This document shows, in pieces, positions 1 through 59,679 of a stretch of 59,679 bases of DNA. The stretch lies in NCBI GenBank assembly GCA_010093815.1, contig ML996586.1, one strand, 5' to 3'. Each line of letters starts with the position of its first letter. The first letter of the stretch is position 1. The translations under genes and the position numbers were made by a program. This DNA is from Pseudovirgaria hyperparasitica (Eukaryota). Below the pieces are notes generated by a model. That model ran no database searches. It worked only from the letters and a program-made list of their open reading frames with translations, and had not been told where the DNA came from.

Positions 1-688
1 GGATTCTCATCTGCAGACCCCTCGGTCTCAGGAACGACTTGTTGACATGATCGACAAAACGCCTGCCTCGTACTGTAAGGAGAGCAGTGTCACCTATCTC
101 AGTGCCAATTTGTGAACCTAGACCAGCAAACTGTGCCCAATGGTACGGCATTCCAAGGGCTATGACGCCCTCTTCTGCCATCTGTGAAGGCGGATGTGTA
201 GCCTGGACGATGCTGAGCTGATCGATGAGCCTCAAGAAGTCCGTCTCATGAACATCATGATTCCGCAAGACGTAGCTATAGGCACGAACGAACGGCAGAG
301 GAGTCTGGGTGGCTACATTTGGCGCCATACGGGGTATGACGACTGGTTTCTACGCGATCTGTTCAGTATGTAGAGCAATAATCTCCTTGTCAATCTGCAA
401 GGCAGCATCACAGACCTCGAGGCGCGCATCCGCTACGGATGGGTCGACCGGGTGGATTGGGATCCATCGCAGACTCCGTAATAGTACCAAGTCCTCGCAT
501 TCGTCGCGTTGCGACACGAAGCTCCGTTTTATACCATATTGCTCCTCCTGTGCTCGCTTGATCGGATAGTCCCACGGCATAATGGGCACCGTACAGCCCA
601 TGTGAAGGTAGAGCATCGCCTCGAACGACACAGCAGCGAAAACTGAAGAAACGGAGATAACGATAGGGGAAAATAATTCGAGTATCAA
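1..688 (-). pseudogene. Conserved fungal hypothetical protein (KPVVIP...FVRAY...FLRPRGL type) interrupted by an in-frame TAG; runs off the left edge
   Basis: The frame of ORF 350..688 stays open past the TAG at 350-352 to base 1: ...EQIA*KPVVIPRMAPNVATQTPLPFVRAYSYVLRNHDVHETDFLRLIDQLS...PYHWAQFAGLG...RGRRFVDHVNKSFLRPRGLQMRI. This resembles a widespread ascomycete hypothetical family (recognised from memory, not searched). Confidence 0.55.
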
Positions 689-1918
689 AGTATCAATTGC
701 AGGACTACAAAACGATAGTGAAGGATTCTCGCTGCCAGCTCCTCCTAGCTATATCACAAGACTCGAGGATCGATACAAGGTATATATATATTACCTTAAT
801 GCACTACCTCTACATCACAACGCTAGCAAACTAATGACGCAGTATTGGACTATGCGCTCGCTCTTGACGTAAATACTTACTCTGCCCCCCCCAAATACAC
901 AAACATGCACTTCAGACGTCGATTGCTTAGTTCGAACCAGCACAGTAGCCCACTCTATGTCCCATGCACGCTGCGGAAGATGTCGTACACGGGCGCCAAA
1001 CTAGTCACAACGCTGTAGCTGGCCTCCACTCACTGAATAGCGGCTAGACTATAGTCGGTATATTCCACGAACGGGCTAATGCGATAGTGCGTCGTTGCAT
1101 GTTGCTCACTAAGATGCAAAAGATGAATACGTGAATGGTGGCTGCTTGCGCCTCGCGCCGGAAAACCCATGGGTCACTAGTCTCGAATAATACACGTATA
1201 TATTCATGCGCGGATGTTCAGGTTGTTTGAAACGATCAGCGTCTCACCGGTTTTCAATGGTATGTTAGACAGTGGGTTCAGAACAGAAAAGCATTCGAAT
1301 ATACATAGATGACTTCGCGGCGCAGCGCAGCCAATAGCATGCTTAAGTGCGCTACCCACATCGAGCATTCCGCCCCCATATGCCGCTTGAAAGGATAGCC
1401 GTATAAGCAATAATATGGGAGCTAAGCCCAGACATACTCTACTATATCTATTATACCAGACAGACCGCGGTGTGACATATCGGTATCAGCGTCGTGAGGA
1501 CGTATCTACAAGTTCAGCACCGCTTTTAGAAGAACAAGGAATCCTGTAGCAAAACGCCTTTGATCAGATCACACAGCGCCGAAAATCAAGCTTGATCAAT
1601 TTGCATTTCGCGGGAGCAATCATGATAATAATAACAGCAATAGTAAATCCTGCAGTCTGACATGTGTCGTGAGCAGGGGTTTACCGCTAGCGTGTATGCT
1701 ATGCTCGATCGGGTGCATTTCTCGAATTGGGGGCTAGAACAAACTAGGTATCCCGATCATACGAGAACAGGTGATGAAAGCATGTCGAGCATGTCGGTCG
1801 AGGGTGAGCATATCAGGATCGAGGACGGAGATAGCGGTCCACTAATTAGAGCTTCAAAGGTATGCTTGGTTGGCAAAAGATCAAATTGAGTGGGTTGAGA
1901 AAAAAATGCAAAAGAGAC

Positions 1919-2002
1919 GGGCTCCACCGCGATTCGAACGCGGGGCCTCCTGCAAGCTTGAGCGAACCCAAAGCAGGAATCATACCACTAGACCATGAAG
2001 CC
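1919..2002 (-). tRNA. tRNA-Pro (anticodon TGG) with 12-nt intron
   Basis: Minus strand GGCTTCA-TG-GTCTAGTGGTATGAT-T-CCTGC-TT-TGG-G[TTCGCTCAAGCT]T-GCAGG-AGGCC-CCGCG-TTCGAAT-CGCGG-TGGAGCC-C. Acceptor, anticodon and T stems pair; 72 nt + 12-nt intron after position 37; T-runs downstream (Pol III terminator). Confidence 0.95.
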
Positions 2003-2299
2003 AATTGATGAAAAAAGTCGGTCAAAACTAAAATATATTACATTTTGTCTCTGCATGCTAGCCAATATTTGTAGTTATCCTCATCGGTCACTACCCACGA
2101 TAATACTACGCGATGAGTACGTTACCAGTATCCCACCAAGCATTGATGATACATGCCACACTCAATGGACAGACTGTATACACCTATCATCTCTTAGAGT
2201 CGTCTATTATCTGATGCTATGTTTCTATACTTCTACTGTCTAAGTTCTAGCATCTATGCATTTCTGTTCGACGAATGCATTCGTCCACGAGATACTTTA

Positions 2300-3443
2300 T
2301 CATGAACGCCCCCATATCGACCACCAGCAGCGAACTTCGTCTCTAGACTTCGCGTCACCTGTCCAACCCCAATCATCGTAACCAGTTTCTTGCCCTTGAT
2401 CTATGATGACAAGTTCTATGTCAGCCATGCGCTCTTTAAACTCATCCCTTTCGGCGCAGAAGGCCTCTCGCAGAGGGAGCTCCACGATGACACGCGCATT
2501 CTTGTCCGGCAGGAGTCGTGCGATGATTGCGTTGACCAGCAGTCGAGGATGATCGGAACTGTATAGGGCATCTGCGACCAGTACGACACCGAACCGCATG
2601 GTAGGTAGCTCAGCTGCATCTTTGGTATTCACGTCATGAACACATTGCAACGTAAGTGTCTCTGGTTTTGTCCAGTCCAAGACACCTACACAAGCTTGCC
2701 CTCGGCAACCATCGATAGCATTAACATTGGCATCAACGTTGCGTTGAAGATTAGATACGATATCTGGCAGGTCTGTAAGACAAACTCGCCAACCTAAAGT
2801 AGCGCTAGCACTAATTCCAACGAGTCCTGTACCTGCGCCGAGTTCTAATGCCCATGATCCATGGAGCTCCGATGGTATAGCGATTCGCCGAAGTCGACGA
2901 GCAAGCTGGTATGACGAAGCCCATGTCTTGAGTCCGAGATTGTCTGCAGTCAGCGCCGGCTCATGGATGGCAATCTCAGTGCTGTGTTCTACTGATGGGA
3001 TTCGAAACTTCCTGGTCATGGCGGGCATAGCACTTCGACCTGATCGTTCACTGAGCCTGAGACTTGCTTGCTCCCAAATGAGCTCTTTCGCTTTCTCGTC
3101 GAGTATCCAATCCAAGTTGCTTGAGATTATGCCGGTCAGGTATCTGGGTACACCATCGTTGCTGACAGACATGCTCGGTACAGGCTGCCCGGAGACGATG
3201 GACCGGCGTCGTCGCGTCGAGATTACATAGTCGTCTGAATAGTCTTCTGAATCACTGCATTCCCATGATGGTGGGGCGGAGGTGAGAAGACCTAGGGTTT
3301 GGAGGAGGATATCGGCCGAGGGTTTTGTATAAAGTTGCGGTAGATCGAAGACTGATAGGGATTAGCGTAATTGTAGGGATTTTCGCGCTCCTAGACACAC
3401 CATGCAACTGCTCTGCATTGTCTGCTACATTGCCCTGGCCCAT
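2300..3443 (-). CDS. SAM-dependent protein-lysine methyltransferase (Methyltransf_16 / METTL21-EFM2-Rrg1-like), 2 exons
   Basis: LGLKTWASS, ALELGAGTGLVG, LTDL, LDW and ADALY motifs. Exon 1 is 3443-3401; the GT..AG intron 3352-3400 joins in frame (..EQLHVFDLPQLYTKPS..). Confidence 0.88.
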
Positions 3444-3627
3444 ATTTCAAGGCGCAGTGGTCATCGCCTGGATGCTGTAAGCCTGGCGGTGTCCGATGTA
3501 GAATATTTGGTATTCGTCCGTGCGTCAGGTTAATTAGCGCTGGCGCATACCTACCTGAACGGGCGGTGTCGTCATAGTCCTCGTGATATTTGTAATGTGG
3601 TATGGTGGAGAAGTAGTCGAATCCGGA

Positions 3628-4450
3628 TCATCTCTTCAGAGTATCCTTGAATCCATAGTATGCTTGTTCAATATCAAATTGGAACTCCCGAGCTTGGTCT
3701 TCGGTTAACTTTTCAGACACTTTCATTTGGTTGAGGGTTATCAACCACTGAATAATCTTCGACTTGCTATCAAATTCCTCATCGGTAACCTTGTTCACGG
3801 CCTGTATAATGTCGGCTAGAAGTGGATGCAATGTGTCTTTCTCCAGCATCCCAATCTTGACGGCATCGAGAACTGTAATGAAGTTTTCAGTAGCTGTGAC
3901 CACCAAGATAACATCGGCGTCTGCATTGCCTCCATTATTGGTGGTCGATTTATATGACGAAGCCTCGACTGTCGCAGGGATACCGACCCTTATGCGTTCG
4001 GTTGCTCGAGGACATTCCATCTGTGGCATATAAGCAAGTCAATCATCGTGTCTGGTCCAAGTATACATACATCCCATTCTCTTGTGAATGTTTCGATATC
4101 CACGAAGGCTTTTGCAACTGTGTCATTATTCAAAACAGACTTGTACTGCTTTAAGAGGCGGCTGCAGGTATCTGTGTATTCCACTTCCTTCATCGAATCT
4201 CGAAGGTAAGCTTTCTCGACTGCATCCAAGGTAACAATGATACTATAAAGCTCCGCCAGCGATTCGTAAAGGTCACGCTCAGCGTTCGTCGTGGACAGCT
4301 TAACTTCCTGCTTGAATGTGAGCTACAATGCGCGGCCAGACTCACACGATCTACACTAACCTCATCAAGGCTTATCGTCGCCGAAAGATTAGATATTGGA
4401 GTGTAGCTATAGGGAGTCGGCGCATATGGCAGTTGGCGCTGGTGATACAT
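3628..4450 (-). CDS. VPS28: ESCRT-I subunit Vps28, 3 exons
   Basis: Spliced product contains ERDLYESLAELYSIIVTLDAVEKAYLRD, CSRLLKQYK, CPRATERIRVGIPAT, TENFITVLDAVK and QAREFQFDIEQAYYGF. Introns at ~4309-4360 and ~4021-4071. Confidence 0.95.
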
Positions 4451-4654
4451 AATGTCGCTGTTGGTAAGTAGAATCTCTAATTCCTAGCTCTGATAGTATT
4501 TAAGCTTGCTGAGCACAGCACGTGGATAGTTTGAGCCTAGGGTGCTGTGCCACTAAATGACCCACTTAATTTTCAAGAACTGGTAGCTCTCAGATTTTTC
4601 CCAACACCAGCCGCAACCAACATCTCGCCAACGGCGACGCGATACGCTTCAAAG
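4451..4654. promoter_or_regulatory. Short divergent intergenic region (likely bidirectional promoter) between VPS28 and NOC2
   Basis: Head-to-head start codons at 4450 (-) and 4655 (+), about 200 bp apart. Confidence 0.5.
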
Positions 4655-7004
4655 ATGCCCCAGTCAAAAGCGACAAAGAAATTCGAGAAGAATCGCCTTG
4701 GTGATGTTCTCAAACGCCGAAAAGAATTCAAGAAAATCAAACAACGTGAACAGAAGAATGCCAAAAGGAAGGAGAGAGCTCGAGAGGACGGAGAAACAGA
4801 TGGCAACGACGCCGAGAAGAAGCGCAGCAAACCTAATGACGATGCGCTTAACTCTATGAGTGTGGACGACTTCTTCGCTGGAGGTTTCGAAATACCACAA
4901 GACCCGAAGAATCGCAAACGAAAACGTACAATGCCACCGGAGGATGAGTCAGTGTCTACCAAGAACCATGAAGATACCGAGAGAGTGGAAGTTCCAGTCG
5001 ACACCGAGTCAGATTCGGACGACGGCTTGACTCACCAAGAGCAGCTTTCAATGCTTGCCAAGAATCAACCAGAGTTTTTCAAGAATTTGCAAGACGAGGC
5101 GCCCAAGTTGCTTGACTTTGATGAGGACGCGGAAATGGATGGTCTTGTCTTCAGCGACAGTGAAGCAGACGATAGTGGCAACCAGACGAAGAAGAAATCG
5201 GCATTAAAGAAGGCCGAGGAAGACTCAAGCGAGGACGAAGATAAGGAGATGGCAAAAGAGGTCAAAATACCTCAGGTGAAACAGTGGACCAAGTCTATGT
5301 TAGAGTCAAATTCGTTGCGAACTGCAAGAGAGGTCGTTACTGCGTTTAGGGCTGCTACACGTATAGACGATGAAGATTCTGGAAAATTCAAATACACCAT
5401 ATCGGATTCTGAAGGTCAGTCGCTTGATAATGTCTACATCAAGCGCTCCGCTCATAACTTACAGCATACCATGCGCTTATCATGACGGCTCTTAAAAATA
5501 TACCAACGCTACTTCAACATCAAGTACCATACAAGGAGAGGTCCGATGGTAGAATGTGAGATCTACATCCCGGGACGGCGGTTTAAGGACTAATGGAGAC
5601 AGTCAATTATCAACGGAGTCGAAGAAGTTCAAGACAGTCTCGCCTATCATAAAGACTTTTGTCAACTCGATTCAACAGCTTCTGGAAGACTTATCTGATG
5701 ATGCTACCCTCAGAGTCACCCTCACAGCTGTGCAAAATGTCGCGCCGTATACCCTGACACACAAGAAGCTAGTCAAGGATCTCGTAAAATCTATTGTCGA
5801 AATTTGGTCTGATGCTTCTAACAGCGAGGCTGCGCGCATTGCAGCGTTCCTAGTCCTACGAAAGTACACTGTAATCGGCGATACAGGCATTCGGGAGTCT
5901 GTCCTTCGCGCAACCTACCAGGGTCTCGTCAAAGGCAGTCGTAACACCACGATACACACCATACAGGGTGTCAACCTGATGAAGAATTCTGCCGCTGAGC
6001 TCTGGGGAATAGACGCCGGGGTGGGCTACACTACAGGTTTTACCTTCATTCGACAGCTTGCGATACACCTTCGCTCTAGTATCACCAAAAAGGAGAACGA
6101 GTCGTACAAGAAAGTCTATAACTGGCAATACGTTCACTCTTTGGACTTCTGGTCACGTGTCATATCCCTATTCTGCGACAACCTGCGCGAGGCTATGTCT
6201 GGGAAAGAGTCTCCCCTACGGCCCCTGATATATCCTGTCGTGCAAGTCACGCTTGGTGCCCTTAGATTGATCCCAACATCGCAATATTTCCCCCTTCGCT
6301 TTCAACTCATACGATCCTTGTTGCGTATCACTCGCACAACGGGAACATACATCCCCCTCGCTGCTTCATTATACGAGGTCCTGAACAGCGCAGAGATGCG
6401 AAAGGCTCCGAAGCCTAGTACGCTCAAAGCACTGGATTTCAGCATAAATATACGTACCCCGGCGTCGTATCTGAGGACCCGCATTTACCAGGAGGGTGTC
6501 GGCGAGCAAGTAGTGGAACTCTTCTCCGAATTTCTCGTGCAATGGGCGAGGTCCATCGCCTTTCCGGAATTAGCCTTGCCAGTTATAGTCATGTTGAAGC
6601 GCTGGCTGAAAGAGACGGGCTCTAAAGCTAGTGGTAATAAGAACGGTAAGGTCAATGGGGGAATTTCGTTACTTGTACAAAAGCTTGAAGCAAACTCAAA
6701 ATGGATTGAGGAGAAGCGAGCAAAGGTCGAATTTGCGCCTGAAAATCGTGCTGGAGTTGACGGATTCTTGAAAGAGTGCGAGTTCGATAAGAGTCCCTTG
6801 GGCGCTTACGTTGTGACACAGAGGAAACAAAGGGAAGAGAAGCAAAAGATAATCGAGCAAGCACGAAGAGATGCAGAAAACGATAGGAAGGCGAAGACGA
6901 ATATGGAGGATCAAGAAGAAGCTGACGGTGTCGAGATCAATGGTGACGACGACAGTGATGAAGAGGTGGCTGAGCAGGGAAAGAATAGTGATGAGGATGA
7001 TTGA
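4655..7004 (+). CDS. NOC2: Nucleolar complex protein 2 (60S biogenesis), 3 exons
   Basis: MPQSKATKKFEKNRL start; acidic N-terminus; LMKNSAAELWG, GFTFIRQLAIHLR, VYNWQYVHSLDFWSRV, LRPLIYPVVQV and SIAFPELALP motifs. Introns at ~5415-5464 and ~5556-5602. Confidence 0.95.
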
Positions 7005-7367
7005 AACTGAGACACTAGGACGAAAGTGTGGACGGTCCTTCCATGCCCTATTCGATTACACAGATGGCACAGGCCAGATTCTGTGGAAGTTGAAGCTACA
7101 AATAGAACAATACTTTCTCTAGCCCTCAGGCCGTTACTTGTAGACGCAAAAGACCAGTACTTTGAGCCGACCATTGCCGGTGCCGTAAGCGGAAGTGGCG
7201 CCCCGCACAAGTGCTGTTCACTGCAGAAGATCGGATATGTCTATTGTTCAGGATGCATCACACGTCTCGGCGTGATTGCCCAAGTTCCAGGCCTTGTATC
7301 TCCTGTTATACACTGGGTTTACGACCTTTAAATCAGAATCCAGCAGATAATCTCAAAGCAGCCGGAA

Positions 7368-9293
7368 ATGGATGATCGCACCGGAATGGTTCCCCAACAT
7401 TCGGGAAGAAACATACTACCTTGCTCGGTATCATTCCGTGGCCCCTTAATACAAGAAGATGCTGAACTAATAATCTAGTTCAGCCATTCTTCACGCGATT
7501 GCTACGAATAGCAACCTATGGCACTAATCAAACAGCTATACGTGATCTACGGACAGGGGCGGTGAAGTCATACCTGGATCTACTCAGCGATGCCCTCAGT
7601 CTACGAGAAAGGCTCCTTAATCAGCTTTCTCCGCACGTATTGAGGGCACTCGATGCAGGTGACGAGGTATACATTTGCATATTCGTGCCCGGGTGTTACG
7701 AATACGCCGTGGCTGTGCTCGCCGTCATTGCCCTGGGCGCCGCTGCCGTACCCCTAGCTGCTGTGCTCCCCGTCGAAGAAGCCATCTACTTTGTACATAA
7801 GAGCAAGAGTCCACTCGTTATCGTCTCGAATGCTACGCGCCAAAGGGGAAACGAAGTAAGCCAACTACTCAATCAGAGACACGCGGACACAGCACAGGGA
7901 AAGAATTTCAAGTCTGTCCCTGTTGAGCCATGTGTTGGCACAAACCCGTTACAAGTCGAGGACATATACATCAGCTCCAACCGTTATCTGGATGATAACG
8001 CAGCTGGTTTCGTCATCTTCACATCTGGTACCACAGGCCCTCCCAAGGGCGCCGTCATGCGTCGCGCCTACCTGCACGACACCGCCCTCGGCGTCGTAAA
8101 GCACTTCACCATGAATGCAGCCTCCGTCCTCCTCCACGTCCTTCCCGTACACCACGCCACCGGTGTCGGCCTCATATTCTTCCCGGCGCTCATGGCCGGC
8201 GCCACGCTTGAGTTCCGCAGTGGCTCCTTCGACGAAACCTGGCTCTGGACGCGAATTCGCGACGCGGCCGTAAGCAGAGACCAAGCAATGCGCCTGACGC
8301 ATTTCTCCGCCGTACCCACCATATACATGCGCATGATGCGTTTTTTTCAGAATACCCTTAGCAAGCAGGCGAATAGCGCTGAATACGTCCAGGGCGCTCG
8401 GCAGCTCACAGCATTGATGTGCGGCACGTCTGCATTGCCGTGGCCTGTGGATGACTTCTGGACGCGGCTGCTGGGCCAGAAGATCATTCAGCGGTACGGA
8501 GCTACGGAGATCGGAGCGGTGATTAAGGTGCGCATGGGCGTCGGGGCGGTGCCGCATGGCTCGGTGGGAGAGCGCGTAATGGGCGTGGATATCAAGCTTT
8601 CGGAGGGCGACGAGGGAGAAATGTTGATCAAAAGCCCGGTGTGTGAAATCTACTCTACTCCTAAGAACGCCGCATGTGTGTTAATGTGACCCTCCCAACG
8701 CAGTATATGTTTTCCAAGTACTTGTTTGACGCAGAAGCAACGCGGAACGCGCACGAAAATGACGGCTACTACAAGACTGGCGATAGTAAGTTGCGTCATC
8801 TGACATACGCATGACAACTAACCTTGTTTTCACAGTTGCTCGCCGCGAGGGAAGATTCTACTTCATCCTCGGCCGCGCGTCCCAGGACATCATAAAGTCT
8901 GGCGGCTACAAGATCTCGGCGTTGGACATTGAGCGCGAGATTCTCGCCTTGCCATTCGTTTCCGAAGTCACCGTCGTGGGCGTCGCAGATGCAGAGTATG
9001 GTCAACGAGTGGCTGCGGCTATAACGCTGCGGCAGGAGGGCATGGTGCAGAATTTTCGGGAGACCCATGGTGAGGGCCCGCACTTATTGTCGATATATGC
9101 ATTACGAGAGGATCTCAAGACAAGACTGGCAGGGTACAAGTTGCCTACGTTGTTACGAGTTGTCGAGGGCGAACTGCCGAAGTCTGCGACCGGGAAGGTT
9201 GGCAAGAAGACGCTGGGGCCGCAATATTTTCCAGAAAACTATGAGAGGCATGAGGAGATACAAGTATGGAGACACGTAAAGACGAAATTGTGA
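7368..9293 (+). CDS. AMP-binding acyl-CoA synthetase (ACSF3/malonyl-CoA synthetase-like), 4 exons; C-terminal TKL is PTS1-like
   Basis: IFTSGTTGPPKG AMP-binding motif, LPVHHATG, RYGATE, YYKTGD, GRASQDIIKSGGYKIS and LPKSATGKV. Introns at ~7428-7483, 8640-8703 and 8786-8835. Confidence 0.9.
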
Positions 9294-10241
9294 CTAGTCT
9301 CTTATGGACTATTGGCTGTGCTGAAAATGTACTGAAACTTCCGCCGCCGCTTTAAGTGTCTTCCAGCGACCCGATTTTGTCGCCGTTGCCCTTTTCCATG
9401 CTTCTACAGATCGCCATGTCACAGTCTGATCTTGCGAGATATTTCACTTCGTGCATACGGCGTCCGATCTCATCGCATCTAGCAATAGCTCGAGTTTTCT
9501 CGTGAACTGTACCTTCAGCATTTTCAAACCAAGTTACGACGTGAAGCAAACCCTACCTAGAAAATTATCTAGCTATTAAAGTAAGATCGCGCTACGAAAC
9601 CAGTTTATGGCATCACCTTTGTAGCCCAAACCAAATCCTGACTTCTGATATGATACGAAATGAGTAACAATGTATGTGTACGTAGTAAGACAGTCATGGT
9701 TGGCTGAACTTTACGTCAAGAAATTTGCACATCTTTTTTGACTGAGGATGCCAAGGATATACAGCGATGAATGAGTACAGAGGGTCATTGGGTTGAAGCG
9801 AAGGTTCGGTGAGAGGTGTCTCTTTGTCCCTTGAATTCCAATGAGTAGCCATGTATCAGCCTGCCGTGCTTCTGGCATCCCAAGACGCGGATCAGATTAT
9901 CTGACTATCCCGAGATAGAAACATTGAGGCCTTGTTTTGGACATAGCAGCCAGGTAGAGCTGTTCACGAAGCAGACGAGGCGCAGACATGAATTTGTCCA
10001 AGAGTATCGTTAGGCTTCCAAGGCTGCTTGGGACAAGCCGGCGAAATGAGCTCTTCGACAGAGCGCTCACTGATTGGCCCTGCAGCAAGATCTCACTGTA
10101 GTGAGTGTGAGAGTCCTGGAGATCGTATATTCGTCAGGTTGACCCCAAACTTTGCCGATATATTGCTTGTCGTTTGTGGCAACTGACGAAACATCAAGCA
10201 CCGCCACCGAACATGACACCTTCTGCAAAGATCGTGACCAA

Positions 10242-12162
10242 TCAGTCCAATATCATGAAGGAGCTGCCGTTATTTCTGTCGATTTCCTTCACCGAACGAG
10301 ACGATCGAGGTGATTTTAGTGCCCATATCTTCAATGCCCAAGAACTTCTTGGCGTGATTTTTGATTGCTTATGGCTATTACCACTTTTTCCATCTTCGGG
10401 AGCCTTCTTTGGTAATGGGGGAAGAGGTTTTTGTTTGGCTAAGCGATAGCGGCCACCAGATTTCCGAGGCGCTGCGCCAGTTTTCGAACGCGGTGACCGT
10501 CTACTGCTCTGTGGTGATAGGAGAGTATCCGGGATCGTTGAGAGATATGAGTTTGACGGAGGATTTGTCTCTGGGTGACTGATTGTAATGCTGGGTACGT
10601 TCGAGCGTCTGCCCTTTGTCTTGCCCCTTTTGAATCCATTGAGACCGACAGAGTACGTTGAAGAGTCTTTAAATTCATCAAAGATACCTCCTGATAGGAC
10701 CCGAGAAGTCTGCTTGACAATCTTCTGTTCAGCATCCTCGGTCGAAAAAGTACACCGTCTTCTTTGTTTTGCTACACCGTCTTCTTTGTTTTGCTACAGC
10801 GTCTTCGATGCTTGGTGTTCTAACTGCTTGAGTTGAAAGTAACGGCTCGTGTTTCCATCCATCGAGTTTAAACTTCTGGAGGTCGTGCATGGAATACCAA
10901 ATAGACAACACCCAGAACATATGAGAACCTCGCCGATGTGAAAATCTGTCGTCAAAATTCGTAAACTCACGTTGAATGAGATTAAGAATGTGTAAAATAT
11001 GAGAGTGAGCGATCGTCAAGTCATCTCTGCTTCCAGGCTTAGCTGAACTCGTGCCCGGCATGGAGACTTCCAATGACCCAAGTCCGAGATCGAGTCGGAA
11101 TCTCGAGCTGAGCGGCTCACCGACTGCATACCAGAATGTAGAAACATCGAGCCGGGCGTCGGTGTCTACCGTGCCATCCATATTTGCCATCCACATACAA
11201 TACATGTAACTTCTGCTCATTTCAGCTTGTAGACGTCTAACATCAGTCGCTGGAGGTTTCTTCGTAGTCATAGCTGCGGTAATGAAAATCGTCCATGCCA
11301 GGTTCAGAACTGTGTAAGCAGACATAGGCTTGGACTTTGTTTTAATTTCAGCTCGTTCTTCCAGCAGCTCAATAACTCGTGCGTGATGGTGCCAAAAGTA
11401 GTTTGATCTTCTTAGGGTCTTATGGTTCAATCTTCGCTTGTCCAAAGGTGAGTTCTTAGCATCGTTACGAATGCTAACGAGAACAGGCTGTAGTGGGTGG
11501 TTCGACAGACGCGGCTCTGAAGATTGTGGAGGAGGTAAAATAGCTTTGTCGGTGAGATGTTCTTCGTTGTCTTCAGTCATTGAAGTTGTACTCGGCGGCA
11601 TGCACTTATTGATATTCAGATCCGTAAAACTAACATGCCTAGAAACTTTCGTTGTTTCCTCCCGATGTTCATGACATGTAGGTCCAGACTCAGTGCCAGA
11701 GTCAGCACACAGCAAAAAGGGAACACTATAAACGGACGTCGGTGAAGACGGAGACGCCCTGGCGTCAATCCTGCCATGCTCATCAGCTCCAGGCTGTGCT
11801 TCTGCGGCTTGAAACATTGACTGTGTATCAGAGTTTGATGTTGGGCTAAGTGCGGTCGTTACAGTCGGCATCTTGGGATCACTTAATCTTAGGGGTGCCG
11901 GAGCACCGTTCTGTTGCGATAGAGCGAAGTTGACCGGTGCAGTATCGTTCTCAGCGATAGGTAGTCTCTTATTTATCTCCTGCTGCAGCAAGTTGAGAAG
12001 ACCTGTTGCTTCATTTGGAGGCATAGTGGGCCAATCTTGAATGAAGGGTTCGTGGGTCTGAATACCGTATCCGATTCGCTTGGTATCCTTGATCCAGGTG
12101 TTGAGATTGTCAAATGTCTGCCTTGATCCGTGATAAAACGTTCGTGGGCTGGAATGGAGCAT
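10242..12162 (-). pseudogene. Hypothetical protein, frameshifted by a 22-bp tandem duplication (477 aa as is; 632 aa if one copy is removed)
   Basis: ORF 10729..12162, plus a second frame open from 10751 to TGA at 10242-10244 that joins in frame when one 22-mer is deleted. No recognisable domain. Confidence 0.6.
10752..10806. repeat. Perfect 22-bp tandem duplication (acaccgtcttctttgttttgct x2) plus an 11-bp near-copy
   Basis: 10752-10773 is identical to 10774-10795; followed by acagcgtcttc (1 mismatch to the unit start). Confidence 0.95.
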
Positions 12163-12664
12163 CGGGCTTCGTCACAAGGTGTAGAAGGCAGATTGTGTTT
12201 CTCGAGCGGAAACTCGAATAGATAAGGCGCATAGTCCATTAAGAGCGGTCTAAGAGCTTTGAAAACGAGTAAAGGCCTGCGGGCGGGTGGCGATTGTGTC
12301 TAATAATCTTTGAGCACAATGTACAATGCTGACTATGCATATGCATCTCACACAAGGAGCATTTCACTATGACACTGTTTATAAGAAAGATAATCGCAGT
12401 TGCGGTGTTGTGATCTTGTCCAGTCTGAAGTGTGTGGAACGACATCTCGACGCTTTCAGACTTGTGTCACTCAAGTTGATTTGAGAACAAGGCCTTGCTG
12501 TCCTTCTGGCAACGTTCAGAGTGAAGACACGACGACAGGGACAAGTTCATCAATGGTGACTGGTGAAGTATTCGAAGCGATATTGACATAGGACAGTGTT
12601 AATTACGCTAGCATCGCAGCGGTGTATTGATTGGCTCTGGTCATGTCGAATCGAAAGTACATTG

Positions 12665-14338
12665 TTAACTTTTCCTATCGCCTTCGAAGCGAGGCTCTCC
12701 TTCTGGAAAAGGAGGAGGAGCATATGCTCTCCTGGGGCCATCGATGGGCGGAAGGTTTTGACCAACCGCGTCTTCGTAACTCGGAGGAGCGTCCTCGTAC
12801 TCCGCGCTAGGCTGCTGGTACACTTGACCCTGAGGTGGTGGTGGACCAGATGGACTTACTGGTGTATTAAGATGAGAAGGCCCAGGAGCAGATGGCCCAG
12901 GAGTTACGACCAGAGGGGGCTTTAATCCAGTTCCGGGCACTGTATCCGCTTCCATGGCCTTTAAGAGTTCCCCAGGTGGCTTAATACCAGATAAGACTCT
13001 CACGGGCAGTCGCAATGGAAGGACAACTAGTTGGTCTTTACCATGCTGATAAGTTCCGTAACCAAGACCAACTCGAACTTCAAGCTCGTAATGCCTCGAG
13101 ATACTACAAGTTTCGAACGAGGGGGCCACTGTGTTTGGTAAAGGGTTGCCCATCCAGTACTCTGGATTGATGGCAGTTTCCGTATCGACAGCATCGCTGG
13201 GTGACCCGATCGGTATCGCCATATTGCTAAGGCTGACGACAATCCAGCTATTCGATTCGGTGCGCGAGAACTCGTGTGCTCGTACCTTTGTGTAACCTAT
13301 CAGCTCAATCTGGAGCATTTGCAGATATACATTTGCGGTCCGTTCGCTGAGCTGCTTCAGCAATATACGGAGTGGCAACTCATCATTGCAGGTGAGTGTT
13401 GCAGGATTCGGGAGGCGCACGTCTACTGCGAAGCGTGGCGGCGGACCAAGAGAGCCGACAGGAGGACTTCCGGGCCCCGATGAAGACGACTTAGACAGTG
13501 CTCCGAATATGCTCTTCTTTCTTTCCGGGCCTGTCTCTGGAAGGAACTGATGCTGCCTCCTTGCATATGCCTCGCCATCTCTGCAACCGGGTGGTGGCTC
13601 TATTGGTAGAAAGTTGAAATGGGCCCACTGCAGGAGAGGTCAATGTGAGATTTGTTATCTAAGACAGCCCGTAACATACTGCTCTCAAATTTTCTTTGTA
13701 GAATTGTGGTCTCGCGACAGTCACTTTCACGAAATATCTGATCTCCGCTTCGCCGGGGAAGCCATTCAAGGTAGGAGGTAGCGTCTGTTTGGTGTGTTGT
13801 GTGGGAGGTTTTGCGATCTCCATCTGCAGTCCACCGAAGGTCACCGCAGGTTGATAGCCAGTTTGCTGCCAACATTGGTTATTGAGAGGTATCTGGAGGC
13901 AAATCAGCACTGTGGTACTCCGACGTACTCGATGTAGACTTCGACCTACCTTGAACTCGAAAGGCCAGTCATATTGGCCAGCATTGAGCGTAAAGGAATT
14001 CTTCGTTACCTGGCCGTGCATGTGCTGCGGTGGCCATACCGTCAGAGTCTTGTATAGTAACTGTCGAATCTATTAATACCGCAGACAGTGCATGGTACGT
14101 GCAAGAAACAGGGAGCGATCGCATGACTGACTTTGTGAACTTCCAGGACTACTCTCTGACGCTCCGACCTGCCAGGCAGGTTCGGTGCCGTTAGGCGCGT
14201 CTTACACTCGCTCTCGAGCTTCACAACGACCTGGCTCACACTTGTACTAGTGGGTACTTTCAATATGACCTTGCCCTTTACTACATCCAGGTTCGTATAC
14301 AGCGGATTCTGCTTTTCGAGGTAGACGGACACGATCAT
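12665..14338 (-). CDS. Alpha-arrestin (arrestin-N domain protein with PPxY motif), 4 exons
   Basis: YTNLDVVKGKVIL, LNAGQYDWPFEFK, LPPTL...AEIRYFVKVTVARP, APSFETCSISRHYELEVRVG and C-terminal APPSYEDA. Three GT..AG introns at ~14061-14131, ~13896-13949 and ~13631-13680. Confidence 0.88.
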
Positions 14339-14805
14339 TTTCAGGTTGGATTACGCGACAAGGAACCGATGACGACAGGTGGGGCAGATCGCATGGTATG
14401 AATGAGATGACCAAGGGATGATATACTCGGTGGAGCGCGATTCAGGAGTTCCTATGACTTGTAGGAACTGATATAAATGAAGGCTGATTGTGGTTGTGAA
14501 TGCGGTAATCTTTCACACAGCCCGAGGCCGCGTCAACTGTGGTGAGAAAACATGGCTGGCCCGATGGTTTTTGCGGTGCGGTCCGGCAGCAAAACGGTTG
14601 CCTCAGCCCCTCCTGGAGCGTCTCAGCTGGCCTAGTATTGCAGGACTCCGCCCATGGACCAACAAACAGAAAAGTGTGCGTAGCATCGGTGTATAGTCTC
14701 CTATCTGATGTAGCAGAGATTCTTACAAGTCCTTATCTTCGGTATATGCAAATAATTCTGTTGCACTATTGAATATTTATCGGCCATATCTACATCAGGT
14801 CGCAT

Positions 14806-16313
14806 CTACAGTCCCTCCTTTGCTAACATATCTATAACGAGTGTTAACACTGAGAATCTTATCGCTTGTTAACTGGAGATCGGTGTACCTGTGATAGCAA
14901 GATAGAAAGCAATAGCGTTGAAACTGTGGCTATGTCAGTCATCTTGTGGAAGTTCTGGCGTTTCACGTCCCGTTTGCGTTAAGCTTACTTTCGTTTACTG
15001 CCAGTCAGTTCCCAGAAAAACCATTTCAGGCGGTTGGTCCAGTTGATTAGATCTAAGTGGCTCACTCCTACTAGAGTGCCCCTATACTCACCCCACTGAC
15101 TACTGGGAACGCTGGTGTTATGCTTAGTTTCAAGTTCAAGCATGGTTGATCATGAAGAATACCTCACAAGACCATCATTTGGAGCATTTTCCGCTTCCTT
15201 TATGATGTTGAATGATGGGCGGAAGACAGACCAGAAGGTCGGTTCCAAGGACGCACCATAAGAAAAATACCTGGCAAGGGTGAGTGCTATTGAGCCGCGT
15301 ACATAATGTCGAAGACTTAGAACAAACCGGATGCCCTCGACATCTGGTGTTTTGGGATTGAAGTCATTACGCATATACTCCATTGTAAGTTGAGAGAAGG
15401 CGCCTGTCTCGAGACCAAAGCTCTCGAGGATGTTATAGAGCTTCGGAATGTTTATGGCTACCTGTCACTTAGTTACCATGTCTGATGCTCAGGAGAAGGT
15501 CTTACGGCCAATCTGCTTGAACATATAGTCTGCAAAAGCAGATCCCCGATGGGGCGTAGCTATCGTGGTCAAAGAACGTACGTCCACATATAAGGCTTCA
15601 GGCGGCTGATCATATATCTTGCATCGAGTCCACTATACGAGCGTTCAGTCAAGGTCCAAGTGAAAAGGTCGAGTAGTTGTCAATACCCCTGTCGACTGGT
15701 TAGCGAAGTCGTTCAGTCGGTATCCTCAAATTCAATTTACCATGCTATGCCTGATTACAGTCAGCCTTGACACTATCTATGGTATATTTATGTCCTACGC
15801 TATGATGTTCACGCTTTTGCCCCTCGCAAGCCTGTGTATGCTTTCTCCAAGCTTTGCTGCTCTTTCTTCAATGGATCCAGCCGCAGGTGCTGTCGCTGAC
15901 ATGACCTCTATACCGTTAACTTTGAAAGCCTCTCTTATACCTCGCCAGTATTGTACTCCTGGAAGTGATCGACCAGCAAGATGTAATTCATCGAAGCCAA
16001 GGAGGCCATGAGCTAGCACGATTGGATACTTCTACAAGTATCGTGAGTCCATGGTGATTCGTACAAAGTTCCATGAAGAGCTGACTAACTGGTTTTTCTG
16101 CAACATGTCAGACTGTGTATTTCATTGATACCGCAAAAACTTACGATACTTCTCTCGAATTTGCGCATACTCGTCTTGGATTACTTTGCCTAAGTCCCCT
16201 AGACGTGGGTCGGACGTGCCTGCGGCACTGCTGCTATATTGTGACCTGAGCAATGAACCCAAGGGCTTCTTTGACAGAGCAATGCGACATGGCGCACGCT
16301 GGACGAGTAGCAT
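14806..16313 (-). CDS. TGL2: TGL2-like triacylglycerol lipase (alpha/beta hydrolase), 11 exons including micro-exons; apparent 1-nt frameshift at ~15590
   Basis: PIVLAHGLLGF, AHSMGGLDARY (nucleophile elbow), TTIATPHRGS, PNDGLVS, VSHLDLINW and FYLAITDMLAKEGL* were assembled across ten canonical GT..AG introns. Confidence 0.85.
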
Positions 16314-16668
16314 TATTTGATCAATATCCTACTTCCATATCCGTGTTTGGTATAGGGACGCGTAATAGTCGCAACTGGAAAAAAACTGTGGAGGCGCGCA
16401 CGGCATTCGGTGACGTCAACCTCCCATCAGCCGCTGGCAGCTTCCGACTTCTGAGGCCAAGGTAACCGTCCAGCCACAGACAAAAAACACGCTAGTGCGG
16501 TATTACCGACGTTTTACCGCCACACGCGTCTATATTTTAAACCTTAACCTTAAACTTACTTCCTTATCTCTATACCTTACCTCTATATTAACGCTACGCT
16601 TATCTCCGCCCTTATATAGCCCTATATAGCTTATAATTAATAGTATTTACTACTAAGTATTACTATTT

Positions 16669-18209
16669 ATAGCTAAAATAGTATCTAAGGGCTTAAAAAA
16701 GTAAGTAAATCCTTACTTAAAACCTTACTTAAAACCTTATCTTAACTTTACCTTAAGAACTTATATATTTAATCTTAAGCTATCTATACTTTATAAGTAT
16801 ATATAAAATATAACTTATTTTTATATATTTTCTAAACGCGACGTCTTAAAAAACACTATATCTTTAGAATTTTCCTTCTAGATATATCTCTACTTTTCTT
16901 AATTTTTCTAATAATTAAGCTAATATATCTCTAGTAGTATATTATTAAAACTACCTTCTTATTCTAACTCTACTATAGATATTAAAAATCCTAGTAATTC
17001 TAAGCTATTTAAGATATAAGCTTAGAGAAGCTAATAATTAGACTAGGAAGTAAAAGTAAAATAGATTATATAATAGAAAGAAAATAAAAATCTATATATT
17101 TATTAAAGTCACGTAATAAGAGTTTAAAATAGTATTTTAGTAAAAAAGCCAAAAGAAAACAAGAATAATTTATTAGAATTTAAGTTAACTAATAAAGAAG
17201 ATCCTAAGAATCCTAATAATTTTAATATATATATATAGAGCATCTACTAGACTACTTATCTACTAGTATAGTCTAATAATCTTAATTTTACCAAACCTTT
17301 TTCTAAATTTATATATAAAAATAGTAGTAACTACCCGCTATTAGCTTTAGAGAATATAGTACTAGAAGAACTTACTTAGATTATAGAAATAAAAGATATT
17401 ATAACTCCTTCTCTTAGAAATTCTATAAAAGTAGCCGTTTCTAAAATCGCAAAAATAACAAGTAATATATCTCCTCCTCTTATAAATTCTATAAAAACTA
17501 AAACTATAATATTAAAATTAGCTATAGAAATAGACTATAAAGCTACGGAAAAACTAAAGAAGACTCCTTCTTCTTCTATAGTAAATAAGAGAGATAGTAA
17601 AGAAGAAGAGGCTAAAGAAGAAGAGACTAAAGAGGAAGAAGCTAAAGAAGAAGAGCTAGTACTAGTCTCTAAAAAGCTAAAAAAGATAATAAAAGCGCTT
17701 TCTATTATTATTAATACTAAAAAGTTAAAGATAGTATCTAAAAGTTATATATAAACTACGGCTAAAAGCTTAGTAAAACTAAGCTTAACTAAAATAAGCT
17801 TAGTAAAACTAAAAAAAAGGCACCTTCTATTATAGAAATTAAAGATTATAAAGATAATAACATAGAAGATAAGAAACTAGAACTACTAGCTAAAGTCTCG
17901 TTGAAAAAGAGAAAAGTAACTATTAATATTAAGGATAATAAAGAAGATAAAGACGTAGAACTAGTGGTAAAAGTTTTGAAAAAATTAAAGAAACGCCGCT
18001 CTTCTACTATAAAAGCTAAAAAGGTAGCTCCGATATATAAAGTAGTACTAGCTAAGAAAAGCTTAAAAAATTTAAAAAGAAAAGTATCTTCTATTAAAGA
18101 AGATAAAGAAGAAGAAGATAAGGATAAAGATAAGAATAACGCTAGAGATAATATAGAAGACTCTAATAAAATCTCTAAAAAGCTAATAAAAAGTCGTTAA
18201 AATACTAAG
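16669..18209 (+). pseudogene. RIP-inactivated intron-containing gene with K/E-rich low-complexity C-terminal half, cut by the LTR at 18210
   Basis: ATA(ATG)GCTAAA start, gtaagt..taag intron 16701-16757, then a long frame with only TAA/TAG stops (..KEDPKNPNNFNIYI*SIY*TTY.., KEEEAKEEETKEEEAKEEE). Confidence 0.55.
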
Positions 18210-18437
18210 TATTAAGATCATTAACACGTTAAGTTAAATTAGTTATAAAGTATACTATTTTCTATCTATGTATCCGGTCGGTTATATTTATATATCTAAC
18301 TAGTGTGGTGAGCCATCGCTACGTATGTCCCTTTTATAAATGGCTGTGTTCCTAGTATAGTAGTCGCGACGAACTCACAAGTATCTCTCCTAGGTATTAT
18401 AAGTTCTCTTTAAACGCACGACTTCTTATTAGTTCTC

Positions 18438-18727
18438 NNNNNNNNNNNNNNNNNNNNNNNNNNNNNNNNNNNNNNNNNNNNNNNNNNNNNNNNNNNNNNN
18501 NNNNNNNNNNNNNNNNNNNNNNNNNNNNNNNNNNNNNNNNNNNNNNNNNNNNNNNNNNNNNNNNNNNNNNNNNNNNNNNNNNNNNNNNNNNNNNNNNNNN
18601 NNNNNNNNNNNNNNNNNNNNNNNNNNNNNNNNNNNNNNNNNNNNNNNNNNNNNNNNNNNNNNNNNNNNNNNNNNNNNNNNNNNNNNNNNNNNNNNNNNNN
18701 NNNNNNNNNNNNNNNNNNNNNNNNNNN
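18438..18727. other. Assembly gap (N run)
   Basis: 290 N. Confidence 1.
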
Positions 18728-21700
18728 GGTAAACCTTAGCCTAGATTATTAGTTAAGGGCAGCCCTTAACTAATAATTAGGTAGGTTTTTAGGCGCCTAA
18801 TCTTAGTACTCGAGGTCGCGAGCCAGCTCCTAAAGAATTATATTACTTATCTTAGAGAGGTTAGATTCCTCCTCGTTAGATAGTTCGTTAGGCCTCTTCT
18901 ATCTATAGAAGTTCTCTTTAATATTATCTAGGCCCGCGTTAGACTTAAATTTCTTAAAATTAATTAGCCGCTTAGCGGCGCGTGCCTTATTAAATTCCTT
19001 CTAGAACGACCTATCCCTATAGACTAGCCTTTCCTACCTTACTATTTTCTTAAAGGTCTCTATAAATACCCTCGAGCCCTCCTTAAACTAGGCGTCTACC
19101 TTAGCTTTAAGTTATTAAGGACTTATATTAAGCTACGTAGCTACCTCTTCTTTTACCTTCTAGCTATTCTATCTTTTACGGCCGACTAATACGTTACTAA
19201 CGGCGTTAAAACTTAGGAGTTAAACTACGGCTAGAAAGGTAAAAGGAATCGCGCTATATTTATTAGAAAATCCTAACGGAGACGTAGGTCCCGGAGTTAA
19301 ATTCCTATGAGCTACTATAAGTTGTTCCTATATGCCTATTTTAGGCACTTCTATTATTATGTAATTAGGGCTAATCGCGATATACTATGGAAGCATCGTA
19401 CGTCTTCCACCCTTTACGGGCCCCTAGGCGCCGTGTATTATTAGTAGGCTAGAGATATATATTTTAAGGGACTAGTAGGGGACCGGGACGAAGGGACTAA
19501 ATCGTTTCTTATCGTCCGTATTATAGATCTTATTATTAATAGCCGTAATTATACCATTTCGATTGACCCCCTTGCGGAGCTTAGCCTTTAACTACTATTT
19601 ATTTAAGAACTTATAGGAGCGGGGAATAATTATAGTATAGTTATTACTTCGTTCGTCGTTAAGACTAATACTCCCCTAGATTATATTAAACCCGTGTCTA
19701 TTACTAGGATCGAGGATTTAATTAATGGCGTTATCGAGATACTTAAAACCCGTCTTATTACCCCTATCCTAGGACTTCGTATAGTACGGGTACGAGATTA
19801 GATAGTAGTTAAGATCGGGCCGAAGAGCGATATAGGTGAGCTAGTAAAGTAGGTATTACCTAATAAACTATTAGATATAGGAGTGGTATATAGTTCGTAG
19901 CTAGCCGTAGTTCGATTTCTTATTAAACATGCGCTAGTGGTACTTATATATATTAAATTCATCCCTCGCGAGTTCTAGAATACTCTTATTAAGTATAGAG
20001 GTCGTCTTTTTAAGTAGCTCGAAGAGCCCTTTAATATTAATACTTCTAGTACGTTCCTACTCGTCGAAGAGTTATCTATCTATTCTACCGTCCTCCTTCT
20101 AAATTATAAATATAATACTAGTAAGGATGGTTTTAATATTAATAACTTACTTCGGGGTCTCTAGGGCCTAGTAATAATAGATATCTAATGCCTCTATCGG
20201 ATAAGATAGCCGCGCGTACTTCGCGAACTAGGTATAGTAGTTCTTATAAACTTTAAGGGCCCCCATATTATCTCTAAACTTATATACTATTTTAAGTCTT
20301 ACTACTAGGTTTAAGTAGGACACGCTAACGAGTATATTATTCTTTCTAGCCACGTCTTGGTAATGCTTATAGTAGACTTTATACGGAATAGCTATGTTAC
20401 CTATCTACGCTTTCTAGCGCGCTAGTAGGGCCATTCCCTTAATACTCGTGAAATTCTTCTTTAATAATATAGCTACCTTAAAAGTCTTCGTCACTAAAGG
20501 CGCGCATTAATACTTCTTAGGCTTATCCTCTTCCTTAACCGATACTATTATCTTAGGGTACGAACTAAGAATAACCGGGGATTATCGTGTAGGCGCCCCT
20601 AGTAATTACTAAGGGCCGGTAGATAAGGTACGTCCGCGAGTGGGTTTTATTAGCGTGGCTATAATAGATACTAAAGAGATTCTCGCATGGCCTAGTAAGG
20701 GACGTATACTAGTAGTAGTAGGAGGAATACTTACTTTAAATAGATAACTAGCTTTAAAGAGACGACATACTACTAAACTAGAAGGCGTGCTTCGTGGAGG
20801 GGACTTTACTATAGACGTTATCTACGCTAGTTTTAGCGACGGTAAGGTCTAAGGCGGAGGCGATATACTTATCTCTTTGATTTATAGGTAGTATTCGACG
20901 GGCCTATAAACTATTCTACTTATCTATAACTATTAACTAGCGGGGATAATAAGTCCCGTCTTATTATAGAACGTTAGTTTATTTTATCGGCTAGGGTAGT
21001 TTAAGAGTTACTAGAGAGATAGACCATCCTCGTTACTATCGCTGGCTAGGGCGGTATCGATATTAGAGCTCTAAAGATATACCTTAATTCTCTTTCCCTT
21101 CTATCCCTAGCCGATTCGGGACTATAGAGATACGTTTAACTAGTTCCTCGCTCTCGCCCATGTCCGCATTTATAAGAGCGCTACTAGCTTTTCTATAAAG
21201 TTCTATGTTTACTAGAGCTATCCGAGGGCGGATTAGAGTAACTAGCTATTATTATTAGAGAGGTCTTTTTACTAGTTTTATAGAATCGTATTTTTAGCTT
21301 TTAGGATATAGAAGTTAGTATCTCTTCTACGACGAATTATCTCGTGGACTTCTTTCGGAATAGAGGAGTTAATCTTTACCTTACTATACCCTATTACGGC
21401 TCCTACTTCCTAGAAGAGATTAACTATACTACTTAAGAGCTATTCTATAAGGCTAGTAATATAAAGGAGATTATTAAACGTGTCTAGAATATAGTCCTAT
21501 TACTCTTACGGGTCCTAGATAGCGATAATTCGGTTAATAGTAGACTTATTTACTTCTATAGCTTCTATAGCCTATCCGTACGGAGTAGTAGATGGCCTTA
21601 ATACTACGATAGCCGTTAATAGCCCTACTTTAGTACTTACGACTCTTAACTAGAACCGCGTCTATCTTATTAGTACTTAACGATCTTATAACTCTTTATA

Positions 21701-21730
21701 GATAGACGTTTTCTTTTTCGGCGGGGCTAT
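18728..21730 (-). pseudogene. RIPed third ORF of element B (~1000 codons, sense to gag-pol), unknown function
   Basis: Starts ATA(ATG)-APPKKKTS. Same frame at every block checked (21730-21660, 21480-21000, 20100-19980, 19320-18728) with only TAA/TAG stops; runs into the gap. Confidence 0.7.
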
Positions 21731-21884
21731 TATTATTATCGGTTCTATTAGTAAGTTATATTCTAAGAAGAGGTAGTTAAGCGAGGCGGAAGTAGAGGAG
21801 GAGGTTTTATTAATTAAGGAGGTATAGAGAGGTATAAGAGGGAAGAGTTATATACTATCTTAAGTTCTCTTTTTATGCCTCCTC

Positions 21885-22054
21885 GAATGCCGGGTATATA
21901 GTAATTTTTATAAATAATCCTTACTAACGGCCGTAGGCCCGTATACGTGTCGAATCTATAAATGAATATATACTAGGTATATAGGAAATCTATAAATAAA
22001 TGTATCTACCGGGTATATAGCGGAATCTATGAATAAATAGATACCGGGTATATT
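21885..22054. repeat. ~34-37-bp degenerate tandem repeat (gaatctataaat..ccgggtatatag) x3-4, upstream of the element B third ORF
   Basis: Units at ~21952, ~21985 and ~22023, partial unit at 21885. Confidence 0.7.
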
Positions 22055-25000
22055 CTTACCCTTATAAGACTTCCTATAAGTATCTTTTTCTCCTATACCT
22101 CCTCCTTCTTTTCTTCCTTATTAGTTTCTAATGGGGCCCGTTCTATAGTAACGAAATAGGCCTTCGATAGATAGGCTTCGATTACACGACCGGCTTTAAT
22201 ATATAGTAGGTGGAATTCGCGTAAACGCTATTATGTCTTCTTTCGAGCATTACTTACTTTAATAATAAGTTTTATTATTTTATAGTAATAATAGGGTTTA
22301 TTATCCTCTTTCGATGATGGAGTTCATCGTCCTTTTTCGATGATAGAGTTTATCGTTATAAGACTACTTTTATAAGTATCCCTTCCCTCCTTAAAAAAAC
22401 TTCTATCCCCTAGAAGAAGATATCGATTCTAGGGAAACATAAATATTCTTCTCTATTAAAGTCTTGCGGAGTAGAAATTACCACTTCTACCCGGGTTCGT
22501 ATGGCGTCGTTAAGGTATTCTATAAGTTATTTATAATAGTTTTCCTTATTACTACTCTCCTTATTTTCCTCGGTAATTCTTCTAATTAGTAGTTATAAGG
22601 GCTCGTCGTAACTCTCGCTACTTATATTTCTTATAAAATATTTCTTTAACCTATGGCTAGGAAACGTCCCTCTAAGCATGGCTCTATTAAGCTCCGCGAG
22701 CTTATAAGTATAATTAAACACGGACTAGATTCTATATAGCCCCCTCTAATACTACCTTAGCTTCCGCCCTATATCCTTCTATCGCTACGAGTCGTATAGA
22801 AGGATAATCGTGTTAACTAGTAATAACTCTTAACGAAGGTAATGGTTATTATTCTATACCTCTCTCGATTCCTCACGCGTTCGTGTCGTATAGGTATAGA
22901 CCTCCTTAAGATCCTCGGATATTCTCTTAAGTTATCTAGCTTAAAGAGCGAGTAAGTCGGATATTAATCGTACCTCGTTCTAAGGGAGTATTTAGAGCGA
23001 CTCGAATTCGACTTTAATAGGCATGATTAGTTTATAGCTAAGCACGAGGTATACGGTACTATACCCTATACTAGCACGTGTCGTTATTCTATCTACCTAG
23101 ACGACCGTATAGAGGTGGCCGGGCTAGTTCTTAAATCCGCTATTAGTTATCTTTATAAGAGTATTAGCGAGTAGTATAAAACTTCTCTTAATAATTCTAT
23201 TTACTCGGGGATTATATATAGACGTAACCTTCTAATAAATTCTATAGAGTCGGAGGAGCTCCTCTATGGCACCTATATTTTCTCTACTACCGTTATAGGT
23301 GATTTTAGAAATAATTCTATATCTATAGATTACGTTTTTAAAGAGGAACTTTATAATAACTATGGACGTAGCCGCCGTATATACCTCCGCCTTAGTCTAT
23401 CCGCTTAGCTATTCTCGTATAGATACTACTTTACTATACCCTATGGAAGGTGGTAGCGTTATTACGTCTAAGTATATTCTTTACTAAAGAATAGGCGTTA
23501 TAACGTAGTAGAGCCCTTTATTAAGACCTCTAAGGAGTTTACTTCGTTATTAATATTCGTTATAGGTTTTTACGTGCTATCGCACGTCTCTATATATATC
23601 TACCTACTAATACTTATCTTTAATCCTTCCGAGGGTTCCTTCGCTACCTCTATAATCTATCTTATCATAAGTAGCGGTAATTATACGCGCCCTAGTATTC
23701 GGATCCTTAATTACTCGTATATATTAGCGATACCTATCTCCTCTCCACTAGAGTATTCAGTCACACACAAGGAACTTTAGGTAGTTAGTTATAAAGACCT
23801 TATACGCTCGGTCGGTTAGGTCGGTTAGCCTCTTAAGTATAGTAAGGTACTTCGTAATCCTCTACTATTTATTACTATATTTATCTATTAAGGGAGACTT
23901 AATGGCGGTATAGTTAAGTATCCCTATTATATAATCTCTCCCGCTAACGGGCTTAATTAACAACGTCTCTAGCACGTCTATATATAGAGCTATATCCACG
24001 AACTCGTCTAGATTAAAGGTAGAGACGTCTAGTGGTTCTTCTCCTTCGTATATTCGTAAGATACTATCGGCGACTATATTACGCTTCCTAGGTACGTGTC
24101 TAACTATAAAGTTCTATAGCTAAATCCACGCGAGCCACCTAGTAACGAGCGCCCCTAGTAAGTTAGTTATAGTATGGTTAATTTAAGTGACTAGAGTATT
24201 CGTATCTATTTCTATAATAAAGTACGTGCTATAGAGATATTACCAGAACTTCTATAACGCGTAGAGGAGGGCTCGGTACTCTAGCTTCACGGTATCGTAG
24301 TTTCTCTTAGCTTTTAACTATATTCCTCTATTATACCGTGATAGCTAATATTTACGATCCTCGTTCTCCTATATTAATATAGCTCCCTATCTAACGTTAC
24401 TAGAGTCTACTACTAGAATTATATCTCCCGTATCTATCCCGTACCATAACGTTATTAGTGCGGGAGTAGTAGTTAGAGCTATCTTTAGCGCGTCTATTAA
24501 GGTCTACTCCTTAGCTATCTACTACTAGGCCGATTTATTCTTTAATAGTATAAATAGCGGCGATGTAATAACAGCGTACCCGGGGATCTATATCTAGAAA
24601 TATATATAAACGCTAAGGAAGGCTCGCATATTTATCGTGTTTTTATAGGGTTTCTAGTCCCTAATAGTAGTAACCTTTTTATTACTTAGTCGCCTCCCTT
24701 TAATGTCGTAGACGTATCCTATAATATTAGCGGCTTTAATATACCACTAAGTCTTCTTACTACTTAGGGCGTATCCGGCGCGCTCTATATCCGCGAGAAC
24801 CTTATCTACGTTAATTAAATATTCTAGGATATACCTATAAATTCTAGGCAGGGCCTCCTTAGAGTTATATTTCGTTATAGGTCCTTTAATGCCTAAGTCA
24901 TCTAGGAATAGTAGAGCCCTCTCCGGGATGTATTCTTATATAATAGTTAATATAATTCTAACGAACTAAGCTACTAAATTAGTAGCCCCTTAAGGTAATA

Positions 25001-28000
25001 TTATTCTACGTAGTAATTCTAGGGGCGTTATAAACCCCGTTAAGTCTTGGTAATGCTCTACTAATAGAATCTAATTATATCCTAAGAAGAAGTCGGTAAA
25101 CGTTAAGACGGCTATCCCCGTAAAGTGCTCCGAGAACTCTTTATACGAGGGCGGCGTGGCCGTATTATGAATGGTAACTCGGTTGATTTCTATCGCCGAA
25201 TTAATTAACCTATAATCTCGTTTCTTATTAGCTTCCTTCTTCTTTTCTATAAGAAAATAAGCGTTTCGATAAGAACTACTATAGGGCTCGAGCCTTCCGC
25301 TATTAAGACGCTCTTTTAGGATCGTGAGTACCTTCCTATAAAGGGCTCTAGAAATATTAAAGTTCTTAGTCTACTATGCCTTATATTCTACCGTTCGGAT
25401 CTCCTACGGAGGTGCCACCTCTTTATTAAATTTACTAAGGTATAAGAATTCCTATACTAGTACTTCCTCGCGATATAATAAGATCGTATATAGTAACTTA
25501 AGTTCTACGGGATGTAGCTCTATTCTAATCTTTAGCTAACTTATACGTAGAGGCGTTAGATATATTCCTAGCGGGATAGTTACCCTTCGAGGCTCTATTA
25601 GCCTATTAAACGCGTTAAGGCCTAGGTAGACGGCTAGAAGAAGTATCTACTGTGCGATTACTCGTTCACGCTAGTCTAGATACCCTAATAGATTTCTAGG
25701 AACCTTTCGGTGGGCTTCGGAGTTATCTATAGGGTATACTTTAACTCCCTTTCTTTTATATATAGTAGCTATACTAAATCCCTTTAATACCCCGGGTAAA
25801 TACCGTCTTTAGAGGCCGGTAGAGCCTACTATAAGCCGTTCTATTATCGTGCCTTATTTATATATAAAGGTAGCGTACCTTACCGCCGTAACTAGGGCGG
25901 CTAAGTTATCTTTTCTCGATAACCGAGTAACATTTTTAGGCCGGATTTTCTTAGAAAGTAACTCTATATAACTTATTTCTATATCCGTATAAAAATATAG
26001 CCTATCCCCTTCGTTAGTGGGTTTACCGGACCCTATTTAGTATGGATTATTAGTTAAGGGTAGCCCTTAACTAATAATCCGGCTTAACTCCAGCTTCTAG
26101 TAACATACTCCGCTATATAGTTAGTCTCTAGCCACGGAGTTACCCTCCTTCTCTAAGACTAGAATATACTTATCTAGACTAGTTTCGAAGGTTATACGTT
26201 CTTATCTATATACGGAGTAGACTATTAAGAGTACTTACCTAGAGGCTAACCTCTATACCGTAAGTAAGGCCTATCTAGTATATGGCTCCCCTAGAATAAG
26301 GTTATAATTAAGTTCGCTATACACGAATATCGAAGTAGCCGTAATGATCCGACCTATATAGATAGGGTATTACTATACTATTCCCACGAATAGAGTACTA
26401 TACTAAGTAGCGCTAACTAAACTTAAGTTCTTTATATATAGTAGAAGCGAAGATATTACTAGCCTAAGACGCCTCGTAGCATCTAGTCGAATACTATTTA
26501 CCTATACGCCACTATTAAATAGTACTATACTAGTTACCCTTTTAGAACTAACTTCCACGGGGTACCTCGGACACTCGGCTACTAGCCTTACTATCTCTTC
26601 CTTAAGCTAATTAATATCTCGTTATATAATAGCTATCCCTATAGTATAGAGAGGTACTAATACGTTAAGTTTATTTATCTCGGGAGCCATAGTATGGTTA
26701 TTTCTTCCTTTCTTCTTAGCTCTCTCTTCTTAAGCCTTACGGATCTCTCTAGCCATGAAGTCGGGGGCGCCCTTCTTAAATACCGTACGATATAAGTTAC
26801 TATTAAGGCTTAATAGTTCGCTAATAGTAATGTTTATAGTTATCCCTAGAACGCGCACTAGCTATGCTTCGCTAGCTTCTATACTTAGCCGCTATCCTTT
26901 ATATAGATAGTTATTAAGCTTAATACCTCGGATACGTGTCTTTTAACTAGGATTTAGGCTATCCCCTTTATCTATCTTATCCTCTAGCGCCGTTAGCTCT
27001 TATTTAGATATTCTCTAGTCGCCACTCTTCTTACCGTCCTCCTATTCCTTAATAATCCTTATATACTACCCTTTACGCATTCCGCGGAGATAGGCGATCT
27101 TTCTTTCCTTAGTATAATTAGGTATACTCTTTATAATCCCCCTTCTAGATATTACGAGTATAGCGGGCTCTTCTAGGGCTATCTCCTTATAGATATATCT
27201 ATTACTAGCCACGTCGAAGCGTTCGTGGAATTCTATATATCTATCTTTCTTACTCTCGGGTAACGTGACTTCTTCTTCTAAATCGCTATCTACTAAGGCC
27301 TAGTAGGGACCCTTCGTAGGTTTTGCACTAATACTATATACCGGCACTCTCTATGAAGCGTTAATGTTTACTACGGACGTGGAAACCTTTACTTCTCCTC
27401 CGTACTAGCTTAGGCCGTTTTAAACCATTACTATGTAGTTCCGGATAGCTTATAGAGTAGCTTATAGCTCTACCGAGGAGGGTAGTAATAGGATTTCTTC
27501 TCCGTTCGCCCTAAAACGCCCTTAGAATACTTGTACCCTATTAATATTTAGTAATCCGTCTCTAATATATTCTACTATCTCCGGATATCTATATATTAGG
27601 TAATCTCCTCTATATATAATGCACACGATTAGTCTTCGAGGCCTATCCTAGACTATAACGCCTCCTTAGGAGTCTCGGGTAGAGACGTATTCTCTATTCT
27701 ATATATAATTCTATAGATAAACTTACGTTAGTTCTATAGGCATATCTCGTACTTAGGGATGTACTAAAAGATTTAGCCTTCGCGTCTACTAGTTAATAAT
27801 AGCCGAAAGTAGCTTAGGTTTATACTTCTTAAGGGATAGGAATAAGGGATTAGAGGTAAAGTAGAACTTTATCTTAATTAACGTAAGGTCTAGTTTACTA
27901 AATCTCTCTACTATCTCGTTAAACTTATCCGATTCTAGCGCGATATATACTACGACTAGAGAGGGGTAGTTAAATTTATTAGTTCTTCTTTCTTCATGTA

Positions 28001-29723
28001 ACTACTCTTCTAAGCCGGTCTTCTTACTCTCTATCTTTGATTTATAGTATATAGCTATGGCTAGCTCTTGTGCGGCTGAGTACTTATTAATATAAGCTAG
28101 TTCCTTAAGTGCTCTAGCCTTTCGTAATACGAAGCTATAGATAATTACCTAGTCGTAACTATATACTTCTATCATGAGTTAACATTTCTCTATAGCCCGA
28201 GCCTTAAGACTATTAGGTAGCCCTTCTAGGAAGAGCTCTATTCACGAATATAAGCTTAGGCTTCCTTTAGCCGTAAGTTTCTCCGTGATAACATGATACC
28301 GGGAGTAGTATATAGAGAGAGTAGGATGGGTCTACTTTAACCATTTCCACGTATTTTCGGATAAAGTGGATGGTGCCTTCCTCGAGGGTAGAGTTAAATA
28401 GAGAGAATTCCTTTAATAATTCTTCACGTAGCGTAGCCTACTACTATTTCTAAAACCCACTTATTCCTTTAATAGTAGGACGGAGATAGTCCTCGTAGTA
28501 TAACGGTAGGGAGGTTATCTTCTTATTAGGCGGAACTTCGTAGTTTATATATATATCCTTATACTTCCGAAGGAAGGCTATAATATTTATTCCTTTAAAG
28601 CGCTCGGGGGCTAGGGTAGATAGAGATACTATCCTTTCTTATCGCGTAAATGCTACGAAGAAGTTAAGTATCTCTCTACGAGTTACTAGGTCGTTATTTT
28701 AAGCTTCTATCGTACTATTACTAGTAGTAGATATACTAGTAGAGACGCTAGGGGTAAGGTTATTAGTTAAGGGATTACCTTAACTAAAGGTTAGCCTAAT
28801 GCGTCTACCTATAACACCTATTATCCCTTCTCTATATTAACTAATCCCTTTATAAGGTGAACTATTACTATCGTCTTTATTAATATAAGGTTTACGGTAT
28901 CCTACTTATGTTATTATCTTCGTATAAGACGTTCCTAAAGTGGTATACTCGTATAGCCGTGTTTATGAATAATAGCTATAGTAGTACTAAACAGGTTATA
29001 TTTATCGTTTTTGAACTCTTCTTTGCTGCTTCATCTAGCCCTGTTTTATATCCTATTCCCCTAAGACATTTTCGAGTCGCGCTATTACCCGTGTTAGCAT
29101 GCACATGCTTTTTACAGCTACTTTTAAGAGGCTAGCCCCTAGTGACTCCGGACTCCCTGTTTTCCGGACTCATGGCTTTAATCTAGTAAGTCTAGACTAC
29201 CTTATTAGGCACGCTATATACTTCCCCTAAGCTAGTTTCGGAGTCCTAATCTCCCCCTATAAGTTTATAGTCCGGGTACGACCTCTAAAATTATGGTAAG
29301 CTATCGCCACGTGTGTCCCTTTTATAAATAGCTGTGTTCCTAGTATAGTAGTCGCGACGAACTCACAAGTATCTCTCCTAGGTATTATAAGTTCTCTTTA
29401 AACGCACGACTTCTTATTAGTTCTCTTTTATAATAGGACGGGTCTATATAATACTCTTAATTAATTCTTTAATAGCTAAGCCTAATAATTAATACCCATA
29501 GAGGCCCATGAACGTAAGGAAAGGTCGAATAGTCGAATATTAGTAATGGGGGAAGCGCGCCGAGCAGAATGACCAAGGAAAACGCCCTCCTTAAATATAC
29601 AATGAAGCCATGTGATCGAGCTAGGGATATATACATATAGGGCTGTAGGAGCGGCCTTCCACACTAGTTTTCTACTACCTATAGTAATTATATATAATAT
29701 ATACTACTACTATAGCTATAATA

Positions 29724-32100
29724 AGATACCTAAATTTAAGAAAATCCGCTACTACCCTTAGTAGCTTTATATATAACGCTTAGCTAGGCGCGGGTTTATA
29801 TCTTTATAGATACTATAGCGTGGTTAACCTACTACTAAACTAATATTAGGAAGTTCCTTAGCGGGCGTGATATACTTTATAGTCCCCTTAGAGCGACCTT
29901 ATTACTTAGCTAATAGCTTAGTAACCTTAATATCTTAATTATTATCCTAGTTAACTTATAGTATCTTACTAGTAGGTAGTATACTAGTTAGTTTATATAA
30001 AGTTATTATAGTCTTATCTTACGCGCTATTAGAGTTATTATCTAGAAAAACTAGCTTTATAACCTTTTAGTACATCTTATAATATAATAGTCTATTTAGT
30101 AGTAGTTTAGTAAGATAAGGTTTATACTACTTATAACTATAAGTAGCTATAGTAGTATTCTTAAGTCTAAAGCTATAATAGTAGTAGATATCCTAGTAGT
30201 ATTTAACTATTTACTTTAGTATTAACTCCTTAGTATAGAGCTTATATTTAGTATTATAGGCCCGATTTAGGTACTTCTATATATACTCACTAATTTTATT
30301 ATTAAATAACCTTATAGCATACTTACCATACTTATAAATTAACTTTATAGACTTAAGAAGGTTAACTACCTCCCCTAGAGGCCCTAGTTACTTAATTAGC
30401 TTATCTATTTAGTATAAGTACTATTCTAGTTCTCTATAGTTAGCTAGAGAATAAGCTAACTTACTTAGGCTAGGTAGGAGACCTAGGTAGTTAACCGAAT
30501 TAGGCTACTTAGGCTTTTATTAAAATAACTAAGATAACATTTTTAAGATAGTTAAGGTCATCTTTATAAATAGACGGGGCTATACTATAGTAAAATCACT
30601 ATTAATTTCTTCCTTATCTAACAAGATAACAAGTCATTCCTTTATAAGCTTAGATTAGATAATATAAGGGTCCTTCTTAATAGACAGTTTTTTAAAAACT
30701 AGACTTTCTATAACTACTCTATTAAGACTCTATATCTTTTTAGTAGTAATTACTTTCTACTAAAAGTCCTAGAATAATATAATATATATATCTAGGTTAC
30801 TCTTAACTTTAAAAGAGTCTTTAATTATTAAAATAGTATACTTAAATATAGATTACTTATATCTATTTTCGACTAAGTTAATACCTTTATTACTAATAAG
30901 TTTATAAAGAGTTTTAGCTTACTTAAGGAGTATTACACGTAGATTATTTCTAGTAGCTATTAGAACGGACGTTAAAAATTATACCTAGATAGCTACTATA
31001 GTTCTCTAGTTAACTATATTTACCTTAATAGATAAGGTTATATTATATAGCTATTAGTGGATATTAGTAAGATAGACGTCGGCCTAGATTAACTAGTTAA
31101 TAATTCTTTTAACTATGTTAAGATTATATATATAGATATCTAATATAGTTACTTTCTTATTATCTAGCTAATCTTTCTATAGAATTATAATTAGATTAAA
31201 TCTTTACGTACTAGTTTTAAAATTAATTATATAACTTAATTTAGGCGTAAATAGTAATAGATTACTAATATTTAATACTAAGTTACCCGAGTTTATTTAC
31301 TATCTACTTAACTAACTATATAGTAAGCTAAAGTCTAAATTATTAGCGGTAGTTAGTAATATAAGTAACGTAGTATATATATAATCTAATTATTATAATT
31401 AGGCTAAAATTAGATTATCTACTAGACTCTTTATAGTTAGTTATATAGCGCTTATAATCTTTAATAGTCGCTTAGCTAAAATACTACTATTATTATCTTT
31501 ATACCTATATACTAGATTAATATCTAAGGGTACCGCCTAAGTATAATAGTTAGTTTTATTTACTATAAGTAGCTTATCTTTAATTACCTAGGGCTTAGAA
31601 TAAGTCTTTTCTAGTATCTACTAATAATATAGCGGTAATATTACTACTCTACTAAGTATAAATTAATTAAAGATAATTATAACCTTATTATTTAAAACGC
31701 TAGGGGCTCCGCGCGGGAGACATCTATCCTAAAACTATTCTTCTTTTAAGAATATAGCTAGCTATTAGATACTAACCTTACCCTTTCTTATAATCTATTA
31801 CTCTATTACTATAATAATTAGTAACTTTACTTAGTCGGACGGTTAGATATTTATAGACGGCTACATTATATAGTTCTCTATAATATTAATAGAATAATCT
31901 ATATAAAATAGCTATAAATTATATTTTAATAGGTACCGTTATTTAGTTATAGAGAAATTACCTACTACTAGCCTATTACTAGAGATCTATATAGATAGAG
32001 CTAACGATAAAGGGTATTCTATTACTATATATTCTAGAAGAATTAGTAGGAAAGCTTTTAATAAGCTAGGAAAATTCTTAGAATCTACCTAGTCTACTAT
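29724..32100 (-). pseudogene. RIPed third ORF of element A1 (~790 codons, sense to gag-pol), unknown function
   Basis: One frame readable as protein in the blocks checked (32100-31680, 31200-30180, 29940-29724), with TAA/TAG stops and one TGA; abuts the LTR. Confidence 0.55.
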
Positions 32101-32354
32101 TACGTTATATAGATCTATATAGAATAGTTAGTTAGCTAGTTCGATATTTACTTATATCTAAATCTTTTCTATAGACTAATAGTAGTACTTTTTATCTACC
32201 TTTAGATATAGGCGTAGAAGGATATTAGTTAGTTTAGATTAAGTATAACTATTATAAGTCTACTACTAAATTAATATACTAGGTCTTATAAGGATAAAGC
32301 TAGTTATATATAGTAATTAGTCGATATTATAGAATATTTATAGATTAGTAACTA

Positions 32355-34973
32355 GCTACGAAGTCTTACGAACCGCGTCCACATTATTATAGCTAGGTAA
32401 TGCCTCTTCGGAGGTAGTAAGAGGTTCGGAGCGGCGTTAATGGCGACCTCGTCGTCGCTAGGTAGGTGGTTATAGAGTTTTCGCAACGCGTTACTCTATA
32501 GGGACCACACCATAATAAACTAGCTAGGATAGTATATACTTCTATTCTATTCTTAATTAACGCGTTAAGAGGAGTCTATAAGGATACCGGGATAAGAAAA
32601 CCACCTAACGCGCTACTACTATATCGAAAGTAGGCCTGAATCTACCTTACTATATAGGTAGAGAAAGCGGAAGTCCTAGTAGCGCGATAGGATACCTTAA
32701 GGCTTAAATAGCTCTAGGTGCGTAAGGATTAGCGAGAAATTACGTCGAGGGCAACTATAAACTACTACGGATAAACTTATTAAGGCTAACTCTCCTATAG
32801 TATTAAACTACGTTTATTAAGACGCCTAGCGCGACCACTAGTAGCGTAACTCTATTAAGACCTTTCGCTCGATACGGGATACCGCTTAGATCTAGGATAG
32901 ATAGAGCGGCTCCCGTATACGAGAGATATTATAGTCTACCGTAGAAGATAGGGCGCTAGTATATATAGATAATAGTATACGGACATAGATAAGAGGCGGC
33001 TATAGGGACCTATTAAAAAGTAGTAGAAATAAGTCGGGTTAGTAGATAGAGGATACTTAAGTTACCTAGGCGCGTTACGCGAGTATATATATATAGAATT
33101 TAAAGGATGCTCGCCTATAAGACATGGTCGGCCTATTATAGAGAGATCCTTATAGGTAATACGAAACCGGATAGTAGCTATACTTAAAGGCGGGGCGTGG
33201 TATATAGTAGTAACTACTAGCTCTAAGGACCTTACCCCTTTAATAGGCTCTAACCTTTAGTATATCTAGAAGTAGGCGGGATTACGTCCTAGCCGGGGAG
33301 ACTACTATATAGCCCGAGAGAACGGATACGTATATTAATTTATAAAGAGATAGAACGTGTCGCTAGGCATGTACGCTAGTAACATGAGTTTAAGGAGTAA
33401 ACCTCGTAGTTTCCTAGCTAGATAAGGCGTTATACCCCTCTTCTAGTAGAGCCGGAGGTATAAGCCTAAAGGGGATAAGATAAGGCGAAAACAGGAGTAG
33501 GGTCTAATAGTATAGGGCACGTCGAACCTATAGAAGTCATCTGACTTCGAACTAGAGGACTAACTCATGCACTTTATTAACCGCTATAGGAAATAGGCTA
33601 CTAGGGAAGGCGAGCGACGCCCTAGAATAGACGCCTTCGACAAACCGCCGATATAAAGTATACGCGCACTTAGCGTTATAATCGATAATAAGCTTAAATA
33701 GAGACCATAGATAGCATACGCCGTTTCTAGGGCCCTCTAGGTAGAAGCCGCCATACGCCGGATTTCGGCCTCTATATAGGGAACCGCCCGGGATAAGGCA
33801 CGCTAACTATATGTCTCTATAGCACGACTAGCCTTTATATACGGACACGAGTACTAGTATACGGCCCTTATATAGGCTAGGCGAACGAAGCTCGAATCTA
33901 TATAAAACCGTATACTCCGTCTTATCTCTAGTGAATATAAAGCTACTACTATAGCGCTACTACGACGCGAGATAAATATAATAAGTATATAGGACTTCTA
34001 CTAGATATAGAGGGTAGTATACTTTACTAAATAATAAGTATAGAAACGTATAGGAAATATAGAATATACCTTCGCCGCGCTACGCGCGCGAGTTAGCGTA
34101 TACTACTAAGTACTCTTATATATAGGCTGGACTTAACTACGGTATAAGTACTCGATAGAAATAGACTCGAACTAAGTAGTATAAGAGATTAAGAATAACC
34201 TAGATACCCTCCTAGACTAATAGAGCCTTCGAGAGCTCGGACGAAGCATATAGTTATAGATCTAAGATAAGTAGAAAGAGATACTCCGGGCCTAGTAGGC
34301 CTCCTAGTAGAATAGATATCTAGAGTAGATCTAAGGACCATAGAAGGAGCCGAGTAAATAGATATATAAAGGGCTTATAAAGGCCTAGGTATCTATACTC
34401 CTCTAAGCCCAAACGGGCGCTATAGAACTTCTATACTACCTCTATAAGAGAGGCGTCCCTAACGTATCTCTATAGTATAAGGCGTATGGCCGGAGAGGTA
34501 TAATACGCTACTATCTCATAATATACCCCAATCTTCATACGTAAAGGTAGAAGCTCATCTATACGATAAGAACCTCCGATATCGTACGATGGCTTAATAA
34601 GTACCCTAAGGACATCGCCCGGTAGATAATTATATATCTACTACTCCTCTAATTCTAGTAGACCTAGAAATATATACCGGAAGAAACCCGGTATATATTA
34701 GAGGAAACCTAGTATATGCCGGAAGAACCCCTTAACTAATAACCTCCGCACCTATACGTGCTACCTAAGGGTAAAATAACGGTAACATAGGCTATAGGCT
34801 AATAGGTGTACCCTATAGCTATATACTTAAGAAGAAATAAAGGTTTAACGAGATGTAATTATCGATATAAGGAAGTTTTCCCCTCTTAGGTTTCTTCTTA
34901 TATAGTAGCTTAGACTAGAGGAGGCATAGGCCTATAGAGTACTACTCTACCTAGTTATATAATATTATTATTA
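32355..34973 (+). mobile_element. LINE (Tad1-like)-derived insertion, 2.6 kb, 17-bp TSD, (ATT)n tail
   Basis: TTATAGATTAGTAACTA at 32338-32354 and 34974-34990; tail aatattattattatta. LINE ORF2 C-terminal motifs RALSVIIDNKLK*R, LYVSIARLAFIYG, KA*VSILL*AQTG and a RIPed CCHC knuckle. Confidence 0.88.
32400..34739 (+). pseudogene. Single ~780-codon RIPed ORF: HMG-box-like N-terminus fused to LINE thumb/C-terminal zinc knuckle
   Basis: One frame from ATG 32400 to TAA 34737-34739. IRKPPNALLLYRK...EVLVAR*...VRKD*REI at 32592-32745. LINE similarity starts only at ~33540. Confidence 0.6.
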
Positions 34974-37900
34974 TTATAGATTAGTAACTATAAATAGTAG
35001 GCCGTATAGTTAGCTTAACTATAGTACTTATTTTTAGTTAATAGATCTAGATCTAGTACTAATCTTTAAGTAAATAATATAAGGAAGTACTTAATAGTTC
35101 TATATCTATAAAATACTTTAGTAAATATATATATTATAACGCTACTTATTATAATAGATATTAATAGCTCTCTACCTATAACGGCTAGGGGCGGATAGAT
35201 ATTATAACTTTAAGTAGTTATCGACCTAGCTAGGCTCCTAGTAGACTATTTCTATAAGCTTATCTAAGGTTATATTCCTTAACTAAGTCTAATAGGAGTA
35301 TACTTTGCCGGATCTACTAACTAAATTCTAGACTATTACTATATACTATTACCTAGTATTTAATAGTTAGTTTATAGTTACGCCTAATTTAAATATAGCG
35401 CTAATTATAGATAGCTATTACTATCTACTTATTTATAATAGTAAGTAGGTATATATCTTCTCTATAGTTAAAGTAGTTAAGTTCCTTTAGAAATGGTTCT
35501 AACTATTTAATAGATATTACTAGGTATATTTTCTACATCTCCAGTAGCTCTAGTTCATACATCTAACGGCCTACCACGCATTTAATTAGTACCAGTCCGA
35601 CTCACTATTAGCTAAGCTTATAATAAGCGCCTAGAATCTTATACCCTTTATATAGTTAAATATAGACCTAGTTACTAGGAGCGAGGTCTAGTAGAGACGT
35701 ATAGCGCCTATTAAAGCGCTCCTTTATATACGTCTAGGTAAATACTAGCGTGTCTAACGTCTCTTTCTAGTTTATATTATACTTTCGGGTGTAATTATTT
35801 ACTTCTATTAAACTAGTCTCCTTAAATAGAGTACCTTTAGATAGTTAGAAGCTATATACTATCTTATTTAGAGATTTTTATATTAAGATATTTATTATAT
35901 TATTTATAAGCCGCTAGACTAATAGAATATAGATTATCTAACCTATAGCCAGTAATATTAAAATAAGAAAATATAGGGTAATCTCTACCGTTTAGTTTAT
36001 ATATTCGCTTTAACTATTACTCTATTTATAATAAGTAGTTAATACTAGGATTTTAGTACTAATACCCTCGAAAATTCCTTTCTAAAATAATAATAGGAAT
36101 TTTCGGTCCCTATTATAAATAATTATAGCTAGGACTCCCTATTCTAGTAGTATACTCCTCCTAAATATAGTTACCTATTATATAGTAGTCTAGTCGTTCC
36201 GGCCTAGAATAAAGTAGATTTACTTAGTAAACTTATCTATTATAGTAAGTAGCGCGTTAAGTCTATTCTATATTAGTAGTCTAATAATAAAGTCTATTAT
36301 AACTATATAAAATAGTATTAGCGGTAACTAGACTAGCTTTAATTTACTATATAGTATATATCTTTATATCTAGTAAGTTTTATAGATAGGATAGTACTAA
36401 ATATAGTACTTTAGGCGCTTTATAAGCCGATAAATAAAGTAGCCTATATGAATTTAATTATATACTTAGAAAAAACCCATATAAGTGCTTTTATCATAGA
36501 ATTAAGTAAACATATCTCTATTAAGTAATTTTAGTATATAGATCTAATATTATCTATTAAGCTAATTAATATAATAAATTATACTATTAGTAAATTAAAA
36601 AGGAATTAGTTAGGTAATATTATTATTCTAGTCTAGTACTATAGCTTTTATACTTATCTAGTACTTATTATTATTATATATATTAGCTAGCTAGCTCATG
36701 AATTTTAGGTTAATCTTAACTATTATAATATTAAATATTAAGAGCTTCTTAAAGACGTCTAAGTCTCTTAGCTAGACTCTATTATAGATCTAACGGAGCT
36801 AGGAAAGAGCGTTAGATACTACGTGCTCTTTACCTAGTCTATATTTAAGCTCTAGGTTAAACTATAATAGATACTATAAGGCCCGTACTAGTTAGAGATT
36901 TAGCTTATTAACTAATAAGCTTATAAGCGCCGTTTATTAAATAATACTTAGCGTGGCTACGTGGTTAGTAATAATAATTATTAGTTAGTCTAAACCATTA
37001 ACTATATAGCGTATTTAGCGTATAGTCTATACGACTACTACTACTTCTAGCTCTATTAGCTAGTACCGTAACTCGGCTATAGAGAGTTCTTTACTAAGGT
37101 ATAGAATAGGCTTAATATCTAATTATCTAATCTTTATAATATTACCCGCTTCTCCTTTAATATAGTAAGTAAAGACTCTAAAGCTATACTTTAATACGTT
37201 AATATCTATATAGAGCCGTTATTTTAGATTATAGTAGATAAGCTTAGTCTCGTCTATAAAGGCGGCCTAAATACCCTTCTATAATACTAATAGCTAGTCT
37301 ATTCGAGTAATCTTTATTTATTTATAGTATACTATATATATATCCTACTAAAGGTACTTCTTTAAGAAGACGCGTTTTCTCTATCTATAGATTCTAGATA
37401 AGGTAAGTATAATATAGCACGTATTACTATAACTAACTAGTTAGTCTAAGGTAGTATTTAAGCTTATTAAGCGTTTTAGGATACTAGAGATTATATATAG
37501 CTACTAATTTCTTAGCTATAGTAGAGAGTCTATAAGCGTTAATCTTCTAACTAAGTAGGGTAATAGATAGGTATTCTAAGTAATACTTTTTACCTTTAAG
37601 TGTTAGGTTTCTCGCTTATAGTATAATAAATACCTACTAAAGGTAGTTAAGATAATCGTTAAGTTCCTTACTAAATATAGGAATATTATTAATATATACT
37701 ATGGTAAACGCCTTATATCTAGTATTATATAAGATCTTATTAATCTACCTCTATATATATAGTAGAGAGTTATAGAAACCTATTAGAATAACGTTTAACT
37801 ACTTCTAGCCCTAGTATAATATAAACGTTAGTTTATAATAGTCTTCCTTAGCGACCGGCCACTAGTAGAAGAAGCTAGCTATATTAATAATAGATATAAA

Positions 37901-39139
37901 CTTCTTTCCGGCCGTATATTAGATAATATCGCCCTAGAGTAGTAACGGGTAGAAGTTCTTAATACTAATTTTATTTAGGCCTCTTATATCCCTAACTATC
38001 TAACTAGCGTCCTTATATAATATCTAGGTAAATAACTTTACTATAGAGTATATAATAAATATTAGAAAACTAAACGGTATTAACTATATTAGATATTCTA
38101 TATAACCTTATATATAAAGCTTATTATATACCTTATTAATAATAGCCTTACCGCTTACCCCTAATAGGTAGATATAGTAGCTTAGCTTTATACTAGCTAT
38201 TTTCTAGTTACTTACTAGGGGAATATATATCTAGTCTTTCTCTAGGATATTTATAAGTCTAGTATTATAAAATAAGTTAGTATAACTTTAGATAATATTA
38301 TTAAACTTCTAGGTAGTTACTTTATCTTTAGTATAAATTTTTATACTAAACGCGCCTATCTATTTAACTTTATTAAGCTAAGTAAGCTTTATAGATAATC
38401 CCTCTATACCGTCTAAAGGGACTACTTTAGCCTAAAATATATAGAGGGCGTCTATTTTATCTATTAATATACTAAGTCTTATATTTTTATTTATACGTAC
38501 CGATCTAAATCCACGGTTTATAATAAATATATATACTATATTTTAGTTAGTAAGATATATATAGATACCTCCGCTCTAACTAAGCCTTATACTTATATAT
38601 ATTAGGGTGAATATATAATCTTCTACGGCTAACTTATACTAGTAATAGATTATAATCGGGACTAGCGTAAGTATTTATAGCTAGAGAATAGTATACTATA
38701 AAATAGTTACTCTCTAGTATACTACTAGTTAAATAATAGTAGTAAAGGTTAGTATAGTAATCCCGCTATATATACTAATAGTTATAATGGATGTAACTAA
38801 GGTGTTACTACAATGGTAATTAGAATATATTATAATTTAACTTAGAGAGAGTGGGGTAGCTCGTATAGGTTATAGCTTAAGTATAGTCTTAAGCGAGGTC
38901 ACGTGATACCCCTATACTAGTCTCTATCTATCCCGGCTCCGTTATATAACGCTAGAGATAAGGTAAAGCCGAAGTCCATAATATACCCTTATTCTCCAGG
39001 GTTATCTTAGGGACCGGCTTGGTATTTTATGTAATAATAACCGGCTCGGTTAGGTCTTAGGTTTACGGTCTTCATATCGTACTATATAATAGTAGTAGGG
39101 CTATATATTACGTCCGGTAAGGTGGCTATATCCTATAGT

Positions 39140-39680
39140 CGCGTCTCGGTCGCGTAATAGAGGAGGGTTCCTCTATAATAGCGTTGTTAGTTATATAATT
39201 ATATAGTAGTAGTACCTCGTGGTTATATTCTAGCGGTTACATGGCGGAGGAAGGTTCCTTATATCACGGCGTCGTTAGTTATATAATCGTATGGTAGTAG
39301 CATCTTATGGTTACGTCCTAGCGGTCACGTGGTAGAGGAGGGTTCCTTACCTCACGGCGTCGTTAGTTATATAATCGCACTATAGTAGTATCTTATGGTC
39401 GCGTCCTAGCGGTTACGTAGCGGAGGTAGATTCCTTATACCACGGCGTCGTTAGTCATGTAGTCGCATAGTAGTAGCATCTTATAGTCGCGTTCTAGCGG
39501 TCACGTGGCGGAGGTAGGGTATCCTACGCATGAACCGCGCGTCTTATTTATTATTACCTATTTTAGGACCGGTTCTTCTCTAGGCTAGGGGTTAGGTAGT
39601 AGTAGTAGGGTAGCTTACGCACGACCCGCGTTTATTACTATTATTATCTATTTTAGAACCGGCTCTACCCCGGTCTACAC
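39140..39680. repeat. Tandem arrays inside C1: ~4.5 x 88 bp followed by 2 x ~90 bp
   Basis: g(g/a)ttcc anchors at 39166, 39253, 39341 and 39429; second unit (acgcacgacccgcg..ttttaggaccgg) at ~39526 and ~39617. Confidence 0.9.
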
Positions 39681-39828
39681 GATTTTCCCTAACGCGAGTA
39701 TATAGGTCCTACGTCTAGCGACTTTCTTCTTCTTTAACTACTATTACGCCTACTATCTCGATACCGTGTAGTAGCTACTATAATATTAGTAAACTCGCAT
39801 ACCACCTCGTAGCTTCTATACTATTATT

Positions 39829-41303
39829 ATAAGCGTGCTAGGCCTAAATAGGCCTATTATAGAAGCCGGCGCCGTCTTAGCGGTAGCTATAGGTGCTAGG
39901 GGTTAAGACCCTAACGATCGACGCGCGCCTAGGCGCTAGGAACCGCCTAACCGTACCATGAGTGGGTCCTATCTCTACGCCGTTCCTTATGCTAACTAGG
40001 TAGATTATTTCTTCTACCGCCTCCTAATAGGCTAAGCCTATTTACTATATAGGGCTATATATTATAGAGGGTAACTCGTTAGAAGACGAGCGTACCGAGT
40101 CCGTGTACTTTATATATCGTATATATATGAAGGCCCTAGAGAAGACTAGGGTACTTAAGTACGTGCTATCTCTACGCTATAGTAGCGCCTACTAATCTAG
40201 AGCGTAGCTATAAGCCTAGCCGCGGCACTAACTATATAAAGTGCTATACGTCGAAAGGGACCTACTTATAGAATACCGAGGAGCTTACCACGTACCCGGC
40301 CCTATGTAAGATATAGAGCCGCCTCGAGAAGTTCGTGTACGAGTCGGTTAATAATAACTTTAGTTATATAATAGACCGTGGTAGTCGCGGCCTAGACCCG
40401 ACTAAGCCTTCGTCCGGTAAGTGGCCGTGTATAAACTCTAAGTTCCACTACCTATATAAGGACTATAAGTCTAACTTAGAGATTACGTATATCGCCCGCC
40501 GTAACGCTAGTATTATTAGTTAGGTCCCTATAACGCCTAATCGCGGTACTATCACGGTAATTAAGACGCTATATCGTGGTAGTAGTAACCGTAGGCAGCT
40601 TAGTAGTGTAATTCACTAGATAAATTAGTATATATCGCATAATAAGGCCTAAATGGGCGAGTTACGCACTAACATTAGCGCCCTATAGATATATACTTAG
40701 TTAGCCTAATTACTACTATCTTAACACGTGACGTAGGGTTCGATATAGTAGGTCGCTTCCGGCCTAGTACGCCTAGCCGAGCCGCCGCCTTACTAACTCT
40801 TTATCTAGGCGGTTATAGAGGAGGAGAAGCCTCGTTTAAGTAGTAGTCGCCCACGCTACCCTCGGCTAAGCGGCCCTAAGAAGTTACCTACCCGTAGCCC
40901 GCGCTATCGCTATACTACCCCCCACCGGCTCCCTATTACTCCCCCCCCGTGGGAGGCCTCGCTATTACCACGCCGTCTCTATACCCCGCCCCGCCGCCAC
41001 GATCTATCCCGGCGCCGCTCTCGCTCGCCGGAGCGCCGTAGCCGGTCCCCCGACCGCCGTGACCGGTCCCCTTACTACTATAACCGGTCCCCTCGCTACC
41101 GTGACCGTTTCTATAAGTGTTACCGCCGATTCCGTAACCGCTGGCGTTATACTATTAAGGGTCGTCGCTTATCGCGTTATTACCGGTCGCCGTCTCGTAG
41201 CCGCCATAGCCGCCCCGATAAGGTGTATAACTCCCCCTTACCGCTAAGCTAGATTAATAGTTACCCCCGCCGCTAGGAGCCGGCCTAGGGGAGGACTAGG
41301 TGA
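39829..41303 (+). pseudogene. RIPed antisense 3-exon cargo gene of C1 (~459 aa): putative Cys6 zinc-cluster-like motif and RS-rich tail
   Basis: Introns 39958-40003 ((g)tgagt..gctaac..tag) and 40159-40207 (gtacgt..tactaat..tag) join three different frames into 460 codons ending TGA 41301-41303. Tail reads RRRSRSPERRSRSPDRRDRSP. Confidence 0.75.
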
Positions 41304-44300
41304 CTAACCTTATAGTTAGGATTTACGGTTAAGGACCGTGCCGGCCCTAGCGCCGTGTAGACCTAGGGTAGGGCTAGAAGAATAACCTTTTCATGTCTTA
41401 AGGAGAGTATCGGTTTATTATTAGGTTACTTAGGTACTTAGTATTTAGCGTTTAGTCTTTATAGAATCTCTACTCTTATATTAGGTTATTAGGGCTACTA
41501 TAGGCCCGTAATAGTAGATTAATATCTTTATTTAGGGATGCGCTAAAGTCGTAGGCCGTTATATAATCACGCGCTACTATACCGGGCCTTAAACCTATCT
41601 AGTACCTTAGTATCCTCTACGTCCTTAAGTAGTACCTATATTAGCTATAGCTAGCCCTTCCATTTTACGAGTACTTACCTCTTATTTCGCCTACGTGCGT
41701 TTTTTGCCCGAAGGATGTCCTCGACCTTATATTTAGTAATGTCCTTATCGGCTTCGTTAAGTTCGAGTACCGGGCCTAGGCGAGTATCTAGCTACTCCTA
41801 GCTAGGTAGGGGGTCCTCTACGGCGCGCTCGACTAGACTAACATAGACTATCTTATAAAGGTCCCCGGGGAGGTCGAGGGTTACTATTAGGGGGGTAGAT
41901 TAGGCGAGAACCCTATACTTAGTCTATAGCTAGTCGAGTTTCCGGCTCGGGCGATTAGTCTTTACGTTTCGGAGTAAGAACTATACTATATTACTAACCT
42001 TAAAGCGTTTAGCTAGACGGCGTGACCGGTTAGCCGAGTCCTAGGAACGTTACTCGGCCTAGACGATAGCCGCCTACGCTAGGGTAGTGCCGTTATAGAG
42101 GTGCTTAAGGAAGTTTATAGCCCGGCCTTTCGCTAAGGTTATGGAGGTGTTAGGGAGTAGCCGTCGCGGTAATAGTTTAATATAGTATCCATTTAGAAGT
42201 AGGTTCGGCGCTATACCGGTTACTAATAAGGTACGGTTATTTAGGGCGAGCTAGCATGCCGGTAGGCACTCTAGCTAATTAGTTTACTTAAAGGTTACTA
42301 TAACGCGAAGTACCGCCTAGACCTCCTAGTTTACTCGCTCTATACTACCGTCGGTCTATGGGTAGTAGGCCGTAGAGAGGTCCTAGTATACGTCCGTTAT
42401 AGAGTAAAGGGTTATCTAGAACTACCCTAGCTAGTCCGAGCCCCGGTCGGTAATAATAGACTATAGAAACCCCCGGAAACGCTACTATGTGTTATAGAAT
42501 CGCGCCGCGTAGTCCTTAGCCGCCATAGAGATTATCGCCTCTAGCTAGATAAATTTTAAGAGCCGATCCGTAATAACGAGTAGGTACCGGGGCCGTAATG
42601 GGTCCGATTAGGGGAGGTCGGTTATAAAGTCTATAGAAATCTAGGACTAGAAATAGTCTAGTATCGGAAGTAGCTAGAGGAGCCTAGGGGCCTTACGCCG
42701 ATTTATATAAGCTCCGTAGTAGTTATAGTTCTACATAAATCGCCGGATATTAGTCTATATACGCTTCTAGTAGTATTCCCGCCGGATAGCTACGTACGTC
42801 TTATTCTTACTAGGGTAGCCCGTAAGGGGGGAAGCATAGGACCTCTAGATAATAGTTATTATAAGCGGTTTCTATTCGGGCACCTAGATAACTCCCCGCT
42901 ACGTAAGTATCCTATATACTAATATAGTATAGTCCGTAATCTATTTAGTCGTAAGCGCCTCCGGTAGAAAGAGGTGTACCCCGTCTACTACGGCCGTATA
43001 GCGGATCTAATACGCCGGGACGGACTAAGCGGCTTAGTCCTAAAGCTCCTAGAGGTAGGGATTAGTAAAGATGCTTCGTCCCTATAGAAGGCGATCCTCT
43101 CCGGAGTAGATGCTTATAGGTACTATTTAGATAGCTCGTGGGGCTATAAGCTACCCCCATAGGAGGGACTTCTTAGATAAGTCCTAGTTACGGCGGCTAA
43201 GGGCGTCCGGGCGAGCCGCCTAGAATCCCGGCCGGTATACTAGGTTATAGTTAAAGAGTATAAGCTAGTCGGACTATCGCTACTACCGCGGGACGAGAAG
43301 GTAAGACTTAGTAAAGTACTCGAGGTTCTTATAGTCTATATAGATCGTGAAAGGGCGGTAAACGCTCCGAAGCTCGGGTTCCCACGCCTAGAGGTACTAA
43401 ACCACGGTAAGGAGCTCCTTATTATAGATTATATAGTTCTATTAGACGGCTATAAGGGCCGTAGAGTAGTAGACTATCGGGTGCTAAATACCCCGAACCC
43501 TCTAGGATAGGTACCCGCCCGTCGCGTGGCTAGAGTAATCTATCTCGACTATTATATCGCGTGTCTCGTTCTAGGATTAGAGAATAGATCCTATAATAAA
43601 AGTATTCTTAAGCTTAGTAAACGCGCGGTCCTTGGTTAGGCCCTAGTAGAAGGCCGCCCCGGCCCTAGTAAGGGCGTAGAGCGGGGCCGCTATAGTAGAG
43701 AAGTCGGGAAGAAAGTTACGGTAGAAGTTTATAAATCTAATAAATTACTAGACGCCCTAGACCGTGGTCGGGGGCTCCTAGTCCCGGATCGTGGTGATTT
43801 TCTCCGGGTCGGGGCGGATTAATTTACTAGCGGTAATAACGTACCCTAGATACCGGACTTCCTTAGTAGCGAAGCGGCACTTAGTAAGGTTATAGTAAAG
43901 GTCCGCTTTAGTAAGGAGAGATAGAATAGTCTTTACGGCGGCCTAGTGGTCCTCTAGCGTACCTAGGGTGTAGATAAGGATATTATTAAGATACGCTATA
44001 TAGGTTACCCCTAGGACCCCACTTAGTACCCCATTAATATAGCGCTAGAAGGAGGCTAGAGCACTAGAGAGACTAAACGGAAGCACGGTCTATTTAAAGA
44101 GGCCGAACCGGGTATAGAAAGCCGTCTTATGTTCGTCGCCGGCGGCCACCCGTAGTTTATAGAATGCCGCCCGAATATCGACCTTACTAAACCATAACGC
44201 GTTACTAATAGTATATAGGGTTTCGCGTATTAGAGGAAGCGGGTATCAATCCTACTCCGTAATACCGTTAAGGGCTCTATAGTTAATATATAGCCGCTAT

Positions 44301-46847
44301 TTCCCTCCCGGCTTAGGGACGAGTAATACTAGCGCCCTAGCCGTAGAGGAGCTAGCCCGTATCTAACCCTTATCTATAAGATCCGTAAGCTGGCGGCGTA
44401 GCTCTACTAGCTACTCCCGAGATATAGCGTAGAGGGGTCCCTAAGGGAGGTTTACTAGGGTCCCTACCGGGGTGGACTTAATATGGATATAGTAGTCGGT
44501 ACTCCCCCGGTAGGGGGGTAGCGCCGACGCCTTTACCTTATTAAAGAGATCGCGGTAGGCGTATAGCTTTAATAGGAGCGGGCGCCTATCCTCCGTGAGC
44601 TCGGACGTGTCCTAGTCGGGTATTAGAGGTGGCGGGGGGAGTATAAGCTATAGAAGGCGGGTGACGTCGCGGATGCTAGTAGCGACCACCCGTCCACGGC
44701 GATAAGCCGTCTCTAGAGCCTCTATAATGCGACCCTTCTCGGTAAGTACCCGAATGCGCGTTAGGCGCATATAGGTATTTATATTCTAGGCTACGAGGCC
44801 GTGGGCGCGGTAGAGCGTAATCTCGTCTACCCGTATATTAATAACGGCGCCGGCCTAGTAGAGCCATAGGCTCCCGAGGATAAGGTCCCGGTCTAGCCTA
44901 GATACTATATAGGCGGAGAGGCGCTATCTCTATCCGGCGATATCGTACTATATAGTAACGACTTCCATGATCTCCGGTCCCGACGCTCTATTAGCGGTAA
45001 GAGCCACTTAACGACGTGGGACTAAGATACGCGACTTAGCCACGTCCCCCGTAAGGGATAGGCTAACTACCGCGAAATACTTATACCCTATATCTACTAA
45101 GGCGTCTATATACTTCCTATTCTAGAGGAATAGCGATATAACGGGTGGCGGCCCGTCTATAACCCGAGCGGGTGCGCTATCCTCTAGATTAGAGCCGTGA
45201 TCTTAGTTACCCGTGGCTTCGTTCCCTACTAAATATTATAACGTCCCCTAACCCGGGCTATAGTAAGGGACTATACTTTCCCCGCCTTAGAGTCGGAATT
45301 AGTATCGTCCTAGGCCGGGGCCGCGACCTTAAGCGCCCGTATATTAACGGCGTTTAGGTAGCCCCGTTATTAGTGGCTAGCCTAGCCGCACCGGGTATAC
45401 ACGCCCGCCGTGCGGTGCTCCTAGAATAAATCCTTCGGAATCCACGAAGGAGGCTCTTTCTTCTTAACCCCGTTCTTACTCTTCGCCGCCGGTAAGATAG
45501 CTCGCTCCTTACCCTTTATCTTAACGGCCTTAATAGTAACCGCTAACATCGTCGTATCGCTATCCTTATCCTTACCCGGCTTACTTTAGGGCGCCGTGTT
45601 TTACCTAGTACGGAGCCGGAATAACTCTATATCCATGCCGATATTCCTAAGGCGGCCTATAGCGGCCTCGTATTAGTCCGGGAGGCCCCGGTTTAGGGCT
45701 ACTACCCGGGTCCCCTAGTTAAGGCCGTCCCGGAGCCGTATAAGCTTCTAGTCGTCGGCCTAGTATATCCCCCTAGCCTTCTAGAGGGCGGTATAGAACC
45801 GGACGAAGTAATCTATAAACGGCTCCTTAGCCTTTTATATAATTATATTTAGCCGTTAAAGGGCCCGCTCTTTAGCATATATATCTCTAAACTAGAACTT
45901 AAGGTAGTCTAGGAACGCGTGTAGGTCCTAGTTACCGTTTAGCCCCCTAGTAGAATATACCGCGCTAACCCCCTTCTATACCTTAGGCGCTAGGTTAGCC
46001 TAGATAAGGGCTATCTAGTCTCTATAGGTGCCGATAAACTCGGCGTCCCGGGTAATCTTATACCGTATTATAACGGACCACGTACGGAAGAGAGCCTTAG
46101 ACCCGTTATATAGATCGCCGAGGGGGAGAGGCTTCCGTTTCATAGGCCGGTCGAGTATAATATACGGGGCCGATAGTAGTAAAGTAGGGGCGCGTGTAGG
46201 TAGGGCCGGGTTAGGCCCGTATAGGCGCTAAGGTATAGCTAAGGAGGGGTCGGGCTAGGGTAGGGACGAATCCCTATAGGTTAACGTAGTAGGAGTACGG
46301 CTATATACTTCGACCATAACTAGGCGGGCGTCGATGCGCTATAGCGCCGTATAGACGCTCTGCTTAATATCGGATATATAAGACTCGCTTACCGCTTAGG
46401 CGGCCGTGATAGACTTATATACGGCCTATATTTTATCTCGGAAGCTAAGGAAGGAGTTAGAGAGTTACCGCATTAGATTAGAGTCTTACGGGTTAAGACT
46501 ATCTTATGCTATAAGGCCACGTATAGGAAGAGGTTAATAAAGTTAAATTAATATAATAGATGTGACCAAGGTGTTACTATAATAGTAATTAGGATATATT
46601 ATAATTTAACTTAGAGAGAGTAGGGGTGGCTCGTATGGGTTATAGCTTAAGTATAGTCTTAAGCGAGGTTACGTGATACCCCTATACTAGTCTCTATCCG
46701 TCCCGGCTCCGTTATATAACGCTAGAGACAAGGCAAAGCCGAAGTCCATAACAATAGTTATTATATATATACTTATATAGATATATATCTTCTAAGATAC
46801 TATAATATCTATTCTAAGAAGGAGACCTACCTATAGATAGTTAAGGA

Positions 46848-47717
46848 NNNNNNNNNNNNNNNNNNNNNNNNNNNNNNNNNNNNNNNNNNNNNNNNNNNNN
46901 NNNNNNNNNNNNNNNNNNNNNNNNNNNNNNNNNNNNNNNNNNNNNNNNNNNNNNNNNNNNNNNNNNNNNNNNNNNNNNNNNNNNNNNNNNNNNNNNNNNN
47001 NNNNNNNNNNNNNNNNNNNNNNNNNNNNNNNNNNNNNNNNNNNNNNNNNNNNNNNNNNNNNNNNNNNNNNNNNNNNNNNNNNNNNNNNNNNNNNNNNNNN
47101 NNNNNNNNNNNNNNNNNNNNNNNNNNNNNNNNNNNNNNNNNNNNNNNNNNNNNNNNNNNNNNNNNNNNNNNNNNNNNNNNNNNNNNNNNNNNNNNNNNNN
47201 NNNNNNNNNNNNNNNNNNNNNNNNNNNNNNNNNNNNNNNNNNNNNNNNNNNNNNNNNNNNNNNNNNNNNNNNNNNNNNNNNNNNNNNNNNNNNNNNNNNN
47301 NNNNNNNNNNNNNNNNNNNNNNNNNNNNNNNNNNNNNNNNNNNNNNNNNNNNNNNNNNNNNNNNNNNNNNNNNNNNNNNNNNNNNNNNNNNNNNNNNNNN
47401 NNNNNNNNNNNNNNNNNNNNNNNNNNNNNNNNNNNNNNNNNNNNNNNNNNNNNNNNNNNNNNNNNNNNNNNNNNNNNNNNNNNNNNNNNNNNNNNNNNNN
47501 NNNNNNNNNNNNNNNNNNNNNNNNNNNNNNNNNNNNNNNNNNNNNNNNNNNNNNNNNNNNNNNNNNNNNNNNNNNNNNNNNNNNNNNNNNNNNNNNNNNN
47601 NNNNNNNNNNNNNNNNNNNNNNNNNNNNNNNNNNNNNNNNNNNNNNNNNNNNNNNNNNNNNNNNNNNNNNNNNNNNNNNNNNNNNNNNNNNNNNNNNNNN
47701 NNNNNNNNNNNNNNNNN
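46848..47717. other. Assembly gap within A1 gag-pol
   Basis: 870 N; the flanks correspond to A2 positions 58746 and 59558 (811 bp in between). Confidence 1.
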
Positions 47718-47789
47718 TATTCTAGAACTAGTAGAATAATCTATAGAAGCGCTAGTTATAGCTAGTAGCTAACGTGCGTTAGCTAATAC

Positions 47790-50700
47790 TATAATAGATA
47801 TAACTAAGGTGTTACTACAATGGTAATTAAGATATATTATAATTTAACTTAGAGAGAGTAGGGATAAGCCGTATAGTTATAGCTTTAAGTATAGTCTTAA
47901 GCGAGGTCACGTGATACCCCTATACTAGTCTCTATCCGTCCCGGCTCCATTATATAATACTAGAGATAAGGTAAAGCTAAAGTCTATAATATACCCTTAT
48001 TCTCTAGGATCGTCCTAGGGACCGGCTTAGTATTTTATATAATAATAACTAGCTTAGTTAGGTCTTAGGTTTACGGTCTTTATATTATACTATATAATAA
48101 CTATAGGGCTATATATTCCTTCTAGTAAGGTAGTAGCTTTTTATAGTAGTATTCTAGCGGTTACATAGTAGAGGTAGATTCCTTATACCACGGCGTCGTA
48201 GATTATTAGGTCGCACTATAGTAGTATATTATAGTTATATCCTAGCGGTTACGTAGCGGAGGTAGATTCCTTATATTATAGCGTTATAGATTATATAATT
48301 ATAAGATAGTAGAATCTTATAGTTACGTTATAGCGGTTATTAGCGGAGATAGACTTCTTATATTACGGCGTACCGCGTCGGGTTATATAAAGGTAGAGTA
48401 GTCTACGCACGAACCGCGCGTCCCGTTTTATTATTATCCGTTTTAGGACTAGCTCCTCTCCGGGCTAGGGGTTATATAGTAGTAGTAGAGTAGCTTATAT
48501 ACGACCCGCGTTTATTATTATTATCGTCTATCTTAAGACTAGCTCTTCTCCGGGTTAGAGGTTATATAGTAGTAGTAGAGTAGCTTACGCACGACCCGTG
48601 TTTATTATTATTATCGTCTATTTTAGGACCGGCTCTACCCCGGCCTATACGATTTTCTCTAACGCAAGTATATAGGTCCTACGCCTAGCGACTTTCTTCT
48701 TTCTTAACTACCCTTACGCCTACTATCTTAATACCACGTAGTAGCTACTATAATATTAGTAAACTTATATACTACCTCGTAGCTTCTATACTATTATTAT
48801 AAGCGCTCTAGGCCTAAATAGTCCTATTATAGAAGCCGGCGCCGTCTTGGCGGTAGCTATAGATACTAGAGGTTAAGACCCTAATAATTATCGCGCGCCT
48901 AGGCGCTAGGAACTAGTCGATCGCACCGTAAGTAGGTTCTATCCCTACGCCGTTCCTTATACTAACTAGATAGACTATTTCTTCTACCGTACCCCGATAG
49001 ACTAAGTCTATTTACTATATAGAGCTATATATTATAGAGAGTAACTTATTAGAAGACGAGCGTACTAAGTCCGTATACTTTATATATCGTATATATATAA
49101 AGGCCCTAGAGAAAACTAGGATGCTTAGATATATACCGTCTCTACGCCGTAGCGGCGCCTACTAATCTTAGAGTATAGCTATAAGCCTAGCTATAGTACT
49201 AACTATATAAAGTACTATATATTAAAGGGGACCTACTTATAGAATACTAAGGAGCTTACTACGTACCCGGCCTTATATAAGGTGTAGAGTTATCTTAAAA
49301 AGTTTATACACGAGTCGGTTAATAATAACTTTAGCTATATAACGGACTATAGTAGTCGCGGCCTAGACCTAATAAAGTCTTCGTCCGGTAAGTAGCCGCG
49401 TATAAACTCTAAGTTCTACCGCCTATATAAGGACTATAAGTCTAACTTAGAGATTATCTATATCGCGCGATATAACGCTAGTATTATTAGTTAGGCTTCT
49501 ATAACGCCTTATCGTGGCGCTATAATATTATTTAAGCCGCCGTATTATAGTAGTAGTAACTATAGCTAGATTAGTAGCGTGATTTACTAGATAAATTAGT
49601 ATATATCCTATAATAAGGTCTAGATAGGTAAGCTATGTACTAGTATCGGCACCTTATAGATATATAAGCTTTATAAGTCTAAATACCTATTCTAACGCGT
49701 GACGTAGGGTACTATATAGTAAGTCGTGTCTAGGTTAGCCTACCTAGCGGAGCTACTATCTTACTATCTTATTACTTAGATAGTTATAGAGGATAAGAAG
49801 CCCTTATTAGATAGTAGCCGCTTACGCTAACCCCGGTCTATAGACTATAGAGAGTCGCTAACTTAGAGCTCTCGCTATCGCCCTATTAGGCCTCTCCGGC
49901 TCTCTATCGCCGCCCCTCCTTATAAGTTCTTACTATCTTATTATTAGCTCTAGACTTCTTCTCGCTACTATAACCGCTTCTAGTTCTATAAGCGTTATAG
50001 CCGGTCCCCCGCCTACTATAATTAGTCTCCCTACTATTATAACTAGTTATATAACTATTATAACCGGTTATATAACTATTACCGTCGCTCGGGTAGCTAT
50101 TAGTACTATTTCTATAAGGATTATTAAGTATCGCGCCGCTATTAGTTACTGGCCCGCCTCTACTATAACTCTCCCGTAGATAAGTACGACTTGCCCTCGC
50201 TACCCGCCTAGATTAATAGCCGCTACCGCTATTAGGAGACGGCCTAGGGGAGGACTAGGTAACTAACCTTATATTAGGATTTATAGATAAGGATAGTACC
50301 GGCCCTAGCGCCGTATAAATCTAGGATAGAGCTAGATAAATAATCTTTTTATATCTTAAGGCGGGTATTAGTTTATTATTAGGTTATACTAGATACTAGC
50401 GTTTAGCGTTTATTTCTTTCTTTTCTAAAATCTCTACTCTTATATTAGGTTATCGGGGCCGCTATAGGCCTATAATAGTAGAGTAATATTACTACTTAGG
50501 GATGCGTTAGAGTCGTAGGCCGTTATATAATTAAGCGTCGCTATATCTAGACTCGAACTAGTCTAGCGCCTCGGTATCTTCTACGTCCTTAAGTAGAATC
50601 TATATTAGTTATAACTAACCTTTCTACTTTATAAGTACCTATTACTTATTCCGTCTCTATATATTTTTTATATATAGAATATCCTTAATCTTATACTCCG

Positions 50701-53700
50701 CGACGTCCTCGTCTACTTTATTAAGCTTAAGTACTAGGCCTAGGCGGGTATTAAGCCGCTCTTAGCTAGGTAGGGGGTCCTCTACGGCGCGCTTAATAAG
50801 GCTTATATAGACTATTTTATAAAGGTCTCCGGGGAGGTCGAGGGTTACTATTAAGGGGGTAGATTAGACTATAACCCGGTATTTTATCTATAGCTAGTTA
50901 AGCTTCCGGCTTAGGCGGTTAGTCTTTATATTCTAGAGGGAGAACTATACTATATTACTAACCTTAAAACGCTCGGCCGGGCGTCGTAACCGGTTTACTA
51001 AGTCTTAGGAGCGCTACTCGGCCTAGATAATAGCCGCTTAAGCTAAGGTAGTGCCGTTCTAAAGGTATTTAAGGAAATTTATAGCCTAACCTTTCGCTAA
51101 GGTTATAGAGGCGTTAGAGAGTAGCTACTATAGTAATAGTTTAACGTAGTATCCGTTTAGAAGTAAGTTTAGCGCTATACTAGTTACTAATAAGGTATAG
51201 TTATTAAGGGCGAGCTAACATGCCGGGAGATATTCCGGCTAGTTAGTTTACTTAAAAGTTACTATAACGCGTAATACGGCCTACACCTTCTAGTTTATAT
51301 ACTTAGTACCGCTATCTATCTACGGGTAGTAGGCCGTAGAGAGGTTCTAGTATATATCTATTATAGAGTAGAGGGTTATCTAGAACTACCTAAGCTAGTC
51401 TAAGCCCTAGTCTGTAATTATTAACTAGGGGAACCCCCGGAAATACTATTACGTATTATAGAACCGTATAGCGTAGTCCTCGGCTACTATAGAGATTATC
51501 GCCTCTAGCTAAATAAACTTTAAGAGTCGGTCCGTAATAATAAGAAGATATTAGGGCTAGAACGGGTCTAATTAGGGGAGGTTAGTTATAAAATCTATAG
51601 AAATTTAGAACTAGAACTAGTCTAGCGTCGGAAGAGGCTAGAGGAGGCTAGAGGCCTTATATTAGTTTATATAGGCTCTATAGTAGTTATAGTTTCGTAC
51701 GAACTACCGGATATTAGTCTATATCCGCTTCTAGTAGTACTCCCGCTAAATAGCTATATAAGTCTTATTCTTACTAGGATAGCCCACGAGGGGAGAGATA
51801 TAGAACTTCTAGATAATAGTTATAGTAAGGGGTTTCTACTTAGGTACCTAAATAACCCCCCGCTATATTAGTATTCTATATACTAATATAGCGTAGTCTA
51901 TAATCTATTTAGTAGTAAGCGCCTCTAGTAGAAAGAGGCGTACTCCGCCTACTACGGCCCTATAGCGGGCCTAGTATACTAGGACTAACCGAATAGCCTA
52001 GTCCTAGAGCTCCTAGAGGTAGAGGTCGATAAAGATACTTTATCCCTAGGGGAGATAGGACTCCCCGGAGCGGGTACTTACTAGTACTATTCTAATGGCC
52101 CGTAGAGTTATAAGCTGTCCCCTTAGAAGGGACTTTTTAGATAAGTTCTAGTTATAGTAGCTTAGGGTATCCGGACGGGCCGCCTAGAATCCTAGCTAGT
52201 ATATAAGATTATAGTTAAATAGTATAAGCTAGTCGGACTATTATTACTACTATAGGATAAGAAGGTAAGACTTAGTAAAGTACTCGAGGTTTTTATAGTC
52301 TATATAGACTATAAAGGGGCGGTAGACGCTTCGGAGCTTAGGTTTCTACGTCTAGAGGTACTAAACTACTATAAGGAGCTCCTTATTATAGATTATATAG
52401 TTCCGCTAAGCGGCCGTAAGGGCCATAGAATAGTAGACTACCGGGTGCTAAATACCCCGAACCTTTTAGAATAGATATCTACCCGTTATATATCCGGAGT
52501 AATCTATCTCGACTATTATATCGCGTATCTTATTCTAGGACTAGAGGATTAGCCTAGTAATAAAAGCGTTCTTTAGCGTATTAAACGCGCGGTCCTTAGC
52601 CGGGCCCTAGTAGAAGGCTATCCCGGCCTTAGTAAGGGCGTAGAGTAGGGCCGCTATAGTAGAGAAGTTAGAGAGAAAGTTATAGTAGAAGTTTACGAAC
52701 CTAATAAACCGCTAGACACCCTAGACCGTGGTCGGGGGCTTCTAGTCCTAGATAGCGGTAATCTTCTCCGGGTTAGGGCGGATTAACTCTCTAGCGGTAA
52801 TAATATAACCTAGGTACCGGACCTCCTTAGTAGCGAAACGGTATTTAGTAAGGTTATAGTAAAGGTCCGCCTTTATAAGGAGAGATAGAATAGTTTTTAT
52901 AGCGGCCTAGTAGTCTTCTAACGTACCCGGAGTGTATATAAGAATATTATCGAGATACGCTATATAGGTAACCCTAAGGACCCCGCTTAGTACCCCGTTA
53001 ATATAGTATTAGAAGGAGATAGAGGCGCTAGAGAGACTAAAAGAGAGAACTATCTATTTAAAGAGGCCGAACCGGGTACGGAAGGCCATCTTATATTTAT
53101 CCCTGGTAGCGACCTATAGTTTATAGAATACCGCCTAGATATCTACCTTACTAAACCACGATATATTACTAATAGTATATAGAGTCTTACGTATAAGTAG
53201 TAGCGGATATCGGTCCTATTTAGTAATACTATTAAGGGCTCTATAGTTAATATATAGCCGCTACTTCCCTCCTGGCTTAGAGATAAGAAGTACTAGCGCC
53301 CCGGCCGCTAAGGAGCTAGCCTATATCTATCTCTTATCTATAAGATTCGTAAGCTAGCGGCGGAGCTCTATAAGTTATTCCCGAGATATAGTATAGAGGG
53401 GTCCCTAGGGGAGGTTTATAGGGGTTCCCGCCGGTATAGACTTAATATAGATATAGTAGTCGGTGTTCCCTCTATAGGGAGATAGCACTAACGCCTTTTC
53501 CTTATTAAAGAGATTACGGTAGGCGTATAGCGTTAATAGAAGCGGGCGCCTATCCTCTATAAGCTTAGTCGCGTTCTAGTTAGATACTAGAGGTAACTAG
53601 AGGAGTATAAGTTATAGAAGGCGGGTAACGTTACGGATACTAGTAGTAACTACTTATCTATAGCGGTAAGCTATCTCTAGACCCCTAAGAATACGGCCCT

Positions 53701-55896
53701 TCTTAGTAAGAATCTAGATACTTATTAGATATCTATAGGTATTAATATCCTAGGCTATAAGGCCGTAGGCGTGGTAAAGCGTGATTTTATCTACGTGTAT
53801 ATCGATAACGGCGCCGGCCTAGTAGAGCTATAGGCTTCTAAGAATAAGGTCCCGGTCTAGCCCGGGTACTATATAGACGGTAAGGCGTTATCGCTACCCC
53901 GTGATATTATACTAGATAGTAATAACTTCCGTAATCTCTAGTCCTAACACTCTATTAGTAGCGAGAGCTACTCGACGATATAGAACTAAGATATATAACT
54001 TAGCTACGTCCGCCGTAAGGGCTAGGCTAACTACTACGAAATACTTATACCCTATATCTACTAAGGCGTCTATATACTTTCTATTCTAGAGGAATAGCGA
54101 TATAACGGGTAGGGGTCCGTCTATAATCTAAGCGGGCGCACTATCCTCTAGGTCGGAGCCGTTATCCGGGTCGTCTATAGCTTTATTCCTTACTAAATAT
54201 AGTAATATCCTCTAACCCGGGCTTTAGTAGAGGGCTATACTTCCCCCGCCTTAGAGTTAGAATTAGTATTATTCTAAGCTAGGGCCGTAACCTTAAGCGC
54301 TCGTATATTAATAGCGTTTAGATAGCCCCGGTATTAGTAGCTAGCCTAGCTATACCGGGTATACACGCCCGCTATACGGCGCTTCTAGAATAAGTCCTTC
54401 GGGATCTATAAAGGAGTCTCTTTCTTCTTAACCCCGTTCTTACTCTTTACTATTAGTAATATAGCTTACTCCTTACCCTTTATCTTAATAGTCTTAATAG
54501 TAACCGCTAATATTATCGTGTCGCCGTCCTTATCCTTACTAGATCTATTTTAAGATATAGCGCTTTACCTAGTACGGAGCTAGAATAACTCTATATCTAT
54601 ACTAATATCTCTAAGGCGATCTATAGCGGCCTCGTACTAGTCTAGAAGGCCCCGGTTTAGGGCTACCGCCTAGGTCTTCTAGTTAAGGCCGTCCCGGAGC
54701 CGTATAAGCTTCTAGTTATTAGTCTAGTATATTTCTCTAGCCTTCTAGAGGGCGGTATAGAACTATATAAAGTACTCTATGAACGGCTCCTTTATCTTTT
54801 ATATAATTATATTTAACCGCTAGAGGGCCCGCTCTTTAGTATATATATCTCCGAACTAGAATTTAAGGTAGTCTAAGAACGTATACGGGTTCTAGTCGCC
54901 GTTTAGCCCCCTAGTAGAATATATAGCGCTAACCCCCCTCTATATCTTAGGCGCTAGGTTAGTCTAAATAAGGGCTATTTAGTCCCTATAGATACCGATA
55001 AAGTTAGTATCCCGGGTAATCTTATACTATATTATAATAGACTATATACGGAAGAGGGCCTTAGATCTATTATACGGGTTGCTAAGGGGGAGAGGCTTCC
55101 TCTTAGAAGCCCGGTCGAGTATAATATATAGCGTAGAAAGTAGTAAGGCGGGAGCGCACGTAGAAAAGGCTAGTTTAGATCTATATAGATATTAGAGCGC
55201 TACTAGGGAGGAGTCGGGCTAGAGTAGAGACGAGTCGCTATAAGTTAAGATAGCGGGAGTACGGCTATATAACTTAACCGTAAGAAGGCGGGCGTTAATA
55301 CGTTATAGAGCCGTATAGACGCTATATTTAATATTAGATATCTAAGACTCGCTTACTACTTAGGCGGCCGTAATAGACTTATAGATAGACTATATCTCGT
55401 CCCGAAAGCTAAGGAAGGAGTTAGAGAGTTACTATATTAGATTAGAGTCTTACGGGTTAAGACTATCTTATACTATAAGGCCACGTATAGAAAGAGATAA
55501 TTAAAGTTAAATTAATATAATAGATATAACTAAGGTATTACTATAATAGTAATTAAGATATATTATAATTTAACTTAGAGAGAGTAGGGATAAGCCGTAT
55601 AGTTATAGCTTTAAGTATAGTCTTAAGCGAGGTCACGTGATACCCCTATACTAGTCTCTATCNNNNNNNNNNGAGATAATTAAAGTTAAATTAATATAAT
55701 AGATATAACTAAGGTATTACTATAATAGTAATTAAGATATATTATAATTTAACTTAGAGAGAGTAGGGATAAGCCGTATAGTTATAGCTTTAAGTATAGT
55801 CTTAAGCGAGGTCACGTGATACCCCTATACTAGTCTCTATCCGTCCCGGCTCCGTTATATAATACTAGAGATAAGGTAAAGCCGAAGTCTATAACA
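47790..55896 (-). mobile_element. Chromovirus C2 (diverged sister of C1), TSD AATAC
   Basis: LTRs at 47790-47991 and 55695-55896; AATAC at 47785-47789 and 55897-55901; collinear with C1; RT AYLDNILIY at ~52935-52960. Confidence 0.93.
48799..50262 (+). pseudogene. RIPed antisense cargo gene of C2 (homologue of 39829-41303)
   Basis: Same start context; gtaagt donor at intron 1; same branch sites; same terminal AGGACTAGG-stop. Confidence 0.7.
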
Positions 55897-56667
55897 AATA
55901 CCTTTTAACCGCCTTTATCTAAATCTTCTAATTCTTATTAGAACTACTATAGAGAGCGGGGCTAGTATAAGTTATAGTATTAATCGGGTTAATTAGTTAT
56001 AAGATAACGGCTATTAGACTAGCTCTAGTCTTAAGAGTTACTAAATAGTTAAGATAAGTTATAGTAATAAGAGCTGTTATATTAACTATCTTCTCTTTCT
56101 TATTAAGTAAATTAACTTAAAGTACTATACTATACACTACTAAGGTAATAGTAGATAAGTTAGTACTATTCTTTATATTTTACTTATAGAGTCTATATAA
56201 ATTAGACTAGAGATATAGATTCTATTAGTAGAGATAGACCCTAGTAAAGGAGAATATTAATACTATTCTATACGAACGTCTAAGTATTTTAGCTAGAAGG
56301 GCCTAATAGTTATATAGTACTATAGTCGTAAGCTATAGCGTATATATATAAAGTAACGTTAGTTTAGGAGCGGGTCTATTAGAGAGTATATCTTTATATT
56401 ATAAGGGATAATAGAGTATTAGATAATAGCTACTTAAACTACTTAATTAAGGCCGTAGTCTAGGCGTCTAAACTAGATAAGTAATAGAGCGCTTTCTTCT
56501 TAAGATCGGATAATTCTAATATAAACTACTTAAGGGTATATCCTCGTAGATACTAAGAGATTTTTAACTTAATAGTTTCGGTTCCTCTAGCTATAGTAGC
56601 GTCTTTAATCCGGTTAAGAAAGATATATACGCTATATATATACGTGTCCTAACCGGTAAAAACGACA

Positions 56668-59600
56668 TGTTATAGCTATAGTAGTAGTATATATCATGTA
56701 TAATTACTATAGGTAGTAGTAAACTAGTCGGATATATAAATACAACCGACCGGATACGTAGATATAAAATAGTATACTTTATAACTAATTTAACTTAACG
56801 TATTAATGATCTTAATAAAGTAGTAGCTAAAAATTAGTATCTACTAGTTTATATACTTCGAATATTAAGTTCTCTTTACTAGGCTATCTTAGTTAATATA
56901 GTAATACTAGAATAATTACTAGTTTAAGTAACCTCCTTCTTACTATACTACCTATACTAACTACTTTATTATAGACTAGTAAAACGTCCTCCTCCTAGTA
57001 CACGGTACGAGTAGAATAGACTTATTATATTACTATAAACTTAACTCTCTAGAGCTTAAGAATACTCTATTTACTAGTTATAAGACTATATATAGATCGA
57101 ACTAGATATCTATAACTCTATTACTTCCGCATTTTACTATTTAGCTTAAAAAGTTTTCTATTATACGCTAGATACTAGTAATTTTATATTTCCTATACTC
57201 TTACTAGCCGCTTATAATAACGGCTTATATTACTACTAGAGGACTTAGTTCTTCTAGGGCATTAACTATTTAGTTATAGATAAGTTAATTAATAGGCGTT
57301 TAGAAATCTACTACTACTTAAGATAGTACTTAATCGTCTTATTATTAACTATCTACCGCCCTCTACTCTAGAATATCCTTTATAAAGTAGAAGACTAGCT
57401 ACTAAGCCTTTTCTACTATAGTAGTTAATAAATTACCTAGCGTTATAAGAGGCGTATAACTTATTCCTAAATAACCCGTTAATTTAAGCTTAGTACCCTT
57501 TAACTACTAGGCTTCCTAGGGCTTTCTTAAGCTTATTAGACTTAGTTAATTATATAGTAAGCTCTAGTACGGAAGCTACTATATCCAACTACCCTAAACA
57601 TGCTAGTACTTTAGTAGAATATACTATACTATATTAGGTAGACATAGATACTAGTAATAGCGGCACGCTAGCTAGAGCCCGAATAACTAATAATAGGGAC
57701 TTTATAGTAAGGTAGTAAGCTATAATTATAGCTATAATTTAGTAGACTCTTACTTAGTAGGCGGGTAGTTCGTGGGATAACGACTAAAATCTAATAGATA
57801 GTAGTAAAAACCTACCGTTTAACAATAACGAAGACGGTTAAGGGTTTAGAATATAAGAAATTAGATTCTTCTAACCTAACTTAGATTATAGCTTTAGAGA
57901 CGGAGATATTATTTTTATTAGTTAGAATATATATATATATATAGCGTATATATCTTTCTTAACTAGATTAAAGACGCTACTATAGCTAGAGGAACCGAAA
58001 CTATTAAGTAAAAAATCTCTTAGTATCTATGAGGATATACCCTTAAGTAGTTTATATTAGAATTATCCGATCTTAAGAAGAAAGCGCTCTATTACTTATC
58101 TAGTTTAGACGCCTAGACTACGGCCTTAATTAAGTAGTTTAAGTAGCTATTATCTAATACTCTATTATCCCTTATAATATAAAGATATACTCTCTAATAG
58201 ACCCGCTCCTAAACTAACGTTACTTTATATATATACGCTATAGCTTACGACTATAGTACTATATAACTATTAGGCCCTTCTAGCTAAAATACTTAGACGT
58301 TCGTATAGAATAGTATTAATATTCTCCTTTACTAGGGTCTATCTCTACTAATAGAATCTATATCTCTAGTCTAATTTATATAGACTCTATAAGTAAAACG
58401 CAAAGAATAGTACTAACTTATCTACTATTACCTTAGTAGCGTATAGTATAGTACTTTAAGTTAATTTACTTAATAAGAAAGAGGAGATAGTTAATATAAC
58501 GGCTCTTATTACTATAACTTATCTTAACTATTTAGTAACTCTTAAGACTAGGGCTAGTCTAATAGCCGTTATCTTATAACTAATTAACCCGATTAATACT
58601 ATAACTTATACTAGCCCCGCCCTCTATAGTAGTTCTAATAAGAATTAGGAGATTTAGATAAAGGCGGTTAAAAGATATTAGCTAACGTACGTTAGCTACT
58701 AGCTATAACTAGCGCTTCTATAGATTATTCTACTAGTTCTAGAATAACTAATAAGCCCTATACTAGCTAGTCTCGGTCTCTTAGTAATAATAGATAGTTT
58801 ATCTAACTACTATAACTATTCTACTAGGCGTATAATATTTAGAAAGAATTATATAATCTAGACGTTAAAGACGCTTACTATACTAGGGTTAAAGAAGCTT
58901 TCTTCTACCTTAGACTAACCGATATAGATACTATTAAACTAGTATAGTTTAGTAACGAAACTAGCCTTACTAGCCTTAACCTACTACCTAGTAATATTAA
59001 TAAGAGCCTACCTTTATAATTTATAGTATACTAAGTAACTAATATATATCTAGTACGCTAGATCTAATATAATATTTATAATAAGATATTTCTATTACGA
59101 AATAAGCTATTTAAGTATCTTAAGAATAGAAAGTATCTTAAGATAATAGTAAACGCTAAGGTTCCTCCATATAATTATATAGTCCTAAGATTAGACGTTA
59201 TATATTATAATATCTAGGGTAATATAGTACTATTATTAGTTAATAGCCTACTAGACACTAGCCGAGCGTATAAAGAATCATACTATATCTAAGTTAAGGT
59301 CTTACTTAGTCTTAATAGCCCCGTTAAATATATCTATCTAGATATAGAAAGCGTTATAATACTAATTAACTAAGCTTTTCTTAAATAGTAGAACTCTAAT
59401 ATCTAAATACTTACCTAACTAGCTATTTCTATTTAGAAAGTAGAGGGAGTTAAGCCTATAAAGTTAACTAAATTTATAGTTATTATACTATTCCTCCTAG
59501 GCTAAACGTCTAACGATTTAACTACTATAACTATAAAAGTAATATATAAGGTATATATCCTTAACTATCTATAGGTAGGTCTCCTTCTTAGAATAGATAT

Positions 59601-59679
59601 TATAGTATCTTAGAAGATATATATCTATATAAGTATATATATAATAACTATTAGTATATATAGCGGGATTACTATACTA
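56668..59679 (+). mobile_element. Ty3/gypsy A2 (same family as A1, opposite strand): 5' LTR, leader and gag; continues beyond the window
   Basis: LTR 56668-56817 (TGTTA..TAATA, TATATAAA box), then a RIPed PBS-like tagtagc. 57907-59679 is the reverse complement of A1 segments 55897-56667, 47718-47789, 46754-46847 and 38750-38782. Confidence 0.88.

Follow-up and report, generated by a model that had tools for sequence, protein, structure and literature searches.

A non-coding module with a predicted HDV-like ribozyme fold on truncated LINE ends: a probable MINE-type chimeric retrocopy in Pseudovirgaria hyperparasitica

The DNA analyzed here (referred to as the window) is a stretch of 59,679 nucleotides from contig ML996586.1 (contig positions 335968-395646) of Pseudovirgaria hyperparasitica, whose 35.4-Mb genome is assembled in 122 contigs (GCA_010093815.1). 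From about 16.5 kb onward the window is AT-rich with strong RIP indices, and a decayed host repeat is the insertion site of a chimeric element on the + strand. The element is bounded by a 17-bp direct repeat at 32338..32354 (left) and 34974..34990 (right), both read on the + strand. Elsewhere in the genome the host repeat also exists without the insert (L025; 93% identity over the site), and there the 17-bp target occurs only once, which confirms both the insertion and the duplication. The duplication shares its first three nucleotides with the (TTA)n tail, and the A at its other end coincides with the position of the first base (G1) of the ribozyme fold described below; it is therefore 16 or 17 bp long. 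The original prediction, made from the letters of the sequence, had reported this duplication as 17 bp together with an (ATT)n tail and target-primed insertion. The duplication is present, the tail is found as (TTA)n within a segment that includes the LINE 3' UTR (34743..34973, + strand), and target priming is supported by the duplication, the tail, and the LINE identity of the 3' part. Across the genome, exact duplications of 13-16 bp flank 17 of the 30 chimeras examined and three have none that is exact, in a census whose tail pattern failed to match 10 of the 30 copies. The window locus also has a duplicate, flanks included, in L077 (contig C7), with 99.5% identity.

The 3' part of the element (33559..34742, + strand) is a 5'-truncated LINE ORF2 C-terminus, consisting of the end of the reverse transcriptase (RT), the thumb, and a CCHC knuckle, and is broken by RIP. 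It begins at LINE nt 3861, beyond the YVDD motif, and is 93-94% identical by BLASTN to the stand-alone LINE copies L078-L080. From 33559 its translation matches amino acids 712-923 of the ORF2 of an unRIPed LINE (L202) by BLASTP (64% identity, E 2e-83), in agreement with the ORF2 C-terminus originally predicted, and the CxxC-x7-H-x4-C knuckle postulated for it is intact in the unRIPed LINE part of another chimera, L045. The resident LINE is 5.3 kb long and has many stand-alone copies. Among them, L202 is full-length, has its own target duplication, and encodes an ORF1 with a weak zf-CCHC match and an ORF2 with an APE endonuclease (Exo_endo_phos_2, E 1e-13) and RVT_1 at amino acids 498-750 (E 3e-33). 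The partner LINE thus has the layout of the Tad1 clade, i.e., a zinc knuckle in ORF1 and an APE endonuclease, RT, and C-terminal CCHC in ORF2, and we take over the name Tad1 for it from the original label. No RT motif lies within 32355-33558, as had been noted. The RT core has not been replaced by another domain, however; it is missing from the window copy because the LINE part is 5'-truncated with its start at nt 3861, and the LINE part of other chimeras, starting at nt 17 at the earliest, takes in the RT. The junction in the window copy happens to be in the ORF2 frame, for which the chance expectation is one in three.

The 5' part (32354..33558, + strand) is a non-coding module of 1.2 kb with fixed ends and long covarying helices, WEIRD-like (see below) and belonging to a subfamily that we refer to as family A. 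The genome contains 42 matches to the module, 29 of which cover its entire length; family A has 1204 nt, family B has 1186 nt, and L051, L052, and L199 are diverged copies; module lineages differ by 3-30% within one genome. These matches, together with the 33 junctions examined, bear out the earlier view of a multicopy, non-autonomous chimeric retroposon made by LINE machinery, and the suggested genome search for further copies did find the 5' part again, but with its junction at 27 different LINE points. A full-length module copy free of LINE sequence was absent among the 42 module matches and 33 ribozyme matches, all 20 exact matches to the module 3'-end pattern are chimeras, and the assembly contains no tandem (tail-to-head) module junction. 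Two contig sets from one sample contain the L045 junction as well as L051- and L052-type copies, and neither contains a joint from a module 3' end to a module 5' end. The single joint in these sets that "goes back" is an L051-type copy beside a flank paralogous to that of L042.

At gathering level the module belongs to no Rfam family, and no tRNA-like part was found in it. Telomerase RNA was considered and rejected, with no sense-strand telomeric template seen by eye in L042 and no Rfam match. Reverse splicing of a group I intron, suggested by the terminal G of the module and the U at LINE position -1, was set aside, as Rfam gave no match and positions -2 to -6 have no sequence in common. Beyond this genome, a 15-nt core pattern occurs in at least 118 metagenome stretches, but BLASTN of 80 of them revealed no similarity to the module; a descriptor scan of 205 loci gave no match among the metagenome loci, and IMG/VR contained no exact match to a 26-nt ribozyme core pattern.

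At all 33 junctions the module ends at the same base, while the LINE starts at 27 different points between nt 17 and nt 4968. These counts leave out L077 (the locus duplicate) and four copies that have no module 3' end (L051, L052, L057, and L058), and four of the 33 junction rows and the group labels of L049 and L072 were entered by hand. Family A is found on LINE groups I, II, and III (7, 8, and 6 copies respectively) and family B on groups II and III (6 and 4 copies), and L045 has a diverged LINE as a fourth partner. Immediately before the junction (-1) the LINE has U at 18 of the 27 sites, and immediately after it (+1) it has C at 21 of the 27 (p about 2e-7 for each), two sites beginning with A; an exact U-C step, with the junction between the two bases, is found at 15/27 sites against a background of 4.6%. 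Most of the LINE reference copies behind these figures are RIPed, and the unRIPed L202 gives the same U-C bias where its group fits. Since G precedes the junction at only one of the 27 sites, the terminal GG of the module does not represent microhomology. Six junction positions recur in two copies each; at four of them the two copies belong to different module or LINE groups, so that at least these four reflect independent events. If the usable sites of the U-C type numbered only about 115, six repeats would be unremarkable (p 0.22).

One reading of this arrangement would derive the module from the 5' region of the LINE itself, the chimeras being LINEs with an internal deletion or a 5' inversion (SIDE-like elements or products of twin priming). 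L049, with the module ahead of a nearly complete LINE, fits this reading, and LINEs and SIDEs headed by ribozymes have been described. Full-length LINEs, however, including L202, start with a different, A-rich end and without the module; BLASTN of the module against the LINE copies L201-L203 gave no match on either strand, and one module subfamily is found on three LINE groups. Inversion and internal deletion are excluded by the module-free start of the full-length LINEs and by the lack of a module match to either LINE strand, and the possibility of a degenerate RT, raised with the original prediction, was rejected because the module gave no protein similarity. The strict ribozyme descriptor (see below) has no match in L202, and a lax-descriptor match in the LINE 3' UTR, with a weak P3 and no P4, was treated as false. 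We found no LINE in the genome that could have donated the module's ribozyme, and identification of the element as a SIDE, with a 5' end taken from a resident autonomous element, was rejected. A 5' region of the LINE thus appears a very improbable source; this refutation applies to the resident LINE only, and an extinct LINE is conceivable as the donor of the ribozyme.

According to the original prediction, the 5' part instead encodes a DNA-binding domain of the HMG-box type, which a single frame running from 32400 to 34739 joins to the thumb and zinc knuckle of the LINE. The letters on which it relied, GIRKPPNALLLYRK, do occur in the window translation, where they resemble RPPNAFILYR and are in frame with ORF2, but they do not form an HMG_box domain. 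Of the 781 codons in the claimed frame, 84 are stops. In L042 and L045, the copies least affected by RIP (almost RIP-free, about 57% GC), each + frame of the module (about 400 codons) has 9-17 stops, and the HMG-like stretch reads GIRKP(P/S)DALLLCRKQA followed by a stop (TGA); in 30 of 31 aligned module copies a stop codon stands directly after RKQA. Relative to L042, the window copy carries 183 changes of the type C>T or G>A against four of any other type, and the N and Y of its motif arose by RIP from D and C. Against Pfam, neither the frame in the window nor any of the three + frames of L042 had a match, and the same held for frame 1 of L045. The search for HMG_box (PF00505) that had been proposed as a check found nine matches in the genome, six of them above the cut-off and none on a module copy; genuine HMG genes were detected and the module copies were left unmatched. 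Further, families A and B are separated by 10 indels, none of which is a multiple of three and which would break the frame, and the scatter of junctions over 27 LINE positions is hard to reconcile with a protein fusion. The HMG-like stretch (32589..32747, + strand) is thus a chance resemblance sharpened by RIP and not a gene, the module is non-coding in its least-RIPed copies, and a DNA-binding fusion protein, refuted by the unRIPed copies, is about as improbable as any reading considered here. It follows as a general caution that convincing protein motifs can arise through RIP.

What the module does contain at its start is a predicted HDV-like ribozyme fold with helices P1, P1.1, P2, P3, and P4 (32354..32428, + strand; RIP-damaged in the window copy). 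The helix names follow the established HDV nomenclature, and the specificity of RIP is likewise established knowledge. In the fold, P1 pairs GGCUGCG with CGCAGCU, including a G1-U wobble, P2 pairs CGAACC with GGUUCG, P3 pairs GCG with CGU, and P1.1 pairs CC with GG; L3 reads UCCACGU, P4 is capped by UUCG, and J4/2 reads GCAAGA. The five helices form a nested double pseudoknot, with 7 bp in P1 and at least 5 bp in P2, and the predicted cleavage site is at the first base of the element (G1). All ribozyme pairs form in L042, L045, L051, and L076. Among 12 copies, 95.5% of 288 cells are paired and seven pairs have changed on both sides, where the structure was derived from the same sequences and the covariation that is not due to RIP comes mostly from one copy, L051. 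In that copy, a C-G pair of P2 is replaced by A-U in a double transversion, and P4 is longer and different, yet paired. None of 500 shuffles was paired to the same extent, slid registers were 21-51% paired, and a strict descriptor of the fold matched once in L042 and never in 3000 shuffles. The best Rfam match of L042 was to the HDV_ribozyme model RF00094 and covered the first bases of the module, with 26.1 bits (E 0.35) against a gathering score of 50; a genome-wide search with this model gave no match.

The first pair is G-U in nine of the 12 aligned rows, with A in the other three, and L3 retains the U and G of the U...G reverse wobble; the G of L3 has been described as important in HDV-like ribozymes (PMC3774820). 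The catalytic C in J4/2 is kept in 10 of 31 copies and changed to T in a CpA context in the remaining 21, among them the window copy, where position 32418 reads T through RIP. J4/2, read from this base as C-A-A-G-A, has a G that the Rfam alignment sets against a consensus A, which may lower ribozyme activity. HDV-like ribozymes cut just 5' of P1 and, in the retroelements described, release the element RNA from co-transcripts (PMC3774820, PMC4035085). Among the 17 copies with an exact duplication, eight have at G1 a G that belongs to the element only, eight share this position with the target, and one reads A; the 5' ends of the copies, as read from their sequences, therefore agree with the predicted cleavage 5' of G1. 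No second ribozyme was found in the module on either strand. Structure and covariation together support an HDV-like fold at the start of the module.

The module body beyond the ribozyme also appears to be structured. Using pairs predicted for L042 alone, and a null matched for dinucleotide context, we asked how often pairs changed on both sides stay paired in other lineages. They do so in family B in 3/3 cases, all transversions (p 0.003), and in L051 in 7/9 cases (p<0.0001); L045 has two such pairs, both paired and both common to L051, and L052 has no significant excess (7/11 paired vs 4.3 under the null, p 0.13). Unpaired sites hold no excess of changed positions (p about 0.45-0.7), and predicted body pairs are disrupted by many of the single changes. 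Within the predicted structure, maintenance of long-range pairing by compensatory change is thus shown statistically in two lineages, and selection on the body fold may be described as real but loose, since single changes are not concentrated in loops. The predicted fold of the whole module is branched with 65% of bases paired, and its energy lies about 2.8 SD below that of 25 shuffles (-466.1 vs -440.7 +/- 9.2 kcal/mol as a circle; -468.8 kcal/mol when linear). In L042 numbering, predicted helices of the body span 120-148, 408-671, and 693-759. Local windows of 120 nt contain no unusually stable hairpins (z -1.9 to +0.9).

The closest known counterpart is MINE of Magnaporthe grisea, a set of WEIRD-MGL chimeras in which a non-coding 5' part of 1.1-1.2 kb precedes the LINE MGL (PMC2104539). 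As in MINE, a full-length non-coding 5' part sits on LINE 3' ends with variable 5' truncation, with target-site duplications, recurrent junction sites, no microhomology, and no solo copy of the 5' part (PMC2104539). The window element and its relatives show the features of this type, namely a constant module on truncated LINEs, flanking duplications, and a non-coding 5' module unrelated to the LINE. We therefore assign the element to the MINE type by analogy of architecture, and call it MINE-type rather than MINE. There are also differences. The 5' part here starts with an HDV-like ribozyme fold and has covarying structure, the junction preference is U-C rather than GCC followed by A or U, and several module lineages occur on several LINE groups. 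The word "ribozyme" is absent from the main text of the MINE paper (PMC2104539), and the literature searched, which had most subscription papers outside its scope, contained no paper tying MINE or WEIRD to a ribozyme.

Other systems share parts of this organization. Drosophila R2/R1 hybrid SIDEs are described as having an HDV-like ribozyme at their exact 5' end, ahead of a non-LTR 3' end, and as being moved by the machinery of the non-LTR element that supplies the 3' end, as would be the case here (PMC3414825). Those SIDEs, however, are fixed short elements amplified as units, with a ribozyme from R2 (PMC3414825), whereas here the join was remade at many LINE positions and 1.1 kb of structured RNA follows the ribozyme. 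U6/L1 chimeric pseudogenes similarly combine a full-length non-coding RNA with variably truncated LINE RNA between duplications, but U6 is a host snRNA from a real gene (PMC6789731), whereas the partner here is much longer, is headed by a ribozyme, and has no gene that we could find. The ribozymes reported for R2, L1Tc/NARTc, and SIDER resemble the present one in the double pseudoknot and in cleavage at the first base of the element (PMC3774820, PMC4035085, PMC6765202); they stand at the head of the retrotransposon itself, whereas here the ribozyme lies at the start of a passenger RNA and is absent from the resident LINE. Finally, viroid-like circular RNAs and retrozymes as described are non-coding, structured, about 1 kb long, and carry a self-cleaving motif that defines an end (bioRxiv 10.1101/2022.07.19.500677). 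The module differs in its branched, not rod-like, predicted fold and in having no ribozyme on the antisense strand, and neither a circle nor a tandem copy came to light in the sequences covered.

Based on these observations, the insert is very likely a MINE-type chimeric retrocopy, in which a ribozyme-headed, structured non-coding RNA was captured by LINE machinery. The 3' part derives from a fragment of LINE RNA on which target-primed reverse transcription began, as the duplication, the tail, and the LINE identity show, and the 5' part is a full-length copy of a separate non-coding RNA of 1.2 kb with fixed ends. The predicted HDV-like ribozyme would likely release the module RNA from anything upstream by a cut exactly at G1. 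Where the LINE RT meets a break or pause between U and C in its own RNA, it may well jump end-to-end to the 3' end of the passenger RNA and copy the latter up to G1, a step on which we place somewhat less confidence and which resembles the model proposed for Magnaporthe MINE, where the RT jumps onto the 3' end of the passenger (PMC2104539). The module behaves as a selfish passenger that gets by without encoding a protein, and it diversified into several lineages in the genome. As the foremost candidate source of the module RNA we tentatively name read-through transcripts of earlier chimeras, which account for the 5' end of the module and leave its fixed 3' end unaccounted for.

The main rival to the template jump concerns the joining step only and is otherwise compatible with a MINE-type retrocopy. 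It holds that the module RNA is joined before reverse transcription, its 2',3'-cyclic-phosphate end being ligated by a host RNA ligase to LINE fragments that were cut between U and C and bear a 5'-OH. The data at hand fit both routes: the lack of microhomology, the fixed module end, the U-C preference, and the recurrent sites also fit nuclease cuts, and ligation by RtcB of U6 with a cyclic phosphate (U6>p) to truncated L1 RNA has been demonstrated and provides a precedent (PMC6789731). In the human case as reported, however, no specific L1 sequence favors the joining (PMC6789731), and the C bias would equally result from one base pair between the cDNA and a C-ended module RNA, although two sites start with A. 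As ligation further needs a cyclic-phosphate module 3' end, which is a postulate here, we consider it somewhat unlikely. Such an end would come for free if the module were a unit-length monomer from an RNA replicon, circular or concatemeric and viroid- or retrozyme-like, of which the genome copies are LINE-made fossils, since one ribozyme cutting a multimer gives both fixed ends and a ligatable cyclic phosphate. A replicon would also explain the missing source gene, the escape from RIP, the several lineages, and the selection on the structure of the whole RNA, and it agrees with a circular fold more stable than its shuffles. Circular RNAs with a single ribozyme and fungal delta-type ribozymes are on record, and as single-ribozyme circular RNAs with branched folds have been reported, the class stays compatible with the module (bioRxiv 10.1101/2022.07.19.500677).

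Several observations nevertheless make a replicon origin unlikely in our judgment. The module fold is branched, not rod-like, and closing the circle adds no stability; there is one ribozyme, on one polarity; the assembly offers no tail-to-head junction and IMG/VR no exact match to the ribozyme core pattern; and in Magnaporthe total WEIRD RNA does not seem to exceed that of single MINE junctions, a comparison that we draw across different primers (PMC2104539, tables 1-2). Still less probable appears an origin of the module in a host gene for a functional non-coding RNA, or in tandemly repeated copies, that the assembly lacks. The assembly does consist of 122 contigs and has gaps, the structure is under selection, and the authors of the MINE study read WEIRD in this way (PMC2104539). 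A host gene, however, is difficult to reconcile with the absence of any solo full-length copy, with the finding that every exact 3'-end match is a chimera, with lineages that are as far apart as those of a mobile family, and with the absence of a gathering-level Rfam family or a tRNA. A single gene with 30 copies would also become a target of RIP itself.

The nature of WEIRD, a 1.1-kb orphan RNA with fixed ends and no gene, was left open in 2007 (PMC2104539). The MINE-type chimeras of P. hyperparasitica provide an independent fungal case, in which the passenger RNA starts at the predicted cleavage site of an HDV-like fold and has a structure that appears to be under selection. A more speculative and, we think, unlikely extension is that modules of the MINE/WEIRD type in general are fossils of a fungal RNA replicon, whose multimers were cut by the ribozyme and whose ends were joined to LINE RNA broken between U and C; if true, a viroid-like agent would have left an endogenous record in these modules, and the absent source gene would be explained. 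With a ribozyme fold at the head of the module, the question of what WEIRD is becomes directly testable, through self-cleavage, the chemistry of the RNA ends, circularity, and the choice between template jump and ligation.

The full-length, unRIPed stand-alone LINE at L202 (L202:2390-7413, on contig C52 of G000, the genome under study) has its own duplication and encodes an ORF1 of 486 aa and an ORF2 of 925 aa; compared with the stand-alone copy L079 it is short by ~294 bp in the C-terminal region of ORF2. A near-perfect palindrome of ~31 bp occurs at two places in the LINE, upstream of ORF1 and at the ORF2 stop, with copies located at L045:2825-2856 (in a module-LINE chimera nearly free of RIP) and at about LINE nt 237-268 (L079 numbering). 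At the 3' copy of this palindrome, ~33 bp are missing in the LINE part of the window's insertion, in the other nearly RIP-free chimera, L042, and in L079.

The host of the insertion (window 30300-38700, minus strand) resembles, by eye, the heavily RIPed pol region of an LTR retrotransposon. Elsewhere in the window, the intervals 38760-55900 and 55892-58684 contain at least two related units, ~9 kb apart and with terminal repeats in common, and an inverted repeat of 751 bp (98%) close to the end of the contig.

Among the diverged module copies, the one in L051 (L051:6024-7003, G000:C36) carries a variant ribozyme whose sequence is intact, and is interrupted at module nt 972 by a sequence resembling, by eye, a DNA-transposase fragment; ~210 bp from this copy is an unoccupied paralogue of the site into which the L042 element inserted. 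The old, diverged copy in L052 (L052:1035-2050, corresponding to G000:C22:56.8-57.8 kb), in which the ribozyme is mostly deleted, stops near an internal GAGG-type motif similar to the normal module 3' end, and downstream of it is the apparent C-terminus of another, different LINE (judged by eye).

In the final 45 nt of the L042 module (equivalent to window 33514-33558), short pieces of the ribozyme recur, namely CACGUCG, CGAACC, and GGAGG, the last of which is as in the 3' strand of ribozyme P4. The same 45 nt contain a small hairpin, whose stem is preserved and whose loop is changed in the diverged copy L199. Together, these ribozyme-like repeats and the hairpin could reflect chance, or could represent a signal for an alternative fold or one that defines the module 3' end.

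Follow-up and report, generated by a model that had tools for sequence, protein, structure and literature searches.

Annotations of LTR retrotransposons rarely include accessory genes. In HTLV-1, an animal deltaretrovirus, a spliced antisense gene at the 3′ end of the element is transcribed from the 3′ LTR side, and its product, HBZ, is a basic nuclear bZIP protein that regulates the element's own expression. Among fungi, a literature search for antisense accessory genes found one case, called brtn. The accessible text of three sources (PMC7264820, PMC8365987, PMC4227169) places brtn on the antisense strand, in the interval from pol to the 3′ LTR, in Boty-like gypsy elements with a chromodomain from Botrytis cinerea and Sclerotinia, and the gene is traced there to 2011 (Virology 417:248, as cited in these sources and in PMC5987419). 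In plants, antisense ORFs in the same interval, termed aORF-3R, are described in the accessible text of PMC7264820 for Grande (gene23), RIRE2, Retand, and PvRetro13. By that account they occur in most copies and are conserved like other element proteins, some are nuclear, and that of Grande has its own promoter.

The window examined here is a stretch of 59,679 nucleotides of Pseudovirgaria hyperparasitica DNA that holds two copies, C1 and C2, of a Ty3/gypsy chromovirus (family C) on the minus strand, both heavily mutated by RIP. The element-level features are as follows.

38775-46754, minus strand: copy C1
47783-55897, minus strand: copy C2
38783-38981, minus strand: 3′ LTR of C1, about 200 bp, with 93% identity to 46552-46751 and 90.5% to 55695-55894
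46552-46751, minus strand: 5′ LTR of C1, from the LTR comparison
39160-39518, no strand: array of 4.1 copies of an 88-bp tandem repeat (TRF), between the 3′ LTR and the antisense gene
41567-45118, minus strand: pol of C1 from protease to chromodomain, from Pfam matches, relatives, and the retained stop
41304-41566, no strand: noncoding spacer between two convergent stop codons, with no third-position excess of transversions in 41304-41488

The assignment to the chromoviruses follows from the LTRs, a gag CCHC, the order protease-RT-RNase H-integrase, and a C-terminal chromodomain. Pol matches the Pfam families RVT_1 (1e-21), RT_RNaseH (1e-13), and RT_RNaseH_2, and it is 47-52% identical to intact polyproteins that carry PF00665 and, in some cases, PF00385. 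The translations show a chromodomain-like KWKGW motif as well as a RIP-damaged gag CCHC. The chromodomain lies at about 41570-41734, the TGA stop of pol is kept at 41567-41569 (minus), and in 14 intact relatives pol ends about 25 residues past the chromodomain. The stretch is multi-copy in the genome, as the organism's DNA runs contain 722 and 520 contig pieces that match it at a likeness of at least 80%, and within the window tblastx returned C2 as the sole match to the ORF region.

For the plus strand of the region bounded by the pol stop and the 3′ LTR, an earlier sequence-only reading had joined three segments, 39829-39957, 40004-40158, and 40208-41303, into 460 codons. This arithmetic holds in the sequence: the segments total 1380 nt and contain 22 internal stops (16 TAG and 6 TAA) ahead of a terminal TGA. 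The region is laid out as follows.

39829-39957, plus strand: exon 1 of the sequence-only reading, coding status not supported
39958-40003, plus strand: putative intron 1, 46 nt, with a GT donor once de-RIPed, a CTAAC branch site, and an AG acceptor
40004-40158, plus strand: exon 2 frame, modest coding signal
40159-40207, plus strand: intron 2, 49 nt, with an ancestral AG/GTACGT donor, a TACTAAT branch site, and a TAG acceptor
40208-41303, plus strand: exon 3, 365 codons, former coding sequence, with an ancestral TGA at 41301-41303
40866-41300, plus strand: Arg/Ser/Pro-rich, low-complexity C-terminal tail, from composition
49180-50262, plus strand: exon 3 equivalent in C2, 361 codons, frame kept throughout, more heavily RIPed than C1

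The ORF at 40127-41303 (plus) thus lies between the pol stop (minus) and the 3′ LTR, which is the position of an aORF-3R, and C1 and C2 have this layout in common within their LTR pairs. Its terminal TGA is 263 nt from the pol stop, with the two genes convergent, and is ancestral, as position 41302 is changed from G to A in most other copies among the differences listed. Both window copies are dead: the 22 stops of C1 and the larger number in C2 are due to RIP, as are many missense changes.

Heavy RIP of this kind defeats arguments from open frames. Over the whole element, each of the six frames is almost devoid of TGA (0-3 per 700-960 codons), and stop density is 6.0-11.5% across all six frames of the pol region, the true frame included. 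Therefore, neither a low number of stops nor the restriction to TAA and TAG, which the sequence-only reading had offered as evidence for coding, carries weight; the stop density of the candidate exon 3 is 5.2% vs 4.9% for a neighboring frame. De-RIPing from two copies is likewise uninformative here, because the positive control, pol, is barely restored (stops in the pol-region minus frames, including the true one, go from 73 to 64, 85 to 72, and 77 to 70). These findings are what could be expected if there were no gene and the 460-codon reading were a chance construct in TA-rich, RIP-mutated noncoding DNA, where motifs that resemble introns are common, and the lack of coding signal in exon 1 and of homologues or Pfam matches points the same way.

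However, dead genes can still be recognized under heavy RIP, from how RIP-immune trinucleotides are phased relative to the codons and from the codon positions at which the non-RIP differences between copies fall, and both kinds of evidence speak against the absence of a gene. The 3-base periodicity of 40208-41303 (chi2 56.5, p 2e-10) equals that of pol (chi2 30.6 and 48.0 for equal lengths), whereas the control stretch 39000-39828 has no codon periodicity (p 0.18). AAG and GAG together are distributed over the three codon phases as 30/1/5 in C1 (p 1e-9) and 29/3/3 in C2, and the candidate frame has a RIP-robust codon bias (AAG/AAA 17/1, GAG/GAA 13/0). Third-position A not preceded by T occurs in 9 of 365 codons, compared with 34 of 364 and 64 of 364 in the other plus phases (Fisher p 5e-10).

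The differences between C1 and C2 lead to the same result. In the pol control, transversions at codon positions 3, 2, and 1 number 85, 10, and 17, and non-CpA transitions 156, 30, and 45, whereas CpA (RIP) transitions are flat by codon position. For exon 3, the counts at positions 1, 2, and 3 are 18, 20, and 41 transversions and 25, 23, and 41 non-CpA transitions, such that 82 of 168 non-RIP differences fall at third positions (p 4e-5). Within 40425-40865 taken by itself, the third-position excess is seen only for transversions (8/3/15); non-RIP transitions are evenly distributed there (12/10/10). In the fully antisense frame, most changes fall at the first codon position. The frame is also preserved in length: C1 and C2, which share 55% amino acid identity over exon 3, differ by a 12-nt indel and a compensated +2/-2 change, another copy skips 66 and 129 nt in the tail, and 12, 66, and 129 are all multiples of 3. 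Small indels among the differences listed for other copies occur only in intron 2 and in the spacer. The coding signals are absent from the control stretch 39000-39828 and from the spacer; in the spacer, transversions by phase are 4/5/2 (41304-41488), C1 and C2 differ by indels of 1 nt and 6 nt, and another copy has a 1-nt deletion at 41438.

Thus, the plus frame 40209-41303 is former coding sequence, and the exon 3 frame was under purifying selection before RIP. The constraint is weaker than that on pol (49% vs 70% of non-RIP changes at third positions), and the frame is present and conserved as coding in both of the window copies. These statistics bear out the proposal that the element contains a protein-coding gene on the strand opposite gag-pol, and we consider a chance construct improbable.

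The proposed arrangement of three exons and two introns survives in part. Coding by the exon 2 frame is modestly supported: AAG and GAG together are phased 7/1/0 (p 0.005), a sliding scan is positive, and the frame is the best of six in a pol-trained codon model (+0.107). Exon 1 as a coding segment is not supported. Its codon model score is -0.243 and is not that of the best frame, the sliding scan favors another frame, GAG/GAA is 0/2, and third-position A not after T (4 of 43) is no lower than in other phases.

Intron 2 is reasonably supported, given a chance rate for intron-like patterns of 0.23-0.50 per kb per strand. In the codon scan, the frame changes within 40159-40207, so that the intron joins two different coding frames, and the exon 3 frame has no ATG from the stop at 40137 to 40653. 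As had been reported, a 1-nt indel (at 40197) falls inside this intron; it is the sole indel between C1 and C2 in 39600-40690, and it is shared by C2 and at least 2-3 other contigs. Intron 1 is optional. Position 39958 is G in all other aligned copies (12 and 11 contigs) and C2 reads GTAAGT there; the exon 2 frame is open from an ancestral TGA at 39959-39961, and an ATG (39989-39991) lies within the intron 1 stretch. The start codon is most simply the ATG at 40127-40129, intact in C1 and ATA in C2, with 39989 or an upstream exon as alternatives. The branch-like sites CTAAC and TACTAAT are indeed present in both copies. This conservation of splice signals is not specific evidence, because 39675-40425 as a whole, including introns and upstream sequence, is more conserved than the synonymous sites of pol (7 transversions in 750 bp).

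The C-terminus resembles an RS domain, as the sequence-only reading had noticed. Among the 145 tail residues are 38 Arg (26%), 21 Pro, and 18 Ser, with 16 RS/SR dipeptides and the motifs RSRSP and RDRSP, and the tail holds a 21-nt (7-codon) repeat at 41042-41107. Some of its present Tyr and stop codons come from Arg codons, so the ancestral tail was still richer in Arg. Searches for relatives were negative. A phmmer search of 1.84 billion representative proteins gave one match, to a tandem-repeat protein, which was judged spurious on account of its nine matched stretches, and a profile of both copies found none among 7863 candidates. Pfam at E<=10 returned no family for four of the five pieces and one sub-threshold match for exon 2 (E 0.079), and the best match in a PDB sequence search had an E value of 0.56. 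An AlphaFold2 model of exon 3 residues 1-219 had a mean pLDDT of 35.3 and was unusable. A metagenome scan with the 14 pol relatives yielded 79 loci, none of them closer to the query than 49% identity. The tblastn search for homologues that the sequence-only reading had suggested, run with the ORF pieces against these loci, gave nothing below E 1.7, and in 44 of the 79 the antisense ORFs beyond the end of pol belonged only to neighboring elements and genes.

We think it likely that the family C chromovirus carried a genuine antisense accessory gene, now dead, whose product ended in an RS-like tail. The gene would occupy the strand opposite gag-pol in the 2.6 kb from the pol stop to the 3′ LTR, with a short 5′ coding exon, a 49-nt spliceosomal intron (40159-40207), and a 365-codon exon that runs to the TGA at 41301-41303. 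As such a gene is antisense to the genomic RNA, its intron could not be removed from that RNA and would be copied into every new insertion. Transcription would presumably start from the integrated DNA at the gene's own promoter on the side of the 3′ LTR and tandem repeats; the 88-bp array, which differs between C1 and C2 by indels and copy number, is a possible promoter or enhancer region. The predicted product is an orphan protein of approximately 220 residues without an assigned fold followed by the Arg/Ser/Pro-rich tail. To judge from its composition, the tail most likely directs the protein into the nucleus and onto RNA; there the protein may influence how the element is expressed or silenced, or how its RNA is handled.

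A former coding sequence in this place could also be a passenger, that is, a fragment of a host or foreign gene that an ancestor of family C took up in reverse orientation and that plays no part in the element's life cycle. Its codon bias is host-like and stronger than that of pol (third-position A not after T, 2% vs 7%; AAG/AAA, 17/1 vs 41/17), it has one or more introns, and it lacks similarity to retroelement proteins. However, phmmer and the profile search found no host homologue either. The sequence is present in both C1 and C2, on a stretch that is multi-copy in the genome, and the frame has been maintained between these two diverged subfamilies, with an enrichment of third-position changes. 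Loss of the frame would be expected of a neutral passenger, and we therefore hold this origin to be a poor prospect.

The coding strand could instead be the minus strand, with pol extended at its C-terminus or followed in the pol frame by a third sense ORF at an env-like position. The minus pol frame and the candidate share their third positions, and so the substitution excess fits both frames. In the tail, where the C1-C2 alignment is poor (about 12% transversions), synonymous fractions are equal for the two frames (16 of 25 each), the counts by position of transversions plus non-CpA transitions (20/30/51) fit the order pos2<pos1<pos3 slightly better in the minus pol frame, and the sequence is Arg-rich on both strands. 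Against this, the codon model scores the plus frame at +0.018 and the minus pol frame at -0.167 in 40209-40865, and at -0.028 vs -0.152 over the whole of exon 3. The minus frame lacks codon bias (AAG/AAA 6/2; third-position A not after T, 0.10), and only 8 of 16 third-position transversions are synonymous in it, vs 12 of 16 in the plus frame (40209-40865). Furthermore, the spacer 41304-41488 has no coding signature, the pol TGA is kept, and pol ends soon after the chromodomain in the intact relatives. Minus-strand coding is accordingly very improbable.

Coding by the plus frame is also assumed by the most specific proposal of the sequence-only reading, a Zn2Cys6-like DNA-binding regulator with an SR-like tail that would activate its own element or counteract silencing, in which a cluster C-x2-C-x11-C-x7-C-x2-C-x6-C spans the exon 2/3 junction. 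The Zn2Cys6 consensus is C-x2-C-x6-C-x5-12-C-x2-C-x6-8-C, represented in Pfam by PF00172, which we take to be the fungal zinc-cluster domain. RIP does convert Cys to Tyr in this element, for example in the gag CCHC knuckle. The relaxed [YC] pattern is present in the spliced product with three of five spacings in the canonical range, and it is scarce by chance (4 starts in approximately 54,000 RIPed residues and 2 in approximately 30,000 unmutated ones). However, the first loop has 11 residues rather than 6, and the Pfam zinc-cluster models at E<=10 matched neither exon 2, nor the exon 3 N-terminus, nor their C2 equivalents, in searches of unjoined pieces whose scores are lowered by Tyr in place of Cys. 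Five of the six Cys are hypothetical, with codons 40115, 40124, 40209, 40233, and 40263 reading TAY (Tyr) in both window copies; these sites are not among the 40 of 301 differences from other copies that were listed. Where pol of this element now has Tyr, the aligned residue in intact relatives is Tyr in 29%, His in 26%, Cys in 14%, and Arg in 10% of cases, and the partners of ORF Tyr codons that are resolved between the copies are mostly Arg or His codons (CGY 7, CAY 4, TGY 2). The single actual Cys, at 40242, is TGC in C1 and TAC in C2 as had been stated, and it may be a CGC-to-TGC intermediate, since a TGT of C1 pairs with CGT in C2 elsewhere in the ORF. The two N-terminal sites fall within (TA)n-like sequence immediately 5′ of the ATG at 40127; a protein that begins at this codon would not contain them. 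The Zn2Cys6 identity is thus unsupported by either spacing or family profile, and we give the proposal hardly any credence.

The preferred reading, a dead antisense accessory gene with an RS-like-tailed product, can now be set beside the known systems. The statement of the sequence-only reading that no characterized fungal chromovirus is known to have such a gene is contradicted by brtn; in the accessible text on brtn, Boty-like elements are also ascomycete gypsy elements with a chromodomain and an extra antisense gene between pol and the 3′ LTR, for a protein whose function is not known. The two differ in that the copies here are RIP-inactivated, and the likeness observed is one of position and orientation; the protein-library searches (1.84 billion representatives; 7863 profile candidates), made with a RIP-damaged query, returned no BRTN-like relative. 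The plant aORF-3Rs share the position and orientation of the family C gene, whereas they belong to non-chromovirus lineages and encode unrelated proteins, for which the accessible text of PMC7264820 states no RS-like tail. SR proteins, defined by an RNA-recognition motif together with an RS domain, are similar in the composition of the tail only, as Pfam finds neither an RRM nor any other domain.

HBZ offers a functional analogy that implies no homology, as a deltaretroviral bZIP protein is compared with an orphan protein of a fungal chromovirus. By this analogy, it is conceivable, though unlikely, that the family C gene was an independently acquired, spliced antisense gene unrelated to brtn, and that its product was a nuclear RS-domain protein that tuned the element's transcription, RNA processing, or silencing. 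If so, this would make it the first SR-like factor encoded by a retrotransposon, and the high conservation of 39675-40425 would reflect an antisense promoter and an essential, possibly metal-binding, N-terminal domain. An antisense accessory gene in a fungal chromovirus is of a kind already known from brtn, and the one described here is dead; if it is a second case, apparently unrelated to brtn and with an intron, genes of this type would seem to be recurrent in fungi, and its RS-like, probably nuclear product would offer a candidate open to testing.

The stretch opens on unmutated host genes (positions 1 to 16000) for Noc2, an AMP-binding enzyme and a lysine methyltransferase-like methyltransferase. 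An AT-rich, RIP-mutated repeat region adjoins them, with GC falling from ~0.48 to 0.24 at ~16 to 17 kb. The TpA/ApT index is 2.0 to 2.3 in the repeat region versus 0.76 in the gene region, and (CpA+TpG)/(ApC+GpT) is 0.07 to 0.23 versus 1.18. Self-comparison of the window delimits two copies of a Ty3/gypsy chromovirus (family C), which are ~80% identical and carry LTRs of ~200 bp each.

38775 to 46754, minus strand: LTR element copy C1, from window self-comparison
38783 to 38981, minus strand: 3′ LTR of C1, from self-comparison
47783 to 55897, minus strand: LTR element copy C2, from window self-comparison

The minus strand of C1 matches RVT_1 at 1e-21 and includes RNase H domains, and its pol shares 47 to 52% identity with intact polyproteins bearing integrase and, for some of them, chromodomain Pfam domains. 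The pol TGA stop is kept at 41567 to 41569, immediately past the chromodomain; pol of 14 intact relatives stops ~25 residues beyond this domain. A further polyprotein of the fungal chromovirus type (P0018), 46% identical to family C pol, bears an NCBI label naming a DDE-type integrase from the cyanobacterium Tolypothrix sp., probably through contamination or a mislabelled contig. Between the C1 5′ LTR and the C2 3′ LTR lies ~1 kb of very AT-rich DNA (46755 to 47786; GC 9% in 47001 to 48000). At the C2 5′ LTR end is a 169-bp direct duplication with 100% identity (55494 to 55662 and 55673 to 55841), and just past it a 746-bp inverted repeat with 98% identity (55897 to 56642 versus 57934 to 58679); both are strangely free of mutation for a RIPed region.

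The sequence-only reading had placed a three-exon gene (39829 to 39957, 40004 to 40158 and 40208 to 41303) between pol and the 3′ LTR, on the strand opposite gag-pol, and this position fits the pol stop and the LTR. The three segments indeed join into exactly 460 codons, with 16 TAG, 6 TAA and a terminal TGA, and the intron-like features and C1/C2 differences are present as it had described. The confinement of internal stops to TAA and TAG, however, is not evidence of coding, because RIP destroys TpG and TGA is thus nearly missing from all frames of the element. Nor is the scarcity of stops, since their density in the pol region is 6.0 to 11.5% in all six frames, the true frame among them; the candidate frame has 5.2% and a neighbouring frame 4.9%. 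Reversing RIP from two copies says nothing here, because even the true pol frame, as positive control, stays uncleared.

Coding was tested on signals that could not have been produced by RIP, and pol served as positive control each time. Exon 3 exhibits 3-base compositional periodicity (p = 2e-10) like that of pol pieces of equal length, whereas the same test finds none in the control stretch 39000 to 39828. At RIP-immune trinucleotides the candidate frame is strongly biased (AAG/AAA 17/1, GAG/GAA 13/0), and AAG plus GAG counts per phase in exon 3 are 30/1/5 for C1 and 29/3/3 for C2. Third-position A without a preceding T occurs at 9/365 in this frame versus 34/364 and 64/364 in the other phases.

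Between C1 and C2 there are 331 transversions, along with many transitions outside the CpA context. In pol, codon positions 3/2/1 hold 85/10/17 transversions and 156/30/45 non-CpA transitions, whereas CpA transitions are flat by codon position (140/126/144). The copies therefore diverged while active and under selection, before RIP. In exon 3, positions 1/2/3 hold 18/20/41 transversions and 25/23/41 non-CpA transitions, such that 82/168 of these changes fall at position 3 (p = 4e-5). Length differences between the copies preserve the frame (a 12-nt indel and a compensated +2/−2), as does another genomic copy that skips 66 and 129 nt of exon 3. The terminal TGA is ancestral and is TAA in most other copies (41302 G>A, among the differences listed). 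Overall, constraint on the antisense frame is below that on pol, and non-CpA transitions are flat (12/10/10) across 40425 to 40865.

The third-position excess alone fits two frames, because the candidate frame and the minus-strand pol frame share third positions. A pol-trained codon model scores the candidate frame at −0.028 versus −0.152 for the pol frame (+0.018 versus −0.167 in 40209 to 40865). Within 40209 to 40865, synonymous third-position transversions number 12/16 in the candidate frame versus 8/16 in the pol frame; the pol control gives 76/85 for the true frame and 51/85 for a decoy. Codon bias was not found in the pol frame across exon 3, nor a coding signature in the spacer 41304 to 41488. 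The pol frame is thus disfavoured as the signal source by the codon model, the synonymous counts, the lack of bias, the spacer, the retained pol stop and relatives without such an extension. The exactly antisense frame draws level in the codon model, but its first codon position would take most of the substitutions. The codon model and the substitution-position test are passed together by the plus-strand candidate frame alone. In the tail (40866 to 41303), which aligns poorly, the candidate and pol frames are not separated (synonymous 16/25 each).

A sliding codon scan is positive in the exon 2 frame at ~40020 to 40140 and changes to the exon 3 frame at ~40200, remaining positive through 40200 to 40424, a stretch outside the training data. 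This change coincides with intron 2 (40159 to 40207), for which copy comparison gives an ancestral donor AG|GTACGT, branch site TACTAAT and acceptor TAG. The sole small indel in the gene among the differences listed (+T at 40197) lies within it, and the exon 3 frame has no ATG from a stop at 40137 up to 40653. Because chance intron-like patterns occur at 0.23 to 0.50 per kb per strand, a single one at the frame change is unlikely, not extraordinary. Intron 2 is reasonably supported as a true intron. Coding by the exon 2 frame is modestly supported: its AAG plus GAG counts are 7/1/0, and it ranks top of six frames in the codon model. This frame has an intact ATG at 40127 in C1 (ATA in C2) and a second at 39989; its upstream limit is an ancestral TGA (39959 to 39961) inside GTGAGT, the would-be donor of intron 1 (39958 to 40003). 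Exon 1 gives no signal in any coding test applied; the minimal model is ATG 40127, intron 2 and exon 3, with a start at 39989 or in an upstream exon as alternatives.

Only 7 transversions separate C1 and C2 in the 750 bp of 39675 to 40425, below the level at pol's synonymous sites. This low divergence extends alike over the upstream DNA, the two putative introns and the initial 217 bp of exon 3, so the conserved splice motifs do not argue specifically for splicing. It may reflect recombination between subfamilies or nucleotide-level constraint, for example an (antisense) promoter. The summed depth of contigs related to the element also peaks in this interval. An 88-bp tandem repeat array (39160 to 39518; 4.1 copies, 81% matches) sits between the antisense gene and the 3′ LTR, and its length differs from that of its C2 counterpart at ~48150 to 48440.

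The RS/RDRSP-rich C terminus described earlier is borne out: Arg makes up 26% of the last 145 residues, which also hold 16 RS/SR dipeptides, RSRSP/RDRSP motifs and a 7-codon repeat. In C2, many Arg codons of this tail are now Tyr or stop via CpG to TpA. A phmmer search of 1.84 billion representative proteins gave a single match, a tandem-repeat protein judged spurious as a relative. A profile of both copies matched no relative, and Pfam (E ≤ 10) and PDB searches gave nothing credible. RIP damage cuts search sensitivity; yet pol, damaged equally, still reaches 1e-21 or better. AlphaFold2 on the RIP-damaged sequence gave an unusable model (pLDDT 35).

The product had also been read as a Zn2Cys6-like zinc cluster, which requires five Tyr to be former Cys. 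Double hits convert CpG to TpA (49180 to 50262 of C2 versus 40209 to 41303), yielding TAY from CGY, TAG from CGG and TAA from CGA; Tyr or stop codons in RIPed genes here may therefore stem from Arg, Cys, His, Gln or Trp. Compared with five intact relatives, Tyr of C1 pol corresponds to Y in 29%, H in 26%, C in 14% and R in 10% of cases, and where one copy resolves a Tyr codon of the antisense ORF in the other, the partner codon is CGY (7), CAY (4) or TGY (2). Few copies keep the sole Cys offered as proof, TGC at 40242 (13 and 10 contigs show 40243 G>A among the differences listed, 40 of 301 rows), and it could be a CGC-derived intermediate, as elsewhere a C1 TGT pairs with a C2 CGT. Chance yields the relaxed pattern rather rarely (4 starts per ~54,000 RIPed residues), but it was chosen after the fact among 9 Tyr/Cys in 40 residues, and its first two supposed Cys precede the intact ATG, in a (TA)n-like stretch. 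Its first loop has 11 residues, whereas that of the Zn2Cys6 consensus has 6, and Pfam at E ≤ 10 gave no zinc-cluster profile match. We consider this identity highly improbable.

Thus, family C, a fungal chromovirus, carries a genuine antisense accessory gene that is now dead; one intron is reasonably supported, and the tail is RS-like. Of the spliced gene originally proposed, the gene itself, intron 2 and the tail are supported; exon 1 and the zinc cluster are not. By composition and analogy, a promoter of the gene's own would have driven its transcription from integrated DNA, and the product might have regulated the element as a nuclear protein associated with RNA.

Antisense genes of this kind have precedents. 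In the plant elements Grande, RIRE2, Retand and PvRetro13, the interval from pol to the 3′ LTR holds additional ORFs in antisense orientation, which are described as of unknown function, with nuclear localisation reported for some (PMC7264820). The earlier remark that no characterised fungal chromovirus is known to have such a gene fails, as Boty-like gypsy elements of Botrytis cinerea and Sclerotinia have brtn in this position and orientation (PMC7264820, PMC8365987, PMC4227169). One Boty-like element is described as having both brtn and a CHROMO domain (PMC4227169); two other papers cite the brtn ORF of BcGypsy1 (PMC8365987) and report a Monilinia transcript resembling BRTN (PMC5987419). The literature searches found no fungal case other than brtn. 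Compared by description, brtn of Boty-like elements is the same kind of antisense gene. The family C gene, neither the first of its kind nor a demonstrated zinc-cluster protein, joins these known antisense accessory genes.
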